From the NCBI GenBank assembly GCA_017505745.1, contig JAFVOP010000031.1, forward strand, positions 50,712 to 114,711: DNA of 64,000 nt, written 5' to 3'. Below are positions 1 through 64,000 of this stretch, one piece after another. The notes beneath the pieces were generated by a model, which worked only from the letters and a program-made list of their open reading frames with translations, was not told the origin of the DNA and did no database searches. Both the position numbers and the translations under genes were made by a program. The first letter of the stretch is position 1; every line of letters starts with the position of its first letter. Source of the stretch: Clostridia bacterium. Lineage in GTDB: Bacteria; Bacillota; Clostridia; Oscillospirales; CAG-272.

Positions 1-234
1 ACGGGAGCGACGGCAACCGCCATTCGCCAAGCTCTGGACGCCTATCGGGAAAAGACCGGCGCCGAGCTGCCGATCTACACCGATCCCGATTTTACGCGCG
101 CCGTGATGCTGGCGCGGAGCGTAGCAAAACCGGGTGACACGGTGCTCCTGTCCCCCGCATGTACCAGCTTTGACGCGTTCAAAAATTTTGAAGAGCGCGG
201 CGACACGTTCAAGCAGATCGTGCAGTCGTTCTGA
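1..234 (+). CDS. murD: UDP-N-acetylmuramoylalanine--D-glutamate ligase, C-terminal fragment (5' end outside window)
   Basis: Frame +1 is open from nt 1 to TGA at 232-234. It reads ...[35 protein letters not shown], the conserved Mur-ligase/MurD C-terminal motif. Absent from the ORF track because it has no start in the window. Confidence 0.7.
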
Positions 235-309
235 ATAAAAAACAAGAAGGAGAAAAAACATGGATCAGAATCCGTATCAATCCTATCAACCTTATGAGCA
301 AGCACCCCC

Positions 310-1254
310 GTGGTCAAAAACGCGGCCTATTACCGCGCCAAGGCAAGAGAGGTGCTCAAGCCTTGCTATTGGTATGCCGTTCTCGCGGCGCTGATCGCAT
401 CGTTTTTGGGCGGTGTTACATCCGGAGTCCCGGTGAATGTCAATTTCAATTTTGGCTCCGGCAATTTCTCGGAAACCAAAGTGCAGCTCGATTCGTTCCT
501 GCACAAGTTTGAGGAGAAGGGCTTTGCGGCCTTTGAAGAGGTGATGCCCTTCCTGATCATTTTTATCAGCATCTTTGCCGTAGCCATGCTGTTTGCGCTT
601 TTGCTGTATCTCTTCGTTGGAGCACCGGTGGCACTTGGGTATCAAAGATACAATTTGCACGTTGTTGACGGAGAAGGAAAAAAGCTGGACGTCCTGTTCC
701 GCTATTTTAAGGTGGGTTACCTGAAATCGGTGGGCGCGCGCCTGCTTTACGATCTGATCCTCGCCGCGTGCGCGTTGCCGCTGGCGGCCGTGAGCGGACT
801 TCTGCTCTGGGGCAACCGCGGCGTGATCATGAGTTTGTTCCGCGGAGACGCAACGCCTTGGGCGTGGGCCTCGCTGGCGTTGATCTCTCTCGTGATCTTC
901 GCCGTATCGCTTCTGACGGCCCTGCTGCAGACCTGGCTGAAATACCGCTATGCGTTTTGCTTTATGATTCTTGCGGAATATCCCGAGCTTTCGGTTTTGG
1001 ATGCCTTCCGCAACTCGGCGTCCCTGATGCGCGGCAAAAAATGGAGATTTTTCTGCCTGCAATTGAGCTTTTTGGGGTGGATCTTGCTTGCGACATTCTG
1101 CACCTGCGGAATCGGTGTGATCTTTCTCACTCCCTATAGGCAAGCGGCAAACGCGGCATTTTATGACGAGATTACCAACCGCACCGCCGCCAAGGAGACC
1201 GAATTCCCCAGCCTCAATCCCGACGATTACAGCCCCGACAACGCGCGGTGGTAA
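310..1254 (+). CDS. DUF975-family integral membrane protein
   Basis: N-terminus YYRAKAREVLKPCYWYAVLAALIASFLGG, several hydrophobic helices, and C-terminal FLTPYRQAANAAFYDEI are typical of DUF975. The GTG start at 310 has no Shine-Dalgarno sequence (see finding on ATG 260). Confidence 0.65.
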   Translation: MVKNAAYYRAKAREVLKPCYWYAVLAALIASFLGGVTSGVPVNVNFNFGSGNFSETKVQLDSFLHKFEEKGFAAFEEVMPFLIIFISIFAVAMLFALLLYLFVGAPVALGYQRYNLHVVDGEGKKLDVLFRYFKVGYLKSVGARLLYDLILAACALPLAAVSGLLLWGNRGVIMSLFRGDATPWAWASLALISLVIFAVSLLTALLQTWLKYRYAFCFMILAEYPELSVLDAFRNSASLMRGKKWRFFCLQLSFLGWILLATFCTCGIGVIFLTPYRQAANAAFYDEITNRTAAKETEFPSLNPDDYSPDNARW

Positions 1255-1343
1255 GTGCGGCGGGGAGCGGGTGTCTCCCCGTAAAATCAAACGGATCCAA
1301 TGCAAAGAATAGAGAACCGAAGAACAAAGAAAGTGAAAGACCT

Positions 1344-2606
1344 ATGACAGTTTCCGAAACCATTCAACGTCTTGCGGCAGAGGCCGAGCTTGCGCTGGCG
1401 CCGCATTTTGCGAGAATCGATCGCATATCCTTTGAGAATACCCAAAAGGTGATGGACGCCTTCCGCGAGCATCGCGTGTCGGACGGCATGTTCCAATCCA
1501 CCAGCGGCTACGGCTACGATGACCGCGGCCGAGACACGCTCGACGAGATCTGGGCCGACGTGATGGGGGCCGAGGCCGCCATTGTGCGCCATAGCATCGT
1601 CAGCGGCACGCACGCGCTTTGCATCGGCCTGTTTGGCATTTTGCGCCCGGGAGACGTGATGTATTCGGTGGCGGGCAAGCCTTACGATACCCTGGAGGAG
1701 GTCATCGGACTCTCGGGCAACGCGGGCGACGGCTCGCTCCGTGATTTCGGTGTCTCCTACGAGCAGACCGAGCTCACCCCCGACGGCAAATTTGATTTTG
1801 CCGCGATCGAAGACAAGCTGCGCGCCCTCGGTGAAAGGGTGAAGATGGTGTTTGTGCAGCGCTCCAAAGGATACCTCAACCGCCGCACGCTCAGCGTGGC
1901 CGAGATCGGAGAGCTGGCGGCCTTTGTCAAGGGCATCCGACCCGACGTCTACGTGGTGGTGGACAACTGCTACGGCGAATTTGTGGAGACGGTGGAGCCC
2001 TGCGCGGTGGGCGCGGATCTGGTGATCGGCTCGCTGATCAAAAATCCGGGCGGCGGCATGGCCGAGACCGGTGGATATCTGGCGGGCAGCAAGCGCGCCG
2101 TAGAGCTGGCAAGCTATCGGCTCACGTCGGTGGGCATTGGCGCCGAGGTGGGAGCAACGATGGGGCAGAACAAATCGCTCTACAAGGGGCTGTTTTACGC
2201 GCCGCATACCACGGCGCAGGCTCTCAAAACCGCGCACCTTGCAGCGTATATTTTTGAAAAGCTGGGATACGAGGTCGAGCCCCGTTGGGACGAGGAGCGT
2301 CACGATATCATTCAGAGCGTGATCACGGGCAGTGAGGAAGGCCTTTGCGCCTTCTGCCGCGGCATTCAGGCGGGCTCTCCCGTGGATGCTTACGTCACTC
2401 CCGAACCCTGGGCAATGCCGGGGTACAGCGACCGCGTGATCATGGCGGCGGGCGCCTTTACCCAAGGCAGCTCGATCGAGCTTTCGGCCGACGGCCCGCT
2501 CCGCCCACCCTACACGGCCTATTTCCAAGGCGGTCTTACCTACGAGAGCGGCAAGATCGGCATTCTTTCCGCCGCTGACAGCGTGCTGCGGGATTGCAAA
2601 TCATGA
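1344..2606 (+). CDS. PLP-dependent Cys/Met-metabolism family protein (YnbB / aluminium-resistance type)
   Basis: Internal ATG at 1344 of track ORF 1248..2606. Sequence ...FQSTSGYGYDDRGRDTLDEIWADVMGAEAAIVRHSIVSGTHAL...SLIKNPGGG resembles the YnbB-like beta-lyase family. Confidence 0.7.
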   Translation: MTVSETIQRLAAEAELALAPHFARIDRISFENTQKVMDAFREHRVSDGMFQSTSGYGYDDRGRDTLDEIWADVMGAEAAIVRHSIVSGTHALCIGLFGILRPGDVMYSVAGKPYDTLEEVIGLSGNAGDGSLRDFGVSYEQTELTPDGKFDFAAIEDKLRALGERVKMVFVQRSKGYLNRRTLSVAEIGELAAFVKGIRPDVYVVVDNCYGEFVETVEPCAVGADLVIGSLIKNPGGGMAETGGYLAGSKRAVELASYRLTSVGIGAEVGATMGQNKSLYKGLFYAPHTTAQALKTAHLAAYIFEKLGYEVEPRWDEERHDIIQSVITGSEEGLCAFCRGIQAGSPVDAYVTPEPWAMPGYSDRVIMAAGAFTQGSSIELSADGPLRPPYTAYFQGGLTYESGKIGILSAADSVLRDCKS

Positions 2607-2615
2607 AACACGAAA

Positions 2616-2647
2616 AGCGCCCGAAAACCAAACGGTTTTCGGGCGCT
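2616..2647. terminator. Bidirectional intrinsic terminator between convergent genes
   Basis: Perfect 14-bp stem AGCGCCCGAAAACC / GGTTTTCGGGCGCT with loop AAAC. An A-run precedes it and T-rich sequence follows. Lies between stops at 2606 (+) and 2655 (-). Confidence 0.8.
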
Positions 2648-2654
2648 GCTTTGT

Positions 2655-3791
2655 TTAGCGGGTCACGGATTCGTCATTGGCCTCCACTGCCAGACGGATG
2701 ATGTCGAGCGAGGCGTTGGGCTTTGCGCAGGCGTCCTGGCTCTCCCGCATGGCGCGGCGGAGCTGGGTATCGCCGGCTAAGCGAAGCCCGTTTTCGATCT
2801 GCTCGCGCTGTGATTTGGCGGGCAGAGAAAGTCCTTTTTCACGGAAGAAATTGAAATTGTAGGTCTCGCATCCGGGGATGGGAGCGGTGTGCACCGTGGG
2901 TGTTTTGCAAACGAGCGCCTCGGTGGAGGTGAGCCCTCCGGGCTTGGTGTAGAGAACGTCACACGCCGCCATGTACGTGGGGATCTCGGTGGTAAACCCG
3001 AGGATGTGCGCGCGGGAATTCCCTTCAAAGTGCTTTTCCAATGCATTGCGCAGGGTATCGTTTTTGCCGCAGATCACAATCAGCTCGGCATCCTTTCCCA
3101 TCGCTTGCTCAAGCTCCTTGGTAAAGGACTGCATATGTCCCGCTCCCATGCTTCCTCCCATGATCAGGTGGATCTTATGGTTGGGATGCAGTTGGAGCGT
3201 GGCGCGTGCCTCCTCCTTGGAGGGAAGATCCAGGAAGCGCAGGCTGACCGGAATGCCGCACGGACGGAGCTTTTCCTTTGGCAGGCCGCGCTTGAGGTAT
3301 TGCTCCTCCATCTCATCGTGCGCCAGGATAAAGTATTTACAGGTGGTCTCCTCCCAAAAGGGGTAGCAGGTATAGTCGGTGGCCACGGCGATCGAGGGCG
3401 GCATGGGGTGCCCCCGGCGTTCCAGGTACGCCACGGCCAGAACCGGGAAAACGTGGGTGGAAAGAATGGCGTCAAAGTGCTCGGCCTGCAAAAGCTCCAA
3501 TAGCTGAGGCGCAACCTTGGAGCAAACCCAGTATACCGGGGAATGCCCACCGTGCAAATGCTTGCTGATCCAAACGCCAAAGTTATATACGAAGCCGAAC
3601 AAATGCGGTGTGTGCTTTGCCATGCGGATGTAGGAGGTGTTGAGCTGATCGCTCACCTTTTTACTGGCAAGCCCGAAGAAATCAACGATGCGGCCGCGGT
3701 GTCCTTCCTTTTCAATTCGTTCCAAAAGAGCCTTTGCCGCGGCGTTGTGACCTTCGCCCGCGGTACAGGAAAGAATCAAAATGTTTTTCAT
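2655..3791 (-). CDS. MGDG-synthase family (GT28) diacylglycerol glycosyltransferase
   Basis: Start moved to ATG 3791 (SD AAAGGGAGAAAGG upstream). N-terminus MKNILILSCTAGEGHNAAAKAL and C-terminal ...LYTKPGGLTSTEAL match the UgtP/MGDG-synthase family. Confidence 0.7.
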   Translation of the reverse strand: MKNILILSCTAGEGHNAAAKALLERIEKEGHRGRIVDFFGLASKKVSDQLNTSYIRMAKHTPHLFGFVYNFGVWISKHLHGGHSPVYWVCSKVAPQLLELLQAEHFDAILSTHVFPVLAVAYLERRGHPMPPSIAVATDYTCYPFWEETTCKYFILAHDEMEEQYLKRGLPKEKLRPCGIPVSLRFLDLPSKEEARATLQLHPNHKIHLIMGGSMGAGHMQSFTKELEQAMGKDAELIVICGKNDTLRNALEKHFEGNSRAHILGFTTEIPTYMAACDVLYTKPGGLTSTEALVCKTPTVHTAPIPGCETYNFNFFREKGLSLPAKSQREQIENGLRLAGDTQLRRAMRESQDACAKPNASLDIIRLAVEANDESVTR

Positions 3792-3822
3792 AACTGTCCT
3801 TTCTCCCTTTCGGGATCGTAGA

Positions 3823-3848
3823 TTTGCATCGATTGGAATCGATGCAAA
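3823..3848 (-). promoter_or_regulatory. Perfect 12-bp inverted repeat in the 5' leader of the GT28 gene (operator or leader hairpin)
   Basis: TTTGCATCGATT-GG-AATCGATGCAAA, located between the promoter at 3875-3903 and the SD/ATG at 3791. Confidence 0.4.
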
Positions 3849-3874
3849 CAGAGGAGGCATCATAAAACAGATAT

Positions 3875-3903
3875 ATTGTACCACAAACCTTGCGATTTGT
3901 CAA
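3875..3903 (-). promoter_or_regulatory. Sigma-A type promoter for the GT28 gene
   Basis: Minus strand reads TTGACA, a 17-nt spacer, then TACAAT. Confidence 0.55.
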
Positions 3904-3970
3904 CTTCTCGAAAAAGAATAGCGGCAACTGCGCCCAAGGGACGGCAATCACCGCTATTTTTTTGCGCAAA

Positions 3971-4147
3971 TTACTTGTACTTGCGCTTTCTGGCTGCTTC
4001 AGACTTCTTCTTGCGCTTCACGCTCGGCTTCTCATAGTGTTCTCTCTTGCGAAGCTCGGTGAGGACGCCGGAACGGGCGGTTGCACGCTTAAAGCGACGA
4101 AGAGCGCTGTCCAGAGACTCGCCTTCCTTAACTCTGATTTCTGCCAT
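3971..4147 (-). CDS. rpsU: 30S ribosomal protein S21
   Basis: [61 protein letters not shown] at 4147 preceded by GGAGGGGAGGG. The track ORF is N-terminally over-extended. Confidence 0.95.
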
Positions 4148-4224
4148 CTTATATCCCTCCCCTCCGCTCGGTAAACAAGAGATAATATGCGGGGAATACT
4201 CCCAAAACAAAATTATCTTTTGGT

Positions 4225-4253
4225 ATTATACACGATTTTTGCCCTTCTGTCAA
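4225..4253 (-). promoter_or_regulatory. Sigma-A type promoter for rpsU
   Basis: Minus strand reads TTGACA, a 17-nt spacer, then TATAAT (full consensus). Confidence 0.6.
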
Positions 4254-4327
4254 GGGCTTTTTTTATTTTTCTCAAATTTTATCGTTTTTTTCAAGGCTCA
4301 CGCAATTTTCAGAAGGACCCGAAGGGG

Positions 4328-5344
4328 TTACTTCTGCGCTTCCAGGTCGGCAAAGATCGCGCGGATCTGTCCGAGCGATTCGCATTTCATCAGCTCGCCT
4401 CTGGCCGCCGCCGCGCCGCGCACACCGTGCAGGTACCACGCCATGTGCTTGCGCGATTCGGCAATGCCCACGCGCTCGCCTTTTTCGGCAACGATCATGG
4501 CGGCGTGCTCCAGGGCCACCTCCAGGCGTTCGCGCAGGGTAGGGGGCGTGTAGGGGAGACCCTCCATCGCGCTTCGGATCTCGGCAAAGATCCAAGGATT
4601 TCCCTGCGCGCCTCGGGCAATCATCACGCCGTCGCATCCCGTTTCTTTTTGCATACGGAGGGCGTCCGCGGCGCAAAAAATATCGCCGTTTCCCACCACG
4701 GGGATCGAGACCGCCTCCTTGACCCTTCGGATGATCTCCCAATCGGCCGAGGGCGCGTACATTTGCTTACGGGTTCTGCCGTGGACGCAGATCATTCCGG
4801 CCCCCGCGTCCTCGAGCCGCTTGGCCATCTCCACGGCGTTGATCGATTGCTCGTCCCAACCCGCGCGGATCTTGACCGTGACAGGCAACCTTACGGCGCG
4901 GCTCATCGCGCGCACGATCTCTGCGGCCAGGGCAGGGTCCTTCATCAGTGCCGCTCCCTCGCCGTTGCCCACAATCTTTGCCATGGGGCAGCCCATGTTG
5001 ACGTCGATCGCCGCCGGGGGGATCTCTCCGCAGGCGCCGCGGTAGGCACCGCTTTCAAGCAGCTGCGCGGCGCGCGCCATAAATGCGGGCTCGGCGCCGA
5101 AGAGCTGGACGGCCATGGGAGCTTCGTTGCGCATCACTGCCGCCAAGGGCGCGGTACGGACGCGCGCGTCGGTAACGGGGCGCTTGCTGTTTTGCTCGTA
5201 GCAAAGCGCCTTTGCCGATACCATTTCGCTGGTGGTGTATTCGGCTCCATAGCGCCTTGCCAGATGGCGGAACGGGCGGTCGCTGACCCCTGCCAAGGGG
5301 GCTAAAAACAGACCGTGGCGAATTTCGGTATCTGCAATCTTCAT
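4328..5344 (-). CDS. dusB: tRNA-dihydrouridine synthase
   Basis: LAPLAGVSDRPFRHLARRYGAEYTTSEMVSAKAL...IDVNMGCP...TVKIRAGWD...VHGRTR are Dus-family motifs. Confidence 0.9.
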   Translation of the reverse strand: MKIADTEIRHGLFLAPLAGVSDRPFRHLARRYGAEYTTSEMVSAKALCYEQNSKRPVTDARVRTAPLAAVMRNEAPMAVQLFGAEPAFMARAAQLLESGAYRGACGEIPPAAIDVNMGCPMAKIVGNGEGAALMKDPALAAEIVRAMSRAVRLPVTVKIRAGWDEQSINAVEMAKRLEDAGAGMICVHGRTRKQMYAPSADWEIIRRVKEAVSIPVVGNGDIFCAADALRMQKETGCDGVMIARGAQGNPWIFAEIRSAMEGLPYTPPTLRERLEVALEHAAMIVAEKGERVGIAESRKHMAWYLHGVRGAAAARGELMKCESLGQIRAIFADLEAQK

Positions 5345-5503
5345 GGCAACGTCCGATCCTTTCTGAAAAATATCGGCATTATTGTATCATATGTTTGCGC
5401 GATTGTCAAGTTTTGTTTCCAAAAACTGTCGGTTTGAAAAAAACATATTTTGCTCGGAAGCGCAAAAAATAACCTTGATTCTTTTTTGGAAAGGACGGCT
5501 CCA

Positions 5504-6967
5504 ATGCTGATATTGTGTGACGATTACCGCGAAAACGTACGCCGTATGGACGGGGCGTTGCGCGTCCGTGAAAATTTTGACCTGATCAAAAAGGTGCTCT
5601 ACGTGGGCTCGCAGGAGATCACGCTTTACTATCTGGACGGCTTTGTGGACGGGGGCTCCATGAACAAGCTGATGATCTACTTCCTCTCGCTGAAAAACCT
5701 GGGCGAGCCACAGTCTCCGGCAGGTGAGGCTGCGGTGCGCTTTTTCGTGGAGCACCATCTCCCTTACGTGGAGGGCGAATACACGAAAAACACCGATCTG
5801 ATGCTGCAAATGGTGCTCTCCGGCACCACCTTGATCCTGGGAGAGACCTTTGGGGAGTACGGCGTGATCGTCGATTCCCGCACCTATCCCGCGCGCTCGG
5901 TGGGAGAGCCCGATACCGACCGCGTGATGCTTGGCTCGCGAGACGGATTTGTGGAGACCCTGGTGTTTAACACCGCCCTGATCCGCCGCCGCATCCGCGA
6001 TCCCCGGCTTACCATGCATTATCTGTCGGTGGGAACGCACAGCAAGACCGATGTGGTGCTGTGCTATCTCGAGGGACAGGCCGATCCCAAGTACGTGGCA
6101 ACGCTGAAGCAGAAGCTGGACTCGATCCGAACGGGGGCGCTCTCAATGGGGCACGAGTCGCTGGCCGAGCTTCTGATCAAGCAACGCTGGTACAACCCCT
6201 TCCCCAAGATCCGCTACACCGAGCGCCCTGACGTTGCGGCGGCGCAGGTGCTGGAGGGGAGCGTTCTGATCCTTTGTGACAACTCTCCCGAGGTGATGGT
6301 GCTTCCCAGTACGATCTTTGATTTTATGCAGGAGACCAACGATTTCTATTTTCCGCCACTCACGGGAACCTATATTCGCATCGTACGGCACATCGTGTTC
6401 TGGGCGACGCTTTTGTTGGTTCCTATCTGGTTTCTGCTGACCAAAAACCCCGCGCTCACACCGCCGTGGCTGACTTTTGCGCTTCCCGAATCCACCGGAA
6501 AGATCCCGATCTTCGTTCAGCTCCTGCTGGTGGAATTTATGATCGACGGGCTCCGCATGGCGTCGATGAACACGCCCGACATGCTGTCCAATTCACTCTC
6601 GGTGGTGGGCGGCCTGATCCTTGGCGACTTCGCCGTGAGCGTTGGCTGGTTGATCCCCGAGGTCATCGTGTATATGGCGTTCGTTTCGATCGCCAACTTC
6701 TCCCAGCGCAGCTACCAGCTGGGTTACGCCTTCAAATTCCTGCGCATCGCGCTCCTGATCCTTATCCAGCTCTTCAATTTCATCGGATTTGCGGTGGGCT
6801 GCGCGGGGATCCTGCTCCTGCTTATCACCAATAAAACCGTCAACGGTAAACGCTCCTATCTCTATCCGCTTCTCCCGTTTCACGGGAAAGCCCTCCTCTC
6901 GCTCTTCGTCCGCCTGCGCAAGGACCGCATCTCGGGCGCCGAACGCGTGCGGGAGGATAGAAAATAA
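5504..6967 (+). CDS. GerA-family spore germination protein (SpoVAF-like)
   Basis: ATG 5504 with GGAAAGGA SD. Sequence ...DSRTYPARSVGEPDTDRVMLGSRDGFVETLVFNTALIRRRI...SKTDVVLCYLEG... plus a C-terminal multi-TM region. Confidence 0.75.
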   Translation: MLILCDDYRENVRRMDGALRVRENFDLIKKVLYVGSQEITLYYLDGFVDGGSMNKLMIYFLSLKNLGEPQSPAGEAAVRFFVEHHLPYVEGEYTKNTDLMLQMVLSGTTLILGETFGEYGVIVDSRTYPARSVGEPDTDRVMLGSRDGFVETLVFNTALIRRRIRDPRLTMHYLSVGTHSKTDVVLCYLEGQADPKYVATLKQKLDSIRTGALSMGHESLAELLIKQRWYNPFPKIRYTERPDVAAAQVLEGSVLILCDNSPEVMVLPSTIFDFMQETNDFYFPPLTGTYIRIVRHIVFWATLLLVPIWFLLTKNPALTPPWLTFALPESTGKIPIFVQLLLVEFMIDGLRMASMNTPDMLSNSLSVVGGLILGDFAVSVGWLIPEVIVYMAFVSIANFSQRSYQLGYAFKFLRIALLILIQLFNFIGFAVGCAGILLLLITNKTVNGKRSYLYPLLPFHGKALLSLFVRLRKDRISGAERVREDRK

Positions 6968-7160
6968 AAAATGGCGGGGAGAGAAACGTTCCTACAACGC
7001 CCCCGCGAGATCCGACCGCCAAGGGCGGTCGCCCTTCGGGCTTCGACCGGTGAGCCGTGAGTGAAACGAACGCGAGCCTTCTCAGAGATGACGCGGAGTG
7101 TTTATGCTGTGCTTCGCCGCGCTCCGCTCAGGATGACACGAGAAGTGTTCGTGCCAACCT

Positions 7161-7303
7161 CAGTTGCCGCTACGGCAATTTGAGCGTTGCTCAAATTGAG
7201 AGCCAAAGCGAATCGCGCTCTAAACCAACCAATTAAGAAAAAAATGTGTGGAAAGTTCTTGAAGGGGGACCGGGGGAAACTTCTTACAAGAAGTTTCCCC
7301 CGG
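7161..7303 (+). repeat. Copy A of a ~145-bp structured intergenic element (core palindromes plus terminal hairpin)
   Basis: Core CAGTTGCCGCTACGGCAATTTGAGCGTTGCTCAAATTGAGAGCCAAAGCGAATCGCGC. Terminal hairpin at 7270-7303. Paralogous copies at 23256-23402 and 54834-54977. Confidence 0.85.
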
Positions 7304-7316
7304 AAAATATTCCGCT

Positions 7317-8039
7317 TTACCCCTCAAAGCGCTTGGCGGCGGCGGTGAGGCTGTAATTTTTGATTCCGATGCGAATGGTTTCCCATTGCTCGGCGGAGCC
7401 GGCGAAGGTGACGCGACAGAGCGTAGCACAGTTGTAAAAGGCCATGTCGCAGATCTCCACGGTTACGCCGCGGATAAGGACTTCTTCTCCCGCACGCTTG
7501 GCGGGGTATTGGATCAGGGTCCGCTCGTCGGCGGTGTAGAGGACGCCGTCGATATCGCAATACGTCGCGTTTTGCGGACTGACCGAGATGTAGAGCAGAT
7601 TGGGGCAATTGGCAAAGGCCAGCTCCCCGATCTGTCGGACCGAGGCAGGGATCTGCACCGCTGTGACCGTGGAAGAGCCGTAAAAGGCGCGCGCATCGAT
7701 CGCCGTTACGCGGTCTCCCGTGGGGGCAAGCTCGGGGATGACCACACAGGCGTCGGCGCAGCTCCCAATGCTCACCAAGCGGCAGGTCCCGTCTCCTCGG
7801 CTGGCGTAGCGAAGTCCGCCGGGAGCCTCGGTATCCTCGGTCTCGCTCTCCGATTCGGTCTCCTCGGGGCGCGTGTCCGATTCGGTTTGTGTAGCCGAGG
7901 GCTCCGAAGCCGTTTCCTTTGGGAGAAACGACGGCTCCTCGCGCAGATGCGACACACAAACCGCCGCCACCGCAAAGGAAAGCGCAATGGCAAACGAAAA
8001 CACAAGCGTCAAAAGCAAGCCTTGGGATTGCGGTCTCAT
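7317..8039 (-). CDS. Membrane-anchored leucine-rich-repeat (BspA-type) surface protein
   Basis: ATG 8039 with AAAGGAG SD. N-terminal TM segment LLLTLVFSFAIALSFAVAAVCV, an acidic Ser/Thr/Glu linker, then LRR units (IPASVRQIGELAFANCPNLLYISV; ICDMAFYNCATLCRVTF). Confidence 0.7.
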   Translation of the reverse strand: MRPQSQGLLLTLVFSFAIALSFAVAAVCVSHLREEPSFLPKETASEPSATQTESDTRPEETESESETEDTEAPGGLRYASRGDGTCRLVSIGSCADACVVIPELAPTGDRVTAIDARAFYGSSTVTAVQIPASVRQIGELAFANCPNLLYISVSPQNATYCDIDGVLYTADERTLIQYPAKRAGEEVLIRGVTVEICDMAFYNCATLCRVTFAGSAEQWETIRIGIKNYSLTAAAKRFEG

Positions 8040-8240
8040 GGGGGTTCTCCTTTCTTTTGTACGTCCTATAAATATCCGATTTTTATTATGCCACGGCTTG
8101 CCTCGCCCGTCAAGCAAAACCGTATCCCGAAAACCGACAAAAAGCCGCCTCCCTCGTCGGATCCCGGCTCCCTTTTTGACCGCGCGCGGCGAAAAAGAAC
8201 AAACCAAAGCGGTTTGTGCGATGAAAATCTGAAAAAAGAC

Positions 8241-8269
8241 TTGCAATCGGAGCGGGACTGTGATACAAT
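8241..8269 (+). promoter_or_regulatory. Sigma-A type promoter of the HprK-like/PqqD/S24 operon
   Basis: TTGCAA, a 17-nt spacer, then TACAAT, 28 nt upstream of ATG 8297. Confidence 0.5.
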
Positions 8270-8296
8270 AAAGAAAATCCAAGAAGGGAGAGCGCT

Positions 8297-8995
8297 ATGT
8301 TTGTCATGGAATTGGCGGGTGTCCGCATGCGAATTGAAAATCGGTTCGAATTTGTGGAAAAGCAGTGCCGCGAGTACGTTTGCGAGGATGGCGAGGTTGC
8401 TTTTTCGGTAGCCGTTACCGAAGAGGAAATTGCCGAGGAGCAAAAAAACGGCGATTTTTCCGCCGCGTACTGTGAGAGCATCTGCGTTTACCGCCATATC
8501 TGCGAGCAGCTGGCTGTACATAACGTTTTTCTGATGCACTCGTCGGTCCTGGAGGTGGACGGATACGCCTACGCCTTTACCGCCAAAAGCGGCGTTGGAA
8601 AATCCACGCATACAAGGCTCTGGCTTAAAAACGTCCCGCGCGCCCGCGTGCTCAACGGCGACAAACCGCTGTACCGCCTGGAGCCCGATGGCTCGGTGAC
8701 GGTGTTTGGCACCCCCTGGAACGGCAAGGAGAACTGGGGCGAAAAGATTTCGGCTCCGCTGGCCGCCGTTTGCTTTCTCGAGCGCGGGGCAGAGAATTCG
8801 ATCCGCCGTGCCGAGGAGTTTGAAGCGGTGGGACGCTTGGCTCACCAGCTCTATTTGCGCGGCGACCGCACGCTGGTCAATCAACAGCTGGCCCTGATGG
8901 ACGGCCTGGTACGCGCCGTTCCCTATTACGTGCTTGCCTGCACCATTTCGGACGAGGCGGCACTTCTCGCGTGGGAGACCATGCGCAAATCTTAA
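8297..8995 (+). CDS. HPr-kinase-related P-loop protein (HprK C-terminal-domain-like)
   Basis: Walker-A-like AFTAKSGVGKSTHTRLWL followed by VLNGDKP...FGTPWNGKE, resembling HprK-related kinases found next to PqqD-like genes. Confidence 0.6.
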   Translation: MFVMELAGVRMRIENRFEFVEKQCREYVCEDGEVAFSVAVTEEEIAEEQKNGDFSAAYCESICVYRHICEQLAVHNVFLMHSSVLEVDGYAYAFTAKSGVGKSTHTRLWLKNVPRARVLNGDKPLYRLEPDGSVTVFGTPWNGKENWGEKISAPLAAVCFLERGAENSIRRAEEFEAVGRLAHQLYLRGDRTLVNQQLALMDGLVRAVPYYVLACTISDEAALLAWETMRKS

Positions 8996-9013
8996 TGTAA
9001 GGAGAAAATCATT

Positions 9014-9283
9014 ATGCGGATCAATCCCGATTTTACGATTCAAAAGGTAGGAGCCTCCTCCTACGTAGCCGTTCCGGTTGGAAAAACCAGCGAGACCTTT
9101 CACGCCATGGTACGCCTGAACGAAACGGGGGCCTTTTTGTGGAAGCGGATGACGGAAAAGGACTGCACTGAGGAGGATCTGGTTGCGGCATTGCTGGAGA
9201 CATATGAGATCGATGCCGAAACCGCCGCAAGGGACGTACATCGCATCGTAGAGATCCTGCGCGACAGTCGGGTGTTTGCATGA
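9014..9283 (+). CDS. PqqD-family peptide-binding (RRE-type) protein
   Basis: 89 aa with ...MVRLNETGAFLWKRMTEKDCTEEDLVAALLETYEIDAETAARDVHRIVEILRDSRV, the typical PqqD winged-helix signature. SD TAAGGAG. Confidence 0.8.
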   Translation: MRINPDFTIQKVGASSYVAVPVGKTSETFHAMVRLNETGAFLWKRMTEKDCTEEDLVAALLETYEIDAETAARDVHRIVEILRDSRVFA

Positions 9284-9717
9284 GCGAATCGATTGAAGAG
9301 GTATTGGCGCGGGACGGATATTATGTGCGCACCACCGTTGGGGTGAGCATGCGCCCCATGCTGCGCAACCGCCGCGACCGCGTGATCATTCGCCCCGTGG
9401 GCGAGGAACGCCTCAAGCGCTGGGATCTGCCGCTCTACCGCCGTCCCGACGGGAAATGCGTGCTGCATCGGATCATTGACGTAAAAGACGGCTATTACGT
9501 CATCCGAGGCGACAATACTTATGCCAAGGAACGCGTTCCCGACGAATGGGTGATCGGCGTGATGAGCGAATTTTATCGCGGCAAGCGCCACGTAACGGCT
9601 ACGCAGAAGAGCTACCGCTTTTACGCGGCGGCGTGGCAGACCCTCTATCCGCTCCGCTATCCGTTCCACCTGTGCCGTGTGCTGGCTGCAAAGGTCAAGC
9701 ACAAGCTTTTTGGATAA
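9280..9717 (+). CDS. S24/S26-family serine peptidase (LexA/signal-peptidase fold), apparently cytoplasmic
   Basis: GVSMRPML nucleophile motif and ...VLHRIIDVKDGYYVIRGDN. ATGA overlap with the PqqD stop indicates translational coupling. No N-terminal TM segment. Confidence 0.75.
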   Translation: MSESIEEVLARDGYYVRTTVGVSMRPMLRNRRDRVIIRPVGEERLKRWDLPLYRRPDGKCVLHRIIDVKDGYYVIRGDNTYAKERVPDEWVIGVMSEFYRGKRHVTATQKSYRFYAAAWQTLYPLRYPFHLCRVLAAKVKHKLFG

Positions 9718-9754
9718 AATATTTAAAAAGCGATTCCGATATTTGTGCATTTTT

Positions 9755-9800
9755 AACAACCCTTTTTCAAGGAAAATGAAAAAAGGGTTGTTATTTTTAT
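9755..9800 (+). terminator. Intrinsic terminator of the three-gene operon
   Basis: AACAACCCTTTT ... AAAAGGGTTGTT stem followed by ATTTTTAT. Confidence 0.75.
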
Positions 9801-9833
9801 AATTTTTATATTTTCTTTTTGAGAAAATGTATT

Positions 9834-9861
9834 TTCAAGACGTCTTGCGGTATGATATAAT
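9834..9861 (+). promoter_or_regulatory. Promoter of the MBL/GLUG gene (extended -10)
   Basis: TTCAAG, a 16-nt spacer, then TGaTATAAT. It leaves a leader of about 110 nt before ATG 9979. Confidence 0.45.
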
Positions 9862-9978
9862 AATCAAACAGGAACGTGTGAGACAGATGGTCGGGTCTGT
9901 CCCTCGAGCTTGTTCGCAGATGCGTTTTCCCCGAAAACAAGCATTTTAATCTGATTCATGGAAAGGAGAAAATGAAAC

Positions 9979-12861
9979 ATGAAAAAACTCGTAAGCCTAT
10001 TACTGGCATTCTGCAGCATCCTCACCCTGCTCGTATTCCCGGTTGGAGCCGAAACGGTGTCCACAACCGCCACGGGAATTATCGCGCCGCCGTCCAAAAC
10101 CGACCTGACGGCATACGTAACGGCCAACGGCACCAAAACCGTAACCGACGTGTACAACAACTGCCTTCTCCTTACGGTGGAAGGTACCACGGGAGGCGAG
10201 TGGAACACCTACCGCAACCTCCTGATCTCCAAGGGATATACCGAGATCGTAGGAAAATCCGAGGTTTCGGGATCCTCCAACAAGTGGGCCCTGTACGCTA
10301 CCGACAGCTACGTGGTCAACTGCTTTTACGATGCGGTCAGCAAGATCTCAAAGATCTCGATCGAGCCCCGCGACATGGATCTGGGCGTGTTTTCCAAGCC
10401 CTCTTCGGTCCAGCACGTTTGTGAGCCGATGCTGATCCAGATGGGTCTGGACGATAACACCTCCACCTCGCAACGGGATACCGAGCGCAGCGGCATGGGA
10501 TACATCCTGCGCCTGGCCGACGGTCGCTTCATTGTGTACGACGGCGGCTTTGAGGGGGTAACGCTCCAGAACGCCGACAAGATCTACAATATCATGAAAT
10601 CCTATGCGCCCACCTCGGGAGCTTATGCCAATCAGGTGGTTATCGCGGCTTGGGTGCTGACGCATCCGCACTCCGACCACATCGGCGCGTTTATGTATTT
10701 CACCAAATACTACATCGGATACACCGGCGCGCCCGCAACGCTTCAGAACGTGATCTGCAATCTGCCCAGCGCCGCGGAGAGCGCCTCGGATACCGATGCC
10801 GTGCTTGCATACGGCGCCGATGTGGACGCCGCTAAGGTGGACCGCTACAACAAAACGCTGCTGGCTCTGCAAGAGCTGGGGGTAAACGTTTACAAGGCGC
10901 ACGTGGGCCAGAAGTATTATTTCAACGAGGCCATGGTGGAGATCCTGTTCACGGCAGAAAACTTCCTGCCCGACCAGATCTCGGCGGCAAACTCGGATGT
11001 GCACGGCACCAACGCCACGTCGATCGTTTCGCGTGTGACCTGGGAGTGCTCCGCGTATACCTACTCCGCGCTCTTTACGGGAGACGCAAACTATTACACG
11101 GTCAAGGCGCTGAACAAGCTGTACGGCGCAAATCTCGCATCCTCCAATTTCGTGCAGCTTCCGCACCACGGATCGGTGAGTGAGTTCTCCGAGGGAGCGC
11201 CGCTCACAGCTCTGACCACCTTTTATAATTACGTAAATGCTTACCGCGCGCTCATGCCGGCGGGGGTTCGCTATGCCTACGTCAACCAGTGTAAGACCAC
11301 CACGGCGATCTACGAGGATGAAGCGCGCCTGATCGGCTATGCACAGAGATCCGGCAACCCAACCCCCAACCTGAGCCGTACGCTGATCGCAGGCTCCAGC
11401 GTAACCGCATGCACCCTTCAGTACAACACCAAAAAGGTGGTGGTGGAGACCTTTGCGGGCGCGGATTTCTATGCAACGGCTCCCACGCTGGCAAGCACAA
11501 CGGTTCCTTATAAGGACGGAAGCGTCTATCTGATCTACAACGAGGTGGGTCTGGCGGACCTGAAGGCCAGCCGCTCGTACCGCATGCTCAAGGATATGAC
11601 GGTAACTGTGATTCCCGGAGAGACCACGTATCCTCTGCTGCGCGACGATTTCTACGGCAACTTTGACGGCAACGGCTATGCGCTTGTGGTAAGAGCGCCG
11701 TCCACGGTCAGCCTGTCGTTTGCATCGGGTAAGACCAAGCGCGGATTGCTCTTCAATACGATCGGAGCCGTGACCACCGATGCAAACGGAGTCATGGCCG
11801 ACGATCAGGGCACGGTCAAGAATCTGGATATTTATGTTCCCTCGATTACGGTAAAGGGCTCGGTTGGCGGACAGTTCGGCGTGATCGCGGGAACCACGGC
11901 GGGATATTCGGTGATCAAAAACGTCAATCTGAACACCGGAAAGATCACAAAAAGCTCCACGGCAAACGCCAACGTGGGTTCGATGATCGGAAAGGTGCTT
12001 CACGGCACGCTGATTCAGAATTCCTCCTTTGTGGGGCGGATCGCCAACGGACTCACCGATACCACGGCTTACACGGCGGGCGGTCTGATCGGCTGTGTGG
12101 AAATGGTGGCGGACGATTCCTCCACCGCTAACGATAACGCGCTCCGGAGAACCGTGGGAATTCAGAATTGCTCGGTCAACGCGGGGTATTCCTCGGGCTA
12201 TATCAAGGCGTATAGCAATGCAGGAGGCCTGATCGGCCTGATCAACAAGAACCCCGTAACCGTTACGGTTTCGGGTACCACAAATACCAACGGACGTGTA
12301 ATCGCAACCACCAACGCGGGCGGCGCGATCGGAGCCATTACCTGCGCGGCCGATGTTTCGCTCAACGGCTTTACGAACAATGCGGCGGTTCCCGCATTCC
12401 ACGCGGGCGGTATTGTGGGGCAGAGCAGCTATGAGGGTGTGACTCTGGATGCTGTAAGCTGTACCAACACGGCAACCATCAAATCCACCGGTGGCGTGGC
12501 CTCCTCCAATACGGGCGGTACGGCGGGCGGCATCCTGGGATATGCAACGCTGGGAATGACGGTAACGGCAAGCAACTTTACCAACAGCGGAACCATTACG
12601 GTAGAGGTAGCGAATACGGCAAGGATCGGATCGCTCTTCGGCCGTCTCGGTACCACCGCAGGAAACGCTCCGGCGGTTACGGTCAACGGAGCCACCAACT
12701 CGGGCACCGTTTCCTCAAACGCGGTATACGAGGGCATTTGGGCAGGTCATATTTCGGGTGCCAGCAAAACGGCTACCTATTTCAACAACTGTGTGAATAC
12801 AAACACGGCCACCGCTGCCTTGAACCCGGTTGGCATCGGAAACGCCACGTCGATCTCCTGA
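9979..12861 (+). CDS. Exported MBL-fold metallo-hydrolase with C-terminal GLUG-like repeat region
   Basis: Signal peptide MKKLVSLLLAFCSILTLLVFPVGAE. MBL motif AAWVLTHPHSDHIGAF and later QLPHHGS. C-terminal half has about 8 repeats of the type AGGLIGCV / AGGLIGLI / AGGAIGAI / AGGIVGQS / AGGILGY. Confidence 0.7.
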   Translation: MKKLVSLLLAFCSILTLLVFPVGAETVSTTATGIIAPPSKTDLTAYVTANGTKTVTDVYNNCLLLTVEGTTGGEWNTYRNLLISKGYTEIVGKSEVSGSSNKWALYATDSYVVNCFYDAVSKISKISIEPRDMDLGVFSKPSSVQHVCEPMLIQMGLDDNTSTSQRDTERSGMGYILRLADGRFIVYDGGFEGVTLQNADKIYNIMKSYAPTSGAYANQVVIAAWVLTHPHSDHIGAFMYFTKYYIGYTGAPATLQNVICNLPSAAESASDTDAVLAYGADVDAAKVDRYNKTLLALQELGVNVYKAHVGQKYYFNEAMVEILFTAENFLPDQISAANSDVHGTNATSIVSRVTWECSAYTYSALFTGDANYYTVKALNKLYGANLASSNFVQLPHHGSVSEFSEGAPLTALTTFYNYVNAYRALMPAGVRYAYVNQCKTTTAIYEDEARLIGYAQRSGNPTPNLSRTLIAGSSVTACTLQYNTKKVVVETFAGADFYATAPTLASTTVPYKDGSVYLIYNEVGLADLKASRSYRMLKDMTVTVIPGETTYPLLRDDFYGNFDGNGYALVVRAPSTVSLSFASGKTKRGLLFNTIGAVTTDANGVMADDQGTVKNLDIYVPSITVKGSVGGQFGVIAGTTAGYSVIKNVNLNTGKITKSSTANANVGSMIGKVLHGTLIQNSSFVGRIANGLTDTTAYTAGGLIGCVEMVADDSSTANDNALRRTVGIQNCSVNAGYSSGYIKAYSNAGGLIGLINKNPVTVTVSGTTNTNGRVIATTNAGGAIGAITCAADVSLNGFTNNAAVPAFHAGGIVGQSSYEGVTLDAVSCTNTATIKSTGGVASSNTGGTAGGILGYATLGMTVTASNFTNSGTITVEVANTARIGSLFGRLGTTAGNAPAVTVNGATNSGTVSSNAVYEGIWAGHISGASKTATYFNNCVNTNTATAALNPVGIGNATSIS

Positions 12862-12883
12862 CGTGATCCGTCGCTTTCTCAAG

Positions 12884-12921
12884 AAAGCGGCCCAAGCGCC
12901 TTGGCGCTTGGGCCGCTTTTT
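12884..12921. terminator. Bidirectional terminator hairpin
   Basis: AAAGCGGCCCAAGCGCC / GGCGCTTGGGCCGCTTT (17-bp arms) followed by a T-run. Lies between convergent stops at 12861 and 12925. Confidence 0.8.
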
Positions 12922-12924
12922 GGA

Positions 12925-14208
12925 TCATTGGATCCTTCTGCATTCCAGATAGTAGCGTTTGTCGGGCGCGTGACCCATGGAAAAGGTCTTGCGGGGAAGC
13001 GCGCCGTCAAAGATCACGGTGCGGAAGAGCTCATCCTTGCGCATGCCTTCAAACAGAAAGCCCACGGCGTTCTCGCGTTCGACCAGTGTGCGGAGGGAGT
13101 CTTCTCCGTGGATGTAATCCACCGTCACCTCGGGGTGCTCGGCCACGTAGGCGTCGAGAAAGGCTTGGAGCGTGCCCACGGCCAGCTGCTGCACGGGGTG
13201 GGGAACGGAGAAGTCGGTTTCCCCGTCCGCGGTCACGCAACGGATCGATTGCGCGGCGGCAGAGCCGTTCAGAGCGGCAAGGGCTTGCCGCAGATCGCGG
13301 AGCAGAGCCTTCTGATCGGCACCGAATACCGCGCGATAGATCGGTTCAAATTGCAGGGCACCGTCGTGCAGGTTGACCAGCTCGACGAGTGCGTACCGTG
13401 CGGGATGATCCTTGGCCGCATCCACGCCAATCCTCGATTTGATCTCCTCATAGGCGGCTTTGGCGGCGGCCAGCGAATGGTTGCCGTCGCCCACGGCAAA
13501 GAGCAGAGGGGCGAGGGTGCGGTCTCCGTACTTCGCTTCGATCTCTTTGGGCTCGGTCAGGGCGGCCAAAGCGGCTTGCACGGCGGCCTGCTCGGCCTGC
13601 TCCAACCGATGCGCGCGCACGTGTCCGCCGCCAAGCATCAGGTCAAAGTCATAGAGCGGCTCACGGTCGGCACAGCTCCCGAGGATCGGCTCGATCACGG
13701 TGCGCTTGGGGTCGTCGATGAGAAGCATGACGTGCGGAAGCTCCACGGGGGCGTCGCGGCGGATCTCCACGCGCGGCGGGATGCGCTCCAAGACGGTCCC
13801 TTCGGTCGCGCGGATCAGAGCATCCGAGCCGCGCCGGAAGTCGTAGCATTCCAGATCAACAGTGCCCAGGATCCCGCGGCGGACGGTTCCGTCCGATTGG
13901 GTGCGCTCCAAGGCGATCATGGCGTTGGGATGCTCCTGCAGCACCGATGCCAGATAGGACTTCATCGCGGCGTTGATCGTTGGCACGCGCGCCTCTTTTT
14001 CGTCGAGGTAGACCTCGGGAAGGATCATACGAAGGGTGGACGGGGCATCTCCCACGGCCGCCTCCGCGCGCGCCCAGTATTCGGGCTCGCTGGTATACTG
14101 ATCGCAGGCGACCACCGCCCAACGTGTGCCGTCAACCTTGGAAAAGTCCGGCAACAGGATATCGGCCGCCGCAAAGCAAGCGGCGGAGCAGATTTCATTT
14201 GGATTCAT
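12925..14208 (-). CDS. DUF1015-like protein
   Basis: ATG 14208 with CGGAGG SD. Sequence ...IRATEGTVLERIPPRVEIRR...FAVGDGNHSLAAAKAAY...ALPRKTFSMGHAPDKRYYLE resembles the DUF1015 motif layout. Confidence 0.55.
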   Translation of the reverse strand: MNPNEICSAACFAAADILLPDFSKVDGTRWAVVACDQYTSEPEYWARAEAAVGDAPSTLRMILPEVYLDEKEARVPTINAAMKSYLASVLQEHPNAMIALERTQSDGTVRRGILGTVDLECYDFRRGSDALIRATEGTVLERIPPRVEIRRDAPVELPHVMLLIDDPKRTVIEPILGSCADREPLYDFDLMLGGGHVRAHRLEQAEQAAVQAALAALTEPKEIEAKYGDRTLAPLLFAVGDGNHSLAAAKAAYEEIKSRIGVDAAKDHPARYALVELVNLHDGALQFEPIYRAVFGADQKALLRDLRQALAALNGSAAAQSIRCVTADGETDFSVPHPVQQLAVGTLQAFLDAYVAEHPEVTVDYIHGEDSLRTLVERENAVGFLFEGMRKDELFRTVIFDGALPRKTFSMGHAPDKRYYLECRRIQ

Positions 14209-14375
14209 ACAGAGCCTCCGGGAAAAGAATTCTTTGCTAAAAAGTATAGCACACCGCGCGCCGTTTGTCAAGGCATGGACGGGTTGCGGAACGTTAAAAA
14301 AGAAAAGGAAAAGCTCTGATTGGCGAGATACTCCGATAAGAGTATCACACCAAGCGGAGCTCCTTTTTGAATGGC

Positions 14376-15689
14376 TTACGAAATCTCCGTGCCGCCCCAT
14401 TCCACCACGGTAAAGCCCTCGCGGGCGGGTGCGGACAGCTCCTGCTCGGGCAGGCTGACGTAGCTTTCGCTTGCCTGCCACGCCATAAACACGCGGATGA
14501 GCGTATCGGGGGCGGGATCTACGTCCAGCCTTGCCGACTCCGTGTAGGCATTCTCCTGGAAGGCGATGACGTTGTAGGGGTTGTTTTGCATCATCGGCAG
14601 CCAGAATACGATGAATTCATTCGCTTCCCGACGCGTCAGTCCCAACCGTTCCAGCGCGTATTCGAGAAATGCGGCGGTGTCCTCCCCCTTGACGCAAAAG
14701 CCCTTGGAGAAGTCATACTGCGCGTTGGTCGTGCCCTCCCAATACAGGTAGTTGTAGGTCTGTCCGTTGGCGTCGGTGAGGGTGCCGTCGGGATGCGCGG
14801 TCACCGTCCAGCCGTTTTGGTAGGATGGATAGGTGCAGGTCAGCTCCCCGTCCAGCGTGAGCCGGACCGAGACCTCGGTCTCGCGCTCGGGATAGAGGTA
14901 GATCACGGGCTTATAATACATGTCCGGATCGGGCTCCCAATCACTTGCCTCCACGGTGAGAAGATCGCACTCCACGCGGTTATTCTCCCCGTCGTAATAG
15001 GTGTTTTCGTAGGTGCAGAGCACCTGATCTCCCACACACCAATCCTCGGAGAGGGTGCCGTTGAGCTTGACCGTATACGGCATGGGGATCACGGGGGTGG
15101 CAAAGAAGCAGTTGGCGTAGATCGCGGTGATCCGGATGTGTGAAAAGATGTTGGGCTCACACACCTCTGCGGCGGTTTTATCCAGCCATTCCTCCGTGTA
15201 GTTGAGGTGGCGGAAGTTGTTGGAGATCCTCCAACCGATCGCACGGATCTGCGCGGGATAGGATTCCATCACGCCGCCCGTATAGATCACCTCCACCGGG
15301 CTTCCCACCTCGGCACCGATCTCGGCAAGGCCGCTCACGTCAATGCGGATGCGGTCGGCGCTTTGGCGCTCCCATTCGCTTTCCAGCGGCTCGATCAGAA
15401 CCGAGGAGCCGTTGATCTCGATCACCGTTGCGCTCACAACGTGCTCGAGCGATCCCTCCACTTGCGCAAACAGCTCGTTGAGCGATTTGTGGCGGTCTTT
15501 TCCGAAATAGATCTTCGTTTCCTCGTAAACGCCGTCGTCGTAAAGGTGTTTCCAATCCACGATCTTATACGTGAGGGCAGTGTAGGTGCGGGTCCCGCCG
15601 TCTCTGGCTTGCCCGGTGGGGATCGGCACAAACAGGATCAGTAACAAAACCGCGATGGCAACAAGTGGGATCCATAGCTTCTTTTTCAT
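14376..15689 (-). CDS. Hypothetical N-terminally anchored extracytoplasmic protein
   Basis: ATG 15689 with AAAGGAGGAA SD. MKKKLWIPLVAIAVLLLILFVPIP anchor. No recognised catalytic motif. C-terminal domain begins ...YYKPVIYLYPERETEV. Confidence 0.5.
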   Translation of the reverse strand: MKKKLWIPLVAIAVLLLILFVPIPTGQARDGGTRTYTALTYKIVDWKHLYDDGVYEETKIYFGKDRHKSLNELFAQVEGSLEHVVSATVIEINGSSVLIEPLESEWERQSADRIRIDVSGLAEIGAEVGSPVEVIYTGGVMESYPAQIRAIGWRISNNFRHLNYTEEWLDKTAAEVCEPNIFSHIRITAIYANCFFATPVIPMPYTVKLNGTLSEDWCVGDQVLCTYENTYYDGENNRVECDLLTVEASDWEPDPDMYYKPVIYLYPERETEVSVRLTLDGELTCTYPSYQNGWTVTAHPDGTLTDANGQTYNYLYWEGTTNAQYDFSKGFCVKGEDTAAFLEYALERLGLTRREANEFIVFWLPMMQNNPYNVIAFQENAYTESARLDVDPAPDTLIRVFMAWQASESYVSLPEQELSAPAREGFTVVEWGGTEIS

Positions 15690-15839
15690 GGAAGGTTCCT
15701 CCTTTGTATTCGGCGCCAACCGTTTGGCGCGCTCTATCCGTAACGTCGCTTTTTTTCTCTGTCGGTTACACCGCTCTGCTTAAAATATAACATGAATTAC
15801 GGAAAAATGCAAGAAAAGGGAAATGATTTTCCAAAAGAA

Positions 15840-15868
15840 TTGCATTTTATCGGCATTTGTGGTACAAT
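15840..15868 (+). promoter_or_regulatory. Sigma-A type promoter for tldD-pmbA
   Basis: TTGCAT, a 17-nt spacer, then TACAAT. Confidence 0.45.
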
Positions 15869-15905
15869 AAGGGGGATGAACTTACCAAACGAAGGGAGAC
15901 AACCT

Positions 15906-17285
15906 ATGATATCGAAAGCATTGGCGGAATCGGTGCTCGCGTGCGCAATGGCGGGCGGCGCCGATTTTGTGGAGCTCTACGGGGAGATCACCCGTAACAA
16001 CGCGGTCTCGATGGTAGACGGAAAGATCGACCGCGTGACCGATAATCTGATCTCGGGCGTGGGCATTCGCGCATTTTTGGGAACGCGGACAGTGTTTGCC
16101 TCCACCTCGGATACCTCGCGCGAGGGGTTGATGAAGTGCGCGCGGTCGGTGGCGGCCGCGATGGGCGAGCTTCGCGCGGTGGAGCGCGTGATCCTGAACG
16201 AGCGGATCTTTCCCAACATTCACCCCGTTCGCACCGTGCCCTCGGGCGTGGACGCCAAGGTGCGGGCAGACCTGCTCCGCGCGGGCTGCTTTGCCGCAAA
16301 GGACTACGATGCGTCGATCTCGCAGGTGTCGGGATCTCTGTCGGGCGTGGATCACACGATCTGGATCGCCAACACCGAGGGGCTTTACACCACCGACCGC
16401 CACGTGCGCACCCGCATCGCGGTATCTGCCGTAGCCAGCGCCGCGGGCGTGAACCAATCGGGCTCGGCCTCTCCGGGAGCCGGTATGGGGTTGGAATTTT
16501 TTGAAGCCGTGGATCCGCGTGACGTAGGCCGCGAGGCGGCCAGACAGGCAACCGTAAATCTGCGCGCCGACTACTGCCCGGCGGGAACCATGACGGTAGC
16601 CATTGAAAACGGCTTTGGCGGCGTGATCTTCCACGAGGCCTGCGGACATTCGCTCGAGGCCAGCTCGGTGGCCATCGGCGCTTCGCAAATGGCGGGCAAG
16701 CTCGGTCAGCAGATCGCAAACGCCAAGGTGACCGCCATTGATGACGGCACAATTCCGGGTGCGTGGGGCTCGGTGAATATTGACGACGAGGGAACGCCCA
16801 CGCAGCGCAACGTCCTGATCGAAAACGGCGTTCTCAAAAGCTATATGATCGACCGTCTCGGCTCGCGCCGCATGGGTCTCCCTATGACCGGAAGCGGCCG
16901 CAGACAAAGCTACACCTACGAACCCACCTCGCGCATGACCAATACCTTCCTTGCCAACGGCCCCGACAAAAACGAGGATATCATTGCCTCCATGGAATAC
17001 GGCCTTTACTGCCGCAAGATGGGTGGCGGCTCGGTCAATCCCCTCACGGGCGCATTCAATTTTGCCGTGACCGAGGGCTATCTTGTACGAAACGGTAAGA
17101 TCTGTGAGCCGGTACGCGGCGCGTCTCTGATCGGAACCGGCTCCGAGATCCTGCAAAACATCGACATGGTGGGGCAGAATTTGGAACGGGCCCAGGGCAT
17201 GTGCGGATCCTCCAGCGGAAGCATTCCCACCGACGTGGGACAGCCGCTCATCCGTGTTTCCACCATTACCGTAGGAGGTCGCTGA
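15906..17285 (+). CDS. tldD: TldD-family metalloprotease
   Basis: ATG 15906. Sequence ...GVGIRAF...HEACGHSLEA (HExxxH)...DDEGTPTQRNVLIENGVLKSYM. Confidence 0.9.
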   Translation: MISKALAESVLACAMAGGADFVELYGEITRNNAVSMVDGKIDRVTDNLISGVGIRAFLGTRTVFASTSDTSREGLMKCARSVAAAMGELRAVERVILNERIFPNIHPVRTVPSGVDAKVRADLLRAGCFAAKDYDASISQVSGSLSGVDHTIWIANTEGLYTTDRHVRTRIAVSAVASAAGVNQSGSASPGAGMGLEFFEAVDPRDVGREAARQATVNLRADYCPAGTMTVAIENGFGGVIFHEACGHSLEASSVAIGASQMAGKLGQQIANAKVTAIDDGTIPGAWGSVNIDDEGTPTQRNVLIENGVLKSYMIDRLGSRRMGLPMTGSGRRQSYTYEPTSRMTNTFLANGPDKNEDIIASMEYGLYCRKMGGGSVNPLTGAFNFAVTEGYLVRNGKICEPVRGASLIGTGSEILQNIDMVGQNLERAQGMCGSSSGSIPTDVGQPLIRVSTITVGGR

Positions 17286-17286
17286 A

Positions 17287-18630
17287 ATGATATTTGAAGA
17301 AATGAAGCAAGCATTGGTGGCCGCCGCCGAGCGCGCGGGGCTTACCCAATACGAGATCTATTCCCAATTGGAAGAAAGCATCAGCGCCGAAACCCTCAAG
17401 GACGAGATCAGCTCCTTTGCTTCCAGTGTGAGCGGCGGCATCTGCTTCCGCTGCATCGTGGACGGCAAGATGGGCTACGCCTCGGGCGAGCGGATGACGG
17501 CGGACGCGATGGAAGAGCTGGTCAGCCGAGCCATCTCCAACGCGCAGTGCATTGATAACGATGACGAGGTGTTTATTTTTGCGGGCTCTCCCGCCTATGC
17601 CACGCTTCCCGAACGGGAGGTGCGCCTGACCGATGCCAAGACCGTGCGCGACACGGCGCTGGCCTTGCAAACGGCTACCTATGCCGAGAGCGACAAGGTG
17701 GGCGACGGAACCCAATCGGCCGTGATCTCCGCCGTGCAGGAGATCCATCTGTACAACTCGAACGGCCTGAGCCTTTCCAACCGCGTGGGCATGAGCGGCG
17801 CGTACGCGATGCCCGTGGTGCGTGACGGGGAGGAGGCCCAGGAGTCCTTTGAGTTTGCGCTCGGCGCCTCGGCAGAGGCCTTTTCCGAGCTCCCGAAGAA
17901 AAGCGTGCAGAAAGCGCTGGACAAGATGGGCGCAGGCTTGGTGGAATCGGGAAAATACGACGTGCTCTTTGACGGAAAACAGTTCCGGCAGTTTCTTTCC
18001 ACCTTCTCTCCCGTGTTCTCGGCCAAAAACGCGCAGCTGGGGCTGTCGCTGCTGGCAGGCAAGGAGGGCGAGAAGATCGCCGCTGATTGCGTGACGGTCA
18101 CCGACGATCCCATGCAACAGGATTCACCGATGCAGACCTCCTTTGACGGCGAGGGTGTTGCCACCGCGCGCAAGAGCGTGATCGAGAACGGCGTGCTGAA
18201 AACCCTGCTCTACGATCTCACCACCGCCAAAAAGGCCGGTGTGGAATCTACGGGCAACGGACAAAAACAAAGCTATGCCGCGCCCGTGTCGATCGCGCCG
18301 TACCATTTTGCCATTGAGGCGGGGGAGAGGACCGAGGAGGAGCTGCTTGCGGCGATCGGAAACGGACTCTATATCACCGAATGCAAGGGCTTTCATGCGG
18401 GGGCCAACGCTGTGACCGGAGATTTTTCGATTGAGAGCGCGGGCTTTGTGATCCGTGACGGAAAGCGCGCCGAGCCGGTGAAATCCTTTACGGTTGCGGG
18501 CAACTTCTTCGAGCTTTTAAAGGCGGTCGATCTGCTTGGAAATGAGATCAAATGGGGCGTTCCCGGCAGCTTTACGGTGTTCGGCTCACCCGACGTTGTG
18601 GTCCGCGGCATGAGCGTGGCCGGAAAATAA
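17287..18630 (+). CDS. pmbA: PmbA/TldE-family protein (TldD partner)
   Basis: Adjacent to tldD with a 1-nt gap. Sequence ...FDGEGVATARKSVIENGVLKTLLYD...GFHAGANAVTGDFS. Confidence 0.85.
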   Translation: MIFEEMKQALVAAAERAGLTQYEIYSQLEESISAETLKDEISSFASSVSGGICFRCIVDGKMGYASGERMTADAMEELVSRAISNAQCIDNDDEVFIFAGSPAYATLPEREVRLTDAKTVRDTALALQTATYAESDKVGDGTQSAVISAVQEIHLYNSNGLSLSNRVGMSGAYAMPVVRDGEEAQESFEFALGASAEAFSELPKKSVQKALDKMGAGLVESGKYDVLFDGKQFRQFLSTFSPVFSAKNAQLGLSLLAGKEGEKIAADCVTVTDDPMQQDSPMQTSFDGEGVATARKSVIENGVLKTLLYDLTTAKKAGVESTGNGQKQSYAAPVSIAPYHFAIEAGERTEEELLAAIGNGLYITECKGFHAGANAVTGDFSIESAGFVIRDGKRAEPVKSFTVAGNFFELLKAVDLLGNEIKWGVPGSFTVFGSPDVVVRGMSVAGK

Positions 18631-18646
18631 GGAAATAAAAAAAGGG

Positions 18647-18667
18647 ACTGCCGCGAAAAGCGGCAGT
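18647..18667 (-). terminator. Intrinsic terminator (minus-strand sense, downstream of HIT gene)
   Basis: 7-bp stem ACTGCCG/CGGCAGT. On the minus strand it is followed by CCCTTTTTTTATTTCC. Confidence 0.55.
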
Positions 18668-18792
18668 ACCGAGAGACGGTAGACCAAACAAATGACTTTC
18701 GTCAGCTTGATGAAAGTTTTGGTCAAGCTTTTTCAAAAGCTTGGATACGTCGGTTGATTGGCGGTATGGAATATTTGAATTGTATGTTTCAG

Positions 18793-19134
18793 TCAATCCA
18801 ATTTTTCCGAAAGCTTCTTTCCGCCAAGCAGATGGAAATGCAGGTGCTTGACCGATTGGCAGCCGTCCTCGCCGCAGTTGGTGATCACGCGGTAGCCGTT
18901 GGTCAATCCCTCGGCCTTGGCGATCTGTGGGATCACCTCAAAGATGCGGGCCACCGACGCGCTGTTTGCGGCCGTTACGCCGTCGGCGGACGGAAGATGT
19001 GTTTTGGGAACGATCAAGACGTGTACGGGTGCCATCGGTTGGATGTCACGGAAGGCGTAGACGAGGTCGTCCTCATAAACCTTGGAGGAGGGGATATCCC
19101 CTGCGATGATCTTGCAAAACAGGCAATCACACAT
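18793..19134 (-). CDS. HIT-family (histidine triad) nucleotide hydrolase
   Basis: MCDCLFCKIIAGDIPS...QSVKHLHFHLLGG (HxHxHxx motif). ATG 19134 with GAAAGGA SD. Confidence 0.9.
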   Translation of the reverse strand: MCDCLFCKIIAGDIPSSKVYEDDLVYAFRDIQPMAPVHVLIVPKTHLPSADGVTAANSASVARIFEVIPQIAKAEGLTNGYRVITNCGEDGCQSVKHLHFHLLGGKKLSEKLD

Positions 19135-19246
19135 AACGGTAGTTCCTTTCACGGTTCAAAATGGGGAGCGCGGACTCCTTTTTTTAAAATTATAGCATAT
19201 TCCAATTGGTTTGTCAAGAAAAAAGACGGAAGGAGAGGGCTTGAAC

Positions 19247-20347
19247 ATGGATCTTTGCATCGAGCGCGATCTTTGGGAACGGCTTGCCGCAACCGACAAG
19301 AAGATCGTGATGTACGGCATGGGAAACGGCGCGGACAAGATCCTGCGCGCATGCGACGAAAAGGGCGTGACGGTGTGCGATTTCTTTGCCAGCGACGGCT
19401 TTGTGCGCGGACACCTTTTTCACGGCAAGCGCGTGCGGACGTGGGGAGAGATCAAGGAAACGTACGGCGCGGAGAACGTGACCGTCCTTCTTTCCTTTGG
19501 AACTTCGCGTCCCGACGTGTTGGAAACGGTCGACCGCATTGCCGCCGAAGCGGAGCTGTACGCGCCCGACGTGCCCGCATTTGGCGACGGGCTCTTTGAC
19601 CGCGCGTTTTTTGAGACGCACAGGGCCGAGCTGGAGGAGACCGAAGCGCTCCTTGCCGATGAGGAATCGAAGCGGATCCTTGCCAACGTGGTGCAGTATA
19701 AGCTGACGGGCGACATTCGCTTTTTAAAGGATGCCGTCAGTGATCCGCAAACGGTTATGGAAACGCTGGTGTGCCCCGGGGAGATCGAAGCGGCCGCCGA
19801 TCTTGGCGCCTACAACGGAGATACCGTGCGCGAGCTGCTCGCCCATGCGGACGGACGTGTGCGGACGGTGTACGCCATGGAGCCCGACGCGCGCAATTTC
19901 CGCAAATTGCAGGCCTACGCGGAGGAAGAGCGCCGTGCCGAGGTGATCCCCGTGAACGCGGGGGCGTGGTCGGAGCCGACAACGCTCTGTTTCGACGCGA
20001 GCGGAAACCGCAACGCCTCGTTTGAGAGCAACCGTTCCGCAACGCTTGCCGACCGACCCGTGAAGCTGAAAACGATCCAAGCCGATACGCTGGACCGCGT
20101 GTTGGGCGGCCGTCGGGTGGATTATATCAAGTACGACGTGGAGGGCTCGGAGAGAGAGGCGCTTTTGGGATCGCGGGAAACGCTGCGGGCGTATCGCCCC
20201 ACGCTGCTGGTCTCGCTGTACCACCGCAACGAGGATCTTTTCGCGCTTCCGCGCATGATCCGTCGGGAATTTCCGCAATACAAACGGCTTTATCTGCGCC
20301 GTTTTGCAGGGATCCCCGCATGGGACCTGAATCTGTACTGCAAATAG
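19247..20347 (+). CDS. FkbM-family methyltransferase
   Basis: ATG 19247. AADLGAYNGDTVREL and VDYIKYDVEGSEREAL are FkbM-family SAM-methyltransferase motifs. Confidence 0.7.
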   Translation: MDLCIERDLWERLAATDKKIVMYGMGNGADKILRACDEKGVTVCDFFASDGFVRGHLFHGKRVRTWGEIKETYGAENVTVLLSFGTSRPDVLETVDRIAAEAELYAPDVPAFGDGLFDRAFFETHRAELEETEALLADEESKRILANVVQYKLTGDIRFLKDAVSDPQTVMETLVCPGEIEAAADLGAYNGDTVRELLAHADGRVRTVYAMEPDARNFRKLQAYAEEERRAEVIPVNAGAWSEPTTLCFDASGNRNASFESNRSATLADRPVKLKTIQADTLDRVLGGRRVDYIKYDVEGSEREALLGSRETLRAYRPTLLVSLYHRNEDLFALPRMIRREFPQYKRLYLRRFAGIPAWDLNLYCK

Positions 20348-20382
20348 AAAAAGAAATATTTCAATATTTTTTGAAAAAAGGC

Positions 20383-20411
20383 TTGACAAACCGCTTTTGC
20401 CATGGTATAAT
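20383..20411 (+). promoter_or_regulatory. Consensus sigma-A promoter for the tRNA pair
   Basis: TTGACA, a 17-nt spacer, then TATAAT, 42 nt upstream of tRNA-Thr. Confidence 0.65.
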
Positions 20412-20453
20412 ATCCACGTTGCGATAGCGACGGGTTCGCTTGCGAACGTATTC

Positions 20454-20528
20454 GCTGGTGTGGCTCAATGGCAGAGCAGCTGATTTGTAATCAGCAGGTT
20501 GATGGTTCGACTCCGTTCACCAGCTCCA
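20454..20528 (+). tRNA. tRNA-Thr (anticodon UGU), CCA encoded
   Basis: Manual cloverleaf. Acceptor GCTGGTG/CACCAGC, D arm GCTC-AATGGCA-GAGC, anticodon arm GCTGA-TTTGTAA-TCAGC, T loop TTCGACT, 3' TCCA. Confidence 0.8.
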
Positions 20529-20561
20529 ACCAAGTCCACACAAACAAGTGGACTTTTATAT

Positions 20562-20647
20562 GGGAGATTTCCCGAGTGGCCAAAGGGGGCAGACTGTAAA
20601 TCTGTTGCGTCTTCGCTTCGGTGGTCCGAATCCACCATCTCCCACCA
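20562..20647 (+). tRNA. tRNA-Tyr (anticodon GUA), long variable arm, CCA encoded
   Basis: Acceptor GGGAGAT/ATCTCCC, anticodon loop CTGTAAA, long variable arm TGCGTCTTCGCTTCGGT, T arm GGTCCGAATCCACC, 3' ACCA. Confidence 0.85.
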
Positions 20648-20653
20648 GAAAAA

Positions 20654-20691
20654 AGCACACATTTGTCTACCAAGACAATGTGTGCTTTTTT
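20654..20691 (+). terminator. Intrinsic terminator after the tRNA pair
   Basis: AGCACACATTTGTC-taccaa-GACAATGTGTGCT followed by TTTTT. Confidence 0.85.
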
Positions 20692-20700
20692 CAACGAAAT

Positions 20701-20870
20701 TCGCCTTTGGCGAGTGATATATGGCTTTGCCATGTGAAATAGCTTCGCTGTGAAATATTTGCTACGCAAATGTGATGGGCGAATTTCATTTCACATTGCG
20801 ACGAAGGAGCAATATTTCACAATTTACGAAGTAAATTATTTCACATTCGGCGCCAGCCGAATATTTCACT
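20701..20870. repeat. Dyad-symmetric array: 4x GTGA(A/T)AT on the + strand, then 4x ATTTCAC, interleaved with mini-hairpins
   Basis: Octamers start at 20714, 20734, 20750, 20772. Complements end at 20794, 20820, 20844, 20869. Hairpins include TCGCC-ttt-GGCGA, GGC-ttt-GCC, AGC-ttc-GCT, TGC-tac-GCA, ATTTA-cgaag-TAAAT, TCGG-cgccag-CCGA. Confidence 0.8.
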
Positions 20871-20978
20871 TGAAAAGCTATCTAAAGTATGATATAATAA
20901 TAGTAGAAAGGCGGTGTTACTATAACTGATTCAAAGCCCCGCGACCTATCCACAGACTTTGCGGTTAAAGTTATAAAA

Positions 20979-21278
20979 ATGTGCGACGGTATCAAAGGAC
21001 ATTATTCTCCTGTAAACCAATTAGAGCGCTCCTCTACATCTATTGGCGCCAATATTCACGAAGCAAATTATGCTCATAGCAAAGCCGACTTTATTGCAAA
21101 GTTTCAAATTGCACTGAAGGAATGTTACGAAACTGAATACTGGCTTGAATTATTCGTGAAATCCGAATTGTTGGGTAGAGAGATTGCAAAAGATTTGTAT
21201 AATCAATGTGGCACGATTCGTAGAATGCTGATCGCTTCTATCAACACCGCAAAGGAGAACAGTGATGTCAAAAAGTAG
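20979..21278 (+). CDS. Four-helix-bundle protein (family often annotated as 23S rRNA intervening-sequence protein), start uncertain
   Basis: ...QLERSSTSIGANIHEANYAHSKADFIAKFQIALKECYETEYWLELF. In-frame upstream codons (from 20907) still look homologous but carry no ATG/GTG/TTG, so the N-terminus may be truncated. Confidence 0.65.
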   Translation: MCDGIKGHYSPVNQLERSSTSIGANIHEANYAHSKADFIAKFQIALKECYETEYWLELFVKSELLGREIAKDLYNQCGTIRRMLIASINTAKENSDVKK

Positions 21279-21681
21279 AGAATATATGTCTCATCATCCT
21301 GAAAATCCACCCGAATGGTATTGGATAAACGGACTTCACGATGCGGGCATTGTAGGTGTTGAATCGTTTGAATTTCCGTTTGATTATAACAAATTTATCG
21401 GAGAAAAAAGCAAATACAATCGAAATCTCTTGGTGTTAAAAATAAACGCAAAAGGCGCACTTTACGACACCTCCGTGGAAGAAATCCGCCTTTACAACTA
21501 CAAGATTTTAACACCAGACATATCTCTCGAAGGCAGGAAAACAATTTGGTGGTTGGCAGATATGCTGAGTGAACAAGATGACTATTACATCTTGGAGATA
21601 GCTTTACAAGATTTTGATTCATTCCCCGAAGATTTCACCTTTAAGATCAAATTTGATCGAGCAGAAGTCAAAAGAAAATGA
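21265..21681 (+). CDS. Hypothetical protein (138 aa)
   Basis: ATG 21265 with AAGGAG SD 7 nt upstream. Overlaps the previous gene by 14 nt. No recognisable motif. Confidence 0.5.
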   Translation: MSKSREYMSHHPENPPEWYWINGLHDAGIVGVESFEFPFDYNKFIGEKSKYNRNLLVLKINAKGALYDTSVEEIRLYNYKILTPDISLEGRKTIWWLADMLSEQDDYYILEIALQDFDSFPEDFTFKIKFDRAEVKRK

Positions 21682-21746
21682 TATCGAGAATGGTAGACAC
21701 CTTTTGTTCGTTTTTACCTCGTTTAGACACCTTTTCACTCGTTTAA

Positions 21747-21791
21747 GGCAACAAAAAGACCTGACACGGTGTGTCGGGTCTTTTTGTTGCC
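21747..21791. terminator. Strong bidirectional terminator hairpin
   Basis: GGCAACAAAAAGACC ... GGTCTTTTTGTTGCC (15-bp perfect arms with an inner GACAC/GTGTC stem), between convergent genes. Confidence 0.8.
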
Positions 21792-21845
21792 GGGAGACGG
21801 TGCCGCGAGAAACAGCACGAGAATTGCGCGTACATTCTTTCCTGT

Positions 21846-23129
21846 TTAAAGAATATAATCCGAGATGCAATCGTACCAATGCACGTAGGTTTCGCCGTTC
21901 ACGGTCAGTCGCTCGTTGTCGGGGAGCAGCTCGGTCCACGGCTTTCCATAGCGGTGACGCGCCCAATCGTTGTGATTGAATCTGCGCCAAAGCACCGTTC
22001 TGCCGTTTTTGTCGAGATATTGCTCCGAGACTACGCCGTCGTTAAAGCACTGGATGTCCATGACGCAGACCGTGTCATAGACTTTCCCGCCAATGGTGAC
22101 GGTGTAACGCCCCACGATATCCACGGTTTCCTTGCTCGTATGTCCTTGCACCACCGATCCCTCGCGTCGGAGCAAGCCCTTCGGGGAGAGATTTACTTCG
22201 TTTCCGCAGTTGTCCTCTCCAAAGCCCCAGTTTTGAAGAAACTCGTCGCCGTCGAGAAAGGTGTATAGCTTGCGAATGCCGTTCTCTACGTGGCTTTCCG
22301 CAAGATAGCGGCAGTGCGTGTCGGTCAGCTGCGCCACAAAACGGCGTTCCATCCGATCCACCATGCCCGTGCGGTAATAGTCCTCCACTCCGTATTGGAT
22401 TGCTTCGATCTCCACGCCCTCTATGCCGTGGATCTGCGCTTTCCCAACCACCTTCAAATCGGTATACTCCGTGCGCTTTCTGGAGGGCGCTTCATACAGT
22501 CCCCAGCTCAGCCGCTCGCCCAAACGGGGGATCAATAGCCAGCCCTGCAGCTCCTCCCATTTCACGGAGAAGGGCGGGAGCGGGGAAGGCTCGATTTGAT
22601 ATGCGGGTATCTTTTCGGGTAATTTGCTCATTTGGATATCTCCTTTCAATGATGGCGGATACGGATAATGTTGTCTGAATTTTTCTTTTGCATAGTGTAG
22701 GCGGCTTTTCACGGTTCCCAGCGGAAGTGACAGCCGCGTTGCAATCGCTTCTTGCGACAGATTTTTGAAGAAGTATAGGTACAGGATCTGCTTTTCTTTG
22801 TTGCCAAGCAATTCCAAAGTATCGCGTACGACGCTTTGCTCGGAGACACCGAGCCTTCCTGTGCTCAGGGCGGATTCGGAGAGTGCATCCAAGGAAATCT
22901 GCATCCGTTTGGCTTTTTCGCGGAAATAATCGTTGCATTTGTTGCTTGCAATGCGCAGAAGCCACGCCTTAAAGGCGGACGGATTTTGCAGACTCTCAAA
23001 TTTTAATGCCGCCGTCAGACAGACCTCTTGAATGATATCGTCGGCATCGAATTTGTGGGATACTTTATATCGAACAAAGCGTTGCAGGACGGTAAAATGT
23101 TCTTTTAAAAGCTCTTCAAATTCATTCAC
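21846..23129 (-). CDS. ECF-type sigma-70 family factor fused to a ~260-aa C-terminal domain of unknown function
   Basis: Region 2 (DDIIQEVCLTAALKF...FKAWLLRIASNKCNDYFR) and region 4 (LYFFKNLSQEAIATRLSLPLGTVKSRLHYAKEKF) occupy aa 1-165. They are followed by a soluble extension with no TM segment. Confidence 0.75.
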   Translation of the reverse strand: MNEFEELLKEHFTVLQRFVRYKVSHKFDADDIIQEVCLTAALKFESLQNPSAFKAWLLRIASNKCNDYFREKAKRMQISLDALSESALSTGRLGVSEQSVVRDTLELLGNKEKQILYLYFFKNLSQEAIATRLSLPLGTVKSRLHYAKEKFRQHYPYPPSLKGDIQMSKLPEKIPAYQIEPSPLPPFSVKWEELQGWLLIPRLGERLSWGLYEAPSRKRTEYTDLKVVGKAQIHGIEGVEIEAIQYGVEDYYRTGMVDRMERRFVAQLTDTHCRYLAESHVENGIRKLYTFLDGDEFLQNWGFGEDNCGNEVNLSPKGLLRREGSVVQGHTSKETVDIVGRYTVTIGGKVYDTVCVMDIQCFNDGVVSEQYLDKNGRTVLWRRFNHNDWARHRYGKPWTELLPDNERLTVNGETYVHWYDCISDYIL

Positions 23130-23255
23130 ATCCTCACCTCCTTGTAAATTCGGTTGAAATCGATCTCACGGATATAGACGGATTTGATGGACAAAAGGTT
23201 CAAAAAATGAAAAAACTCATTGGAGCATCGCGGCGATACCGTTTCGAGCGAACAT

Positions 23256-23402
23256 CAGTTGCCGCTACGGCAATTTGAGCGTTGCTCAAATTGAGAAGCG
23301 AAGCGAAACGCGCACAAAAGCGAATGCTTTCGTTATACATAAATGCGTAAAAAAGTTCTTGGGAGGGGTGTGGGGAGACCTTCTTTCCAAGAAGGTCTCC
23401 CC
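23256..23402 (+). repeat. Copy B of the ~145-bp structured intergenic element
   Basis: Core CAGTTGCCGCTACGGCAATTTGAGCGTTGCTCAAATTGAGAAGCGAAGCGAAACGCGC. Terminal hairpin GGGGAGACCTTCTT/AAGAAGGTCTCCCC at 23372-23402. Confidence 0.85.
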
Positions 23403-23446
23403 ACAACAAATCCAAAATTCAAAACACTAACTGCTATGCCTCTTAT

Positions 23447-24796
23447 TTAAGGCGCGTTGTCGCAAAGGACGTCGCAGGAGGTTTTTCCGTAATACGCGAA
23501 GCATGCAAGAATCGCCTCGTCCAGGCGCTCTCCCGCAACGGCGAGCGGAACAGCAGGCGGACAGGCCACGTGAAGAGAGGCCAGGATCCGTTCGTTGGCT
23601 TGCTCGAGAGAAACCGTTTCCCGCTTGCAAAAGAGCGTGTCGCGGATCGGCAGAGCACAGGCGGGAAGGGTAGAGAGGCTTGGGGGTGTGGCATGGATCG
23701 GAGTTCTTCTCGGAATCGCGTCCAAAGCTGCTTCCAGGCGTTCCCACGCGTTGGCGGGAAGCGAGGGAGAGAGCATCAAAACCGTAAAATCGGGGTCGGA
23801 AAACTCACATACGATCCCTTGCTCGGAAAGACGCGCGGCAAACTCGTTGCCGGTGTATCCAAAGGCCTTGGGGGCGAGCGTGATTTTCAGCGGCTCGTTT
23901 CCGATCAAAGGGAAGCCGCGCGCACAAATCCTTTTTGCAAAGCTTTCCGCTGTTTGCACATAGGAAGCCAGTGTTTCGGAAAATCCGTTGGCAAGGTAGG
24001 CGTTTACGGCGTCGAGCGATTGCAGGATCAGATAGGACGGGCTGGTGGAGCCAAAAAGCGAGAGGGCACATTTGGCCTCTTCCGCCATCCATGCGGGCGC
24101 GGTGGCGCCCAGGTGCAGGTAGGCGGCTCCCGTCAGCGCGGGGAGCGTTTTGTGCGCCGAATCGCAGCACAGGTCGGCGCCAAGGTCGAGCGGATGCTCG
24201 GAGGGGGTCAAAAATTTGAGATACGCCCCGTGCGCGTTGTCCACCAGAAGCAGGACCCCGTAGCGGTGGCAAAGCGCGGCGACCGACGCCAGATCGGCGC
24301 GGTTGCCGAGGTAATCGGGCGAGGTGAGATAGACCGCCGTTACGTCGCCGCGTTGGAGCCGCTGCTCCAAATGCTCCATGTCGATGGAACAGGAAAGATA
24401 GGAGGTCTCCTTGGAAGGCGCGATCCATTCGGGCTGAAAATCCAGAAGCGCCGCCGCCGAGAGAAAGGTCTTGTGTACGTTGCGCGCGGCCAGAATATGA
24501 AAGGCTTTGCCCTGCCGTACGGCATCGGCCTTGGCCAGATAGAGCATGGCGCGGATGCAGTGGGAGGAGCCCTCGGTGCTATACAGGGTGGAGGCCGAGC
24601 CGAAGAGGCGGGTGGCGTTTTCCTCGCTTTCGCGAATGATGCCATTCGCCTCGTACAGGCTGTCCGCACCCTCGATCTCGGTGAGGTCATAAAGCTCCGT
24701 GCCGAGCAGGGGTGTGCCCTTGTGCCCCGGCATGTGCAGCCTCAGCGCGTTTTCCTCACTGTACCGACGGACAAACTCGCAGATCGGGGTGTTCAT
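23447..24796 (-). CDS. Orn/Lys/Arg decarboxylase-family PLP enzyme
   Basis: ATG 24796. Sequence ...LRLHMPGHKGTPLLG...EIEGADSLYEANGIIRESEENATRLFGS...CDSAHKTLPALTG (PLP-binding Lys). ATGA overlap with the scfB stop. Confidence 0.75.
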   Translation of the reverse strand: MNTPICEFVRRYSEENALRLHMPGHKGTPLLGTELYDLTEIEGADSLYEANGIIRESEENATRLFGSASTLYSTEGSSHCIRAMLYLAKADAVRQGKAFHILAARNVHKTFLSAAALLDFQPEWIAPSKETSYLSCSIDMEHLEQRLQRGDVTAVYLTSPDYLGNRADLASVAALCHRYGVLLLVDNAHGAYLKFLTPSEHPLDLGADLCCDSAHKTLPALTGAAYLHLGATAPAWMAEEAKCALSLFGSTSPSYLILQSLDAVNAYLANGFSETLASYVQTAESFAKRICARGFPLIGNEPLKITLAPKAFGYTGNEFAARLSEQGIVCEFSDPDFTVLMLSPSLPANAWERLEAALDAIPRRTPIHATPPSLSTLPACALPIRDTLFCKRETVSLEQANERILASLHVACPPAVPLAVAGERLDEAILACFAYYGKTSCDVLCDNAP

Positions 24797-26181
24797 TCGT
24801 TCCCGTCTCCCAGCAGGCGCGAGACCTCCGCCATGATGGCGCACTCCATGCGCTTGCGGAAGAGCTTGCAGCCGTACTCGTACACGCCGCGCACCGAGCC
24901 CGTGGAATGGTAGGCATTGGCCGCGCAACCGCCCGAGCAATAAAGCTTGGCCCAGCAGTCGGCGCAGTCGGGGCGGGCGTAGACGTTGCAGGCGCAGAAA
25001 TCGTCCTGTACGGCCGTGTTGGAAACGCCGTCCCAGATATTGCCGAGCTTGAACTTCTCCTCGCCCACAAACTGGTGGCAGGGATAGAGATCGCCCCAAG
25101 GCGTGACGGCCATGTATTCGGTTCCCGAGCCGCAGCCCGAGATGCGCTTATAGATGCAGGGACCGCCCGAGAGGTCGATCATGTAGTGATAGAAGGTAAA
25201 GGGCTTGCCCGCGTGGCGACGTTCGATCATCAGCTCCGCCAGCTTTTCGTATTGCTCCAGAACGATGGGGAGGTCCTCCTCGGTCAGCTCCGAGGGATCT
25301 CCCGCGGCGCAAACCACGGGCTCCATGCTCAGCTCGGTAAATCCAAGGTCGAGCATTTGTTGGATATCCTTGAGAAAATCGGGATTTGCATGCGTAAAGG
25401 TGCCGCGCATATAGTAATTCTTGCCGCCGCGCGCCTCCACCAGCTTTTGGAATTTTGGCACGATGCGGTCCCAGCTTCCGTTACCCGCGTAGTCCACGCG
25501 GTAGCGGTCGTGGATCTCTTTTCGGCCGTCCAGGCTGAGGACCACGTTGCTCATTTCGCGGTTGGCAAAGTCGATCACATCGTCGTTGATCCCGAGCCCG
25601 TTGGTGGTAAGGGTGAAGCGGAAATTCTTTCCCTTTTCCTGTTCCACCTCTCTGGCGTAGGCTACGAGCTGCTTGACCACGTCAAAATTCATCAGGGGCT
25701 CGCCGCCAAAGAAGTCGACCTCCAGGTTGCGGCGGCTTCCCGAGTTTTCGATCAGAAAATCGAGCGCGCGCTTTCCAACCTCAAAGCTCATCACCGCGCG
25801 GTCGCCGTGGTATTTGCCTTGGCTGGCAAAGCAATAAGAGCAGTTGAGGTTGCAGGTGTGCGCCACGTGCAGGCAAAGCGCCTTGACCACGCCGCTCGTT
25901 TTTTGCTTCAATTCGCCCGCCATGGGACGGAAGGTGTCGGGGGTGAAGAGCTTTCCGCTTTCCTTGAGCTCCTCCACCTGCGCGTAGCATTCGGCAAGAT
26001 CGGCGTCGGTTATGCCGTCCTTTCCCTCAAAGCGCGCGTGCATTTCGGCAAGGACTTCCTCACGCGTGTGTGTTTCGAACATGGAAATGATGTCGTAGGC
26101 GATCTCATCCACCGCATGCACCGAGCCCGAGCAAATATCCAGAACGATGTTATAGCCGCCGAGTTTATATTGATGTACCAT
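24793..26181 (-). CDS. scfB: Radical SAM/SPASM thioether-forming SCIFF peptide maturase
   Basis: CLHVAHTCNLNCSYCFA (CxxxCxxC) and C-terminal SPASM cysteines (CGSGTEYMAVTPWGDLYPCH...CADCWAKLYCSGGC). Immediately downstream of the SCIFF precursor. Confidence 0.9.
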   Translation of the reverse strand: MVHQYKLGGYNIVLDICSGSVHAVDEIAYDIISMFETHTREEVLAEMHARFEGKDGITDADLAECYAQVEELKESGKLFTPDTFRPMAGELKQKTSGVVKALCLHVAHTCNLNCSYCFASQGKYHGDRAVMSFEVGKRALDFLIENSGSRRNLEVDFFGGEPLMNFDVVKQLVAYAREVEQEKGKNFRFTLTTNGLGINDDVIDFANREMSNVVLSLDGRKEIHDRYRVDYAGNGSWDRIVPKFQKLVEARGGKNYYMRGTFTHANPDFLKDIQQMLDLGFTELSMEPVVCAAGDPSELTEEDLPIVLEQYEKLAELMIERRHAGKPFTFYHYMIDLSGGPCIYKRISGCGSGTEYMAVTPWGDLYPCHQFVGEEKFKLGNIWDGVSNTAVQDDFCACNVYARPDCADCWAKLYCSGGCAANAYHSTGSVRGVYEYGCKLFRKRMECAIMAEVSRLLGDGNE

Positions 26182-26265
26182 AGCTTTTCACGGGCCCCGG
26201 TTCTGCGGTCGCCCGTATCCTCCAAAAATCCTCCCCGAAAAGTGGGGGTAGTCAAAAAAACAGGG

Positions 26266-26305
26266 GCGCGGGGAGGAATCCTTTCGAAAGGTTTCCTCCC
26301 CGCGC
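26266..26305 (-). terminator. Intercistronic attenuator/terminator hairpin between scfA and scfB
   Basis: GCGCGGGGAGGAA...TTCCTCCCCGCGC with an inner CCTTTCGAAAGG palindrome. On the minus strand a T7 run follows 5 nt later. Confidence 0.7.
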
Positions 26306-26323
26306 TCGATCCCTCAAAGAAAG

Positions 26324-26476
26324 TTACTTGCTTTCCTTTTTGTTTTCGCACTGCTGGTTTGCAATGCCGCAGCTGGTTTTGCAAGCAGACTGGCAAGAGG
26401 TCTGGCACTCACCGCAACCGCCGTTCTTTGCGCTCTCGCACAGGTTACGGGTTTCCAAGGTCTTGATATGTTTCAT
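26324..26476 (-). CDS. scfA: SCIFF six-cysteine ranthipeptide precursor (50 aa, not in ORF track)
   Basis: Hand translation: MKHIKTLETRNLCESAKNGGCGECQTSCQSACKTSCGIANQQCENKKESK*. SD GGAGGA lies 7 nt upstream. The GGCGECQTSCQSACKTSC core is the SCIFF signature. Confidence 0.9.
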   Translation of the reverse strand: MKHIKTLETRNLCESAKNGGCGECQTSCQSACKTSCGIANQQCENKKESK

Positions 26477-26511
26477 TTCGGTATCCTCCGTTTGATTTTT
26501 TCGTTAGGGAC

Positions 26512-26540
26512 AGTATATCACAAAAAATAGGTAAAGTCAA
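26512..26540 (-). promoter_or_regulatory. Sigma-A type promoter for scfA
   Basis: Minus strand reads TTGACT, a 17-nt spacer, then TATACT. Confidence 0.5.
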
Positions 26541-26589
26541 TATTTTTGCGAGAAATAATAGGAAAAACTCGCATTTTTTCGGCTTTTTT

Positions 26590-27207
26590 TCAGCGGATAA
26601 AATTGGTCGAAACGCGTTTTTCGGGTTCGGGAAGGCCATAGGCTTCTTTCCCAAGCGCGATGCTGCGCATCAGAAAGACCATATTTGTGGCCAGCGTGCG
26701 CATCGACTGCAGGCCTTCGGCATCCTCGGCGGCCTCTCCCGGTCTTGCTCCGTGCACGCTGTTCCAGTATTGGCCGGAGGCTATGGGCATGCCCGAGATG
26801 GTAAAGTATTTGTTGAGCTGATCAAAGGTTGCCGAGCAGCCTCCGCGCCGCGCCACCGCAACCGATGCGCCTACCTTCATTCGCTTGGAAAAATGCGTAC
26901 TGTAAAACAGACGGTCCAAAAATGCGGTGAGCGTGGAATTTGCCGAGGCATAGTAAACGGGGCTTGCTACCACGATACCGTCGCAGGCTTCGAGCAGAGG
27001 CGCTGCCTCATTGACGGGATCATCGACGATGCATTTGCCGGTCTGCGCGCAGGCGCCGCACGCCACGCATCCGCGGATCGCCCGATTTCCAATGTGGAGA
27101 AGCGTGACCTCCACACCTTCTTTTTCAAATACGGCAATCATTTCGCGCAGAGCCAGCGCGGTGTTTCCGTTGGCGCGCGGACTGCCGTTGATCAGTAATA
27201 CCTTCAT
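26590..27207 (-). CDS. Flavodoxin-like NAD(P)H-dependent FMN reductase / iron-sulfur flavoprotein family
   Basis: MKVLLINGSPRANGNT...CVACGACAQTGKC...VVASPVYYASANSTLTAFLDR. Confidence 0.8.
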   Translation of the reverse strand: MKVLLINGSPRANGNTALALREMIAVFEKEGVEVTLLHIGNRAIRGCVACGACAQTGKCIVDDPVNEAAPLLEACDGIVVASPVYYASANSTLTAFLDRLFYSTHFSKRMKVGASVAVARRGGCSATFDQLNKYFTISGMPIASGQYWNSVHGARPGEAAEDAEGLQSMRTLATNMVFLMRSIALGKEAYGLPEPEKRVSTNFIR

Positions 27208-27307
27208 ATCGCTCTCCTTGTAAGCCCATTTTTTATCAGTGTATGCTTATTATAGCATAGAAAAGACGGGTTTGCAAGATTTTGCGGAGATGTTTTTGCG
27301 CGCGGGA

Positions 27308-29113
27308 TTATTGGATCTTTTGATTGGGCGTGATCAGGACCTTGCTGTCCGAGCCGTCGTAGGGAAGTACAAATACGGTGGTATCAAATTTTGCGTAGAA
27401 GACCTTGGAGAATTGCAGCAGGGGCACCACCCAGTCCTTCTTTTCCCAGGTGCCGATCTTGTGCGGGCCGAGCGGGATCAGCGAATATTTGGGGGAGGCA
27501 AGCACGGGATAGCGAGGATCGGTGGGGCCGATGGAATGGTGAGGAGCCTGATAGAAATCGACCTCCAGATCATCCCCGTACATGTGGATCATCACCTGAT
27601 TGGAATCGGTATGCGTATCTCCGTTGAAGAGGATCGTTTGTCCTTCAACGGTCAGTCTGGAAACGATGGACAGGTTATTGGAGGCTCCCAAAGCAACCCC
27701 CGAACGCAGATCGTGTGTGTAGAGGATATCAAGTACGGCATCGCCAAAGCGGTATACCTGCCCGGGATGACACTTGTGAACTGCCGTGCCCGTCTTTTCC
27801 AGCTTTGCAATAACGGCGCGGTATGCATGGATCTTTTCATCCAGATCGGCGGTTTTGTCGGTTGTTGCGCCTGCCTGATAATCCGAGGGATTATTGATCA
27901 GCAGATTTTTGACGCGGTATTGCGAGCTGTTTGCGTAATTGTTGCAGAAATATTCAAAAGCGCCGATGTGGTCGTTATGCGGGTGCGTGATCACCCAGGC
28001 GGCAATAATGATATTGTTGGGATTGGGGGCGTATTTTCTCATCACCTGCAGCAGTCGCTCGCAGCATTGGTACTCCTTGTATTGGGAGTCGTTATGACCG
28101 CCGTCCCAGATCAGGAACTGACCGTTGGAAAGGCGAACCACATAGCTCATGCCGTTGTGATCCTCGCTTCCGTAGGGCGTGATGCCGATCTGGATCAGAA
28201 GCGGCGAGGTAACCTTACTCGTGGCGGTATTTTCATAGCTGATATATGCATTTTTCTCCAACGGCTCGATGATCAGGCGGGACGTATCATTGTAGGCGGT
28301 GTGGATCGCGGTGACCGTATAGGAGGAGTTTGCATACAGGGCATACGGATTGTCGCTGTTAAGGATCTCGCGGCTTTCCCTTTGGGTATAGCCGGCGGCA
28401 GCCAGCTGAGCGAGGTAGCTGTTGTGATCCTGAAGAGACATTTCATGAAGGGCCAGTACGTAGCAGCCGTCGCCCGCGTCGGTGAGAGTGTACTCGTTGT
28501 CTGCGGGGCTGGCAGGAAGCTGATTCACCATCGAAAGCGCGGTGCCGCTCACCGTTGTGTCGGCAGGGATCACGATGCTTTTATCCTCGGTTACAGACTC
28601 TTCCAGAAGCGTGATAAACCGCTCCACGGCAATGTCCAACGAGGTGACGGTGGGCGCAGTGATCACGATCTTATTGCCAACCGGAGCAATGAGATAATCT
28701 CCCCAGGCAACGGTAGCCAGTGCCTGCTCGGTTTCCCCGTAGGCGGTGATTCCGATCAGGATCTCCCGGGCTTTGGAGTCGTAGGTCTCATTTTTGGGAA
28801 TGTAGTCGTCCTTTACGGAAACCTTATCTCCGGTGAGATCTTCAAGGACGTTCTTGATCCTTGCGACATGCGCCTTTTCAAAAAAGGTCGTGTTGTCATA
28901 ATCGTAAGGGTAGACGATGTTAAACAGGGCGTCTCCTTCTTTGGCAATGACGATGTCCTCGTCTGCGGGAGCGGTTTCGGTTTCGCTGACCGATTCGCTC
29001 TCGGAATCACTCTCCGCAGCGTCGGTATCAACGGGAGGCTTGCCCGACTCGCAGGAAGAAAAGGTCAGCAAAAGCAGGCAAAGGGCAAGAAGAAAAGAAA
29101 GATGTTTTTTCAT
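27308..29113 (-). CDS. Lipoprotein, MBL-fold metallo-hydrolase (paralogue of 9979..12861 N-terminal half)
   Basis: ATG 29113 with AAAGGAG SD. Lipobox LLLLTFSSC. AAWVITHPHNDHIGAF and QAPHHS motifs. Shares the pre-MBL domain pattern (...IEP...LLIQIG...GMSYVVRL.NGQF.I.DGG) with the 9979 protein. Confidence 0.7.
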   Translation of the reverse strand: MKKHLSFLLALCLLLLTFSSCESGKPPVDTDAAESDSESESVSETETAPADEDIVIAKEGDALFNIVYPYDYDNTTFFEKAHVARIKNVLEDLTGDKVSVKDDYIPKNETYDSKAREILIGITAYGETEQALATVAWGDYLIAPVGNKIVITAPTVTSLDIAVERFITLLEESVTEDKSIVIPADTTVSGTALSMVNQLPASPADNEYTLTDAGDGCYVLALHEMSLQDHNSYLAQLAAAGYTQRESREILNSDNPYALYANSSYTVTAIHTAYNDTSRLIIEPLEKNAYISYENTATSKVTSPLLIQIGITPYGSEDHNGMSYVVRLSNGQFLIWDGGHNDSQYKEYQCCERLLQVMRKYAPNPNNIIIAAWVITHPHNDHIGAFEYFCNNYANSSQYRVKNLLINNPSDYQAGATTDKTADLDEKIHAYRAVIAKLEKTGTAVHKCHPGQVYRFGDAVLDILYTHDLRSGVALGASNNLSIVSRLTVEGQTILFNGDTHTDSNQVMIHMYGDDLEVDFYQAPHHSIGPTDPRYPVLASPKYSLIPLGPHKIGTWEKKDWVVPLLQFSKVFYAKFDTTVFVLPYDGSDSKVLITPNQKIQ

Positions 29114-29334
29114 ACAAACGGACTCCTTTTTTATAGAATTCAACGAAATTATAGCTTTTTCATAAAAGGAAGTCAATGATAATTTCGATACTGACTTGAA
29201 GTTTTCGAAACAAAAATTGCAGGGTGGCTTCTGCATTTCGTATAAAAAAAGAGCGGTTGATGTGTCTGCGATAAAGCAGACAGAACGGCATAACCTAAAA
29301 ACGGATATGCCGTTCTTTTTTCTCCAATCCAACC

Positions 29335-30238
29335 GCGAGTTGACTTTTCTTTGACAAAAATATCGTTTTTAAAAGCAGAAACGATACTGAATTCACCGCC
29401 GTTGTCCGTAAGTAAAAGTGGGGAAATATCTCCAAAGTTAAAGTCTAAAGCCTTTAAACTCAGCTTTTAGATTTTGGATTTTATTCGCCGCTTCGGCTAC
29501 TGTTTTGTTGTCGAGCAACAATCCAATCATAAAATCGCTATTTACAAAATGAATCGTCATAATGACCTTGCCGCCTATTCTACCGATTACCGTATCAAGT
29601 TGCACAAGAGGTAGATCGCTGTTATCTTCGACGAAAGCAAGAAAATCGTCAAAAGTACGACCTTCACGAGCCCATTTGGGTACGTAATCGCTTTCTTTTG
29701 AATTCCTTGGCTTGAATTTTACAGCTCTCGGCAGATCCATTGGTGTAATTGAATAATATCTCTTTTGGATATGACGGTATACGGTGGCTGTTGATATGGG
29801 CAAATTGTTGGATTGAATAATGTGGTAGATGTGTTGCCCATTTTGTACTGCTTCCGAGATGATACGTTCTGTTTCGTAAAAGCTTTCTTTGTTCAGGGGT
29901 ATTCCGGTACGAGATTCTACAAGTACCGTATCGTATTCAGCTTGTGCTTTTTTTGCAGTATATAGTTGCCGTCTATACGGACAACTGCTACGGCTTTTCT
30001 TTTCGCAACCGTTACAAACGAATGGGGCTTTTAAGAGCTTGGGACATACTTCTTCCGTTCGTACAAACGAATTTGTATATGGCTCCATGTGGATCTTCAC
30101 TTCTCGTGAAATCGTCGTTTGGCTTTTCCCGATCCGTTGTCCGATTGCCCTAAAGGTCATTCCTTTACTTAGGCATTCTTGAATTTTGATTCGATCGTCA
30201 AGTGTCATGTGCTTGTTTTTCTTTTCGTTGTTTCTCAT
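29335..30238 (-). pseudogene. IS30-family transposase, frameshifted and 3'-truncated remnant
   Basis: Intact N-terminal HTH and linker (MTLDDRIKIQECLSKGMTFRAIGQRIGKSQTTISREV...), stop at 29438. The DDE region continues in another frame (...LLTDNGGEFS...) and then ends. Confidence 0.8.
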
Positions 30239-30378
30239 AGTCTGAGTCCTCCTTTTCTCAGACTAAATTCTACCACAAAATCCTTCTCAGAGTAAATGCA
30301 ACTTCTAAATTGCATTGTTGCATTTACTTTGAGAATTTACATTTCCTTAAAAAAACAGTGGAAAATTAGTCTCTTGTG

Positions 30379-30407
30379 TTGACTTTTCGACATTCTTGTG
30401 CTATAAT
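30379..30407 (+). promoter_or_regulatory. Consensus extended -10 promoter driving the polysaccharide operon
   Basis: TTGACT, a 17-nt spacer ending in TGc, then TATAAT. Lies 87 nt upstream of ATG 30494 and about 140 nt beyond the IS30 remnant. Confidence 0.6.
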
Positions 30408-30493
30408 GACATAGTATGAATGGCGTTTCTTTGAAGAGAGATGAACCTCAATATTCCATGTTCCAATATTAATTTCAATTGAGAGGTTGTAGT

Positions 30494-31711
30494 ATGGATG
30501 TAAGAATGAATGTTTCTTTTTCTCCGCCTGATGTGGGAGAAGAAGAAATTCAAGAAATCTCAGAAGCATTGCGCTCTGGATGGATTACCACAGGGCCAAG
30601 GACAAAACTTTTGGAAAAAAAGATTGCTTCATATGTTGGCACCGAGATGTGCGTGTGTTTAAACTCGCAAACCGCGTGCGCGGAGTTAGCGTTGCGTGTT
30701 CTTGGTGTTGGAGAAGGAGATGAAGTAATTACGTCTGCCTACACGTATACCGCATCTGCTTCTGTTATTGACCATGTTGGTGCTAAAATTGTTTTGATTG
30801 ACACGCAGAAGAACAGTTTGGAAATGGATTACGATGCGCTTGAAGCGGCAATTACCACTGAAACAAAGGCAATTATTCCTGTGGATGTGGGTGGTGTACC
30901 TTGCGACTATAATCGATTGTTTGAAATTGTCGAGCGAAAAAAAGAGCTTTTCACTCCCAATAACGAATTACAGAGAGCAATTGGTAGAGTTACAATTATG
31001 GCTGATGCCGCGCATTCTTTGGGGGCGTCTCGATATGGAAAGATGACTGGAAATATTGCAGATTTTTCTTCTTTTTCTTTTCATGCGGTGAAAAATCTTA
31101 CAACCGCTGAAGGCGGTGCACTAACTTGGCGAACAATTAAAGGGGTAGACAACTTAGAGATATATAAGAAATTGCAATTGTTAAGTCTCCACGGCCAAAG
31201 TAAAGATGCTCTTGCTAAAACTCAATTAGGCTCTTGGGAATATGACATTATCGGGACATGGTACAAATGCAATATGACCGATATTGCGGCGGCAATTGGA
31301 TTGGCGCAAATGAAGCGGTATCCAAAATTATTGGAGAAACGAAGGAAGATTATCTTGAGGTATGATGAGGCATTTGCTCCATTGGGCGTGTGGGGTCTAC
31401 CTCACTACACGGATGAGTATACATCTTCGGGTCATTTATATTTGACGAGAGTGCCGGGAATCAAAGGAGAACATCGTAACGACATTATTTCTAGGATGGC
31501 AAAACAGGGAATTGCTTGCAATGTTCACTACAAGCCGCTACCTATGCATACGGCATATAAAAAACTTGGGTTTTCCATTGAGGATTATCCTAATGCATAT
31601 GCACAATTTGAAAACGAGATCTCACTCCCGCTGCATACAGGGTTAACTGGTGAGCAGGTGGAGTACGTGATTGAAAACTATCAGAAGATTGTGAGCGAAT
31701 ACATAAGATGA
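30494..31711 (+). CDS. DegT/DnrJ/EryC1/StrS-family PLP sugar aminotransferase
   Basis: ...SGWITTGPRTKLLEKKIASYVG...ADAAHSLGA...FSFHAVKNLTTAEGGAL (PLP-binding Lys). Confidence 0.85.
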   Translation: MDVRMNVSFSPPDVGEEEIQEISEALRSGWITTGPRTKLLEKKIASYVGTEMCVCLNSQTACAELALRVLGVGEGDEVITSAYTYTASASVIDHVGAKIVLIDTQKNSLEMDYDALEAAITTETKAIIPVDVGGVPCDYNRLFEIVERKKELFTPNNELQRAIGRVTIMADAAHSLGASRYGKMTGNIADFSSFSFHAVKNLTTAEGGALTWRTIKGVDNLEIYKKLQLLSLHGQSKDALAKTQLGSWEYDIIGTWYKCNMTDIAAAIGLAQMKRYPKLLEKRRKIILRYDEAFAPLGVWGLPHYTDEYTSSGHLYLTRVPGIKGEHRNDIISRMAKQGIACNVHYKPLPMHTAYKKLGFSIEDYPNAYAQFENEISLPLHTGLTGEQVEYVIENYQKIVSEYIR

Positions 31712-32442
31712 TGCTTCGAAAGTGGGATGCTCTTCCTCCTGAAATGAAAACCGAAGAAGTTCGTAAGTATTATGACATCTTGAAAAAGAAGCGAGTAAGT
31801 CTGCTGTTCAAAAGACTGTTTGACATTGTTGGTTCATTGTTTCTGCTGACAGTGTTGTTTCCTGTCTTTTTAGTTTTATCCATTGCGATCAAAATTGATA
31901 GCAAAGGGCCTGTTTTTTACCGACAGGTCAGGGTGACGCAGTACAATAAGCACTTTCGTATCTTTAAGTTTCGATCGATGGTTCAGAATGCAGATCAGGG
32001 CTCACAAGTTACTGTTAGCGGTGATACAAGAGTGACACGCGTCGGAAAGATTGTTCGAAAATGCAGATTGGATGAAATCAGTCAATTGATTGATGTTTTG
32101 CGCGGAACGATGACGTTTGTGGGAACTCGCCCCGAGGTTCCGAAATATACGGAACGATATACTCCTGAAATGATGGCCACACTTTTGCTTCCTGCCGGTG
32201 TAACTAGTTTGGCGAGTATATACTATAAGAATGAGGCCGAGTTGTTGAATGCGTCGGAAGATACAGATAAAGTGTATATAGAGCAAATTCTTCCCGCGAA
32301 AATGCACTATAACTTGGGAGCCATTGAGCAGTTCAGCTTTTTTGGTGACATCAAGATCATGTTTATGACAATGTTGGCGGTTTTGGGGAAGAAATACGAA
32401 GGGAACCACGAATCAAAAGAAAGAGAAACGGTGTCATCATGA
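31708..32442 (+). CDS. Polyprenyl-phosphate sugar phosphotransferase (small PglC/EpsL-type initiating transferase)
   Basis: KRLFDIVGSLFLL..., FRIFKFRSM, DEISQLIDVLRGTMTFVGTRP. ATGA overlap with the upstream gene. Confidence 0.85.
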   Translation: MMLRKWDALPPEMKTEEVRKYYDILKKKRVSLLFKRLFDIVGSLFLLTVLFPVFLVLSIAIKIDSKGPVFYRQVRVTQYNKHFRIFKFRSMVQNADQGSQVTVSGDTRVTRVGKIVRKCRLDEISQLIDVLRGTMTFVGTRPEVPKYTERYTPEMMATLLLPAGVTSLASIYYKNEAELLNASEDTDKVYIEQILPAKMHYNLGAIEQFSFFGDIKIMFMTMLAVLGKKYEGNHESKERETVSS

Positions 32443-33191
32443 AAAAAGGACTTGTTTCAGTTATAATGCCTACATACAATTGTGGCAAGTTTATAGGAGA
32501 AACATTAGATTGCATACTCGCACAAACGTATTCGGTATGGGAGATCATTATTGTGGATGATTGTTCCACAGATAATACGAAGGAAATAGTCCGGTTATAT
32601 ACGGAGAAGGATAGTCGCATTAAATATTATTGTTTGGACACAAATTCTGGCGCTGCCGTTGCTAGAACTGTGGCAATGAAACTTGCGGAAGGTGAGTATA
32701 TGGCTTTTTGCGATAGTGACGATTTGTGGATGCCCGAAAAACTGGAACGACAGCTGGAATTTATGCAAGGCAATGATTACGCTTTTTCCTGTACTGCATA
32801 TGAACAGATTGACGAAAAAGGAGAACGTTTAAATCGTATAATAAAGACGGTAAAAAAAACAAATTATAACAGACTTCTTTTGGATTGTCCTGTAGGGAAT
32901 TCCACCGTTATGTACAATGTGGAAAAAATGGGAAAGTTTGAGGTGCCGGATATCCGGAAACGTAATGACGATGCATTGTGGCTTCAGATGCTGAAGAAAG
33001 AAGCGTACATTTGGGGGATGCCAGATGTGTTGATGAAATATCGGATTCGACAAAACTCTATTTCCAGCAATAAATTGAAGGTGATCAAGTATCATTGGAT
33101 TTTGTATCGAAAAATTGAACATTTGAATCTGTTTCGTTCGGCCTTTCACGTTTTTTGGTGGTGTTTTTTAAAGGTGTTTCGGATAAAGTAA
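32439..33191 (+). CDS. Family-2 glycosyltransferase
   Basis: VSVIMPTYNCGKFIGETLDCILAQTY...IIVDDCSTDNT...FCDSDD. Confidence 0.85.
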   Translation: MKKGLVSVIMPTYNCGKFIGETLDCILAQTYSVWEIIIVDDCSTDNTKEIVRLYTEKDSRIKYYCLDTNSGAAVARTVAMKLAEGEYMAFCDSDDLWMPEKLERQLEFMQGNDYAFSCTAYEQIDEKGERLNRIIKTVKKTNYNRLLLDCPVGNSTVMYNVEKMGKFEVPDIRKRNDDALWLQMLKKEAYIWGMPDVLMKYRIRQNSISSNKLKVIKYHWILYRKIEHLNLFRSAFHVFWWCFLKVFRIK

Positions 33192-33218
33192 TTTTTAGTT
33201 TATTTGGAGGTTGACAAG

Positions 33219-34544
33219 ATGTCACTTTACGAAAAAATTGTTAAAAGAGAAGAAAAACTTTCGCTAATTGGACTGGGTTATGTGGGGATGCCTATTGCAG
33301 TTGCATTTGCAAACAAGGGTATTGATGTTGTTGGTTTTGACTTAAATAAAGAGAAGATCAATTTGTACAGGAATGGAGTGGATCCTACTAAAGAAGTTGG
33401 GAATGAAGCTATTAAAAATACAACGGTTTTCTTTACCTCCAATGAAAAGGATTTGCAAAAAGCAAAATTCCATATTGTGGCTGTGCCGACTCCTGTCAAC
33501 ACAGACCACACGCCGGACTTAACGCCTGTAATTGGTGCTTCTAAAATTGTGGGTAGAAACCTAACAAAAGGATCGTACGTTGTATTTGAATCCACTGTGT
33601 ATCCCGGCTGTACGGAAGATGTATGTATTCCTATTTTGGAACGTGAATCCGGGTTAAAATCAGGTGTTGATTTTAAAGTAGGTTACTCACCTGAAAGAAT
33701 CAATCCTGGCGACAAGGTGCACAGACTAGAAAACATAAAGAAAATCGTCTCTGGGTGCGATGAGGAGGCTTTATGTGTAATCAAAGCGGTATATGACATT
33801 GTTATTGAAGTTGGAACGTACCCAGTGAGCAACCTTAGAACCGCAGAGGCAGTTAAGGTTGTGGAAAACAGTCAAAGAGATATCAATATTGCATTTATGA
33901 ATGAACTTGCCATGGCTTTTGATAAAATGGATATTGATACTAACGAAGTTGTGGATGGGATGAATACCAAATGGAACGCCCTTGGTTTTCGTCCTGGTTT
34001 AGTTGGCGGTCATTGTATTGGTGTCGATCCCTATTACTTCACCTATCAAGCGGAAAAGCTTGGCTATCATAGCCAAATTATTCTCAACGGCCGTATCGTA
34101 AATGATAGCATGGGAAAATTTGTTGCAGAAGCGGCAATTAAGCAAATGATTGCTGCCGGAAAGGCACCTAAAAAATCCAAGGTCTTTATTTTTGGTTTGA
34201 CTTTTAAGGAAAATTGTCCGGACACTAGAAACAGCAAAGTGGACGATATAATTAAAACACTGAACGAATATGAGATCGTTCCCGAGATTGTGGATCCTTG
34301 GGCAAGCGCAAAAGACGCCATGAATGAGTATGGAGTGACGTTGAGCGCGATGGGGAATGTTAAAGATGCCGACTGTATTATCCTGGCGGTTGCTCATAAT
34401 GAGTTTAAGAGCCTTTCTATGGAGGATATAAAAGCAATGTTTGCCAAGAACTTGACAGACGAGGAAAAGGTTCTTATCGATGTAAAGGGTCTGTATTCTA
34501 CGGCAGATCTAAAAAAATCTGGCATGAGATGGTGGAGGCTGTAA
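33219..34544 (+). CDS. Nucleotide-sugar 6-dehydrogenase (VipA/TviB, WecC/Cap5O-like; UDP-N-acetylhexosamine type)
   Basis: LSLIGLGYVGMPIAVAFA...HIVAVPTPV...ESTVYPG...GYSPERINPGD...GGHCIGVDPYY. Confidence 0.8.
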   Translation: MSLYEKIVKREEKLSLIGLGYVGMPIAVAFANKGIDVVGFDLNKEKINLYRNGVDPTKEVGNEAIKNTTVFFTSNEKDLQKAKFHIVAVPTPVNTDHTPDLTPVIGASKIVGRNLTKGSYVVFESTVYPGCTEDVCIPILERESGLKSGVDFKVGYSPERINPGDKVHRLENIKKIVSGCDEEALCVIKAVYDIVIEVGTYPVSNLRTAEAVKVVENSQRDINIAFMNELAMAFDKMDIDTNEVVDGMNTKWNALGFRPGLVGGHCIGVDPYYFTYQAEKLGYHSQIILNGRIVNDSMGKFVAEAAIKQMIAAGKAPKKSKVFIFGLTFKENCPDTRNSKVDDIIKTLNEYEIVPEIVDPWASAKDAMNEYGVTLSAMGNVKDADCIILAVAHNEFKSLSMEDIKAMFAKNLTDEEKVLIDVKGLYSTADLKKSGMRWWRL

Positions 34545-34572
34545 TATTGAAAATCCAATTGGAGATTAAAAG

Positions 34573-35712
34573 ATGAAAATTCTACATATTAATTGTAACT
34601 ACTTGGGGACCGCACTTCATCAGATTATGATAGAGAAGCTGGATCAAAGGGGGGTGGAGAATCAGGTATTTGTTCCTATACATGATAAATATAAATCCGT
34701 AATAATTCCAAATGGGAATGTTTGTGTTTCCGAATGCTTTCGGAAATGGGACCGTTTCTTTTTCGACTTTAAGCAAAAGAAGATTCTTGAGGCAATAGAA
34801 CGAAGCGTAGATGTTTCGTGTTTTGATCTTATACATGCCTATACACTTTTTACTGATGGAAATTGTGCCAAACAATTGTCTGAAAAATATGGAATACCTT
34901 ATGTAGTGGCAGTTAGGAATACAGATGTAAATTATTTCTTTAAAAACCGGATATTTTTACGGAATCGGGGGATACGGATCCTCAATAAAGCGGAGATTGT
35001 GTTCTTTTTGTCGGAAGCATATCGTTCCAAAGTGATAGAAACATATGTGCCGCTGGATTGCCGAGAAGATGTTTTTCAAAAGAGCATTCTGGTTCCCAAT
35101 GGGATTGATGATTTTTGGTTTCAAAATTCTTTTAAAGAGTCCAAGTATATAAGGGACGAGAAGAATGTTCGTCTGGTTTATGTGGGCGATATTGATAAAA
35201 ACAAAAATATTACAACGACTCAGCGAGCGATGGGGATTCTTCGCCAAAAAGGCTATTGTCCCCATTTGACGGTGGTTGGAAGAGTAAAAGATAAGGATCT
35301 TTATCAAAAGATTTTGTCGGATGCCGATACAACATGTATTCCATTCATGAAAAAAACGCAACTGCTTGACCTATACCGCTCCAATGATATTTTTGTAATG
35401 CCGTCTATCCATGAAACTTTTGGATTAGTTTACGCAGAGGCTATGAGCCAGGCTCTTCCCGTCATTTATAGTAAAGGTCAGGGGTTTGACAAGCAGTTTC
35501 CGGATGGCGAGGTTGGGTACTCTGTTCAATCCCGTGATGCTGCTGATGTAGCAGAGGGCATTGAAAAAATTGTTCAAAATTACGATGCTATTTCTGCTCG
35601 TGCAGTGAAATCTATCGAGAAATTCAGATGGGCAGCTATTGTGGATGATTATGTGGCAACATACAAAAAATTGTTGTCTTGTAAAATGGTTGAAAGAGCG
35701 GAGTTATTATGA
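34573..35712 (+). CDS. GT-B (family 4-like) glycosyltransferase
   Basis: C-terminal ...FVMPSIHETFGLVYAEAMSQALPVIYS (E-x7-E type motif). Confidence 0.75.
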   Translation: MKILHINCNYLGTALHQIMIEKLDQRGVENQVFVPIHDKYKSVIIPNGNVCVSECFRKWDRFFFDFKQKKILEAIERSVDVSCFDLIHAYTLFTDGNCAKQLSEKYGIPYVVAVRNTDVNYFFKNRIFLRNRGIRILNKAEIVFFLSEAYRSKVIETYVPLDCREDVFQKSILVPNGIDDFWFQNSFKESKYIRDEKNVRLVYVGDIDKNKNITTTQRAMGILRQKGYCPHLTVVGRVKDKDLYQKILSDADTTCIPFMKKTQLLDLYRSNDIFVMPSIHETFGLVYAEAMSQALPVIYSKGQGFDKQFPDGEVGYSVQSRDAADVAEGIEKIVQNYDAISARAVKSIEKFRWAAIVDDYVATYKKLLSCKMVERAELL

Positions 35713-36494
35713 TCAAAATTACAAACAAAAAAGCAATATTAAACATCAATCATTTGCTATTTTATAATGGTGAAGATCTTTTCTCCTTGCCGAAGGGTGT
35801 AGTTTTTTACCACGGATTGAACGCGGCACATGTAGAAAAACTAAAAAAAAGACATTCTTTCCATCATGAGCGTGTGCAGTATACGTTAGTCCAAGATATT
35901 TCGGTGGATGAAGAGAAACTTTTTAGTGGATATACCAAAACTTATCAAAATGAAATTCGACGTTGTAGCCAAACAAAGGATATCAAATTTTTTACGAAAG
36001 TCATAAGCAGTGAAGAAAAAAGGCTGTTTGAGTTGTTTAAGCAGACTTATAATGCAATGTTCAATGACAAGCATATAGATATGAAATTCAATAGCCAGTA
36101 TCTTATTCACTTGGCTGAGAACAATTCGTTGGTGTATTCTGTTGCATATGTAAATGGAGCGCCCTCTGTTTTTCATGCATATATTGTGGATGGAGATAGG
36201 GCGCAACTCATGTATTCTACGTCAAATTTGAATGTGGATAAGCAGTTGCGAAACGAGATCGGCAGAAACAATAAAATGCTTCACCACGAGGATATTCTCT
36301 TTTTGAAAAACCGGGGGGTTTCCATCTTGGATTGGGGCGGAATTGGTGATGTCGAAAATCTGTCTGGTATTGCGAAATTTAAAATGGGGTTTGGTGGACA
36401 GGTTGACACGTGTTATCATCTGTTGGTTCCCAACAGTTTGCTTGGTATGTTTGTTGTTCAAGTATGGAAATTAAAGCATCGGAAGAAAAAATGA
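35709..36494 (+). CDS. FemAB-like / Acetyltransf_6-type acyl(aminoacyl)transferase
   Basis: C-terminal ...LHHEDILFLKNRGVSILDWGGIGDVENLSGIAKFKMGFGG resembles the FemX/FemAB-like GNAT-fold family. Assignment is by motif only. Confidence 0.5.
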   Translation: MIKITNKKAILNINHLLFYNGEDLFSLPKGVVFYHGLNAAHVEKLKKRHSFHHERVQYTLVQDISVDEEKLFSGYTKTYQNEIRRCSQTKDIKFFTKVISSEEKRLFELFKQTYNAMFNDKHIDMKFNSQYLIHLAENNSLVYSVAYVNGAPSVFHAYIVDGDRAQLMYSTSNLNVDKQLRNEIGRNNKMLHHEDILFLKNRGVSILDWGGIGDVENLSGIAKFKMGFGGQVDTCYHLLVPNSLLGMFVVQVWKLKHRKKK

Positions 36495-37225
36495 GTAATG
36501 TATTTTATGTAAACGCGGATGATTTTGGGTATTCAGCCCGTGTTAATGAGGCAATTGTTGCATGCTTCAACAAGAAAATTGTGAATCGGACCACCGTGAT
36601 GGTCAATATGCCTTCCTCAGAAAGTGCTCGTTTTTTGGCGAAAGAAAACGGTTTTTTGGATCGCGTGGGTTTGCATATTACTCTTACGGAGGGCCAGCCG
36701 ATTTTAGAGACAACGAGGACAAGTTTTCTTTGCGATAATACTGGATATTTTACAAAGGAAATCCGAAAAAGAAAATACCTTTTTTTCCTAACACCGGCAC
36801 AAAAACAGATTGTGGTGAGTGAAGTAGAAGCACAGATTCAGCGATATGTTTCTGACGGATATACGCTTATGCATGCCGATTCGCATCAGCATGTACACAC
36901 CAACCCGTCCGTTTATTTTGCGATTCGTCCATTATTGAAAAAACATGGATTTAAATCTGTTCGTATATCTCGCAATCTTTTTTCGAGTGTTGGACGAAGT
37001 GTATTAAAAGAACTTTATAAGCGGTTATTCAATACAATTGTAAAGAGGGATTTTAACCGTAAAAATTGTTTTATGGGAGCGATCAGTGAATATGAGGTGG
37101 CAAAGAACCTGGTGTTGAAGGGGGGAAATGTGGAAATCATGGTGCACCCGGATTATTGCAACGGAACTCTTGTTGATAAAACAAACAACATGAACATTGC
37201 TTTGGAGAATTACACGTTCATTTGA
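36491..37225 (+). CDS. YdjC/ChbG-family carbohydrate deacetylase
   Basis: MSNVFYVNADDFGYS...GLHITLTEG...MHADSHQHVH. ATGA overlap with the upstream gene. Confidence 0.75.
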   Translation: MSNVFYVNADDFGYSARVNEAIVACFNKKIVNRTTVMVNMPSSESARFLAKENGFLDRVGLHITLTEGQPILETTRTSFLCDNTGYFTKEIRKRKYLFFLTPAQKQIVVSEVEAQIQRYVSDGYTLMHADSHQHVHTNPSVYFAIRPLLKKHGFKSVRISRNLFSSVGRSVLKELYKRLFNTIVKRDFNRKNCFMGAISEYEVAKNLVLKGGNVEIMVHPDYCNGTLVDKTNNMNIALENYTFI

Positions 37226-37275
37226 TTGGCTGTTGTTCCATTTTTCTTTCATTGTGATGTTTAGGAGGACTGATT

Positions 37276-38343
37276 TTGGAATATTCAAAATTATTTTTCG
37301 TTCTTTTATTGCTTGTGCTGTTTTTGATTGCACGTGTTGCTGAAAAGAGAAATTCAAAATTTTTGTTATTTGTAATCTGTGTAGTTTTGTGCCTGTATTC
37401 TGGGTTGCGTCACATGACGGTGGGAATTGACACAAAAAACTATTACGAGATTATATACAATATCGATCAAGGGTATGGTGTATATACGAACGAAATTGTT
37501 TTTACAGGATTTTGCAAATGGATGATGGAGTTGTTTCATTCAATTCCGCTTATCATTTTCTTGATGTCATCGTTCACTTGTATTTTGTTTGTATTAAGAT
37601 TTTGGGAGTTGCGCGAGCGTTGTAGTTTTCCTTTCATGCTCTTGGTGTTTATGGGATGCTTTTTCTTGCGTTCCATGAATATTATGAGACAGTTTGTTGC
37701 GATCGCTGCCATTTTCTGGGGTACTAGATTTCTGGATCAGCGAAAATATATAAAATATATATTGACTCTTCTGCTGGCAGTATCATTCCACACCTCTGCC
37801 GTGATCGGTTTTGCTATTATGTTTGTATACCTGTTTCGCGACTATCAAAAATCGAAAAAAACAAGATGGATTTTAGGCATTTCTATTGTTCTGGCTCTAA
37901 TTGGAGGCGTTACACTTATTCAAGAAGTTTGGGATCAGTACGACCACTATTTCGAAGATCAAACGGTAGCGCTTGGATTGATGCCTGTTTATAAATTATT
38001 GATTTTTATCGCGACTTGTCTTTTGACCGGTGTTGCGCGCTCCCGCATCACCGTGCCGGAGAGGAGGGCCGCTGCGGAACTCGATAAAACTTCTTCGCTT
38101 TTATACTGTTTAGGTATATTGATTACCTGTTTAGGTTTTTTCTATCCGTTTATGGACAGAATCGGTTTGAGTTTACTGATGTTTGAAATCCCGTTTTGGG
38201 GTCAGGCAATAAAACTGAAGTCGTATCGCTTTTTCTTTGTATTGATGCCGCTGGTCTTTATCGTTTATGAGATTTATTTTCAGCTTTCGGGGAATGGGCT
38301 TGGTATCTTTCCGTATCATACGATTTTCTGGAGGGGATACTGA
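37276..38343 (+). CDS. EpsG-family polysaccharide polymerase (Wzy-like)
   Basis: About 10 hydrophobic helices. N-terminal ...LYSGLRHMTVGIDTKNYYEIY is typical of EpsG. TTG start 6 nt after AGGAGG. Confidence 0.7.
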   Translation: MEYSKLFFVLLLLVLFLIARVAEKRNSKFLLFVICVVLCLYSGLRHMTVGIDTKNYYEIIYNIDQGYGVYTNEIVFTGFCKWMMELFHSIPLIIFLMSSFTCILFVLRFWELRERCSFPFMLLVFMGCFFLRSMNIMRQFVAIAAIFWGTRFLDQRKYIKYILTLLLAVSFHTSAVIGFAIMFVYLFRDYQKSKKTRWILGISIVLALIGGVTLIQEVWDQYDHYFEDQTVALGLMPVYKLLIFIATCLLTGVARSRITVPERRAAAELDKTSSLLYCLGILITCLGFFYPFMDRIGLSLLMFEIPFWGQAIKLKSYRFFFVLMPLVFIVYEIYFQLSGNGLGIFPYHTIFWRGY

Positions 38344-39539
38344 TGGGAGAAAAAAAGAAAATCCTTCATATAACGGGCGTATTGCCGTTGCCACAATTTT
38401 TTGAGACCGAGTTCAAGGAAAAGGACAACGATTATTTGTTCGAGGTTTCTGACGAGTTAGAAACTCGTGGCTATCAGTTTTCATATATTCGTACGTGCGT
38501 TTATTCTAACTGTTTGTTGGCAAAATTAAAACCGAAGTGGAAAATCTATTCTAAGGTGCCGCGCGTTTATGAAGCTAAAGGGCATATGGTGAGGGCAATG
38601 TTTAATCTTACTTTGCCGGGTGCGTTTGGGCTTCCTCTCACTTCCAGGCTTTCCTTGGCACGATATCGCTCGGATTTGAAACAATATAAAGATTTTTCGC
38701 TGATCCATGCACAATACATTTATCCTGCAGGTCTTTATGCATATTATTTGCATCAGATATACAACATTCCGTATGTTCTTACTTTGAGAAGAGCAGATTT
38801 GCAATCCATAGAATCTCCTTTTACAAGGGGAACAACCAAGAAAATTTTGCAAAATGCTGCTTATATCACATGCCCCAGCTTTTCCCATGGAAAATTGTTG
38901 GAGGAAAAAAGCGGATATACTGTGCACCCCGTTTCTCATGGAATTCGAGAGTCCTTTCTTTTTTCTTCTGTTGATGTCAATAAAGTTCCTGTTATCAACG
39001 TGGTCGCTCGTCTTTACGGTTGGAAACGCATAGACCTTCTGTTGGATGCTTTAGCGGATGTGAAAGGAAAGTACACCTTGAATATCATTGGGGACGGAGA
39101 GTGCATGGACGATTTAAAAAGACAAGCTGAAAAAAATTCAATTCCCTGTGATTTTAAAGGATTCATTTCCAATACTGAGACGATTGATTATCTGAAAAGA
39201 GGGGATATTTTTGTTCTTCCCAGCGGTGAAGAAACGCTTGGACGAGCTTATTTAGAGGCATTGGCAACTAGCAATGCGGTAATTGGCGTGAAGAATTCTG
39301 GGGTTTGGGGTTATGTGGACGAGACGGCTATGTTGTTTATGGAAAAGGATTCGGTGGAATCTTTGCGAACTATTTTGCAGTCTCTTTTGGATAATCATGA
39401 ACAAATTGCCTCCTACAAGAAAAAAGGGTATGAAAGTGTAGCCAATGGATTTACTTGGAAAGCAATTGCCGATGAGTATGAAAAGTCCTATGAACAAGCA
39501 ATGATGAAAGAGGGCGAAGAATTTATAAGCCATGAATAA
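38343..39539 (+). CDS. GT-B (family 4-like) glycosyltransferase
   Basis: ...FVLPSGEETLGRAYLEALATSNAVIG (E-x7-E type motif). Confidence 0.7.
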   Translation: MGEKKKILHITGVLPLPQFFETEFKEKDNDYLFEVSDELETRGYQFSYIRTCVYSNCLLAKLKPKWKIYSKVPRVYEAKGHMVRAMFNLTLPGAFGLPLTSRLSLARYRSDLKQYKDFSLIHAQYIYPAGLYAYYLHQIYNIPYVLTLRRADLQSIESPFTRGTTKKILQNAAYITCPSFSHGKLLEEKSGYTVHPVSHGIRESFLFSSVDVNKVPVINVVARLYGWKRIDLLLDALADVKGKYTLNIIGDGECMDDLKRQAEKNSIPCDFKGFISNTETIDYLKRGDIFVLPSGEETLGRAYLEALATSNAVIGVKNSGVWGYVDETAMLFMEKDSVESLRTILQSLLDNHEQIASYKKKGYESVANGFTWKAIADEYEKSYEQAMMKEGEEFISHE

Positions 39540-40998
39540 TACAAATACAGATTTAAAGAAACGAGCATTGAGTGGTTTCGTGTGGAAATTTTCGGAACGC
39601 ATCGCTGCACAGATAGTTTCTTTGATTGTTACCATTGTACTTGCCCGGCTGTTGCTTCCAGAAGATTATAGTGTGGTTAGCATTGTAGCAGTCTTTTTTG
39701 CTTTTGCTGACGTACTTGTTTCTGGCGGCTTGAGTACAGCGCTGATTCAGAAAAAAGACGCAGACCGCTTGGATTATTCTACAATCTTGTACGTTAGTGT
39801 TGGAATTTCGCTGGTTATATACGGAGTCTTTTTTTTCGTTGCACCCTATGTTGCTCGGGTTTACGAGAAGGAGATTTTGGTGGCTGTTATTCGAGTGATG
39901 GGACTGGTTTTGATTCCTAACGCAATCAAGTCTATTCTCTGTGCCTATGTATCCAATTGTTTGGAATTTAAAAAATTCTTTTTTTCAACCATTGGCGGGA
40001 CAGTGATTTCCGGTGTTGTGGGGATTTTGATGGCAAAAGCTGGGCTTGGTCCCTGGGCGCTTGTTGTGCAACAGATGATTAACACGATTGTGGGTACGCT
40101 CATTTTGATTATTGTAACTCGTTTCAAACCAATGCTTGCTTTTTCGTGGGTGCGCTTAAAAGGCCTTTTTCAGTACGGCTGGAAAATATTCGCAACGAAC
40201 ATCATTGACACAATATATAATGAAATTAATCCGCTGATTGTTGGTCTTCGCTATACGCCTGTCGATCTTTCGTATTACTCGAAAGGTCAAAGCTTTCCTA
40301 AACTTATCAACACTACCATGTCGGATACATTTGCTTCTGTTTTGTTTCCAGTAATGTCCAAGGTGCAAGATGATAAGAATCAATTACTGAATATGACAAG
40401 GAGATTTATGCAAATCTCTACCTATTTCGTGTTTCCTATGATGGTGGGTTTTTTTGCTATTTCGGATAATTTTGTGAGCTCTGTTTTGACCGAAAAATGG
40501 ATGCCGGCATCGATGTATATCAGAATTTTTTGTTTAAGCGGAATGTTTACAATCGTTACAAAAGGCAATCTGCAGGTAATCAAAGCTTCCGGTAGAAGCG
40601 ACATTTTGCTTATTTTAGAAATCATTAAAAAAGTACTGTATTTTATTGTGATAGTATTGTTCGTTTTTTTTAGTGAAAGCCCAGAGATTTTCGCCCTTGC
40701 TTCTTTGATCAACAGTTTGATTGCTTTAATGGTTAATTGTATCCCGAATAGAACGCTGATCGGATATCGGTTTCGAAAACAGCTGAAAGATATTGTTCCC
40801 AATCTCTTATTAGCGTGTATCATGGGAGTGGCGGTCTATTTGATGAATTATATAAACCTAACCCCGCTTGTGTTGATGATTTTACAGATTCTTGTGGGTG
40901 GGTTGGTTTATCTTTTTATATCGGCTGTTTTTCGACCCATTGGATTTTTATTAGTTTTTCAATCGATGAAGGATTTTATTGCAAAGCGCAAAGGATAA
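39532..40998 (+). CDS. Wzx-type oligosaccharide flippase (MOP superfamily)
   Basis: 488 aa, about 12-14 TM helices. N-terminal ...LKKRALSGFVWKFSERIAAQIVSLIVTIVLARLL is typical of polysaccharide-biosynthesis flippases. Confidence 0.8.
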   Translation: MNNTNTDLKKRALSGFVWKFSERIAAQIVSLIVTIVLARLLLPEDYSVVSIVAVFFAFADVLVSGGLSTALIQKKDADRLDYSTILYVSVGISLVIYGVFFFVAPYVARVYEKEILVAVIRVMGLVLIPNAIKSILCAYVSNCLEFKKFFFSTIGGTVISGVVGILMAKAGLGPWALVVQQMINTIVGTLILIIVTRFKPMLAFSWVRLKGLFQYGWKIFATNIIDTIYNEINPLIVGLRYTPVDLSYYSKGQSFPKLINTTMSDTFASVLFPVMSKVQDDKNQLLNMTRRFMQISTYFVFPMMVGFFAISDNFVSSVLTEKWMPASMYIRIFCLSGMFTIVTKGNLQVIKASGRSDILLILEIIKKVLYFIVIVLFVFFSESPEIFALASLINSLIALMVNCIPNRTLIGYRFRKQLKDIVPNLLLACIMGVAVYLMNYINLTPLVLMILQILVGGLVYLFISAVFRPIGFLLVFQSMKDFIAKRKG

Positions 40999-41005
40999 TA
41001 GTTTT

Positions 41006-42292
41006 ATGAGTAAGGTAAAAGAACTTGTCAAAAAAAGCCTTGGCTATGTGCAGCGTCGCATTGCATCGCGAAATGTAACCAAGTTTCAAAAGAGGACAAG
41101 GAAAAGAGTTCAAAGAAAAGAAGCACTGAGCATCGTTTTTTTGATTCAGTTTCCGGAGATGTGGAATTCATATAAAACGATCTACGAGCATTTTTCTGCG
41201 CTGGGAAATGAGGTGTCCCTTTATATATTAGCGGTCCCAAAGCGAGTGAGTGTCGAAAACGGATATGGAACATTCTGTGAGAGAAATGAGGCGTTCGATT
41301 TTTTTAAAAAAAATGGAATTTCGGCAATTGATGCATACGGGAATGGCTCCTGGTTTCCTATTAAGAATTTGACCCCTGATTATATTTTTGTACAGCGTCC
41401 ATATGAGGCACATATGCCCAAGGAGTATTCTCTTTATCGGCTTTCCAAGGCGGGGACTGTGTGTTACGTTCCTTATGGGGGACGAATGACCAAGGGGATT
41501 CATTTGAGTTTGGAGTTTAATCACGCCTTGTTGAACAATGCCTATATGATTTTTGCAGACTGTACAGATAGTTACAATTACATATTAAATAATCCTGGGG
41601 TAAAAAAACGAAAAGTATTTGATATTGGATATCCGCGGTTTGATTTAATCGAATCTCCGGATCGTAAGATTGAAAAGCCGGTCCAAACATTTCTATGGAC
41701 CCCGCGATGGGCGTATGATCAGGTTACTGGGTACGGTCACTTTTTAGATTATTTCGAATGCTTAATGCTGTACTTTGAAACTCATAAGGATTTTAGACTA
41801 ATTATTCGTCCACATCCGTTGATGTTCCCGAATTTTATTCAGAAGGGATTGCTTTCCAATGAGGAATATCAAGGAATCCAAAAAAGGGTGACAGAGGCTA
41901 TCAACGTATCTTTTGATGAAAATGCGGATTACCTAATTACGTTTAAAGAGAGCGATGCATTGATTTCGGATGGATCATCGCTCCTTTTGGAATATTTTGT
42001 GACCGGAAAACCTATTTTGTGTTGCATGTCTTGTTTTGAAGATCCAACTGAAATAACTCAACGGCTCCAAGAGTGTTTTTACACGATATCTAATGCAGAT
42101 CAGCTTATGGAGGCGATTGTTCATATTACAGAAAATGATGACTATAGGGTTGAACAACGTATAGCACTGATTAAAAAAATCAAGCATGGAAGTTTTCAGA
42201 TCGGTAGGGCAATTGTAAAAGAAATTCTTGAGGATGCAACCGCTGAAAAAATTATGGAGGCGTATGATTATGAGCGAAGTAAAGGTGATTGA
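41006..42292 (+). CDS. TagB/TagF-family CDP-alditol phosphotransferase-like protein
   Basis: ...FLWTPRW...IRPHP...SDALISDGSSLLLEYFVTGKPIL resembles the CDP-glycerol glycerophosphotransferase family C-terminal domain. Confidence 0.6.
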   Translation: MSKVKELVKKSLGYVQRRIASRNVTKFQKRTRKRVQRKEALSIVFLIQFPEMWNSYKTIYEHFSALGNEVSLYILAVPKRVSVENGYGTFCERNEAFDFFKKNGISAIDAYGNGSWFPIKNLTPDYIFVQRPYEAHMPKEYSLYRLSKAGTVCYVPYGGRMTKGIHLSLEFNHALLNNAYMIFADCTDSYNYILNNPGVKKRKVFDIGYPRFDLIESPDRKIEKPVQTFLWTPRWAYDQVTGYGHFLDYFECLMLYFETHKDFRLIIRPHPLMFPNFIQKGLLSNEEYQGIQKRVTEAINVSFDENADYLITFKESDALISDGSSLLLEYFVTGKPILCCMSCFEDPTEITQRLQECFYTISNADQLMEAIVHITENDDYRVEQRIALIKKIKHGSFQIGRAIVKEILEDATAEKIMEAYDYERSKGD

Positions 42293-43109
42293 GGGGGCTG
42301 ATTTCAGAAAAATGCAATTGCTCCAGGTCGAAATGCTTGTAGAGCTTGACCGCGTGTGTCGCGCAAACCACATTAAGTATCAAATTTGGGCAGGAACGCT
42401 TTTGGGAGCGGTTCGACATAAGGGTTATATCCCGTGGGATGACGATGCCGACGTGGTGATGCTTCGAGAGGAGTATGAAAAATTTAAGAAGTGTATTGAT
42501 CAACTGAATCCGGACATTTGCTTTTATCAGGATCATGAAACAGATCCCGAGTACAGATGGGGTTATGCTAAGTTAAGAAGAACGGGAACTACCTATGTGA
42601 GACTTGGACAGGAGCACATTAAGTGTCAGACTGGTGTGTTCATCGATATATTCCCATTGGATGATGTTCCACGAACAACATTGGGACAAATGTTACAGGA
42701 TTTTCATTGTTTTATTCTCAGAAAAATCTTATGGTCGGAAGTTGGAAAATACCAGGAACACGGGCTGTTAAAGTGGTGGTATACACTACTTTCGAAAATT
42801 CCGGTACGGTTTGTTTTCAAGCAACTTGATTTTTATGCCAAAAAGAGTAGCAATCATTCACCCAATATGGTAAGAACACTTTGCTATACGTCGATTGGTA
42901 AACTTTACCGTAAGCATCCGATTAAGCAACGATACGGTATGCCAAAGCGATGGTTTACTAATCTTGAAACCTTTGAGTTTGAAGGTAGAATGTTTTGGGG
43001 CTTGAAGGATTACGATGAGTATCTTACTTTTTCCTTCGGCGATTATATGCAACTTCCCCCGGAAGACAAACGGGTACAGCATGCTCCTGTTTCAGACTAT
43101 AAATTTTAG
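42270..43109 (+). CDS. LicD-family phosphotransferase
   Basis: ...LLGAVRHKGYIPWDDDADVVM...FIDIFPLD. Confidence 0.8.
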   Translation: MSEVKVIEGADFRKMQLLQVEMLVELDRVCRANHIKYQIWAGTLLGAVRHKGYIPWDDDADVVMLREEYEKFKKCIDQLNPDICFYQDHETDPEYRWGYAKLRRTGTTYVRLGQEHIKCQTGVFIDIFPLDDVPRTTLGQMLQDFHCFILRKILWSEVGKYQEHGLLKWWYTLLSKIPVRFVFKQLDFYAKKSSNHSPNMVRTLCYTSIGKLYRKHPIKQRYGMPKRWFTNLETFEFEGRMFWGLKDYDEYLTFSFGDYMQLPPEDKRVQHAPVSDYKF

Positions 43110-43118
43110 GAGTCATTC

Positions 43119-43616
43119 ATGAATTTGTATTTAAGGCAGCTATCTGTAGATGATGGCAAAGATGTTTATGCTATGCTTAAGGATATTGAAGAAGTGGAAA
43201 ATTCGTTTACGAATCCTGTTAAACAGATGTCATATGCGCAGTATCGTGAATGGTTAATTCAACAGGATAATTGGCATAGGGGTGTCAATCTTCCGGATGG
43301 CTACAGTGCTCAAACCATATACTGGTTGATGATGGACGAAATCCCCGTTGGAATTGGAAAGATTCGTCATCGTTTGACTGAAAGTTCAAGAATCAACGGT
43401 GGAAATATTGGATATGCCATTGCAACTGCTTATCGATGTCGTGGATTGGGAACGGAGCTTTTGCGATTACTGTTGAAAAAAGCCAAGCAAATTTCATGTT
43501 CGGAAATCCTGTTAACTGTAGACAAAAATAATTTTGCTTCCAGAAGTGTAATTGAAAAAAATGGAGGCAGGTTTATAAAAGAAGATGACCAAAGGTGGTT
43601 TTTTTCTGTTTACTAA
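43119..43616 (+). CDS. GNAT-family N-acetyltransferase
   Basis: ...GYAIATAYRCRGLGTELLRLLLKKA (acetyl-CoA binding R-x-x-G-x-G motif). Confidence 0.75.
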   Translation: MNLYLRQLSVDDGKDVYAMLKDIEEVENSFTNPVKQMSYAQYREWLIQQDNWHRGVNLPDGYSAQTIYWLMMDEIPVGIGKIRHRLTESSRINGGNIGYAIATAYRCRGLGTELLRLLLKKAKQISCSEILLTVDKNNFASRSVIEKNGGRFIKEDDQRWFFSVY

Positions 43617-43643
43617 TTTTTTAATGTAGAGGTTTGAATTATT

Positions 43644-44702
43644 ATGTATTATTTGGATGTTAAAATTGAGAAGTTGCATCGTGTTTTTGATCAACATGAG
43701 AGAAAAGATTATTTGAGATTGGATCTGAATGAAAATCCGGGGGGGCTTCCTCAGGAATTTATTGATGAGGTGCTTACGGGAATTACTCCTCAGTTTGTTG
43801 CACAGTATCCAGAAACACTTCACTTTACAGAGGTTTTGTCAAATCATCTTGGAACAGATATTTCCAATTTGTGTCTAGTAAATGGTTCTGCGGAAGGAAT
43901 TAGATATATTATTCAGGCTTTTACTTCAAAAAACGGTAGAATTGTTGGAGTTGTTCCCTCTTATTTTATGTTCCAAATATATTCCGAAATGTACGATAGA
44001 AATTTTGTAAAGGTTCCTTACGAAGAGGATCTGTCTATGAATATTGATAAAATAATTGCTGAACTTACTGAAGAAACACAGCTTTTAATTCTTTTGAACC
44101 CAAACAATCCTATGGGAAATGTCTACACGGAAGATGAGTTTGAAAAAATAATGACTGTTGCCAGAGAAAAGCATGTTACTGTTTTGGTTGATGAGGCATA
44201 TCATTATTTCTATCCTAAAACATTTATTCGCTATGCACTACAGGAGGAACATGTATTTATTACTCGAACTTTCTCCAAGTTGTTTTCACTCGCGGGTTGT
44301 CGCTTGGGATATGTTGTTGGCTGGGCAGAAGGAATAAAGATGGTGCAAAAAATGTGCACGCCGCATAATACCAACGCCTTTGCAATGAAGTTTGCTGAGA
44401 AGATTTTGACTACTCCTGGAATGTTGGAATCCTTGATTTCGAAATTCGAGCAGGGGAGAAGGTTTTTGATTGATACATTGGATGCAAATGGATATGAGCA
44501 TAAGGGTGAAACTGGAAACTTTATATTTATCAAAACCAATACCGATGCACAACAAATCGTGGAGCGAATGAAGGAAGAAAAGAAAATTTTGATAAAGGCG
44601 TATTCGAATGTAGGTAAGTTTGGAACCTGTTTGCGTGTTTCGATCGGCGAACCGCAATTTATGAAACGATTTACCGATGCACTTTTTGAACTTGACCGCT
44701 AA
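43644..44702 (+). CDS. Class I/II PLP aminotransferase-fold enzyme (HisC / CobD-like)
   Basis: LRLDLNENP..., LLNPNNPMG, ITRTFSKLFSLAGCRLGY (PLP-binding Lys). Confidence 0.75.
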   Translation: MYYLDVKIEKLHRVFDQHERKDYLRLDLNENPGGLPQEFIDEVLTGITPQFVAQYPETLHFTEVLSNHLGTDISNLCLVNGSAEGIRYIIQAFTSKNGRIVGVVPSYFMFQIYSEMYDRNFVKVPYEEDLSMNIDKIIAELTEETQLLILLNPNNPMGNVYTEDEFEKIMTVAREKHVTVLVDEAYHYFYPKTFIRYALQEEHVFITRTFSKLFSLAGCRLGYVVGWAEGIKMVQKMCTPHNTNAFAMKFAEKILTTPGMLESLISKFEQGRRFLIDTLDANGYEHKGETGNFIFIKTNTDAQQIVERMKEEKKILIKAYSNVGKFGTCLRVSIGEPQFMKRFTDALFELDR

Positions 44703-44719
44703 AAAAATAGGAGGCCCCT

Positions 44720-46060
44720 ATGAAAAAGGTTATAACGTATGGTACTTACGATTTATTGCACCATGGTCATGTGAAGCTGTTGGAAAGAGCGAAGGCGTTA
44801 GGGGACTATTTGATTGTTGGTGTGACCGCAGACGATTTTGATGTATCTCGAGGGAAAATCAATGTACAGCAGTCTTTGATCGAAAGAGTAGAAGCTATTC
44901 GTGCAACAGGAATTGCCGATGATATTATTGTTGAGGAATATGAGGGACAAAAAATTGATGATATCAAGCGATATAACATTGATATATTTACTGTTGGATC
45001 GGATTGGATTGGGAAGTTCGATTATCTGAATGAATTTTGTCAAGTAATATATCTTCCTCGCACCGAAGGGATTTCTAGTTCTGAGCTTCGTTCGGAGGAT
45101 CGTCGATTGCGTTTAGGGCTTGTTGGTGAATATCAATATATTAACAAGTATGTTAAGGAGGCATCTGTTGTAAATGGTTTGACTGTTTCTCACATATACG
45201 CAGAACATACCGATAATATTGAGAAAGAAAACAAATGTTTAGTGACAAGTTTAGATTACGAGGCTTTTTTGAATGAAGTAGATGCGGTTTTTATTGCCTC
45301 GCGACCAGAGCTACACTATGAGCAGATCAAGAGTGCTTTGACAAAGAAAAAGCATATATTGTGTGAATCTCCGATTGCTTTGAGCGAGGAGAAATGTATC
45401 GAGTTGTTTGCGTTAGCGGAGCAAAATGATTGTGTGCTAATGGATGCTATCAAAACTGCATATGCAACCGCTTTTTCTAGATTGCTGTTATTGGCTAAAA
45501 CTGGGAAAATAGGTAAGGTGGTATCTATAGACGCCACTTGCACTAGTTTGATGAATCGAGAACGTATAAAGGCGTTAAATAATGAATGGAAAAGCATTTG
45601 TGCGTGGGGGCCAACCGCTTTGCTTCCAATATTTCAGTTACTTGGGACTAATTTCATAAAGAAAGATATTGTTACCAAGTACCTATCGAAAACAAAAAAA
45701 TTCGATGCATATACAAAAATCAATTTTGTATATCCAAACGCGACTGCAACAGTGCAAATTGGCAAAGGGGTTAAGTCTGAAGGAGATCTTGTGATTATGG
45801 GAACGGAAGGATTTTTCTATGTACCATCTCCGTGGTGGAAAACAGAATATTTTGAGGTTCGGTATGAAAATCCAGCAGATAATAAACGTATTTTCTATCA
45901 ACTGGAGGGTGAAGGCATTCGAAATGAATTGGTTTCCTTTGTTAGATCGATTCAAGGCTTGAGAACTGTAATCCATATAGACAAGAATGTATCTGTCCGT
46001 ATTTCTAAAATAATAGAGGATTTTGAAACTGGCAAAGATGTAACGGAAATTGTATTTTGA
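44720..46060 (+). CDS. Fusion: TagD-like alditol-phosphate cytidylyltransferase (aa 1-~128) plus Gfo/Idh/MocA-type oxidoreductase (aa ~130-446)
   Basis: N-terminal MKKVITYGTYDLLHHGHVKLLERAKALGDYLIVGV...YLPRTEGISSSELR (HxGH and RTEGIS motifs of TagD). C-terminal ...KKHILCESPIALSEEKCIELFALAEQ (the EKP-type motif of the Gfo/Idh/MocA family). One uninterrupted ORF. Confidence 0.8.
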   Translation: MKKVITYGTYDLLHHGHVKLLERAKALGDYLIVGVTADDFDVSRGKINVQQSLIERVEAIRATGIADDIIVEEYEGQKIDDIKRYNIDIFTVGSDWIGKFDYLNEFCQVIYLPRTEGISSSELRSEDRRLRLGLVGEYQYINKYVKEASVVNGLTVSHIYAEHTDNIEKENKCLVTSLDYEAFLNEVDAVFIASRPELHYEQIKSALTKKKHILCESPIALSEEKCIELFALAEQNDCVLMDAIKTAYATAFSRLLLLAKTGKIGKVVSIDATCTSLMNRERIKALNNEWKSICAWGPTALLPIFQLLGTNFIKKDIVTKYLSKTKKFDAYTKINFVYPNATATVQIGKGVKSEGDLVIMGTEGFFYVPSPWWKTEYFEVRYENPADNKRIFYQLEGEGIRNELVSFVRSIQGLRTVIHIDKNVSVRISKIIEDFETGKDVTEIVF

Positions 46061-46082
46061 GATTTCGTCTATAATGGCGTAT

Positions 46083-47033
46083 GCGATTATTGGGTTGGAT
46101 GTGTCAATGACTGTTTATATAGGAAGGAATATCGTTTGGCGGAGATCGAAGCACTCGCAGTTAAGCCTCTGGGTTTTGCGGGGACGTTTGTAAAGGAAAA
46201 TTTTTCCGACCGTACATTGATTGACTAGCTATTTTCCTAACATTAATTTACCGTTGTCCGGAATTTTGCGATTCAGGTGAGAGTACGCTATTCAATTATG
46301 AATCTGGATGTGTATATTGAAGGCAATATTATCGAATTGTATAATGCTATTTAAACCTTTCGAGCATTAACGAACATCGAACATCCAGTGGAGCAGTTGG
46401 CCTATGTATCTTTATCTTCGGTTTATAGGGGAAATGAGATAGTTCCGTATCCCACCAGCGATAAAGTGGATACTCCTGTGTCTTTACGCGGCAACCTAGA
46501 AGGCAAATAAATTGTTAGCACGCACCTATTCCATTTTATATAATATTTCTTCAACAGTGATTTGTTTTTTAAGATTTATGGACCGGCGAGATGTCCAGAT
46601 GTGTCGTGTTTTGACTTTACAAACAAGTTGATAAAAGGAAAAATTATCTGGCTTCTCAACCGCGGAAATTACATGTGCGATTTCACTTATGTGGATGATA
46701 TTGTAGGGAGCTATACGGGTGATACAAGGTGTCCCGAAACAATTGGGAGAAGAGGATGATATACCGCTTCCGCCCTATCGCGCATACAATATTGGAAACA
46801 GCAGTCCTGAAAATTTGTTGGATTATGTGAACATTTCGCGCGAGGGTTGGATGTGTGTGGAAGTGTTGTCTATAAATTATAATATTGGAGCCTAGAAGGA
46901 ATCGGGTTCTATGTAACCCGGAGATATCACATATACAGATGCCTCTGTACTCGAACAAAACTTTGAGTTTAAGCCTCTGCCCTCTTTGCATGAGGACTTT
47001 TGAGAATTTGTGGATAATACAAAGGATTTATAA
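46083..47033 (+). pseudogene. NAD-dependent UDP-glucuronate 4-epimerase-like gene, heavily decayed (5'-truncated, multiple frameshifts and stops)
   Basis: Fragments in three frames: AIIGLDV..., ...LAYVSLSSVYRGNEIVPYPTSDKVDTPVSL, FFKIYGPARCPD...NRGNYMCDFTYVDDIV, ...YNIGNSSPENLLDYV. Together they follow the order of SDR epimerase motifs. Confidence 0.7.
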
Positions 47034-47134
47034 CTTATAACCCTAGAATGGATAACCATGCAGAAATCAGTTGCTATGGGGAAGCACTCGTAGGGACTGC
47101 AGAAACGCATATAAAAAAGAAAGAGAGAAAAAAC

Positions 47135-48319
47135 ATGAAAATTGCAGTTGCTGGAACAGGCTATGTTGGCCTTTCTATTGCTATTCTTTTGGCACAACAC
47201 AACCAAGTTACCGCGGTTGATATTATTCCTGACAAGGTGGACATGATCAACCAAAAAAAGTCTCCCATTGTTGACAAGGAGATTGAGGAGTTTTTGGCGA
47301 CCAAGACTTTGAATTTGATTGCTACAACTGATGCTGCATCGGCATACAAAAATGCCGATATGGTTATTATATCGACTCCTACAAACTATGATTCGAACAA
47401 AAACTATTTCGATACCAGCTCTGTGGAGTCAGTTATCGAGCAGGTCATGGAGGTGAATCCCGATGCCATTATGGTTGTCAAATCTACCGTTCCAGTTGGT
47501 TTCACTGAGAAGATTCGGGAGGACCTTTGTTGCGACAACATTCTGTTCAGTCCCGAGTTCCTTCGAGAGGGAAGAGCGCTCTATGACAATCTTTATCCGA
47601 GCCGAATTATCGTAGGCGTGCCTGCAAAGAACGATAGATTGCATAAAGCGGCAGAGAAATTTGCCGATCTGCTTCGGCAGGGAGCTGCCAAAGAAAATAT
47701 TGAGGTTCGTTATATGAATCCCACAGAGGCAGAGGCGGTCAAGTTGTTTGCAAACACCTATCTTGCACTACGTGTGTCGTTCTTTAATGAGTTAGATACT
47801 TATGCGGCTGTCAGAGAGCTTGACACCAAGTCGATTATCGAGGGCGTTGGGTTGGATCCGAGAATTGGCAATCACTACAATAATCCTTCCTTTGGTTACG
47901 GCGGTTATTGTCTGCCGAAGGATACCAAACAGTTGCTTGCCAATTATAGAGATGTTCCACAAAATATCATTTCTGCTATTGTTTCCGCCAATAGTACGCG
48001 AAAGGATTTTATTGCAGATCAGATTGTTTCCAAGCATCCCAAGATAGTTGGGGTATATCGGCTGACGATGAAAGCGGGAAGCGACAACTTTCGTCAATCT
48101 TCGATTCAGGGGGTTATGAAAAGAATCAAGGCCAAAGGAATCGAGGTTATCGTATATGAGCCGACAATGAAAGAGAATGTATTTTTTAATAGTCGAGTCA
48201 TTCGTGATCTTGCAAAATTCAAGGAGCTTTCCGATGTGATTATTGCGAACCGATATCACGAAGATATTGCTGATGTAATTGATAAGGTTTATACTAGAGA
48301 TCTGTATTTTAGAGATTGA
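47135..48319 (+). CDS. ugd: UDP-glucose 6-dehydrogenase
   Basis: [20 protein letters not shown]...VKSTVPVGF...[21 protein letters not shown]...GGYCLPKD. Confidence 0.9.
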
Positions 48320-48338
48320 GAGGGGATGAGATATTGTA

Positions 48339-49514
48339 ATGAATGCGGCGGAACGATTTGAGCATTTTTATAAGAAGCCTCCACAGAAAATTGCGTTCAC
48401 CCCATATCGTGTTTGCCCAATTGGCGCACATAGCGATCACCAACTTGGAAAAATTACAGGCTTTGCTATCAACAAAGGGATATATATTGCATATGGTCCT
48501 GAGGAAAATGGCGTTATTGAGATTCAGTCTCTTCAATTTGATAAGCGTGTACAATGGCATGTAGAGGCAACCCCAAAAATTCGTGAGAATGATTGGGCTG
48601 ATTATCTTCGTGGCGCCACAATCGCTCTACACAAGCGGTATGCGCTCCGTCGAGGACTTTGTGCTGTGATTGAGGGGGAGCTTCCAATTGGCGGATTGTC
48701 TTCCTCCGCTGCCGTGATTATTACATTCCTTTCGGCTCTTTGCACGATAAATAAAATTGAGTTGACGGCCGAGGAACTTATTACAATTTCCAAGGAAGCT
48801 GAAAACAACTATGTTGGTGTTTCTTGCGGCAAGTTGGATCAATCCTGTGAAGTATATTGCAAAAAAGATCATTTGCTATACATGGATTTAAAAGATGATA
48901 GTTATGAACTCATTCCGCAACATTCTAGTATGAAACAGCACAAAATCGCCATCTTTTTTAGTGGGATAGAGCGTAGTCTGACTGGCTCTGCTTTCAATAT
49001 GCGTGTGGATGAGTGTAGAAGTGCGGCGTATGCGCTGAAAGCATATGCGGGAATGGAGTACGGAAATTTCGAAGAAACAAATCTGCGCGATGTGCCGTAT
49101 GAAGTGTTTTTAAATTTTCGTGAGCGCTTGCCAGAAAATTGGAGAAAGCGTGCCGAGCATTGGTATACGGAGTATAGACGTGTAGAGATGGGTGTTGAAG
49201 CATGGAAACGAGGCGATATTGAGGAATTTGGCCGATTGTCCTTTGAAAGCGGATGTTCTTCCATCTACAATTGGGAGACCGGATCTTCAGAATTGAAGGA
49301 ACTCTATGAGATCATGACGCGAACCGACGGTATTTACGGAGGACGTTTTTCCGGTGCGGGCTTCAAGGGGTGCTGCATGGCATTAATTGATCCAGCGTAT
49401 GAAGAGTATATCAAGGAAATGGTAAAAAAAGAGTATTTAAAAATTTTTCCGCATTTGGAGGGAAGATACTCTGCCCATATTTGCGAAAGTGCGGATGGAG
49501 TACAGTTGAATTGA
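48339..49514 (+). CDS. GHMP-family sugar-1-kinase (galactokinase-related, atypical substrate motif)
   Basis: GHMP motif PIGGLSSSAAV. The N-terminal substrate motif reads PYRVCPIGAHSDHQLG instead of the canonical GalK G-R-x-N-L-I-G-E-H-x-D-Y. Confidence 0.7.
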   Translation: MNAAERFEHFYKKPPQKIAFTPYRVCPIGAHSDHQLGKITGFAINKGIYIAYGPEENGVIEIQSLQFDKRVQWHVEATPKIRENDWADYLRGATIALHKRYALRRGLCAVIEGELPIGGLSSSAAVIITFLSALCTINKIELTAEELITISKEAENNYVGVSCGKLDQSCEVYCKKDHLLYMDLKDDSYELIPQHSSMKQHKIAIFFSGIERSLTGSAFNMRVDECRSAAYALKAYAGMEYGNFEETNLRDVPYEVFLNFRERLPENWRKRAEHWYTEYRRVEMGVEAWKRGDIEEFGRLSFESGCSSIYNWETGSSELKELYEIMTRTDGIYGGRFSGAGFKGCCMALIDPAYEEYIKEMVKKEYLKIFPHLEGRYSAHICESADGVQLN

Positions 49515-49526
49515 TGGGGGAATGAT

Positions 49527-50267
49527 ATGAAATGTTTGATTCTTGCGGCAGGATATGCGACTAGACTGTATCCATTGACCGAAAACTTTCCCAAGCCACT
49601 TTTGACCGTGGGGGGAAAAGCCATTCTTGACTGGCTGGTGGACGATATTGCTCTTTCTGGTATGGTTGACGAATATTTTGTTATATCCAACCATAAATAT
49701 TGGCGCTATTTTTATGAATGGAAAAAAACTAAAAAACAGAAAATCATCATTGTGGATGACGAAACGAATACGAATGATACACGTTTGGGAGCGGTTAAGG
49801 ATATTCAATTTGCAATTGATCAACGGAAAATTGATGATGACATGCTTGTAATTGCCGGAGACAATATTTTGGATTTTAGTTTGACAAAGTTTATTTCATA
49901 TGCAAAAGAAAAAAAAACCTCTTGTATTATGCGCTACTATGAGCCAGACGAGCAAAAACTTTTGAAATGTGGTGTTGTTACAATTGATTCAAAAGATCGA
50001 GTTTTAAATATGACAGAAAAATCCCCTAATCCAGCAACCCACTGGTGTTGCCCCCCGTTTTATTACTATACTCGAGAAGATGCTAAGTTGGTGAAAAAAG
50101 GAATTGATAGCGGTTGTGGCATCGATGCTCCAGGAAGTTTTATTGCGTGGCTTTGTAAGCAGACCGATATTCATGCCATGGAGATGCTAGGGAAGCGGTA
50201 TGATATTGGTAACTTGGAAAGTTATGAAAAGGTGAAAGCAGAATATTGCGGTATTACAGTATCTTGA
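49527..50267 (+). CDS. Sugar-1-phosphate nucleotidyltransferase
   Basis: MKCLILAAGYATRLYPLTENFPKPLL (G-x-G-t-R-l motif). Confidence 0.8.
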   Translation: MKCLILAAGYATRLYPLTENFPKPLLTVGGKAILDWLVDDIALSGMVDEYFVISNHKYWRYFYEWKKTKKQKIIIVDDETNTNDTRLGAVKDIQFAIDQRKIDDDMLVIAGDNILDFSLTKFISYAKEKKTSCIMRYYEPDEQKLLKCGVVTIDSKDRVLNMTEKSPNPATHWCCPPFYYYTREDAKLVKKGIDSGCGIDAPGSFIAWLCKQTDIHAMEMLGKRYDIGNLESYEKVKAEYCGITVS

Positions 50268-50328
50268 CTGTAGTATTGGTTTGAAACAGGCGATCTCTGT
50301 GGTCGCTGTTTGGGGAAGGAGCAAAAAA

Positions 50329-51528
50329 ATGGAAGTACAAATTGAAGACATCATGCTTGCTCTGATCCGCAAGGTTGTTTGCGATAGAGAAATCAGCGCA
50401 ACGGTTGAAAATGCCATTATTCCGGAGGTTTTTCCGCAGTTATATGTGCTTTCCAAATCTCACGATATGGCGCATATCGTAGCACATGGACTTTCAGAAC
50501 TAGACCTGTTGGGAGAAGATGATATTTCACAGAAGTTTCAAAAGCAAAAAATGTTGGCGCTTTATCGTTATCAAAAGATGAGTTATGAGCTGGAGAGGAT
50601 CTGCCATGTATTAGAGAACGCCAAAATACCTTTTATCCCATTAAAAGGGGCTGTGATCCGTCAATATTATCTTCAACCCTGGATGCGTACCAGCTGCGAT
50701 ATTGATGTGCTTGTTCATGAGATACATTTAAAATCCGCGATTGATGCTCTGACAGACCAATTGCATTACAAAAATGGGGGACAAAGTTCCCACGATGTTT
50801 CTTTGTTTTCTAAAAGTGGAGTTCACGTAGAGTTGCATTATGATTTGATTGAGAAAATTCGTTATCCTACTGCTGTAAAGTTGCTTTCCAAAGTATGGAT
50901 TTATGCGGAACCTCAAAGCGGGTTCATGTATCACCATCGGTTGAAAGAAGAGATGTTTTACTTTTATCACACCGTACATATGGCGAAGCATTTTGAAAAT
51001 GGTGGGTGCGGAGTGCGAATGGTGGTAGATCAGTGGATTTTGGATCATTGCGTGTCTTGCAATATTGACAACCGTAATTCTTTAATTTTGGAGGGCAATT
51101 TAAAGCAGTTTAATGACTTGGCAAAAGCCTTGGCAGACGTATGGTTTTCGAATGAAAGGGGGAATGAATTAACTAAGGCGATGTCTGCATACATTATAAC
51201 AGGTGGGATTTACGGAAACAGGGAAAATAGCGTGGCAGTAAAACGCTCAAAAGAAGGGCGCTTCTGGAGATATGTCATGTCACGTCTTTTTTTACCATAT
51301 GATACTCTTTCTAGACAATACCCTATTCTTCAAAGAAAAAAATGGTTACTCCCTTTTATGCAGGTTTGTAGATGGTTTCGTTTGTTCCGCAAAGAGAGTA
51401 TGAAACGCACTGTTCGTGAGTTGAAAACGAATCGGAATATGTCAAAAGAGAAAATTCTCAGTACAACGGATCTTTTGAGAAATCTTGGGCTGAATGAAAA
51501 TGCCAACTCGTTAGACAAAAAATGTTGA
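50329..51528 (+). CDS. Uncharacterised nucleotidyltransferase family protein (NTP_transf_5-like)
   Basis: ATG 50329 with AAGGAG SD. Sequence ...IPFIPLKGAVIRQYYLQPWMRTSCDIDVLVHE...HVELHYDL resembles the PF14907-type family (recognised by eye). Confidence 0.6.
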   Translation: MEVQIEDIMLALIRKVVCDREISATVENAIIPEVFPQLYVLSKSHDMAHIVAHGLSELDLLGEDDISQKFQKQKMLALYRYQKMSYELERICHVLENAKIPFIPLKGAVIRQYYLQPWMRTSCDIDVLVHEIHLKSAIDALTDQLHYKNGGQSSHDVSLFSKSGVHVELHYDLIEKIRYPTAVKLLSKVWIYAEPQSGFMYHHRLKEEMFYFYHTVHMAKHFENGGCGVRMVVDQWILDHCVSCNIDNRNSLILEGNLKQFNDLAKALADVWFSNERGNELTKAMSAYIITGGIYGNRENSVAVKRSKEGRFWRYVMSRLFLPYDTLSRQYPILQRKKWLLPFMQVCRWFRLFRKESMKRTVRELKTNRNMSKEKILSTTDLLRNLGLNENANSLDKKC

Positions 51529-51584
51529 CTTTGGGCATTCGAATTTTTTGACGATACATGAAAAGGGCAAAGTAGACAGGTTAC

Positions 51585-51884
51585 AACGGAACTGTCCCTC
51601 CATAGTGACAAAGGTTTCATTACGTTTTTCAAGCATATTTCAACCTAACAAAATCATACCGCACCATGCCGTTAATGTCAAGTAGGGGAAATCCTTATGA
51701 CAACGCTATGGCTGAAAATTTCTTTTCCATTCTCAAAATCGAGCGTATTTACCGAACCAAACTCAGAACCTATGAGGAGGCGCGCCTCCTCATAGGTGAA
51801 TACATCCACTTCTACAACAACGAACGTATCCAACTCAAAACAAAACTGACACCACTCGAGAAGCGATGCCAGTTTGTTGCTTAA
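51585..51884 (+). pseudogene. IS3-family transposase (OrfB) 3' remnant with frameshift
   Basis: ELSLHSDKGF, then a +1 shift, then HYVFQAYFNLTKSYRTMPLMSSRGNPYDNAMAENFFSILKIERIY...FYNNERIQLKTKLTPLE, the conserved end of IS3 DDE transposases. Confidence 0.8.
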
Positions 51885-51920
51885 TTATTATTTTTTCTAC
51901 CTTAATGTGCTTTTTTATAC

Positions 51921-51945
51921 TGCCCGCACAATTTGGAGCAGTTCA
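51921..51945 (+). repeat. Probable IS3 right terminal inverted repeat (right edge of the low-GC island)
   Basis: TGCCCGCACAATTTGGAGCAGTTCA. Its complement starts TGAAC... and ends ...GGGCA, matching the TG...CA style of IS3 ends. GC content rises immediately after. Confidence 0.4.
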
Positions 51946-51974
51946 AAACGAATGGGATGCTCTTGTTGCTTGTT

Positions 51975-52532
51975 TCAGTTTTCCAGCTGTCTGCCCAAAA
52001 AGCCGGCGGCGGTGAGGATGAGCTTGGTCTCCACTTCAGTACCGGGGACGTCACGGCGCGTGTCACGGGGTTGGTCGGTAACCGATGCCACGCAGCCCAC
52101 GATATCTCCGGCGCTGATGATCGGCATGGCGCAGCTGACGGAATACGCGCCCCCCTCTGCCAATACGGGGATCGGCTCACTGTCCTCGCGGTGGAAATAC
52201 AGGCTTCTGCCCTCAATGATCTGCTCAAGCTCCTCGGAGAGAGCCTTCTCGGTGTAGTCCTTTTTGGGGACTCCCGCACAGGCGATGACGGCGTCGCGGT
52301 CGCAGATCACCACCGAGAGGGAGCAGGTTTTGTGGAGGGTCTCGGCGTATTGCGAGGCAAACGCAGCAAGCTCTCCAATGGGAGAGTACTTCTTGAAAAT
52401 GACCTCTCCCTCGCGGTCGGTATAAATTTCGAGAGGGTCGCCCTCGCGGATGCGCATGGTTCTTCGGATCTCTTTGGGGATAACAACACGTCCGAGGTCA
52501 TCGATTCTTCTGACAATTCCTGTGGCTTTCAT
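51975..52532 (-). CDS. spoVT: Stage V sporulation protein T (AbrB-family regulator)
   Basis: MKATGIVRRIDDLGRVVIPKEIRRTMRIREGDPLEIYTDREGEVIFKKYSPIGEL plus a GAF-like C-terminal domain. Confidence 0.9.
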   Translation of the reverse strand: MKATGIVRRIDDLGRVVIPKEIRRTMRIREGDPLEIYTDREGEVIFKKYSPIGELAAFASQYAETLHKTCSLSVVICDRDAVIACAGVPKKDYTEKALSEELEQIIEGRSLYFHREDSEPIPVLAEGGAYSVSCAMPIISAGDIVGCVASVTDQPRDTRRDVPGTEVETKLILTAAGFLGRQLEN

Positions 52533-52688
52533 ATATATAAAATCTCCTTGTTTGACAGATTTGTGATGTTAGTATCTGCAAAGGTAATCGATTTATGCGG
52601 CATATATTGACTTTTTTATGCGATTGTGATATAATTTAGAAACTTTAGAAGCGGAAGATCAAAATTCAAAAAGAAAGGAACGCGTCAC

Positions 52689-53594
52689 ATGAAGTCCAAA
52701 AGACAACTGGCCTCCAACCGACTTTTTCATTTTTGTCTTGTTTTGGGAGTGTTTTTTGGATGGGGCTCGGTCAGCTTTTTTATAGAAGACAACGTAGCAT
52801 GGGGATGGGGATTTGGAGTCATCGCACTCCTTCTTACTGTGATCCCTGCCATATTTACTCCCTACTGTTACGTATTTGACCGTGACGGAATTTCCTTGCG
52901 CTACGTATTTCTTCCCGTGGAACGGTATCTGTGGAAGGACATATACGCAATTGAGGTTGAAGATACGAGTACAAGCTCAAGATCGCTCCTTTTTGAATTA
53001 TTATTCGCCTATGTTTTTGCTATCAAAGGTCAAAACGTAGGAAAAAAGAGATTTTATATGAATGGGCACGTTCGCAAGACGCATCGAACGAAAAAATTGT
53101 TTGAAGCCTATTGGGACGGAACGGTTACAGGGTATTTGTTTGAGGACACCAAGGCATGGATCCGTAAGCGCAAAGCGAAAAAACAAAAGGAAATCAAGCA
53201 ACAGTTCACCGATGAAATCGTTCCGATGGAGCGGGAGATCCGGGCCGATGTGAGGAGCTGGTTAACCCCGTTGGTGGAGCAGGCGAAGCAGTACGGTCTT
53301 TCGGTCAAGGCAACGTATGTTTCTGTCACGAAGGATGGGGAAGAGCACTGTTCCAGGCCGCATGAGGGATACACGTACCGGATGATTGCGGAAATCGCGT
53401 ATGCGAATGAAACCGAGGAAGCGCGCACCGTTGCTGTAAGCGTGGATCTGCTCTACGTCCGCCTGGGAAAAACCGCCTATCGCGGTGTAAAAAACGAACA
53501 CGCGCAGGAGGAGCTGCAATTCAGTCTTTCGGACGTTATAAACGAAATTCATAAAAACGGAATTGAGACGTATTGCAACAATGAGGCGAAATAG
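52689..53594 (+). CDS. Hypothetical membrane protein (two N-terminal TM helices, bPH-like segment, basic linker)
   Basis: ATG with AAGGAA SD. LFHFCLVLGVFFGWGSVSFF and WGFGVIALLLTVIPAIF helices. No catalytic motif recognised. Confidence 0.5.
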   Translation: MKSKRQLASNRLFHFCLVLGVFFGWGSVSFFIEDNVAWGWGFGVIALLLTVIPAIFTPYCYVFDRDGISLRYVFLPVERYLWKDIYAIEVEDTSTSSRSLLFELLFAYVFAIKGQNVGKKRFYMNGHVRKTHRTKKLFEAYWDGTVTGYLFEDTKAWIRKRKAKKQKEIKQQFTDEIVPMEREIRADVRSWLTPLVEQAKQYGLSVKATYVSVTKDGEEHCSRPHEGYTYRMIAEIAYANETEEARTVAVSVDLLYVRLGKTAYRGVKNEHAQEELQFSLSDVINEIHKNGIETYCNNEAK

Positions 53595-53710
53595 AAGAAA
53601 AAAGCGGAGCGTAAAAGGCAGGTTCTCATAAGGAAGTTTGATTTCTCCTTGTAGAGACCGGCATCCTCGACGGTCCGAGACATATTTTGCTATGCAGGAA
53701 ACAAATAATT

Positions 53711-53744
53711 AACCCCCAACAGATTTTACAAATCTGTTGGGGTT
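53711..53744. terminator. Bidirectional terminator hairpin
   Basis: AACCCCCAACAGAT-tttaca-ATCTGTTGGGGTT followed by TTAT, between convergent genes. Confidence 0.8.
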
Positions 53745-53747
53745 TTA

Positions 53748-54251
53748 TCATATTCCGTAACGTATTGCCTTCCATTCGTTCCAAAAGGCAATATAACCGT
53801 TTCGATCAAATTCATCTTCGGGTAATTTTTTATCTGCAGCGGCATTATAAAATGCTTCTACTTGGTCTGCAAAAGCAAAGACGGTTGTTTTATATTCATC
53901 AAATAATATTTCCGTTCTTTCTCCTGCTTCTGTAACTAAAACAACATTGCCGTTTTCGTGCAAAACCGACCAATCAACTCCGTTAGGGCAACCGCAAATA
54001 TCAACTTTTGAAAGTTCTTCATTTGCTATCATAAAAAAGCCACAGCAAGGAAGCATTTGATTACTCTCATATATTTTATGATCTTCCTTCAAGGATTTCA
54101 GCAAATACAATGCGGTAGAACTGACTGTTGCGTCATCATATTCCAAAACTTCATGTCCTATGATCGCTTTTGCATTTCCGTGAAGACACAGATCCTCGAT
54201 GGGATCTACCCCTTCCATCCAATGAAGATTGGATACACTGATAGAAAACAT
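53748..54251 (-). CDS. Hypothetical cytoplasmic protein (167 aa) in a low-GC pocket
   Basis: ATG 54251 with GGAGG SD 6 nt upstream. No motif recognised. Confidence 0.5.
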   Translation of the reverse strand: MFSISVSNLHWMEGVDPIEDLCLHGNAKAIIGHEVLEYDDATVSSTALYLLKSLKEDHKIYESNQMLPCCGFFMIANEELSKVDICGCPNGVDWSVLHENGNVVLVTEAGERTEILFDEYKTTVFAFADQVEAFYNAAADKKLPEDEFDRNGYIAFWNEWKAIRYGI

Positions 54252-54371
54252 ATGTAACCTCCGTTATCGCCAGTTTCGCCTTTGTATTACAAAGGCATAG
54301 GGCAAAGCCCATACCCCTACAATACCGAATATATTATATCATAGATTAGCAGAGAAAGCAAGAGTTATATT

Positions 54372-54540
54372 CCGACTCCGTCGGAGTAATATTATACGGC
54401 TCCGCCGTGTAGTGATATTGTTCGGCTTCGCCTCACAGTGATATTTTATTCGCCCCTTTAACTTGCGAAGCAAATATCACTCGGTGCAAGCCGAATACCA
54501 CTGCGTACACAATGCAATTGTGCGCAATAGAACTCACCCA
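54372..54540. repeat. Second dyad-symmetric octamer/mini-hairpin array (same family as 20701-20870)
   Basis: GTAATATT (54386), GTGATATT (54412) and GTGATATT (54438) at exact 26-bp phasing, then AATATCAC (ends 54480) and AATACCAC (ends 54501). Hairpins CCGAC-tcc-GTCGG, ACGGC-tcc-GCCGT, GGC-ttc-GCC, TTGC-gaa-GCAA, TCGG-tgcaag-CCGA. Confidence 0.8.
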
Positions 54541-54598
54541 AGGCGAATAAAACTGCCCAACCTCCTTATGAGAAGTTGGGCAAGCCCCGCTTTTTTAC

Positions 54599-55089
54599 AA
54601 TGTCATTCAGTTAAGGAATCATGAAAGGCTCTCCCACCGGGAGAGCTGGCGCCGTAGGGCGACTGAGAGGGGATTTTATTCCTATAAACTTCGTTAGCGT
54701 AAAACAGGATGCTTTCCATATCAAAATTAACTTCATAGAGCATTTAGTGGTCGAAGGCTTCTCTACGCGAAGCCGCCCTAAATGCTAGCGGGAGCATCGC
54801 GGACATCGCGGCCATATTGTTTAGAGCAAACATCATTTGCCGCTATGTGCAATTTGAGCGTTGCTCAAATTGAGAACCGAAGCGAAACGCGCACGAAAGC
54901 AGCCAATTTCGCAATAAAAATGTGTGTAAAGTTCTTGAAAGGGGTCTGGGGGAAACTTCTTACAAGAAGTTTCCTCCAGAAAACATTACGTTAAGGAAGC
55001 CTTTGCTTCCAAAGCCCTCTCCGTCACGCTGTCGCGTGCCACCTCCCCCAAAGTGGGAGGCTTCGTTTTTGTTCACTGAATGACGTTGC
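54599..55089 (+). mobile_element. MITE-like non-coding insertion (~490 bp) with terminal inverted repeats and a 10-bp direct-repeat flank
   Basis: Left end AATGTCATTCAGTTAA (54599-54614). Right end TTCACTGAATGACGTT (55072-55087), matching 14/16 as an inverted repeat. Exact GCTTTTTTAC at 54589-54598 and 55090-55099. No ORF inside. Confidence 0.6.
54834..54977 (+). repeat. Copy C of the ~145-bp structured intergenic element (inside the MITE-like insertion)
   Basis: Core CATTTGCCGCTATGTGCAATTTGAGCGTTGCTCAAATTGAGAACCGAAGCGAAACGCGC. Terminal hairpin at 54948-54977. Confidence 0.85.
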
Positions 55090-55206
55090 GCTTTTTTACC
55101 GCCCGCAAATAAAAAACGCCTGCGCTCTTGACATTTCTCCCCGATGTGTGATATGATTATGGAAGGGAACGGTTGCAACCGGCAAAGCAAAGGAGAGGAT
55201 GGGACG

Positions 55207-56070
55207 ATGCTGACAAACGAATCGGTAACGGCTTGGATCACCGACCGCATGAGCCGCTATGAATATAACAATCTGAAGGAGCTGGAGGGCTTTGCCTTTG
55301 ATGCGCCGCTGGTGGGCTTCAGCCGCGGAGACGATCCGCTCTACGCCTTTTACAAGGAGCATATCGATCCGCACTTTTATCGGCTTCCGCAGGAGTGGCT
55401 CGAAGCGGTGTTGGGCGGGAGCTATGACCCGTCGGGGATCAGCGTGATCAGTTGGGTGCTTCCGCAGACCGTGGATACGAAGGAAAAAAGCCGCAAGTGT
55501 GTGGATTGTCCGCCGCTGGAATGGCAGATGTCCCGCGTGCACGGAGAGGAATGCAACCGCGCCTTGGCGGAGGCGTTGGTGGCGCATTTGACCGCGCAGG
55601 GGATCCCCTCGGTGGCACCCATGCTCTCCGAGCAGTTTTCCTGGGGCGAGAGCGAGGTTCACGGAAAGATCTCCAATTGGTCCGAGCGGCATACGGCGTA
55701 TATCTCGGGACTGGGTACCTTTGGGCTTTGCGACGGCCTGATCTCCGAAAAGGGCAAGGCCGCACGCTACGGCTCGGTGATCGTCTACGCGCCGCTGACG
55801 GCTACCGTGCGTAAGTATTCGACCTACAACGAATACTGCATGGCAAAAAACGGCTGCACCGCCTGCATTCGTCGATGCCCCGCAGGAGCCATTACAAAGG
55901 ACGGGCACGACAAAGCCAAGTGTGTTGCTTACCATCGGGACGCCATCAAGTCGATCTGCCACGAGCGGTACGGCTATGACGGCTATTCGGTTTGCGGACT
56001 CTGCCAAACGGGTGTGCCGTGTGAGAGCGGGATCCCGACATGGGAGCCGAGGGAACAGACCGCGGAATGA
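55207..56070 (+). CDS. 4Fe-4S dicluster protein (epoxyqueuosine-reductase / reductive-dehalogenase-like)
   Basis: ATG 55207 with AAGGAGAG SD. Cys clusters CTACIRRCPAGAI and CGLCQTGVPC. Confidence 0.5.
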   Translation: MLTNESVTAWITDRMSRYEYNNLKELEGFAFDAPLVGFSRGDDPLYAFYKEHIDPHFYRLPQEWLEAVLGGSYDPSGISVISWVLPQTVDTKEKSRKCVDCPPLEWQMSRVHGEECNRALAEALVAHLTAQGIPSVAPMLSEQFSWGESEVHGKISNWSERHTAYISGLGTFGLCDGLISEKGKAARYGSVIVYAPLTATVRKYSTYNEYCMAKNGCTACIRRCPAGAITKDGHDKAKCVAYHRDAIKSICHERYGYDGYSVCGLCQTGVPCESGIPTWEPREQTAE

Positions 56071-56092
56071 AATTGAGGAAACATGTGTGGAA

Positions 56093-56130
56093 AAGGGTTC
56101 TCCCTCTGCCGCGGCGGAAGGAGAACCCTT
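56093..56130 (+). terminator. Terminator-like hairpin
   Basis: AAGGGTTCTCC...GGAGAACCCTT followed by only TT. The T-tract is weak. Confidence 0.45.
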
Positions 56131-56241
56131 TTGACGCCGGTTTTCTCTTTACAGATTCATATGGGACCCACACCCTTTGGCGACTTTGAGAAACGCGGTT
56201 CTTTCTTTTTGGCTCTTTTCTCTCTGTTTTTGGCTTTTGGC

Positions 56242-56271
56242 TTGACAAGCATTTTTGGAGCATGTTATAAT
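56242..56271 (+). promoter_or_regulatory. Sigma-A promoter (extended -10) for the GH78-like gene
   Basis: TTGACA, an 18-nt spacer ending in TGt, then TATAAT. Confidence 0.5.
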
Positions 56272-56324
56272 GAACAAAAATGCGGAAAATCATACGCACA
56301 AGCTGCAAAATCAAGGAGGTTGCC

Positions 56325-58547
56325 ATGCAAAACGTAGGAGTTTGGGCCAAGGAGCTGGACGGACAAATGAACGCGAACGCATTGTTTTTAATGCGTATCG
56401 ATTCCGAAACCGATCGCGCGATATTGGCGCAGATCGCCGCCGTTGACGTGTTTAAGGTGTGGATCAACGGAAACAGTGTGTTTTGGGGTCCCGCGCGTGC
56501 GGCGCACGGTTACGCCACACTTCACCGCTTGCGCTTGCCGCTGAAAAAGGGAGACAACACGCTGGCCATTGTAGTCTCTTCTTATCTTGCGGCAAACTAT
56601 TCGTGCGCCAAGCAGGCTCCGTTTTTCTATTTCCGCGCGCAACAGGGCAATAGAGAGATCACCGCGCGCGATTTCCTCTGTTACCGCTACGTCGAGCGGC
56701 TCCAAAAGGTGCAACGCTATTCCTTCCAGCGCGGATTCTCCGAAAATTACGTCATGGAAACCGATTTTGCGCAGTCATTGGAGAACTATCTGACCGGCGG
56801 TACCCCGCTTTCGGTGGTGGAGAGACCCACGCCAACGCTGCTTGACGAGATCTTTTCGCTCCCGCTGTTGGATCGCGTGTCCTCTGCCGCGCTGCTCTCA
56901 CGCGGAACCTTCGCGTTGGACGAAACGCTGGAGCCGTGGAAGAATCGCTCGATCGATCTGGTAGGCAATTGCTTTGACGGCTATCCGAAGGACGAATTGG
57001 CGGAATGTGTCAGCGATGCGGTCAGCCGGTTCGTCTATCGGGAGATGCCGGGCGCTTCCAACGTCCTGCATGCAGGAGAATATGCCCTGTATCGCTTTGC
57101 GCGCAATCTGTCCGGCCTGCTTCGGCTGCGGGTAACGGTACGGGAGCGCGCGGTGATGTACGCAACCTATGAGGAGATCGCGGCTACAGACCGCCCGGGA
57201 GTGGATCCCTTCCGCATTGGATGCTGCAACGCGGTGAAGTGGGAGCTGGCGCCGGGCAGCTATACGCTCGAAACGATGGAGCCCTATACGGCTCGGCTTG
57301 TACAGCTCTATCTGTGGCAGGGAGAGCTGACGGTGCACTCCGTTGATACGGTGCGGATCGAGAATCCCAACGCCTACAACCTCTCGTTTGTCGCCAAGGA
57401 TGCGGATCTGACGGCAATCGTTGCGGCGGCGCAGCACACGCTGGCGCAAAATTCCTACGACGTTCTGATCGACTGCCCCTCGCGCGAGCGCGCTTGTTGG
57501 ATCAACGATTTTTACTACACGCACCAAAGCGCGGAGCTTTGCTTTGGAAGCACCGACGCCACGCGCGCGTCGCTCCTCCCCACGCTTCTCGGCAAGGGGC
57601 TTTCGCATCTTCCCGAGGGCATGCTTCCCATGGTGTATCCGGGCGATCACCTCGACGGCAACTACATTCCGCTTTGCGCCATGTGGTATCTTTTCACGCT
57701 TTGCAATCTGCTCGACCGCGGACAAATGGCCGAATATCGCGCCCCGGCCAAGGAAAAGGCCTACGGTGTGCTGCGGTGCTTCCGGGCGTATGAGAACGAG
57801 GACGGACTTCTGGAGAATCTGGGCGGTTGGATCTTTGTGGAATGGTCGGCGGCGGGCAGTCGCGCGTTCGTCAGCGGAGTGAACTATCCCTCCAACATGC
57901 TCTATTATAAGACCTTATGCGCCGTGGGAACCACCTTCAAAGATGCGGCACTTCTGGAAAAAGCCGCGCGTGTAAAGGAGGCGATCCTTGCCCAATCCTT
58001 TGACGGTACCTTTTTCCAGGATAACCGCATCCGTGTGGACGGCAAGCTGACGCTGCAGGGGCATATTTCCGAGACCTGCCAGTATTACGCCTATTTCTCG
58101 GGCGTGGCGACCAAGGAGCAGTTCCCGGAGCATTTTCGCTTGCTGATCGAGCGGTTCGGTCCCTTCCGCAACCGCGCGCAGCTGTATCCCGAAATCGATG
58201 CATCGAATATCATCGTGGGGCTTCTCATGCGTCTGGATCTTCTCAACGAGGCGGGCGAATACCGCCGTGTGATCGACGAGACCAAAGCCATTTTCGGTTG
58301 CATGGCAGAGGGCACGCAAACGCTGTGGGAAAACACCACCGCAAAGGCCAGCTGCAATCACGGCATTGCATCCTACGTGATCCGGCCGCTGCTGCGCGCG
58401 ATGATCGGGCTGGACGGCCCCACCTCCGAGGGACTCTCCCTGAGCGATTCCTTTTGTGCCGACGTGGATTGCGAGGTGCGCCTGCCGATCGGTGGCCGCA
58501 GCGTAACGGTTACGGTGGCCAACGGGGTACGTACGGTAAAGGACTGA
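56325..58547 (+). CDS. GH78-like alpha-L-rhamnosidase family protein (six-hairpin glycosidase)
   Basis: ATG 56325 with AAGGAGG SD. The VLIDCPSRERACWINDFYY motif (DCPxRER) is characteristic of GH78 catalytic domains. Confidence 0.6.
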   Translation: MQNVGVWAKELDGQMNANALFLMRIDSETDRAILAQIAAVDVFKVWINGNSVFWGPARAAHGYATLHRLRLPLKKGDNTLAIVVSSYLAANYSCAKQAPFFYFRAQQGNREITARDFLCYRYVERLQKVQRYSFQRGFSENYVMETDFAQSLENYLTGGTPLSVVERPTPTLLDEIFSLPLLDRVSSAALLSRGTFALDETLEPWKNRSIDLVGNCFDGYPKDELAECVSDAVSRFVYREMPGASNVLHAGEYALYRFARNLSGLLRLRVTVRERAVMYATYEEIAATDRPGVDPFRIGCCNAVKWELAPGSYTLETMEPYTARLVQLYLWQGELTVHSVDTVRIENPNAYNLSFVAKDADLTAIVAAAQHTLAQNSYDVLIDCPSRERACWINDFYYTHQSAELCFGSTDATRASLLPTLLGKGLSHLPEGMLPMVYPGDHLDGNYIPLCAMWYLFTLCNLLDRGQMAEYRAPAKEKAYGVLRCFRAYENEDGLLENLGGWIFVEWSAAGSRAFVSGVNYPSNMLYYKTLCAVGTTFKDAALLEKAARVKEAILAQSFDGTFFQDNRIRVDGKLTLQGHISETCQYYAYFSGVATKEQFPEHFRLLIERFGPFRNRAQLYPEIDASNIIVGLLMRLDLLNEAGEYRRVIDETKAIFGCMAEGTQTLWENTTAKASCNHGIASYVIRPLLRAMIGLDGPTSEGLSLSDSFCADVDCEVRLPIGGRSVTVTVANGVRTVKD

Positions 58548-58560
58548 CGGTTGTATTTAC

Positions 58561-58606
58561 AAGGCTCCCACTTCAAACGCCGGTTTGGAGCGGGAGCCTT
58601 TTTTTG
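58561..58606 (+). terminator. Intrinsic terminator of the GH78-like gene
   Basis: AAGGCTCCC...GGGAGCCTT long hairpin followed by T7. Confidence 0.85.
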
Positions 58607-58642
58607 AAATGTGTGCAAATTGCCAAATTTGGAAGAGTGGAC

Positions 58643-58671
58643 TTGACAAATCCTTCCGTTTCTGCTATAAT
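58643..58671 (+). promoter_or_regulatory. Consensus extended -10 promoter of an orphan leader/sRNA module
   Basis: TTGACA, a 17-nt spacer ending in TGc, then TATAAT. Confidence 0.6.
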
Positions 58672-58677
58672 GAAATT

Positions 58678-58847
58678 GACCGTAACAGGTTTGACACAAG
58701 CAAACGCCCTGACATCCGCGCGAACGTGCGGTGCCGAGAGCTTTTCTATGGCGAGAACGTGGTCAATCGGAAAATGAATCGGTATCGATCGAGATATGCG
58801 CGCAAATGCGGGGAGAGCCCGCAGCTTTGCGCGTTTTTTTGCTTTTT
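58678..58847 (+). ncRNA. Candidate ~165-nt structured RNA (riboswitch-like leader or sRNA) ending in a strong intrinsic terminator
   Basis: Enclosing helix ATTGACC (58681-87) / GGTCAAT (58761-67). Terminator GCGCGCAAA-TGCGGG-gagag-CCCGCA-gc-TTTGCGCG followed by T7 at 58797-58840. Class not recognised. Confidence 0.4.
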
Positions 58848-58892
58848 TGCAGGCAATTTTTGAAATTTGGAAGAGAGAAGGAGGAAAGGGAA

Positions 58893-58952
58893 ATGACGAA
58901 ACGCTTTTACAAAATTTTGAGCATGGGGTTGGTGTTGATCTTGAGCGTTTAA
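58893..58952 (+). CDS. 19-codon ORF with strong SD (MTKRFYKILSMGLVLILSV*), possibly a vestigial signal-peptide exon or small membrane peptide
   Basis: GAAGGAGGAAAGGGAA precedes the ATG. The hydrophobic, signal-peptide-like sequence stops abruptly. Confidence 0.3.
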   Translation: MTKRFYKILSMGLVLILSV

Positions 58953-59043
58953 CGTCCTATGGGTTTTGCCTACTCGGACCGATAGGACTTCCGCCAAATA
59001 TGATCGCCAAAAACACACACAAAACAGAGGAAAGGAGCATATT

Positions 59044-62000
59044 ATGAAACAGAAATACCGATACATGAAAATGATTGCACTGTTTTTATCTCTGGTTATG
59101 ATCGTATGCTCCACGCCCATGACGATTATTGCAGAGCCGGTGGAGACCGACTCGGCGGAACAGCAAGTCTCCGACGGAATGATCTCGGAGAGCATGGAGA
59201 TTGTGGAGAGTGAGAAGATAGAAGGTATTGCAGAGGTGATATCCTTGCGCGAAGAAAATGCCAAGCATTTCAAGCGCACGGACGGCACCTATGAAATGGT
59301 GGTGTATCCCACGGCGGTGCACCGTAAGGATGAAAACGGAAATTGGCAGGATATTGACAACAATCTGACGTTGCAAACCGTAAAAAACGCTTCGTTTTAT
59401 GCCACCGCCGACGCAAGAACCCGATTTGCAAAGTCGTTTGCGTGGAATCAAGAGCTGTTTGCGCTGAATGAGGACGGATATTCAATTTCCATGACGTTCG
59501 TTTCCAATCAGATCAGCACCGGCACGGTGCAATTTTCGGAAACCCGCGTGGAAAACGCGCCCGCAAGGTCGGATACCAAAGAATTCAGTACGGTAAAAGA
59601 GGCGGCAGAGATCAACAATACAAGCTCGATTTATTATTCGGGTATCAATGCCACCACCGATCTGGAATACGTTTTAAACGGAAATAGCGTAAAGGAAAAC
59701 ATTATTGTAAAGAGCAAGGGCGGGAACTACAAATACACCTTTGATCTTTCGTTGGGCGGCTTGGTTGCGGTGCTGAATGAAAACAACACCGTAAGCCTGA
59801 TCGATCCCAAAACGGCAGAGGTGCAATATCGCATTCCCGTGCCGTATATGTACGATGCCAACGGGGCGCGCTCCTATGACGTGACCTACACGTTGCAAGC
59901 ATTGGAAGCAGGGGAATATCGGCTTGTGATTTCTGCCGATGCCGATTGGATCAACGCCGAGGGAAGAGCCTTTCCCGTGGTGGTTGACCCGGTGATTGAA
60001 GAGGTTGCAGGGCAGGACACCTATATCGATTCCTTGGCTCCCAGCTATAATTTTGGATATAATGACGATATGATCGTGGGCTCCACGCAGATCGCGTTTA
60101 TCCAAGGGGAAATGCCCGAATTGCCCAACGGTGCCGACGTCACACATGCATACCTCACGGTTTCGTATTACTACGATTACGGTGTGGATTCGGGATCAAC
60201 AACGCTGGGGGCGTATCAGGTGTTGCAGCCTTGGGATGAAATGACTTTGAAGTGGAATACCGCAAATGCGTATACCAATCTCGGTATTTCCTCAACGCTG
60301 TTGTATAGCCAAACGCTCTACGGCTCCACGGGTGCTACGAACGATGAACCCGATTGGATCGGATTCGATATCACGGATGCCGTGGCTTCGTGGTATGACG
60401 GAACAGCGTCGAATTACGGCATTGCACTCCGTTATCTCAGCGGAGCAAACGATTCCGTGTATTTGCACACCTACGATGCTTATCCGGAGTATAGTGCGTA
60501 TTATACGGTGGTATACAGTTACAACATTCCCGACGGCGTGTATGCCTTGAAGAACGTTGGAAACAGCGGGCTTTGGATGGATACGCAAAACGATTCCAGC
60601 GAGGCAGGCAAGCATATTCAGCAGTATGCATATAGCACCGCTCCCACCGCAAGCTTTTCTAGAGGTGGCTTGTTCAAGATCTCGCGGGTGCCGAATACGG
60701 AGCTATACGTCATTCGGTTAATGACAAACAATCTCCTTACGTTTGGAATCTCGGGCAATGAGATTCTCACCGTGGAAATTCCGGAAGACGATGCCGATGT
60801 GGATGCGGCGAAGCTCTTCCACATTGAGTACCAAGACAACGGATTTGTACTCCGTCCTCACAATTCCACATACGTGATTACGGCAAATCAAACCACGGCG
60901 TCGGGCGCGGCAGGAGCCCCCAATTCCTATCTTACCAAGGTACTGCAAACCAACGCAACCTCCAGCGCAAAATGGACGTTGCATCAGTATACGGGAGTGC
61001 AGAAGAGTGGAGGGACATTGAATTTTCCACTTTCTTGGATTGATGTAGGTATTATTACTCATAATACATATTATGCGGATGCAGTTGTTTATTCGACGGA
61101 AATAAACGCAAATACCCCGTATATTATGATAGATTCAAGTGATGAAGATATCGTGTATTCTATGTGGGATTGGGAAAATAAGGTTTTAACTATAAATGCT
61201 CAAATTCCGGGAACTATCAAATTGAATTTGAGGGTCAACTCTCCGGATTACTCTGTTATTGAGCAAGTTGGTCAATACAATTTCAATATTCTTCCCGAAG
61301 AGGGGGCTTATTACATTAAGAATGCGGGAACAGGAAGATACATTGATGTAGAAGGTCCTTCAGAGTCTTCCGGGGCGGTCATACAAGAGTGGGGCTTTCA
61401 CACAGGCGCTCAAGAAAAATGGATTGTGGAGCATGTTGATAATTGTTATATTCGCTTAAGATCGGCATACAGTGGCTTATATATGGGCGTCGATTCGAGC
61501 AATCCTTCTTTAGTGCGGCAATATAGTGTTGAAAATGATTATACTCTTTGGAAATTTGACGATACTGCTTCCGGTCATGTGAAGCTGATCTGTAAGGCTT
61601 TGGAATCAAGTTCCAATGTTCTTGGTGTTTCTTCTTCAGTTTCTTATAATGGCTTGGATTTAACACAAACAACATATTCGGAAGATGCTACTCTTACTGA
61701 TGAATGGTATTTATACCTTTTTAAGGATGCCTCCTTTGTAGCCATTCCCCTGTCTGATTGGACGGATTCTGGTAATCCTTTTACTGGTCCGATCGAATCC
61801 ATTCAAGGTATTGGGTATAGTGATTGTTATGATAATTATTCAAATATTTCGAACAGTATGATAAAAAAAGAGTTCGTGGAACGTATGCAATTTTCGAGAA
61901 TTACTGTAATACGAACTCACGGGTTGCCTAACCTCATTATGCTGAAAGGAGATATGTTGAATAGAAGCGATCTTTTGGCAATGCCGGCAGATACGCTCCA

Positions 62001-62331
62001 GTGTTCTGAATTGATTGTATATGTGGCATGCGAAACGGCACAGGGTGGGAAATATGCTGAGAATTTGGTTGCGGCCACGATTGATGCAGGTGCCCGGACT
62101 GTAATAGGTTTTGAAAATTCGGTAGCAACAGGTGCAGCAACGCGGTGGATTTCTAAATTTTTTGAATATTATGCTGACTATAGTATGGTTGATAGCAAAA
62201 ACATTGATGATGTTCTTACTGATACGGATGATTATATGCAAGATGATCCGCAATATGAATTTACAGTCAACGGGGAATTGATTACATTACGTACTTTTGT
62301 AATCGCCGGTGAAAGTGAATTCCCTAATTGA
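59044..62331 (+). CDS. Exported 1095-aa multidomain protein: DNRLRE-type domain, two ricin-type (QxW) lectin-like domains, C-terminal ~200-aa domain with His-Gly / Ala-Cys dyads
   Basis: ATG 59044 with GGAAAGGAG SD. Signal peptide MKQKYRYMKMIALFLSLVMIVCSTPMTIIA. DTYIDSLAPSYNFGYNDDMIVG...LQPWDEMTLKWNTA (DNRLRE-like). IQQYAY.../AKWTLHQY and IQEWGF...EKWIVEH...YTLWKF (ricin-like). C-terminal ITVIRTHG...LIVYVACETAQGG. Confidence 0.7.
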   Translation: MKQKYRYMKMIALFLSLVMIVCSTPMTIIAEPVETDSAEQQVSDGMISESMEIVESEKIEGIAEVISLREENAKHFKRTDGTYEMVVYPTAVHRKDENGNWQDIDNNLTLQTVKNASFYATADARTRFAKSFAWNQELFALNEDGYSISMTFVSNQISTGTVQFSETRVENAPARSDTKEFSTVKEAAEINNTSSIYYSGINATTDLEYVLNGNSVKENIIVKSKGGNYKYTFDLSLGGLVAVLNENNTVSLIDPKTAEVQYRIPVPYMYDANGARSYDVTYTLQALEAGEYRLVISADADWINAEGRAFPVVVDPVIEEVAGQDTYIDSLAPSYNFGYNDDMIVGSTQIAFIQGEMPELPNGADVTHAYLTVSYYYDYGVDSGSTTLGAYQVLQPWDEMTLKWNTANAYTNLGISSTLLYSQTLYGSTGATNDEPDWIGFDITDAVASWYDGTASNYGIALRYLSGANDSVYLHTYDAYPEYSAYYTVVYSYNIPDGVYALKNVGNSGLWMDTQNDSSEAGKHIQQYAYSTAPTASFSRGGLFKISRVPNTELYVIRLMTNNLLTFGISGNEILTVEIPEDDADVDAAKLFHIEYQDNGFVLRPHNSTYVITANQTTASGAAGAPNSYLTKVLQTNATSSAKWTLHQYTGVQKSGGTLNFPLSWIDVGIITHNTYYADAVVYSTEINANTPYIMIDSSDEDIVYSMWDWENKVLTINAQIPGTIKLNLRVNSPDYSVIEQVGQYNFNILPEEGAYYIKNAGTGRYIDVEGPSESSGAVIQEWGFHTGAQEKWIVEHVDNCYIRLRSAYSGLYMGVDSSNPSLVRQYSVENDYTLWKFDDTASGHVKLICKALESSSNVLGVSSSVSYNGLDLTQTTYSEDATLTDEWYLYLFKDASFVAIPLSDWTDSGNPFTGPIESIQGIGYSDCYDNYSNISNSMIKKEFVERMQFSRITVIRTHGLPNLIMLKGDMLNRSDLLAMPADTLQCSELIVYVACETAQGGKYAENLVAATIDAGARTVIGFENSVATGAATRWISKFFEYYADYSMVDSKNIDDVLTDTDDYMQDDPQYEFTVNGELITLRTFVIAGESEFPN

Positions 62332-62351
62332 GATGGATGATGGAGGGTAAC

Positions 62352-63386
62352 ATGAAAAAAGTACACGGTTTAGTCCTGTTTTTTTGTTGTGCCATTCTTT
62401 TTGTTTTAGGTGGCTGTCAAACACAAGACTCTCCCACGGATGTATCAAATTCAGAAAGTTCGAACTTTGAGGAGTATATCGATACTCAAAAAAGTTCAGA
62501 ATCCGAGAAATCAACAGCTGACCCAAATGTAAAGTTGAATTTTGAAATGCAGGTAACAACCACTTTTGAGGATCCTTCAATTTTTTTGAATGTGGAGCGC
62601 GTTTCGGCCTTTGACGGTGATGTTTGCACGGATCATGAACCTTTAAAAACACTTCAAATGACAATTTTGGGAGTTCCCTATACTTTGATTTATCAAAGCT
62701 CCGGAATATATGGAAAATCCGGGATTCATTTTCATGAATATCGTTTGGAGGGTACAGAGAAGGGAAAAGTGGCAATTCACGCGGATACGGGTGAAATAAT
62801 CAAATATACCAGAGTTCCATATTTCGCAAATTTGACTACTGAATCAGATTACGTTGATTTCATCAAAAATATTGCCGGAGAAAAATATGAACTGGATTCG
62901 TACGAGTATCGAACTTCTACATGGTATTTTTCAGATACCTATGAGAATGGGGTTCCGTACCATAGAAGCCGGGAAGTGAATGGCTTTTATATTTGCGGAG
63001 AAAATGAGCGTGTAAAGTCACATAGCTTTAATTATATAAAAACGGTAGGGGGCATTGATACGAATGAGTTGATTGAAACAGAGTTTTACGTTGAAGATCA
63101 AGTGCTCTCTCTGGTAATGTTCGATATACACTACGAGGAAAACATATTTTCCAATTTGTTGGAACATTGGGAGAAGTTTGAATTTTCTTTGGATGAGTAT
63201 ATTCACGCTCACTTGCATCCTCGCGTTCTCTCTTTAAACTCAATGAATGCTGGCCACACATTGTTTGTAAAGGGAGACCAACTTTATGTGTTATCGGTGA
63301 TTACTGTTTCGATTGATATGGAAGGTGTGTCTGACTTTTATACCGGTGCATACATAGTTACGCAGGTAATTGAAACTCCTGATTAG
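62352..63386 (+). CDS. Lipoprotein of unknown function (344 aa)
   Basis: MKKVHGLVLFFCCAILFVLGGC lipobox. Low GC. Lies 20 nt after the stop of the large exported protein. Confidence 0.6.
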   Translation: MKKVHGLVLFFCCAILFVLGGCQTQDSPTDVSNSESSNFEEYIDTQKSSESEKSTADPNVKLNFEMQVTTTFEDPSIFLNVERVSAFDGDVCTDHEPLKTLQMTILGVPYTLIYQSSGIYGKSGIHFHEYRLEGTEKGKVAIHADTGEIIKYTRVPYFANLTTESDYVDFIKNIAGEKYELDSYEYRTSTWYFSDTYENGVPYHRSREVNGFYICGENERVKSHSFNYIKTVGGIDTNELIETEFYVEDQVLSLVMFDIHYEENIFSNLLEHWEKFEFSLDEYIHAHLHPRVLSLNSMNAGHTLFVKGDQLYVLSVITVSIDMEGVSDFYTGAYIVTQVIETPD

Positions 63387-63394
63387 AGATAACT

Positions 63395-63424
63395 CCCCGC
63401 CGCCCGCATTGTGGGCGGCGGGGG
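63395..63424 (+). terminator. GC-rich hairpin after the lipoprotein gene (no T-tract)
   Basis: CCCCGCCGCCC-gcattgt-GGGCGGCGGGG. Confidence 0.4.
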
Positions 63425-63508
63425 AACCGGGGAATTTCTATTTGAACCCCACAGATATCAATCATTTGCGCCAAATATACAACTTGCTATACCGGGAGGT
63501 GAACTAAG

Positions 63509-64000
63509 ATGAAAAAATTTTTATGCATTCTACTTTCCATATGGATGGTACTTGCTTTTGCCGGATGTGATCCGAATAACGGAAACGATATCGATACGAG
63601 CTCGGACACCGAATCGGATACGATGAAGGATACCAACACCGAAACGGAGAGTGTAGAAGATACGGAAATTGAATCCGGAATAGGGACAAAGGATCCAACT
63701 CGCCCGGACTATTCCTTGATTACCGTTGATGGCAATCATTATTTGGTGTTTGATAATGTTTTAAATCATACGTATACGTACCCCCCTCAGGAGGCTTGGG
63801 TGATGTTTGATTCTATAACAGAGTGGAAGGATCACGTAACCAAAGGTACTCTGTCGGATTATGCCAAAGCAATCATTGTGGTTGCTTTTGAGAAAAACGA
63901 TATTGGATTTAAAATTTGCAATTTTAACAATCTGTTTGTTCCGGTCTTGCCCGAGGATGTGGTTTCTTCGACGGTTCGTTGGTGGAGCGAATCATACTCG
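63509..64000 (+). CDS. Second lipoprotein of unknown function, 3' end outside window (not in ORF track)
   Basis: GGGAGG SD 9 nt upstream. MKKFLCILLSIWMVLAFAGC lipobox, an acidic Thr/Asp/Glu linker, and an open frame for 164 codons to the window end. Confidence 0.6.
   Translation, partial: MKKFLCILLSIWMVLAFAGCDPNNGNDIDTSSDTESDTMKDTNTETESVEDTEIESGIGTKDPTRPDYSLITVDGNHYLVFDNVLNHTYTYPPQEAWVMFDSITEWKDHVTKGTLSDYAKAIIVVAFEKNDIGFKICNFNNLFVPVLPEDVVSSTVRWWSESYS

Follow-up and report, generated by a model that had tools for sequence, protein, structure and literature searches.

A widespread gut-bacterial gene cassette that probably supplies a phosphate-linked amino-alcohol, possibly serinol, to a surface polysaccharide

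The window, meaning the whole 64,000-nucleotide stretch of Clostridia bacterium DNA that was analysed, contains a low-GC, capsule-type Wzx/Wzy polysaccharide locus, and within this locus a block of five genes raises a simple question: what is made by a set that combines two phospho-alcohol transferases with an acetyltransferase, an aminotransferase and a cytidylyltransferase fused to an oxidoreductase-like domain? The five open reading frames are consecutive, intact and closely packed on one strand (Table 1), and both their positions and their domain content, as assigned with Pfam and NCBIfam profiles, agree with an earlier note on this DNA. The identical five-gene block is present in 11 metagenome contigs. 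The genes probably represent a widespread, uncharacterised gut-bacterial pathway that attaches a phosphate-linked amino-alcohol, the likeliest being serinol, to a sugar chain.

Table 1. Features of the five-gene block, in positions of the window
Feature	Position	Strand	Extent	Match
TagF-like CDP-alcohol phosphotransferase	41006..42292	+	428 aa	Pfam Glyphos_transf 36.3 bits
LicD-family phospho-alcohol transferase	42270..43109	+	279 aa	Pfam LicD 139.4 bits
GNAT acetyltransferase	43119..43616	+	165 aa	Pfam Acetyltransf_3 57 bits, Acetyltransf_1 44 bits
HisC-like PLP aminotransferase	43644..44702	+	352 aa	Pfam Aminotran_1_2 145 bits
TagD-type cytidylyltransferase half of fusion	44720..45097	+	residues 1-126	PDB 1coz E = 8e-37
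Gfo/Idh/MocA-fold half of fusion	45098..46060	+	residues 127-446	PDB 3e9m profile, Foldseek

The TagD-Gfo fusion had been thought unusual. It is in fact common: more than 8000 homologues are in the databases, and the fusion occurs in at least 580 species-representative genomes from several phyla. Eisenbergiella massiliensis and Bacteroides intestinalis AF14-32 are among the carriers. Its neighbours were counted in a set of 160 loci from two independent scans, in which 61 assessable fusions lack the GxG of the dinucleotide loop, as in the window (window-type), and 23 have GxG together with the EKP lysine and the Tyr (canonical). An aminotransferase is encoded in 60 of the 61 window-type loci, in 54 of them directly adjacent to the fusion and usually overlapping it or lying within a few bases, whereas it is found in none of the 23 canonical loci (Fisher p = 1e-19, for loci that were picked by similarity and are phylogenetically non-independent). 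This linkage of an aminotransferase to the GxG-less fusion is a new comparative result. TagF-like genes occur in 10 of the 61 window-type loci versus 11 of the 23 canonical ones, in eight of which they sit directly beside the fusion. Canonical fusions are also found fused to a GDPD glycerophosphodiesterase and to LicD, and these neighbours and fusions together tie the family to glycerol-phosphate chemistry. The suggestion that the five genes form one module for a CDP-activated, phosphodiester-linked substituent is strengthened by the near-obligatory aminotransferase, and an amine is very probably involved in that substituent.

Among NCBIfam models the aminotransferase of the window fits HisC (TIGR01141) best, with 230.7 bits, and the PDB entries that match it best are histidinol-phosphate aminotransferases (E = 1.5e-30). 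The motifs NPNNPMG, DEAY and TFSK, the last with the PLP lysine, are present. We do not consider it to be HisC proper: the score is under the cut-off of 276.55, and the gene is set in a polysaccharide locus and not among genes of histidine biosynthesis. Assignment as a CobD/Cj1436-type decarboxylase was also rejected, the score of 150.8 bits for TIGR01140 being below that for HisC and well short of the cut-off of 290.55. The family is a tight one, with 77-82% identity over 352 aa in gut Clostridia, and both of the two homologues whose contexts were inspected adjoin a TagD-Gfo fusion. Across the loci, the partner aminotransferase is HisC-like in 19 and a class V enzyme in 40, the latter being of the AGXT/PhnW-AepZ type with a close match to PDB 3f0h (E = 1.3e-156). 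The HisC substrate, imidazole-acetol phosphate, has the skeleton of dihydroxyacetone phosphate (DHAP), and carbonyl compounds bearing a phosphate or phosphonate are substrates of some members of both partner families. The two families are non-homologous and replace each other beside the fusion. That two unrelated families serve in one slot points to a real transamination, with a single small substrate shared by both.

The cytidylyltransferase half shares about 50% of its residues with Bacillus subtilis TagD (PDB 1coz), with HHGH at residues 14-17, RTEGISSS at 114-121 and conserved R44 and K46. Its score against TIGR01518 is 117.1 bits, under the equivalog cut-off of 165.4; it is matched far better by TagD (130 bits) than by ECT or CCT (at most 52 bits), with the ethanolamine-phosphate cytidylyltransferase 3elb among its PDB matches. 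Compared with the canonical fusions there are only conservative differences, at positions 38 (E to D) and 39 (N to D), so that nothing in this half marks a switch from a glycerol phosphate to an amino-alcohol phosphate.

The fold of the other half, with an N-terminal Rossmann domain and a C-terminal alpha/beta domain, is clear from its profile match to PDB 3e9m (E = 7e-25, residues 3-314) and from Foldseek, in which TM scores are 0.82 for 3evn and 3e9m, about 0.8 for KijD10 and 0.78 for dihydrodiol dehydrogenase; the Pfam alignment is limited to profile positions 25-117. The degenerate Rossmann motif GLVGEYQY, remarked on earlier, extends throughout the whole subfamily (consensus GxVGES). Where canonical relatives have the dinucleotide loop GxxGxGRIA, the window has GLVGEYQYI, without GxG; CESP stands for CEKP and AWGPTA for ELGSYP, with A295 and T299 replacing Glu and Tyr at the D-x3-[HY] motif, and P196, in the P-x-x-H region, and S276 replace the canonical His and Lys. 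CEKP was found in none of 80 genome loci. An apparent series of decay starts with EKP and passes through two ETP stages, the first having K276 but lacking an aminotransferase and the second having Q276 or T276 and accompanied by one, to end in the fully degenerate form, which also has an aminotransferase. A degenerate glycine motif is on its own no bar to NAD(P) binding, as seen in 1,5-anhydro-D-fructose reductase, which has G-x-S for G-x-G and still binds NADPH. The domain is strongly conserved, with 51-60% identity to the window sequence and many invariant residues, and it keeps the motifs GVKSEG, PWWKT[ED]YFE and G[ED]G[IL]R in common with its canonical relatives. Without the NAD-binding and catalytic residues of those relatives, it is probably a non-redox relic or a scaffold domain. 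Given the strong conservation, it could be catalytic through non-canonical residues.

LicD is likely to be the transferase of the activated substituent. The Pfam match spans profile positions 1-226 of 227, the translation carries the acidic motif WDDDAD, and LicD is found in at least 40 of the 61 window-type loci; it is LicD, and not TagF, that is the commonest transferase across the related loci. The gene begins at the ATG at 42270, in agreement with the gene calls of the identical metagenome contigs, and overlaps the stop of the TagF-like gene, which is called in those contigs at the length given in Table 1. The TagF-like protein matches Glyphos_transf weakly (threshold 22.1 bits), with an alignment confined to profile positions 154-342 of 367, in the C-terminal half, and its NCBIfam matches are all sub-threshold and far under the cut-offs (surf_polysacc 36 bits, TarL 19 bits). 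It is a candidate for a second transferase using the same CDP donor. The GNAT protein has 53% identity with the C-terminal half of a LicD-GNAT fusion of 486 aa in Eisenbergiella, which adjoins a TagD-Gfo fusion and a HisC-like gene, and by this comparison it is the ortholog of the GNAT that is fused with LicD elsewhere. The same type of GNAT is found in three loci (L019, L029 and L088), accompanied every time by a HisC-type aminotransferase, and 10 of 76 window-type loci contain members of a second GNAT family. The LicD-fused ortholog and the recurring second family would fit a transferred group that carries an acetylatable amine, and the GNAT is probably an N-acetyltransferase acting on the amino group of the substituent.

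From the gene content, domain identities, motif states and co-occurrence statistics observed, we infer each substrate and product of the following pathway, to which we give a probability of roughly 45%. Within a Wzx/Wzy-dependent surface polysaccharide locus, the block would be the module responsible for the substituent, having as its core a conserved two-gene cassette of a PLP aminotransferase and a TagD-type cytidylyltransferase/Gfo-fold fusion. The HisC-like enzyme would convert DHAP to serinol phosphate, as does Campylobacter jejuni Cj1437, and the TagD half would couple serinol phosphate, an isostere of glycerol 3-phosphate, to CTP and so form CDP-serinol. LicD, and possibly the TagF-like protein, would then transfer phospho-serinol onto the repeat unit, with N-acetylation of the amino group by the GNAT before or after transfer. 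The Gfo half is probably not a dehydrogenase in this scheme and seems to have decayed from an ancestral keto-phosphate reductase. In the canonical relatives, reductase and cytidylyltransferase would supply TagF-like glycerophosphotransferases; in the lineage of the window, the ketone-converting step would have passed to the aminotransferase, and the Gfo domain would be retained under strong constraint in a structural or substrate-binding role. The first guess of the earlier note, CDP-serinol or an N-acetylated derivative, is still the best candidate. As had been supposed, no characterised pathway with this cassette was found in the literature, and a search of the open-access literature found no report of phosphodiester-linked serinol.

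The serinol could also be made at the nucleotide level, the TagD half making CDP-glycerol, the Gfo half oxidising C2 to give CDP-dihydroxyacetone by means of non-canonical catalytic residues, the aminotransferase producing CDP-serinol and the GNAT acetylating it. The fusion of the two halves does suggest consecutive steps, the cytidylyltransferase half resembles an ordinary TagD, and the Gfo half has kept its shared motifs under strong conservation. We consider this route rather improbable for the window, as the window-type fusions have lost not only the second Gly of the dinucleotide loop but at the same time the EKP Lys, the acidic residue and the catalytic Tyr and His. Moreover, aminotransferases acting on nucleotide-linked ketones normally belong to the DegT family, and we know of no such activity for HisC-type or PhnW/AGXT-type enzymes. 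The logic of oxidation followed by transamination, which the earlier note had drawn from WbpB/WbpE/WbpD, is thus disfavoured because the Gfo half of the window has neither the dinucleotide motif nor the catalytic residues, and its aminotransferase is not of the DegT type. Some aminotransferase-associated fusions retain GxG, His196 and Tyr299, and in these, or ancestrally, the route is possible.

Another amine is an unlikely alternative to serinol. The PLP enzyme might decarboxylate Ser-P or Thr-P to ethanolamine-P or aminopropanol-P, leading to CDP-ethanolamine, or transaminate a different phospho-carbonyl, for example glyceraldehyde 3-phosphate to 3-amino-1,2-propanediol phosphate. The HisC/CobD fold includes phospho-amino-acid decarboxylases (Cj1436, PMC11800397), PhnW-type enzymes act on aldehydes, and the 3elb match shows that the TagD superfamily includes ethanolamine-phosphate cytidylyltransferase. 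Against this, the enzyme of the window scores much higher as HisC than as CobD, the interchangeable class V partner comes from transaminase subfamilies and not from decarboxylases, and the far better match of the cytidylyltransferase half to TagD than to the ECT and CCT enzymes favours a substrate shaped like glycerol phosphate. A plainer reading would confine the fusion to making CDP-glycerol or CDP-2-glycerol for use by the TagF-like protein and LicD, with the aminotransferase and GNAT serving some other step of the locus such as an amino sugar. It agrees with the identity to B. subtilis TagD, with the TagF-like gene in the window and those often found beside canonical relatives, and with the pneumococcal precedent of CDP-2-glycerol synthesis and transfer by wchX and gtp1-3 (PMC1391919). 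We think it decidedly improbable: the near-constant presence of the aminotransferase, mostly overlapping the window-type fusion or a few bases from it, and its absence beside canonical ones would be hard to explain by an unrelated sugar step. For amino sugars the locus already encodes a separate DegT aminotransferase, sugar nucleotides are not the substrates of HisC-like and class V aminotransferases, and the GNAT is elsewhere fused to LicD.

The CDP-serinol proposal has points in common with several known systems. It resembles the TagD/TarD and TagF/TagB CDP-glycerol pathway of teichoic acids in the N-terminal 126 residues of the fusion, with their HxGH and RTxGIS motifs, and in the Glyphos_transf gene of the block. 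It differs in that the TagD is fused to a Gfo-fold domain, falls under the TIGR01518 cut-off and is paired obligatorily with a PLP aminotransferase, and in having LicD rather than TagF as the commonest transferase of related loci. The bifunctional CDP-ribitol synthases (Haemophilus influenzae Bcs1/Acs1; TarI-TarJ) consist of a reductase and a cytidylyltransferase, and share the logic of coupling, sometimes by fusion, a keto-phosphate-converting enzyme to the cytidylyltransferase that activates its product. By analogy, the canonical TagD-Gfo fusions probably work in the same way, although with TagD-type and Gfo/Idh/MocA folds in place of IspD-type and SDR/MDR folds; in the window, the reductase half is without catalytic residues and an aminotransferase is present instead.

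The proposed reaction itself comes from C. jejuni, where PLP enzymes make small phospho-amino-alcohols for capsule decoration; Cj1437 and Cj1436, which we take to be HisC/CobD-like, are compared here by reaction only. In C. jejuni HS:2, Cj1437 converts DHAP to (S)-serinol phosphate and Cj1436 converts Ser-P to ethanolamine-P (PMC11800397). There, however, the product is ligated to glucuronate as an amide by an ATP-grasp enzyme and then dephosphorylated, with no cytidylyltransferase, LicD or phosphodiester linkage. The wchX-gtp1-gtp2-gtp3 genes of Streptococcus pneumoniae 23F and serogroup 15 were reportedly assigned to a CDP-2-glycerol pathway by Wang et al. in 2010. This capsule-locus module, compared here by product names, is similar in kind, comprising a dehydrogenase, a nucleotidyltransferase, a third enzyme and a glycerol-phosphate transferase (PMC1391919; PMC3493582), but its product is glycerol 2-phosphate, and Gtp3 is annotated as a phosphotransferase and not as an aminotransferase (PMC3493582). 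The canonical fusions of Escherichia coli E04 and Providencia, which have a HAD hydrolase gene two genes downstream, may be the closer Gtp analogue.

The same trio of a Gfo-fold protein, a PLP aminotransferase and an N-acetyltransferase acts on UDP-sugars in the WbpB/WbpE/WbpD and GnnA/GnnB systems. There, in contrast to the Gfo half of the window, the WbpB- and GnnA-type dehydrogenases still have their dinucleotide motif and EKP lysine, and the WbpE and GnnB aminotransferases are of the DegT type, whereas here they are HisC-like or class V. Finally, the class V partner of most related loci resembles the AepZ/PhnW enzymes of phosphonate decoration, in which AepX/AepY/AepZ work alongside a nucleotidyltransferase and a LicD-like enzyme, with TIGR03301 scores of up to 168 bits that are far below the cut-off of 360.8; the gene lists of the loci inspected contain no PEP mutase or phosphonopyruvate decarboxylase. 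What the two systems would have in common is their logic, namely the LicD-type transfer of a small amine activated as its CMP or CDP derivative.

The five genes of the block (TagF-like, LicD, GNAT, HisC-like aminotransferase, and a fusion of a TagD-type cytidylyltransferase to a Gfo/Idh/MocA-fold half) are intact and tightly packed, with starts and stops that overlap or lie 10–30 nt apart, and each carries the domain that the earlier note had named. The LicD protein is full length; for the TagF-like protein the match is weak and covers only part of the profile. In the fusion, the cytidylyltransferase half retains HxGH, RTEGISSS and the R44/K46 region and aligns to B. subtilis TagD with E = 8e-37, while the C-terminal 320 residues have the Gfo/Idh/MocA fold. 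AlphaFold was used for fold assignment only (12 sequences, mean pLDDT 69.6, N-terminal half poor). The PLP enzyme carries NPNNPMG, DEAY and TFSK motifs. Its nearest relatives are histidinol-phosphate aminotransferases; it scores under the HisC equivalog cut-off, with a HisC score well above its CobD score. It belongs to a tight family (77–82% identity, 352 aa), and in both homologues with inspected context the gene adjoins a TagD-Gfo fusion.

The block lies within a Wzx/Wzy-type polysaccharide locus, which forms a low-GC island (about 38–41% GC, roughly 30–52 kb of the window) between flanks of 51–61% GC. This suggests that the locus was gained horizontally from a low-GC donor. All genes of the island are on the + strand, and the whole locus is unchanged in 11 metagenome contigs. 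GC skew is strongly positive across it (window approximately 30000–52000).

Features of the polysaccharide locus and its boundaries (window coordinates)
Feature	Coordinates	Strand	Remark
HTH_38 gene	29438-30238	-	island boundary
DegT aminotransferase	30479-31711	+	
Bac_transf initiating transferase	31708-32442	+	
GT2	32439-33191	+	
UDP-sugar dehydrogenase	33204-34544	+	
GT4	34573-35712	+	
261-aa protein	35709-36494	+	Acetyltransf_6 (FemAB-like) 19.5 bits, sub-threshold
YdjC	36488-37225	+	
EpsG-type polymerase	37276-38343	+	
GT4	38343-39539	+	
Wzx flippase	39532-40998	+	
Five-gene block	41006-46060	+	
Gene debris, about 1 kb	46060-47048		short broken ORFs only
Ugd	47048-48319	+	
GalK-like kinase	48339-49514	+	
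NTP_transferase	49527-50267	+	
NTP_transf_5	50281-51528	+	
SpoVT gene	51975-52532	-	opposite strand; host-type sequence resumes here

Several other features of the locus bear on the polymer. It has two nucleotide-sugar dehydrogenases, and uronic acids in the polymer are therefore implied; the second, Ugd-like, scores 611 bits on PRK15057, under that model's cut-off. The locus showed no ATP-grasp amide ligase of the Cj1438 type. Translations of the gene debris, spread over several frames, resemble an NAD-dependent sugar epimerase in its C-terminal half (FFKIYGPARCPD...CDFTYVDDIV and PPYRAYNIGNSSPENLLDYVNI, with PGDITYTDASVLEQ in another frame), and judged by these peptides the debris is probably a decayed UDP-glucuronate 4-epimerase pseudogene. 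The identical metagenome contigs carry the same debris, with one 58-aa ORF called there. The galactokinase-like GHMP kinase scores under all GalK equivalog cut-offs and is directly followed by the NTP_transferase; the two resemble a dedicated pair of salvage type that would provide the locus with an activated sugar 1-phosphate. A role in attaching an acyl group or an amino acid to the repeat unit is possible for the 261-aa protein, which is encoded between GT4 and YdjC and is conserved in the identical contigs.

The gene set had been thought unusual, but a domain-architecture search shows that the TagD-Gfo fusion is common. Searching 5.8 billion proteins gave at least 8000 candidate homologues; the best 120 all share one architecture (441–464 aa) and, an identical copy aside, are about 59–67% identical. 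After clustering at 50% identity, 537 representatives score E <= 1e-30. When one genome per species was scanned, at least 580 species proved to be carriers, most of them from the gut or the rumen; those listed include Lachnospiraceae, Oscillospiraceae, Prevotella, Bacteroides intestinalis, Alistipes and Muribaculaceae, as well as Elusimicrobiaceae, Spirochaetales, Lentisphaeria and Selenomonadales. The cassette is among the commoner unassigned modules of gut commensal polysaccharide loci, with thousands of metagenomic variants.

The Rossmann motif had been described as degenerate, and this holds well beyond the window. Neither the window nor any of the 80 genome loci has the hallmark Gfo residues: a GxVGES-like glycine loop stands in place of GxGxxG/A, the EKP position reads CE[S/A/T/P]P, and AWGPTALLP replaces the GGG...[DE]xGx[YH] segment (window type). 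By contrast, the fusion of E. coli E04, 46% identical, is canonical and has all of the hallmarks (GIIGTGRIA, LCEKP, GGGSFYELGSYPL). A TagF-like gene is next to it, and a HAD hydrolase gene lies beyond wzx, two genes downstream; its locus has no HisC-like or class V aminotransferase. Four more canonical fusions (Providencia alcalifaciens, Anaerosalibacter massiliensis and two metagenome contigs) have an adjacent Glyphos_transf gene and again neither aminotransferase, and TagF-like genes are present in 11 of 23 canonical loci.

Comparison of 119 canonical with 198 window-type sequences places nearly all discriminating positions in the Gfo half. In window numbering, canonical S152, H196, K276, GG290–291, Y299, K306 and K394 become N, P, S, W[NK], T, Q and Q, respectively, in the window type. 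We take H196, K217, E295 and Y299 to correspond to His79, Lys97, Asp176 and Tyr180, the catalytic residues identified by mutagenesis in dimeric dihydrodiol dehydrogenase and its relatives. The cytidylyltransferase half has only conservative differences between the types, with nothing decisive on substrate, and both retain the GVKSEG, PWWKT.YFE and GEG.R motifs. Larger canonical-type fusions occur (TagD-Gfo-GDPD, Metallophos-TagD-Gfo(-GDPD), LicD-Gfo-GDPD and TagD-TagD-Gfo; cluster representatives P0251, P0257, P0258, P0259, P0388 and P0245). These architectures tie the family to glycerol-phosphate metabolism, and suggest that the larger proteins scavenge glycerophosphodiesters to feed the pathway.

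It is worth adding that the E. coli E04 locus (NZ_CM143912, 869726–893890) and that of Providencia alcalifaciens both combine the canonical fusion with a TagF-like gene, wzx, a HAD hydrolase and dTDP-3-acetamido-sugar genes. Copies of IS5 flank the E04 block, which occurs in a single genome among 5426 complete E. coli genomes. It may have been imported from Providencia (81% protein identity) as a module for an O-antigen or capsule that contains glycerol phosphate, perhaps Gro-2-P. A link to E. coli O33, whose O-antigen contains Gro-2-P, was considered and set aside: among the E. coli genomes, E04 alone has a related fusion.

In the first loci inspected, the slot of the window's HisC-like gene, directly upstream of the fusion, is taken by a 357-aa class V aminotransferase. 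The only solved structure for this partner is PDB 3f0h, a close match (E = 1.3e-156) from structural genomics that is labelled "aminotransferase" without an assigned function; the partner is distantly related to the AGXT, PhnW/AepZ and SerC enzymes. With the window and class V proteins as queries against the ORFs of the 80 genome loci, a class V gene is adjacent in 46 and a HisC-like gene in 19, and most of the remainder have an aminotransferase elsewhere in the locus or are cut by a contig end.

A further, independent scan of metagenome contigs, this time starting from canonical sequences, yielded a mixed set, and motif states were then taken from one alignment of the 160 loci from both scans, counting only those with at least 1.5 kb on both sides. 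Window-type fusions, which lack GxG, have an aminotransferase in the locus in 60 of 61 cases (directly adjacent in 54; 40 class V, 19 HisC-like), compared to 0 of 23 for canonical fusions with GxG and the EKP lysine, nearly all with Tyr299 (Fisher's exact p = 1e-19, for loci picked by similarity and phylogenetically non-independent). Fusions with GxG and E-[IV]-P but no Tyr also have none (0/10). E-T-P fusions that keep GxG, His and Tyr have no aminotransferase when position 276 is Lys, and mostly have one, of class V, when it is Gln or Thr; we read these forms as a decay series beginning at the arrival of the aminotransferase. A third subclass (loci L105–L138 and others), with a canonical Rossmann motif, E-I-P for EKP, no catalytic Tyr and no aminotransferase nearby (0 of 10 loci), has a function that neither the canonical nor the window-type model explains. 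Near the cassette in 12 of 76 window-type loci (L004, L005, L011, L074 and others) is a polysaccharide pyruvyl transferase that is paired with, or fused to, an FrhB/4Fe-4S protein.

The acetyltransferase is part of the module too. Eisenbergiella massiliensis has, in order, LicD, a 486-aa LicD-GNAT fusion, the TagD-Gfo fusion and the HisC-like gene; the LicD-GNAT fusion is at 6141–7601 in contigs of this type (L008–L010), and its GNAT half is 53% identical to the window GNAT. In one of these contigs, L010, an IS21-family element is inserted in the neighbouring LicD gene. The window-type GNAT is found in 3 of 80 genome loci, with a HisC-type aminotransferase every time; another GNAT family, of 266 aa, recurs in 10 of 76 window-type loci. 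Acetylation is thus a recurrent accessory of the cassette but not a fixed one, in keeping with an amine on the group that is transferred.

The sequences thus show a TagD-like cytidylyltransferase whose catalytic motifs are intact, an intact PLP enzyme of transaminase type, a LicD transferase, a GNAT, a Gfo-fold domain that lacks the canonical redox residues, and linkage of module genes both statistically and physically, by fusions. Very probably, one module for a nitrogen-containing phospho-substituent is made up of the aminotransferase, LicD, in some loci a GNAT, and the cytidylyltransferase together with its decayed Gfo half. The HisC and class V aminotransferase families both include enzymes for small phosphate- or phosphonate-bearing carbonyls, and the natural substrate of HisC has the DHAP skeleton. 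Should the Gfo half have no dehydrogenase activity, the module could make no ketone of its own, and the ketone would have to be a pre-existing metabolite, of which DHAP is the obvious one. The aminotransferase would convert DHAP to serinol phosphate. CDP-serinol is the product then expected of the TagD half, since TagD acts on glycerol 3-phosphate and serinol phosphate is isosteric with it. LicD, perhaps with the TagF-like protein, would move phospho-serinol onto the repeat unit, and the GNAT would N-acetylate the serinol group. The first of these reactions is known from C. jejuni, where Cj1437 forms (S)-serinol phosphate from DHAP (PMC11800397). In the canonical relatives, the same keto-phosphate is probably reduced by the Gfo half, giving a glycerol phosphate that the cytidylyltransferase can use, a coupling paralleled by the Bcs1/TarIJ logic for CDP-ribitol. 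Transamination would have taken over from reduction in the window's lineage, with the dehydrogenase domain kept as a scaffold or binding domain. From comparative genomics, we put the probability of this full chain, relic Gfo half included, at about 0.45.

The order of events proposed in the earlier note was oxidation followed by transamination, which at the nucleotide level would take CDP-glycerol to CDP-dihydroxyacetone and then to CDP-serinol. The Gfo domain is indeed still strongly constrained, and some aminotransferase-linked fusions retain several of the residues concerned. However, this scheme needs the window's Gfo half to work without its Lys, Tyr, His and second glycine, which disfavours it and makes it quite unlikely. 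A module that simply supplies CDP-glycerol or CDP-2-glycerol, next to an unrelated aminotransferase, is hard to reconcile with the distribution of the aminotransferase between the two fusion types, and is very unlikely. Use of a different phospho-carbonyl substrate, or a decarboxylase route to CDP-ethanolamine, is unlikely: model scores count against it, and the cytidylyltransferase is TagD-like, not ECT-like. A phosphonate (AEP) pathway, prompted by the AepZ-like class V partner and a TPP enzyme in one locus, was rejected; the TPP enzyme is MenD-like, and the absence of a PEP mutase from the gene lists of the loci inspected also counts against it.

Returning to transamination of DHAP, it is possible, though tentative, that CDP-serinol or CDP-N-acetylserinol is a new donor, made by an aminotransferase and a cytidylyltransferase with a fused pseudo-enzyme dehydrogenase, and that capsules and exopolysaccharides of hundreds of species of Bacillota, Bacteroidota, Elusimicrobia and Spirochaetes from gut and rumen receive from it a new kind of phosphodiester-linked amino-alcohol. 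In gut commensals, the decorations on surface polysaccharides affect immune recognition, phage sensitivity and colonisation. If a CDP-amino-alcohol is made, bacterial glycobiology would gain an activated donor and a phospho-substituent, zwitterionic or N-acetylated, that are both new, and the orphan structure 3f0h would gain a function. The fusion family offers a datable series of the decay of a dehydrogenase domain after recruitment of an aminotransferase; if the CDP-serinol reading is true, it would also be a clear case of a transaminase step replacing a reductase step with the dead domain retained.

No NCBIfam equivalog covers the fusion or either aminotransferase type, the cluster look-up gave no names for the stand-alone Gfo-like and TagD-like representatives, and no report of CDP-serinol or phosphodiester-linked serinol was found in the literature searched. 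The nearest named module, compared by product names only, is the pneumococcal Gtp pathway, whose third enzyme is annotated as a phosphotransferase, whereas the window cassette has an aminotransferase. Activation as a CDP-alcohol followed by transfer by LicD or TagF is already known; the new elements would be the unpredicted donor and the pseudo-dehydrogenase domain.

Follow-up and report, generated by a model that had tools for sequence, protein, structure and literature searches.

Besides IS4 and its subgroup, the described systems closest to the element studied here include the IS231-derived MITEs and mobile insertion cassettes (MIC231) of the Bacillus cereus group. These are non-autonomous IS4-family derivatives with IS-type inverted repeats and duplications of ~10-12 bp; they are moved in trans and can carry passenger DNA. 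The REP, BIME, and REPIN repeats of proteobacteria are a second point of comparison. They are RAYT-linked and produce no target duplication, and small insertion elements can land in their loops. Within the IS4 family, the IS4 subgroup is defined by the end consensus -AATR--------WTW- and direct repeats of 10-13 bp (Table 1, PMC2266710). Conservation of the first nucleotide is relaxed in this subgroup, and the IS231 subgroup has CAT ends (PMC2266710).

Here we dissected a 491-bp insert in a 64-kb stretch of DNA (64,000 nucleotides, called the window below) from an uncultured gut Clostridia lineage. The insert is a real non-coding mobile element, consisting of an outer IS4-type MITE and a nested inner element. 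Its limits and termini are as follows.

54598-55088, plus strand: composite non-autonomous element of 491 bp, its ends fixed against the copies in L022, L024, and L025.
54588-54597, no strand: left copy of the target-site duplication, CGCTTTTTTA, which is the T-tract of the host terminator (from sequence).
55089-55098, no strand: right copy of the target-site duplication, CGCTTTTTTA (from sequence).
54598-54617, plus strand: left terminal inverted repeat CAATGTCATTCAGTTAAGGA, identical at 16 of 20 positions to the E. coli IS4 IRL.
55069-55088, minus strand: right terminal inverted repeat, reverse complement CAACGTCATTCAGTGAACAA, placed by comparison of copies.

In the window sequence, the left junction reads ...CCCCGCTTTTTTAC|AATGTCATTCAGTTAA and the right junction reads TTCACTGAATGACGTT-G-CGCTTTTTTAC. 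The flanking direct repeat is exact, with a length of 11 bp when read as CGCTTTTTTAC (54588-98 and 55089-99) and of 10 bp when the shared C/G is assigned to the element (CGCTTTTTTA, 54588-97 and 55089-98). The exact 10-bp target duplication that an earlier note on this DNA had proposed is thus confirmed, at 11 bp with the ambiguous C. The 10-mer GCTTTTTTAC occurs at the two junctions only within the window, with 0.19 occurrences expected. The terminal inverted repeat, given in the same note as 14/16, is present in that form and extends to 15/17 (CAATGTCATTCAGTTAA / CAACGTCATTCAGTGAA). Its 16-mer pattern is found without mismatch at the two ends only in the 64-kb window, where 0.17 matches would be expected with up to 2 mismatches. 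The left junction also forms a sequence weakly resembling a promoter at 54594-54622 (TTTACA-17-AATCAT, 9/12), which reads into the element and is probably insignificant. Three ORFs overlap the insert (55, 70, and 96 aa). A Pfam search with them gave no match, and their database relatives are only spurious ORFs running across other repeat copies, in agreement with the earlier view that the insert is non-coding.

The termini tie the outer element to IS4. We read the IS4 ends from E. coli K-12 (NC_000913), where the IRL is TAATGCCGATCAGTTAAGGA, the IRR is TAATGCCAGTCAGTTAAGCA, and the flanking duplication is 11 bp. The MITE left end CAATGTCATTCAGTTAAGGA matches the IRL at 16 of 20 positions and the IRR likewise at 16 of 20, for which the binomial p is ~4e-7 (at least 16/20; 3.8e-6 for at least 15/20). 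Against the IS4-subgroup consensus, the left end agrees at all 7 specified positions and the right end at 5 of 7 in the window and 6 of 7 in the other copies. The duplication of 10 or 11 bp is inside the 10-13-bp range of the subgroup. The ends of the family are of the CAATGTCATTCAGTTAAGG type, and the C at the first position of the MITE, where IS4 has a T, fits because the first nucleotide is relaxed in the subgroup. The IS231 (CAT...), ISH8, IS10, and IS50 end types were also considered; they do not fit the MITE termini. No IS4-family transposase was found by tblastn in the window or in any fetched locus, and the IS4-type partner is a putative one. A limited search of viral contigs and plasmids gave no autonomous element with the MITE ends: a left-end scan of viral contigs and a blastn search of plasmids with the short form of the element both returned no match, and tblastn of IS4 InsG against plasmids gave no Firmicutes partner among the matches listed. 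From the sequence of the ends, we conclude that the outer insert is probably a non-autonomous IS4-family MITE, and the same ends suggest which transposase family moves it and by what mechanism.

The left arm, translated in four frames and searched against a protein collection, returned three spurious ORFs that read across other MITE copies. The family looks small, with its translation present in three protein clusters of 5.8 billion. Copies delimited by these termini lie at four other metagenome loci, L022/L023, L024, and L025, which are unrelated to the window locus and supply the further copies with matching ends whose search the earlier note had recommended. A short form of ~165 bp, with the arms joined directly (GATTTTATTTCC|AAAGCCCTCTCC), is present in L022/L023 and L024, and L025 carries a long form of ~393 bp. 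With the L024 short form as reference, arm identity is ~93-98% in the window, L022/L023, and L025 copies. The inverted repeats of the window are conserved in the four other copies, and every copy ends CAATGTC...GACATTG, with one L022 end starting with A. In L025, the flanks CAGCGATCGG / CACCGATCGG form a 10-bp duplication matched at 9 of 10 positions, and removing the element leaves a terminator hairpin, AAAAAGCCA-loop-TGGCTTTTT. The duplication is clear at only two of the four loci (the window and L025); L022 matches at 5 of 10 and L024 shows none. L022 and L024 share a homologous right flank and abut a common repeat, X, which indicates that they are rearranged and not independent. Judging from these flanks, their duplications are probably degraded, as in older or rearranged copies.

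Repeat X (..GGGCGCACACTGTGCGCCCCTACGGGTTGGAGTGAACATTGCGCA..) abuts the MITE ends in L022 (116-530), L025 (300-641), and L024 (1317-1400), and in L025 it lies between the full MITE copy and a 49-bp duplicate of the left end. A tRNA gene in L024 is followed by two extra copies of its 3' end (723-1150), the pattern of elements that integrate into tRNA genes, and the MITE interrupts a hairpin after the last of these copies.

Taken together, the family has inverted repeats, a small size (165-491 bp), no transposase ORF, and copies at unrelated loci, as MITEs do. It also has a target duplication of fixed length, matched at 10/10 in the window and at 9/10 in L025. The proposal of a MITE-type insertion with a target-site duplication is therefore supported by the copies with the same termini elsewhere and by the L025 duplication.

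The QueG-like gene downstream of the insert occurs at 100% identity in only two other assemblies, L001 (Logan) and L005 (ENA), both of the same strain. Their contigs start inside the insert, at 55055 and 54946, and such breaks are what a repeat does in short-read assembly; the insert thereby explains the assembly breaks of the source genome at this site. These breaks are also what would be expected if the insert were an assembly artefact or a chimeric join at a repeat. However, the right junction is identical to that of the window in both independent assemblies, which rules out a mis-join there, the insert is colinear with the L025 long form, and a mis-join would not produce precise inverted repeats and a duplication. 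We regard an artefact as having a negligible probability. All contigs of the window's species break at neighboring repeats and none spans the site without the element; the left flank of the insertion site is itself a multi-copy cassette.

The insertion point lies in a terminator, which is split by that cassette.

53598-53607, plus strand: 5' half of the host terminator of gene 52689-53594, AAAAAAGCGG, pairing with CCGCTTTTTT at 54587-54596.
53611-54583, no strand: mobile cassette of ~1 kb, separate from the MITE, that interrupts the terminator loop; its terminal hairpin is at 54553-54583.

The earlier note had placed the MITE in a terminator T-tract, and the T-tract is indeed that of the terminator of gene 52689-53594. 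Its account of how removing the insert restores this terminator, from a CCCAAC...GTTGGG hairpin (54553-54583), does not stand. That hairpin is the end of the cassette, the T-run begins 7 nt past its stem, and its canonical T-tail is on the minus strand only. The T-tract pairs instead with AAAAAAGCGG: AAAAAAGCGG and CCGCTTTTTT, on either side of the cassette, pair perfectly, which identifies the T-tract as the 3' half of the gene 52689-53594 terminator. When both the cassette and the MITE are removed, the stop codon of gene 52689-53594 is directly followed by a neat bidirectional terminator; the reconstructed empty site reads ...GGGCAAGCCCCGCTTTTTTACCGCCCGCAAATAAAA... Reconstructed empty sites of the MITE fold as terminators.

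The cassette looks like a mobile insertion cassette. It carries a gene for a 167-aa protein (53748-54251, minus strand) without a Pfam match, and the identical protein is present in at least 75 blocks of the collection in many gene contexts. The cassette DNA is ~97% identical in L008, L009, and L014 and 92% identical in L015. Its ends are inverted repeats (TTCTCATAAGGAAGTT), with ~55-nt repeats in the L010 and L017 versions. The Gut-1 motif (RF01706) occurs in the window as inverted pairs at 20692-20871 and 54362-54555. The first pair consists of two matches above the gathering score, after tRNA-Thr/tRNA-Tyr, and the second of two weak matches inside the cassette. Among the cassette versions, those of the window, L008, and L015 have this second pair and those of L010, L012, and L017 lack it, and for this reason it behaves like an inserted palindromic repeat and not like a fixed RNA gene.

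On the other side of the insert, gene 55207-56070 encodes a QueG-like 4Fe-4S protein (weak Fer4_16 match). Its promoter, TTGACA-18-TATGAT with an upstream TG (55128-55157), is intact, and the MITE right arm supplies a hairpin and T-run facing it. In the nearest other species (L006/L007, QueG-like protein 82% identical), spoVT adjoins the QueG-like gene, and this locus has neither the 301-aa gene nor the cassette nor the MITE. The arrangement in the related species indicates that the 52.6-55.1-kb stretch is lineage-specific.

The position of the insert, directly upstream of the QueG-like promoter and gene, would also suit a structured non-coding RNA locus, either a small RNA or a cis-regulatory leader of the QueG-like gene, with flanking repeats that arose by chance or slippage. 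Such a locus would further account for the very strong fold predicted for the composite, one long branched hairpin (z = -10.5), and for compensatory changes in the inner hairpins. The short form is predicted to fold into a single long imperfect hairpin (-77.6 kcal/mol, z = -7.9), a point in favor of the MITE. Palindromic DNA, however, scores strong folds whatever its function. The element lies upstream of the QueG-like promoter and not in the leader, its copies have unrelated surroundings and point either way with respect to neighboring genes, and the related species lacks the whole region. A search of 54598-55088 against Rfam gave chance-level matches only at E <= 5, that is, no match at any threshold. 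An RNA locus is highly improbable on this evidence.

Each arm of the outer MITE contains one ~50-nt module with two hairpins.

54627-54672, plus strand: left-arm module, GGCTCTCCC-acc-GGGAGAGC and GGCGCC-gta-GGGCG, then CTGAGAGGGG (from homology and sequence).
55011-55073, plus strand: right-arm module, CCCTCTCC, CACGC-tgt-GCGTG, and CCTCCC-ccaaagt-GGGAGG, then CTTCGTTTTTGTT (from homology and sequence).

In the right arm, CCCTCTCC and the two hairpins span 55011-55060, and the module is terminator-like on the plus strand. All of the GC hairpins listed in the earlier note are present in the sequence. Their description as a chain needs correcting for the arms, where they make up a pair of ~50-nt modules that are very abundant in gut Clostridia. 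A right-arm 24-mer scanned against metagenomes matched at least 120 contigs, the named records being mostly human-gut assemblies. The repeat on these contigs is a ~140-nt palindrome with the same two modules as the MITE arms in the opposite relative orientation; the left-arm module is homologous to its right half and the right-arm module to its left half. It reads ..CCCTCTCCGTCA-hairpin-CCACCTCCCCCAAAGTGGGAGGCTTTGGCA...TGCCAAGGGCTCTCCCTTTGGGAGAGCTG-hairpin-CTGAGAGGG.. (L026-L145, more than 120 contigs) and adjoins gene ends. One stem of the repeat covaries, with 9-10 of 24 sequences changed on both sides, and no Rfam family matched it. The module pair also occurs in the MITE orientation, without IS4 ends, in L012 and L017. 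From these arrangements, the simplest reading would be a REP-like module that can be paired in either inverted arrangement, with one such pair enclosed by IS4-type ends. A derivation of the MITE as an inside-out gut repeat, through a circle or dimer junction, was considered and dropped, since the either-orientation reading is simpler and is seen in L012 and L017.

In L012 (~1550-1715) and L017 (~310-470, minus strand), the module doublet separates the promoter of the gene for the 167-aa protein from the start of that gene. L010 has a plain hairpin at this position, which suggests insertion into a hairpin.

The abundance of the modules raises the question of whether the insert as a whole belongs with the extragenic palindrome clusters of the REP/BIME or REPIN kind, which a RAYT (Y1, IS200/IS605-like) enzyme or recombination would have spread, the flanking repeat being incidental. 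As with REPs in BIMEs, the ~50-nt, two-hairpin modules are hugely repeated in gut Clostridia in both relative orientations, one of their stems covaries, and the MITE is located at a terminator. We nevertheless consider this very unlikely. REP/REPIN and IS200/IS605 types have no target duplication, and here the duplication is exact over 10/11 bp and matched at 9/10 in L025. A REP or REPIN unit would end at the hairpin module, but the MITE copies are bounded by IS4-like termini, and none of the more than 120 module-bearing human-gut contigs listed has such termini or a further MITE copy. IS200/IS605 elements have asymmetric subterminal hairpins and no inverted repeats or duplication, as opposed to the symmetric repeats and 10-bp duplication found here. 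An IS4-type MITE with REP-like modules in its arms is what these termini and duplications point to.

The long forms differ from the short form by an inner element, which was located through the short-form junction and a locus in which it stands alone.

54683-55010, plus strand: nested inner palindromic element of ~328 bp, absent from the L022/L024 short forms and alone in L147.
54688-54704, plus strand: left inverted repeat of the inner element, ACTTCGTTAGCGTAAAA (from alignment).
54985-55000, minus strand: right inverted repeat of the inner element, ATTACGTTAAGGAAGC (from alignment).
54738-54786, plus strand: inner hairpin GAGCATTTAG...CTAAATGCT, with compensatory stem changes among the window, L147, and L025.
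54822-54990, plus strand: copy C of a structured repeat, with two short hairpins (54837-54869) and a 17-bp hairpin.

The inner element occupies the apex of the outer hairpin, between TCC/TCC flanks (54680-82 and 55008-10), with its boundary ambiguous by up to 4 nt, and has its own imperfect inverted repeats of ~17 bp, AAAGCTTCRTTAGCGTAAAA and ATTACGTTAAGGAAGCTT. In L147 it is found without the MITE arms, in a hairpin loop of 3 nt (GGGGGAACTTCTT-TCA-AGAAGTTTTCCCC) and with TCA/TCA flanks. The L147 and window sequences are 82% identical over 362 columns, in an alignment that extends beyond the inner element by ~15 nt of flank. The L025 copy has TCC/TCC flanks plus one extra C, and the 3-bp duplication is thus known from three copies, one with a 1-nt irregularity. 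The window and L025 have identical nesting junctions, ATTTTATT(T)CC| and |AAAGCCCTCTCC, and different genomic flanks. Common nesting junctions at unrelated sites, each with its own 10-bp duplication, indicate that the composite transposed as a unit.

Copy C is embedded in the insert as the earlier note had it, and its 17-bp hairpin (TCTGGGGGAAACTTCTT/AAGAAGTTTCCTCCAGA) is at 54945-54980. The suggestion that this structured element travels as MITE cargo proved partly right: the window and L025 junctions place it inside the MITE, but it is not inert, since L147 identifies it as the core of a second element. Two further copies in the window, A (7153-7314) and B (23226-23394), had been suggested to be perhaps older or differently mobilized. 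They align to the central and right parts of the inner element only and are thus truncated inner elements. The 3' hairpin of the inner element shows three compensatory pairs in copy B, and the absence of the two-hairpin segment 54837-54869 from L025 indicates that the interior of the inner element is modular. Rfam searches of L024, L025, and L147 gave no match. A 21-mer from the core of the structured element, searched against GTDB representatives that do not include the source organism, had three chance-like matches in unrelated genera. Six-frame concatenated peptides searched against the protein collection (at least 8000 candidates) returned a near-empty result that missed the known positive P0123 and is no evidence of absence.

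The inner element lies in hairpin apical loops in both of its independent contexts. The MITE targets are a terminator T-tract in the window and a terminator loop in L025, and all three non-autonomous elements described here (the 1-kb cassette, the IS4-type MITE, and the inner element) are located in terminator-type hairpins. A possible, if rather doubtful, extension joins two ideas: that the inner element belongs to an undescribed class targeting the apical loops of DNA hairpins, and that the ~50-nt module is a REP-like unit with a function, for example in protein binding or as the structure of an RNA end, that an IS4-type MITE has taken up.

For the insert as a whole, we think it probable that it is a composite non-autonomous element, in which an outer IS4-type MITE and an unrelated inner element have moved together. 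The outer part would be a palindromic MITE of ~165 bp with 17-20-bp IS4-type ends, moved in trans by an IS4-family DDE transposase in a cut-and-paste manner; cuts in the two target strands, staggered by roughly one turn of the helix, would account for the 10-bp duplication. The apical loop of the outer hairpin would have received the inner element, an unrelated palindrome of ~328 bp, with a 3-bp duplication. The composite would then have transposed as a unit into the T-tract of the bidirectional terminator after gene 52689-53594. This would have placed it just upstream of the QueG-like promoter, where its right end brings a terminator-like hairpin and T-run that may act on transcription; the order of the events and any such effect are what we infer from the arrangement of the parts.

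MITEs are well known, and the main value of this locus is descriptive: it is a clean case, taken apart here, of one non-autonomous element nested in another in a gut lineage of uncultured Clostridia, and the terminal sequences connect it with a family of transposases. What recurs three times in the window as the structured element is thereby shown to be mobile DNA instead of an RNA gene, a reason for care with RNA-motif calls in genomes of this kind. Similar care may be due with the Gut-1 motif, given its inverted pairs and its variability among cassette versions. In addition, the hairpin module connects this rare MITE with a repeat that lacks an Rfam family and is found in more than 120 human-gut contigs. 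The targeting of hairpins and terminators, the abundant uncurated module, and the inverted Gut-1 pairs are of wider interest than the insertion itself.

Compared with IS4, the MITE has similar 20-nt ends (16/20) and a similar duplication of about one helical turn (10-11 bp, and 11 bp for IS4 in K-12). Unlike IS4, it has no transposase gene, measures 491 bp (165 bp in the short form) and not ~1.4 kb, resides in an uncultured Clostridia lineage, and has an interior of hairpin repeat modules. With REP, BIME, and REPIN repeats it shares short intergenic hairpin modules in alternating orientation, often at terminators, and it differs from them in its IS4-type inverted repeats and duplication. Nested or composite bacterial MITEs, as surveyed in PMC11602168, are likewise small, AT/GC-structured, palindromic, intergenic, and multicopy; the family of the window was not found in the part of that survey compared here. 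The IS231 MITEs and MIC231 resemble the element in being non-autonomous and of the IS4 family, with inverted repeats, a ~10-bp duplication, and passenger DNA. Their ends are CAT, whereas those described here are CAATG, and the passenger here is a non-coding mobile element and not a gene. Nesting in an apical loop and transposition of the resulting composite are documented here for the MITE family of the window only. In other respects, the window element is a good example of an ordinary element type, an IS4-family-derived MITE with a nested second MITE.

Follow-up and report, generated by a model that had tools for sequence, protein, structure and literature searches.

In T6SS effectors that act in the periplasm and have lipoprotein immunity (Tae/Tai, Tle/Tli), and in the TelC-TipC pair, an envelope hydrolase is neutralised by an immunity protein outside the cytoplasm. 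C-terminal 'Tox-Caspase' domains have been catalogued in Sec-exported polymorphic toxins (Zhang, Aravind et al. 2012, PMC3482391), and only one lipoprotein immunity protein, Imm65, was found in that work (PMC3482391). The WapA protein of S. suis is laid out as a Sec signal followed by DNRLRE and Rhs regions (PMC12704120). Finally, lectin-mediated targeting is established for the secreted polymorphic umbrella toxins (PMC11062931).

Here, we describe a gene from a clostridial contig, in a stretch of 64,000 nt that we call the window, which is probably a new variant of this known kind, the bacterial polymorphic toxins. As read from the sequence, the ORF at 59044-62331 (+) is a single uninterrupted frame of 1095 aa. 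Its ATG at 59044 is preceded by aggaaaggag and its stop codon ends at 62331. The features of the locus are as follows.

58643-58671, + strand: promoter-like site, TTGACA, 17-nt spacer and TATAAT with an extended TG, 12/12 consensus matches (pattern match only)
58893-58952, + strand: upstream ORF of 19 codons, MTKRFYKILSMGLVLILSV and stop, behind a gaaggagg ribosome-binding site (sequence)
59044-62331, + strand: exported multidomain protein, whole gene, 1095 aa (sequence, profile searches)
59044-59136, + strand: Sec-type signal peptide, MKQKYRYMKMIALFLSLVMIVCSTPMTIIA↓EP, read from the sequence with a putative cleavage site
59221-60021, + strand: all-beta N-terminal domain, aa 60-326, with the strongest conservation in the family (AF2 pLDDT 89)
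60013-60468, + strand: DNRLRE/CBM96 domain, aa 324-475 (NCBIfam NF033679, 79 bits, cut-off 34)
60481-61008, + strand: ricin-type beta-trefoil lectin 1, within aa 480-655, last residues AKWTLHQY (PF14200, 33.2 bits, cut-off 25.6)
60982-61030, + strand: compositional breakpoint, GC3 0.60 to 0.32, best at codon 654, support codons 646-662 (log-likelihood scan)
61009-61275, + strand: spacer, presumably Ig-like, aa 656-744 (from homologues)
61276-61713, + strand: ricin-type beta-trefoil lectin 2, within aa 745-895 (to aa 890) (PF14200, 73.3 bits)
61699-61713, + strand: DEWYL junction motif closing ricin-2, aa 886-890 (alignment)
61714-62328, + strand: predicted CHAT/caspase-like (clan CD) cysteine-peptidase domain, aa 891-1095, the last 205 aa (AF2, Foldseek, alignment)
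61918-61920, + strand: His959 of the putative dyad (sequence)
62029-62031, + strand: Cys996 of the putative dyad (sequence)
62352-63386, + strand: cognate partner lipoprotein, 344 aa, lipobox LGG↓C, matching no known family (sequence, profile searches)
63395-63423, no strand: GC-rich hairpin with 14-bp arms, after the partner gene (sequence)
63509-64000, + strand: second lipoprotein gene, lipobox FAG↓C, outside known families and cut by the window end (sequence)

The 19-codon ORF sits inside a leader of ~370 nt and may encode a leader peptide or be what is left of a signal-peptide 5′ end. A rhamnosidase-like gene lies upstream in the window. No LXG/WXG domain was matched by Pfam in the protein, whose N-terminus is a Sec signal peptide, and no T7SS genes were present among the window ORFs scanned or in six homologue contexts.

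The front of the protein is as the first-pass annotation had described it, with a signal peptide, a DNRLRE-type domain and a first ricin-like domain. For many homologues, a PF24517 match to the DNRLRE/CBM96 region is also precomputed. The N-terminal domain carries 43 invariant columns among 18 sequences, and its AF2 model gave no significant match to PDB folds. The second, QxW lectin-like domain announced in the low-GC back was likewise recovered, and it matches ThreeFoil (3pg0, E = 5e-7). Over the whole protein PF14200 scores 76.8 bits, above the gathering threshold, as do both domains individually. W888 of the closing DEWYL motif is invariant in 35 sequences. The Ig-like stretch claimed between the two lectins stands only by homology: Big_2 is located upstream of the last ricin domain in homologues, but aa 651-750 of this protein have no Pfam match.

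The first-pass annotation also pointed to a terminal domain of ~200 aa in which hydrophobic strands end in His-Gly and Ala-Cys, in the arrangement of clan-CD peptidases. Both motifs are present: H959-G960, within RITVIRTHG, come after strand 61-67 of the AF2 model (tail numbering), and A995-C996 after strand 100-104, with C996 included in the motif ELIVYVACETAQGG. The tail was modelled as a compact domain (pLDDT 93.9, pTM 0.92) with a CHAT/caspase-like alpha-beta fold of the caspase/hemoglobinase type. Foldseek against the PDB retrieved Csx29/TPR-CHAT, SAVED-CHAT, caspases 3, 4, 7 and 11, separase and gingipain RgpB at probability 1.0, the last with a TM of 0.66-0.68. There were 70 matches at E ≤ 1e-3, and the best 50 of these 70 were nearly all CHAT, caspase, separase or gingipain chains. 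H959, G960 and C996 (H69, G70 and C106 in tail numbering) are invariant in 27 homologous tails that are 13-50% identical, and a tail profile aligned with SAVED-CHAT 8tl0 (E = 4e-4) at the HG and aC.T columns. The Pfam CHAT threshold (PF12770, 24 bits) was narrowly missed, with 19.4 bits for the full protein and 23.2 bits for the isolated tail. It is passed by some family members (precomputed for P0049, P0050, P0067, P0095 and P0096; 27.5 bits for P0128). By sequence and model, the tail is predicted to be a minimal CHAT/caspase-like cysteine peptidase with the dyad His959/Cys996 in canonical positions. Searched alone, it matched 5,495 clusters in public protein sets from metagenomes and genomes, clustered at 50% identity.

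The family is common: relatives of the trunk were found as 349 gene stretches in a scan of 185,579 species genomes, and the hosts of the homologues are gut and rumen Clostridia MAGs. Of 120 homologues, about 50 stop matching the trunk at query aa 888-902. The alignment break is razor sharp and comes immediately behind the invariant ...DEW-x-[LIMF] motif that closes ricin-2. Past this junction, 84 homologues yield at least 10 tail clusters unrelated to one another, and 71 genomic loci yield 22. The clusters matched by Pfam are CHAT-like, reprolysin-like, C70, C39-like, LCAT/PGAP1 lipase, M10/astacin and DUF3289. Even P0001 and P0002, whose trunks are the closest (74% identity over aa 1-330), differ in this way, with a C39-like and a reprolysin-cluster tail, respectively. 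The C-termini thus do swap at a fixed point, and the homologues do not all share one C-terminus; the point itself lies at aa 888-902 and not, as had been proposed, near aa 655.

The partner gene begins 20 nt downstream. Among ricin-trunk loci, the next gene encodes a lipoprotein in 41/52 cases and another exported protein in 7/52 (48/52 together), usually after a gap of less than 40 nt. These partner genes had been described as small, but they encode lipoproteins of ~300-350 aa. Similar partners were found in 22 pairs within tail types and in 0/1388 pairs across them (Fisher p = 2e-23), while within a tail type many partners have diverged beyond mutual detection (130/152 pairs without similarity). 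A profile of the CHAT partner gave strong matches only beside CHAT tails, and partner homologues occur directly downstream of CHAT-type tails only. The lipoprotein family follows the tail type; tail and partner co-vary. Related trunks with unrelated C-terminal domains, and a partner gene that changes with the tail, bear out the polymorphic-effector logic proposed for the locus.

One locus, L034, carries a clear orphan cassette. It is an N-terminally truncated ORF (7755-9305) without a signal peptide, placed downstream of both a full-length gene bearing another tail and three lipoprotein genes. The ORF covers query aa 628-1045 in alignment, and a CHAT-type partner gene comes next at 9332-10249. 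The other 78 of 79 loci showed none. None is visible in our window either, which ends 1.7 kb past the gene, with the gene's own downstream array beyond view.

A sliding GC plot in 300-nt windows confirmed the drop expected at ~61.0 kb: values of 0.46-0.54 over 59.0-61.0 kb give way at 61.05 kb to 0.35-0.43, which last until the window ends. It is a step at synonymous sites: up to codon 654 the ORF has a GC3 of 0.60, and beyond it 0.32. The step brings a log-likelihood gain of 42.2 nats; 500 codon shuffles gave at most 9.0, and the same statistic was 1.3-12.5 nats in ten other long ORFs of the window. No second GC3 break was detected from there to the stop codon. The compositional mosaic within one ORF, with a break near aa 655, is therefore real, as is the continuation of low GC through the next two genes to the window end (GC3 0.36 and 0.45 for the first and second lipoprotein genes, respectively). 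Two of the figures need qualification. A 3′ GC of about 35% is the minimum, the mean being ~0.39-0.40, and the 5′ two-thirds called GC-typical do have a higher GC than the 3′ part, but their GC3 of 0.60 remains below the 0.72 of the two genes upstream. Codon 654 is the boundary between ricin-1 and the Ig-like spacer, inside the conserved trunk. It is the compositional breakpoint of this genome, separate from the tail-swap junction of the homologues. The step is consistent with recombination involving an orphan cassette. No donor sequence for the low-GC part was found, the closest tail being 50% identical and the closest segment of aa 655-890 52%.

Part of the trunk is found in another context. 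Proteins of 2000-2350 aa have aa 1-465 (signal peptide, N-terminal domain, DNRLRE/CBM96) in common with the window protein and continue with RHS repeats; one of them, in locus L054, also carries PT-HINT and an LHH nuclease. Among the genes downstream of these RHS relatives, 8/13 are without export signals (p = 9e-5 compared to the ricin-trunk group), as expected for toxins acting in the cytoplasm. The first-pass statement that no known toxin-family marker is visible therefore does not stand unqualified: the window protein has no RHS_repeat or PT-HINT match at E ≤ 0.1, but its first 465 aa are common to RHS/PT-HINT/nuclease proteins.

Taken together, we consider it probable that the gene product is a polymorphic effector of gut Clostridia, exported by Sec, guided by its lectins and paired with a lipoprotein that acts as inhibitor or immunity protein. 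The trunk (signal peptide, N-terminal domain, DNRLRE/CBM96, ricin-1, Ig-like spacer and ricin-2), constant across the family, would bind surface glycans and thereby place the protein on its target. An interchangeable 'warhead' follows directly after the DEW-x-L motif, in this case the predicted CHAT/caspase-like peptidase, whose substrates may be proteins at the surface or otherwise outside the cytoplasm. Anchored to the producer's membrane on its outer side, the lipoprotein would most likely bind and block the peptidase as an immunity protein or inhibitor. The family would diversify by joint replacement of the 3′ end and the partner gene; here, a unit comprising the Ig-like spacer, ricin-2, the peptidase and the lipoprotein(s) may have come from a lower-GC donor via recombination at codon 654. 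We infer the toxicity and the target of the window protein, and likewise glycan targeting, surface-protein proteolysis, inhibition by the lipoprotein and competing bacteria as the targets.

The same architecture could serve nutrition: a lectin/CBM-targeted protease may trim host mucins or dietary or microbial glycoproteins. The lipoprotein would then be a dedicated inhibitor or maturation chaperone that shields the producer's surface, and tail variety would reflect substrate range with no arms race. Several observations count for such a degradative exoenzyme and against a weapon. Every tail type matching a Pfam family is, on our reading, a hydrolase (reprolysin-like, C70, C39-like, M10, lipase), and these peptidases and lipases are all of the extracellular type also found in degradative exoenzymes. 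Among carbohydrate-binding modules, CBM96 and ricin domains are common (PMC9971899). Genes for glycoside hydrolases lie nearby in the window and in two relatives (GH95 in L003, GH38 in L006), no secretion-system or lysis genes lie near the gene, and orphan cassettes are as rare as 1 in 79 loci. Nevertheless, strict co-variation of tail and partner and a foreign 3′ composition are unexpected for housekeeping exoenzymes, and cognate inhibitors gene by gene are seldom needed by nutritional enzymes. The N-terminal 465 aa also head RHS-repeat proteins, including the one with PT-HINT and the LHH nuclease, and an orphan tail-plus-partner cassette does exist. We regard this alternative as rather unlikely. 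It is improbable that the tail is a self-processing peptidase, as in many polymorphic and MARTX-type toxins, that would cleave the trunk and so release or activate the protein, with the real effector function in the trunk. Most caspase-like domains of polymorphic toxins are indeed releasing peptidases, but toxin function is assigned to the C-terminal-most versions (PMC3482391). Here the domain is C-terminal-most with nothing beyond it to release, it has its own co-varying partner, and the same slot in relatives holds metallopeptidases, papain-like peptidases and lipases.

Two further explanations concern the composition step itself. A metagenomic contig might have fused gene copies of two organisms within the conserved trunk. 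The related sequences are without exception MAGs or metagenome contigs. A single independent contig (L001) is identical, but it begins at nt 61329, beyond the codon-654 junction, and does not span it, and the window stops before host-like GC could resume. Against such a fusion, the reading frame and domain order are intact over the junction, and the homologues have diverged too far for long exact words to be shared: overall amino-acid identity reaches 61% at most, and no extended DNA match exceeds the range of ~65-70% identity. Moreover, the same step from high 5′ to low 3′ GC recurs among relatives in many independent assemblies, and in L028, L013, L035 and L050 host-level GC resumes on either side of the low-GC island. 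An artefact is very improbable. We give the slightest chance of all to a change imposed, without transfer, by amino-acid or codon-usage constraints of the C-terminal domains. GC1 and GC2 do dip slightly in parts of the 3′ region, but the step lies mainly at third positions and is abrupt (17-codon support interval), it separates a high-GC3 ricin-1 from a low-GC3 ricin-2 although both are PF14200, and low GC extends into separate downstream genes.

Culturing gut and rumen Clostridia is difficult, and little is known of how they compete. If our reading of a lectin-guided effector is true, the family would combine glycan recognition and extracellular proteolysis, in one polypeptide, with lipoprotein self-protection. 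It would offer testable pairs of a minimal caspase-like protease and a specific inhibitor, and a single gene would preserve, in its base composition, a clear case of 3′-cassette replacement. The polymorphic-toxin concept would also be widened to effectors without a dedicated secretion machine, perhaps acting at the surface. More tentatively, and with less confidence than in the effector itself, the family could be a distinct, widespread group of Gram-positive antibacterial exoproteins: contact-independent, Sec-exported, single-chain, with lectins that read competitor glycans and interchangeable hydrolase tails, here a minimal extracellular CHAT protease, that would kill by cutting envelope proteins or lipids from outside, each countered by its own membrane-anchored lipoprotein. 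In function, such exoproteins of gut and rumen Clostridia would be the cis-fused counterpart of umbrella toxins, and nature would provide matched protease/inhibitor pairs in them.

Compared to the Tox-Caspase toxins (PMC3482391), the window protein shares the signal peptide, the constant N-terminal and central region, the variable C-terminal domains, a C-terminal-most caspase-like H/C domain, a partner directly downstream and, probably, 3′ cassette replacement. It differs in its trunk, made of CBM96 and ricin lectins with no RHS, filamentous or ALF repeats, in the identified alternative tails, all extracellular-type hydrolases, and in the partner, a lipoprotein of ~330 aa unrelated to Imm36 or Imm57. 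With WapA-type RHS toxins, it has in common the N-terminal Sec signal and DNRLRE, and relatives of its aa 1-465 carry RHS repeats. It is nevertheless without RHS repeats, PT-HINT or LysM, and its partner is exported, whereas those of nuclease-tailed RHS relatives are mostly without signal peptides. Streptomyces umbrella particles (PMC11062931, PMC13274773) likewise leave the cell by a general export pathway and carry a polymorphic C-terminal toxin, with lectins, as proposed here, choosing the target via surface glycopolymers. They are multi-protein, however, with ALF repeats in UmbC and the UmbA/UmbB lectins in trans, in contrast to the lectins in cis of the window protein, and they belong to a different phylum, with different toxins and immunity proteins. 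The tail resembles CHAT proteases (PF12770; Csx29/TPR-CHAT, SAVED-CHAT), caspases, separase and gingipain R in its predicted fold and in the His-Gly ... Ala/Gly-Cys dyad after adjacent strands; gingipain is also a secreted clan-CD peptidase fused to adhesin domains. Unlike the CHAT proteases, the tail is minimal (~190 aa compared to 289 positions in the Pfam profile). It would be extracellular, whereas the PDB-matched CHAT proteases come from CRISPR- or SAVED-associated intracellular systems, and it would be regulated, if at all, by a lipoprotein instead of by nucleotides or RNA-guided complexes. As for the T6SS effectors and TelC-TipC, they use another secretion route and have no sequence relation to the window protein, which would act from outside on Gram-positive envelopes.

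The ORF starts at an ATG (59044), preceded by aggaaaggag, and ends with a stop at 62331. It encodes a protein of 1095 aa, composed of a trunk (aa 1-890) and a tail (aa 891-1095):

N-terminus, signal peptide
aa 60-326, conserved all-beta N-domain (AF2 model, pLDDT 89)
aa 324-475, DNRLRE/CBM96 domain
within aa 480-655, first ricin-type lectin domain (ricin-1)
between the lectins, spacer of ~90 aa with no Pfam match; in homologues, Big_2 precedes the last ricin domain
aa 745-890, second ricin-type lectin domain (ricin-2)
last 205 aa, terminal domain

The N-domain had no significant match among PDB folds: the best, to PL33 lyase chains and the periplasmic domain of YidC, have E >= 6e-3 and TM <= 0.38. 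A perfect TTGACA-17-TATAAT promoter-like site with extended TG lies ~370 nt ahead of the gene (58643-58952 region). The leader also carries a 19-codon ORF, MTKRFYKILSMGLVLILSV followed by a stop, with a strong ribosome-binding site. Since it resembles the beginning of a signal peptide, it could encode a leader peptide or be what is left of a 5' end that was displaced.

Most of the 120 top-ranking relatives are ~1100-aa proteins encoded in Clostridia MAGs, and in about 50 of the 120 the alignment with the query breaks off at aa 888-902. The trunk terminates with ...DEW-x-[LIMF], in which W888 is invariant in 35 sequences, and the aligned sequences are unrelated from the very next residue. Clustering the tails of 84 proteins gave at least 10 groups, and clustering those of 71 complete genes taken from species-representative genomes gave 22. 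Clusters matched by Pfam are CHAT-like, reprolysin-like metallopeptidase, C70, C39-like papain-fold, LCAT/PGAP1-type lipase, M10/astacin and DUF3289, while three further sampled clusters had no convincing Pfam match. The two closest trunks, P0001 and P0002 (74% identity over aa 1-330), carry a C39-like tail and a tail of the reprolysin-like cluster, respectively. The closest tail, that of P0006, is 50% identical, and the aa 655-890 segment of its trunk only 25%. The end of homology at aa 888-902 and the unrelated tails on close trunks thus place the swap junction at aa 890. The first-pass annotation had proposed swapping at a fixed junction near aa 655; homologue alignment bears out a single fixed site but moves it to aa 890. 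Variants of ~810-870 aa lacking query ~aa 530-750, roughly ricin-1 and the Ig-like unit, were also observed (P0021, P0024, P0054, P0059, P0076 and others; loci L025, L027, L043, L057), as were some genomes with a tandem pair of family members within 6 kb.

In 27 aligned homologous tails (13-50% identity to the query), only five positions are invariant: His959, Gly960, Cys996, Thr998 and Gly1022. The AF2 model built from this alignment (pLDDT 93.9, pTM 0.92) places His-Gly immediately after strand 61-67 and Ala-Cys immediately after strand 100-104 (tail numbering, from aa 891). Foldseek gave 70 PDB matches at E <= 1e-3. Among the 50 listed, nearly all are clan-CD peptidases, including Csx29/TPR-CHAT, SAVED-CHAT, caspases 3, 4, 7 and 11, separase and gingipain R (TM 0.66-0.68 for the latter). 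The tail sequence profile matched SAVED-CHAT 8tl0 (E = 4e-4), and the HG and aC.T motifs line up in this match. The Pfam CHAT score, 23.2 bits, is slightly below the 24-bit threshold, which several family members exceed. The model fold, structural matches, conserved motifs and 8tl0 profile match therefore support, at fold and motif level, the earlier assignment of this domain to clan CD. Word-indexed searches with the tail profile or the partner returned almost self-matches alone, and an exhaustive profile search was used for the tail. This defined a family of 5,495 clusters at E <= 1e-3. The tail is C-terminal-most in all of the best 150 of these cluster matches, and a ricin lectin lies just ahead of it in 10 of 10 sampled proteins.

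The region downstream of the gene contains:

62352-63386 (+), lipoprotein gene 1 (344 aa, lipobox LGG|C), starting 20 nt past the stop codon
after lipoprotein gene 1, GC-rich hairpin
63509-64000 (+), lipoprotein gene 2, incomplete at the window end

A homologue of lipoprotein gene 1 lies directly downstream in all three CHAT-tailed homologues viewed in context (E = 8e-38, 2e-24 and 1e-6), and unrelated exported proteins occupy this position in one reprolysin-tailed and one C70-tailed homologue. We surveyed partners at 79 genomic loci, 52 of them with a ricin trunk. In 48 of these 52 the product of the adjacent downstream gene is exported: it is a lipoprotein in 41 and some other exported protein in 7. 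Similar partner pairs were found 22 times within a tail type and in 0 of 1388 comparisons across types (nominal Fisher p = 2e-23, the pairs not being phylogenetically independent). Strong matches to the CHAT-partner profile adjoin CHAT tails only, and this profile has no Pfam or PDB relatives, signal-peptide matches aside. Weak matches (15-30 bits), which include many lipoproteins and lipoprotein 2 among them, were set aside as probably reflecting signal peptide and linker alone. The only relatives detected for lipoprotein 2 are its own copy on contig L001 and, by a weak match (E = 3e-4), a partner in L045 that accompanies another tail type; lipoprotein gene 2 may be an additional or orphan immunity gene. 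In locus L034 (5297-6875), two tandem lipoprotein paralogues share their final 31 residues (DGEDTIASRLLNSETAAAALEELYSTAEGEE), pointing to recent gene conversion or recombination between partner genes.

About 15 relatives of 2000-2350 aa resemble the query over aa 1-465 alone. In the scanned ones RHS repeats come next, joined in L054 by PT-HINT and an LHH nuclease, a layout like that of S. suis WapA (Sec signal, DNRLRE, Rhs; PMC12704120). Genes downstream of these long relatives lack an export signal in 8 of 13 cases (p = 9e-5 versus the ricin-trunk group). Partner location thus tracks where the tail is expected to act.

A clear orphan cassette is present in L034, which shows a typical array. 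It starts with a full-length gene whose tail is reprolysin-like. Three lipoprotein genes follow: the partner of the first gene, a recombinant paralogue of this partner and one more. Next come an N-terminally truncated fragment without signal peptide, aligned to query aa 628-1045, and a CHAT-type partner. This fragment starts near the trunk position of the composition break in the window gene, and is the sole clear orphan cassette among the 79 loci. Another candidate, P0157 in L086 (start near trunk aa 600), was rejected as a short-form gene (485-2572; signal peptide, ricin, Ig, ricin, CHAT-like tail) with in-frame TGA and TAA stops 12 nt apart, either a pseudogene or a sequencing error.

In 300-nt windows, GC is 0.46-0.54 until ~61.0 kb, beyond which it stays at 0.35-0.43 as far as the window end; the remainder of the window is mostly at 0.55-0.61. 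GC3 drops from 0.60 before codon 654 to 0.32 after it, a change at synonymous sites. This step raises the log-likelihood by 42.2 nats; the largest gain in 500 codon shuffles was 9.0, and ten further long ORFs in the window gave 1.3-12.5. The support interval, codons 646-662, agrees with the break at aa 655 reported from sequence inspection, and the coordinates given there are likewise accurate. No second GC3 break was seen within the 3' part of the ORF. The lipoprotein genes have GC3 of 0.36 and 0.45, respectively. Since the two upstream genes have 0.72, the 5' part is itself somewhat atypical. The breakpoint falls directly after AKWTLHQY, the last W-containing motif of ricin-1, that is, at a domain boundary. 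Codon 654 is the compositional breakpoint in the window genome, an event separate from swapping at aa 890. Repeat, Rfam and promoter/terminator scans of 58.4-64.0 kb revealed no mobile-element ends, integrase or RNA element at the junction, and a search of 85 loci yielded no DNA-level donor for the low-GC part.

The step could in principle come from an assembly chimera. The full protein is absent from public assemblies by exact look-up, its sole public record being a 3' fragment, P0121 on contig L001, 100% identical to nt 61329-63795. This independent contig begins only at nt 61329, and the window end falls within the low-GC stretch. However, GC3 falls from 5' to 3' in many relatives from higher-GC genomes, with a changepoint near the aa-890 junction (L003, L009, L013, L050) or inside the trunk (L028, L064, L035, L024, L025, L038). 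Where both flanks are visible (L028, L013, L035, L050), host-level GC is back after the partner gene. The recurring step and the return of GC argue against a chimera, which is very improbable, and favour recurrent acquisition of 3' cassettes from a gene pool of lower GC. Purely local codon constraints are a still more remote explanation of the step.

Elsewhere in the window, we noted:

29400-51600, 22-kb low-GC block (0.38-0.41 vs ~0.57), one co-directional operon for surface-polysaccharide or teichoic-acid-like synthesis (DegT aminotransferase, two UDP-glucose/GDP-mannose dehydrogenases, GT4 glycosyltransferases, Polysacc_synt_3 flippase, glycerophosphotransferase, cytidylyltransferase, galactokinase-like kinase)
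20454-20525, tRNA
20692-20761 (+) and 20783-20871 (-), convergent Gut-1 RNA motif copies, in a local GC dip
21846-23129 (-), sigma-70/ECF-like gene

Whether by chance or not, a variable glycan locus lies 8 kb from the gene for a lectin-bearing effector.

Taken together, these results lead us to propose, with moderate confidence, a Sec-exported, glycan-directed CHAT-like peptidase effector with a blocking lipoprotein, diversified by 3'-end replacement. The protein would be exported by Sec and its CBM96 and ricin domains would bind surface glycans, while the C-terminal peptidase (His959/Cys996) would cleave extracytoplasmic proteins. On the producer, the membrane-anchored lipoprotein would bind and block its cognate peptidase. 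Diversification would proceed by joint replacement of 3' end and partner gene. In the window genome, the imported unit would comprise the Ig-like stretch, ricin-2, peptidase and lipoprotein(s), joined at the ricin-1/Ig boundary.

We favour competing bacteria as targets over host or dietary glycoproteins. The latter, although unlikely, stay in contention given the hydrolase-only tail repertoire, the carbohydrate-binding modules of the trunk and nearby glycoside-hydrolase genes. Such genes adjoin family members in three unrelated genomes:

window 56280-58547, rhamnosidase-like gene
L003 4370-7468, GH95 gene
L006 2349-4688, GH38 gene

This adjacency may simply reflect the GH-rich genomes of gut Clostridia. 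An autoprocessing role of the peptidase is improbable; like a chimera and local codon constraints, it is less likely than host or dietary targets.

A literature search of incomplete coverage found no published description of this architecture. Polymorphic toxin systems, including Sec-dependent members and C-terminal 'Tox-Caspase' domains, are already catalogued (PMC3482391), and Streptomyces umbrella particles are known lectin-guided secreted polymorphic toxins (PMC11062931). Compared with catalogued toxins, the present family has a single-chain lectin trunk instead of RHS or ALF repeats, and its identified tails are all extracellular-type hydrolases. Its partners are almost always lipoproteins, whereas a lipoprotein partner was found only once, Imm65, in the catalogue (PMC3482391).
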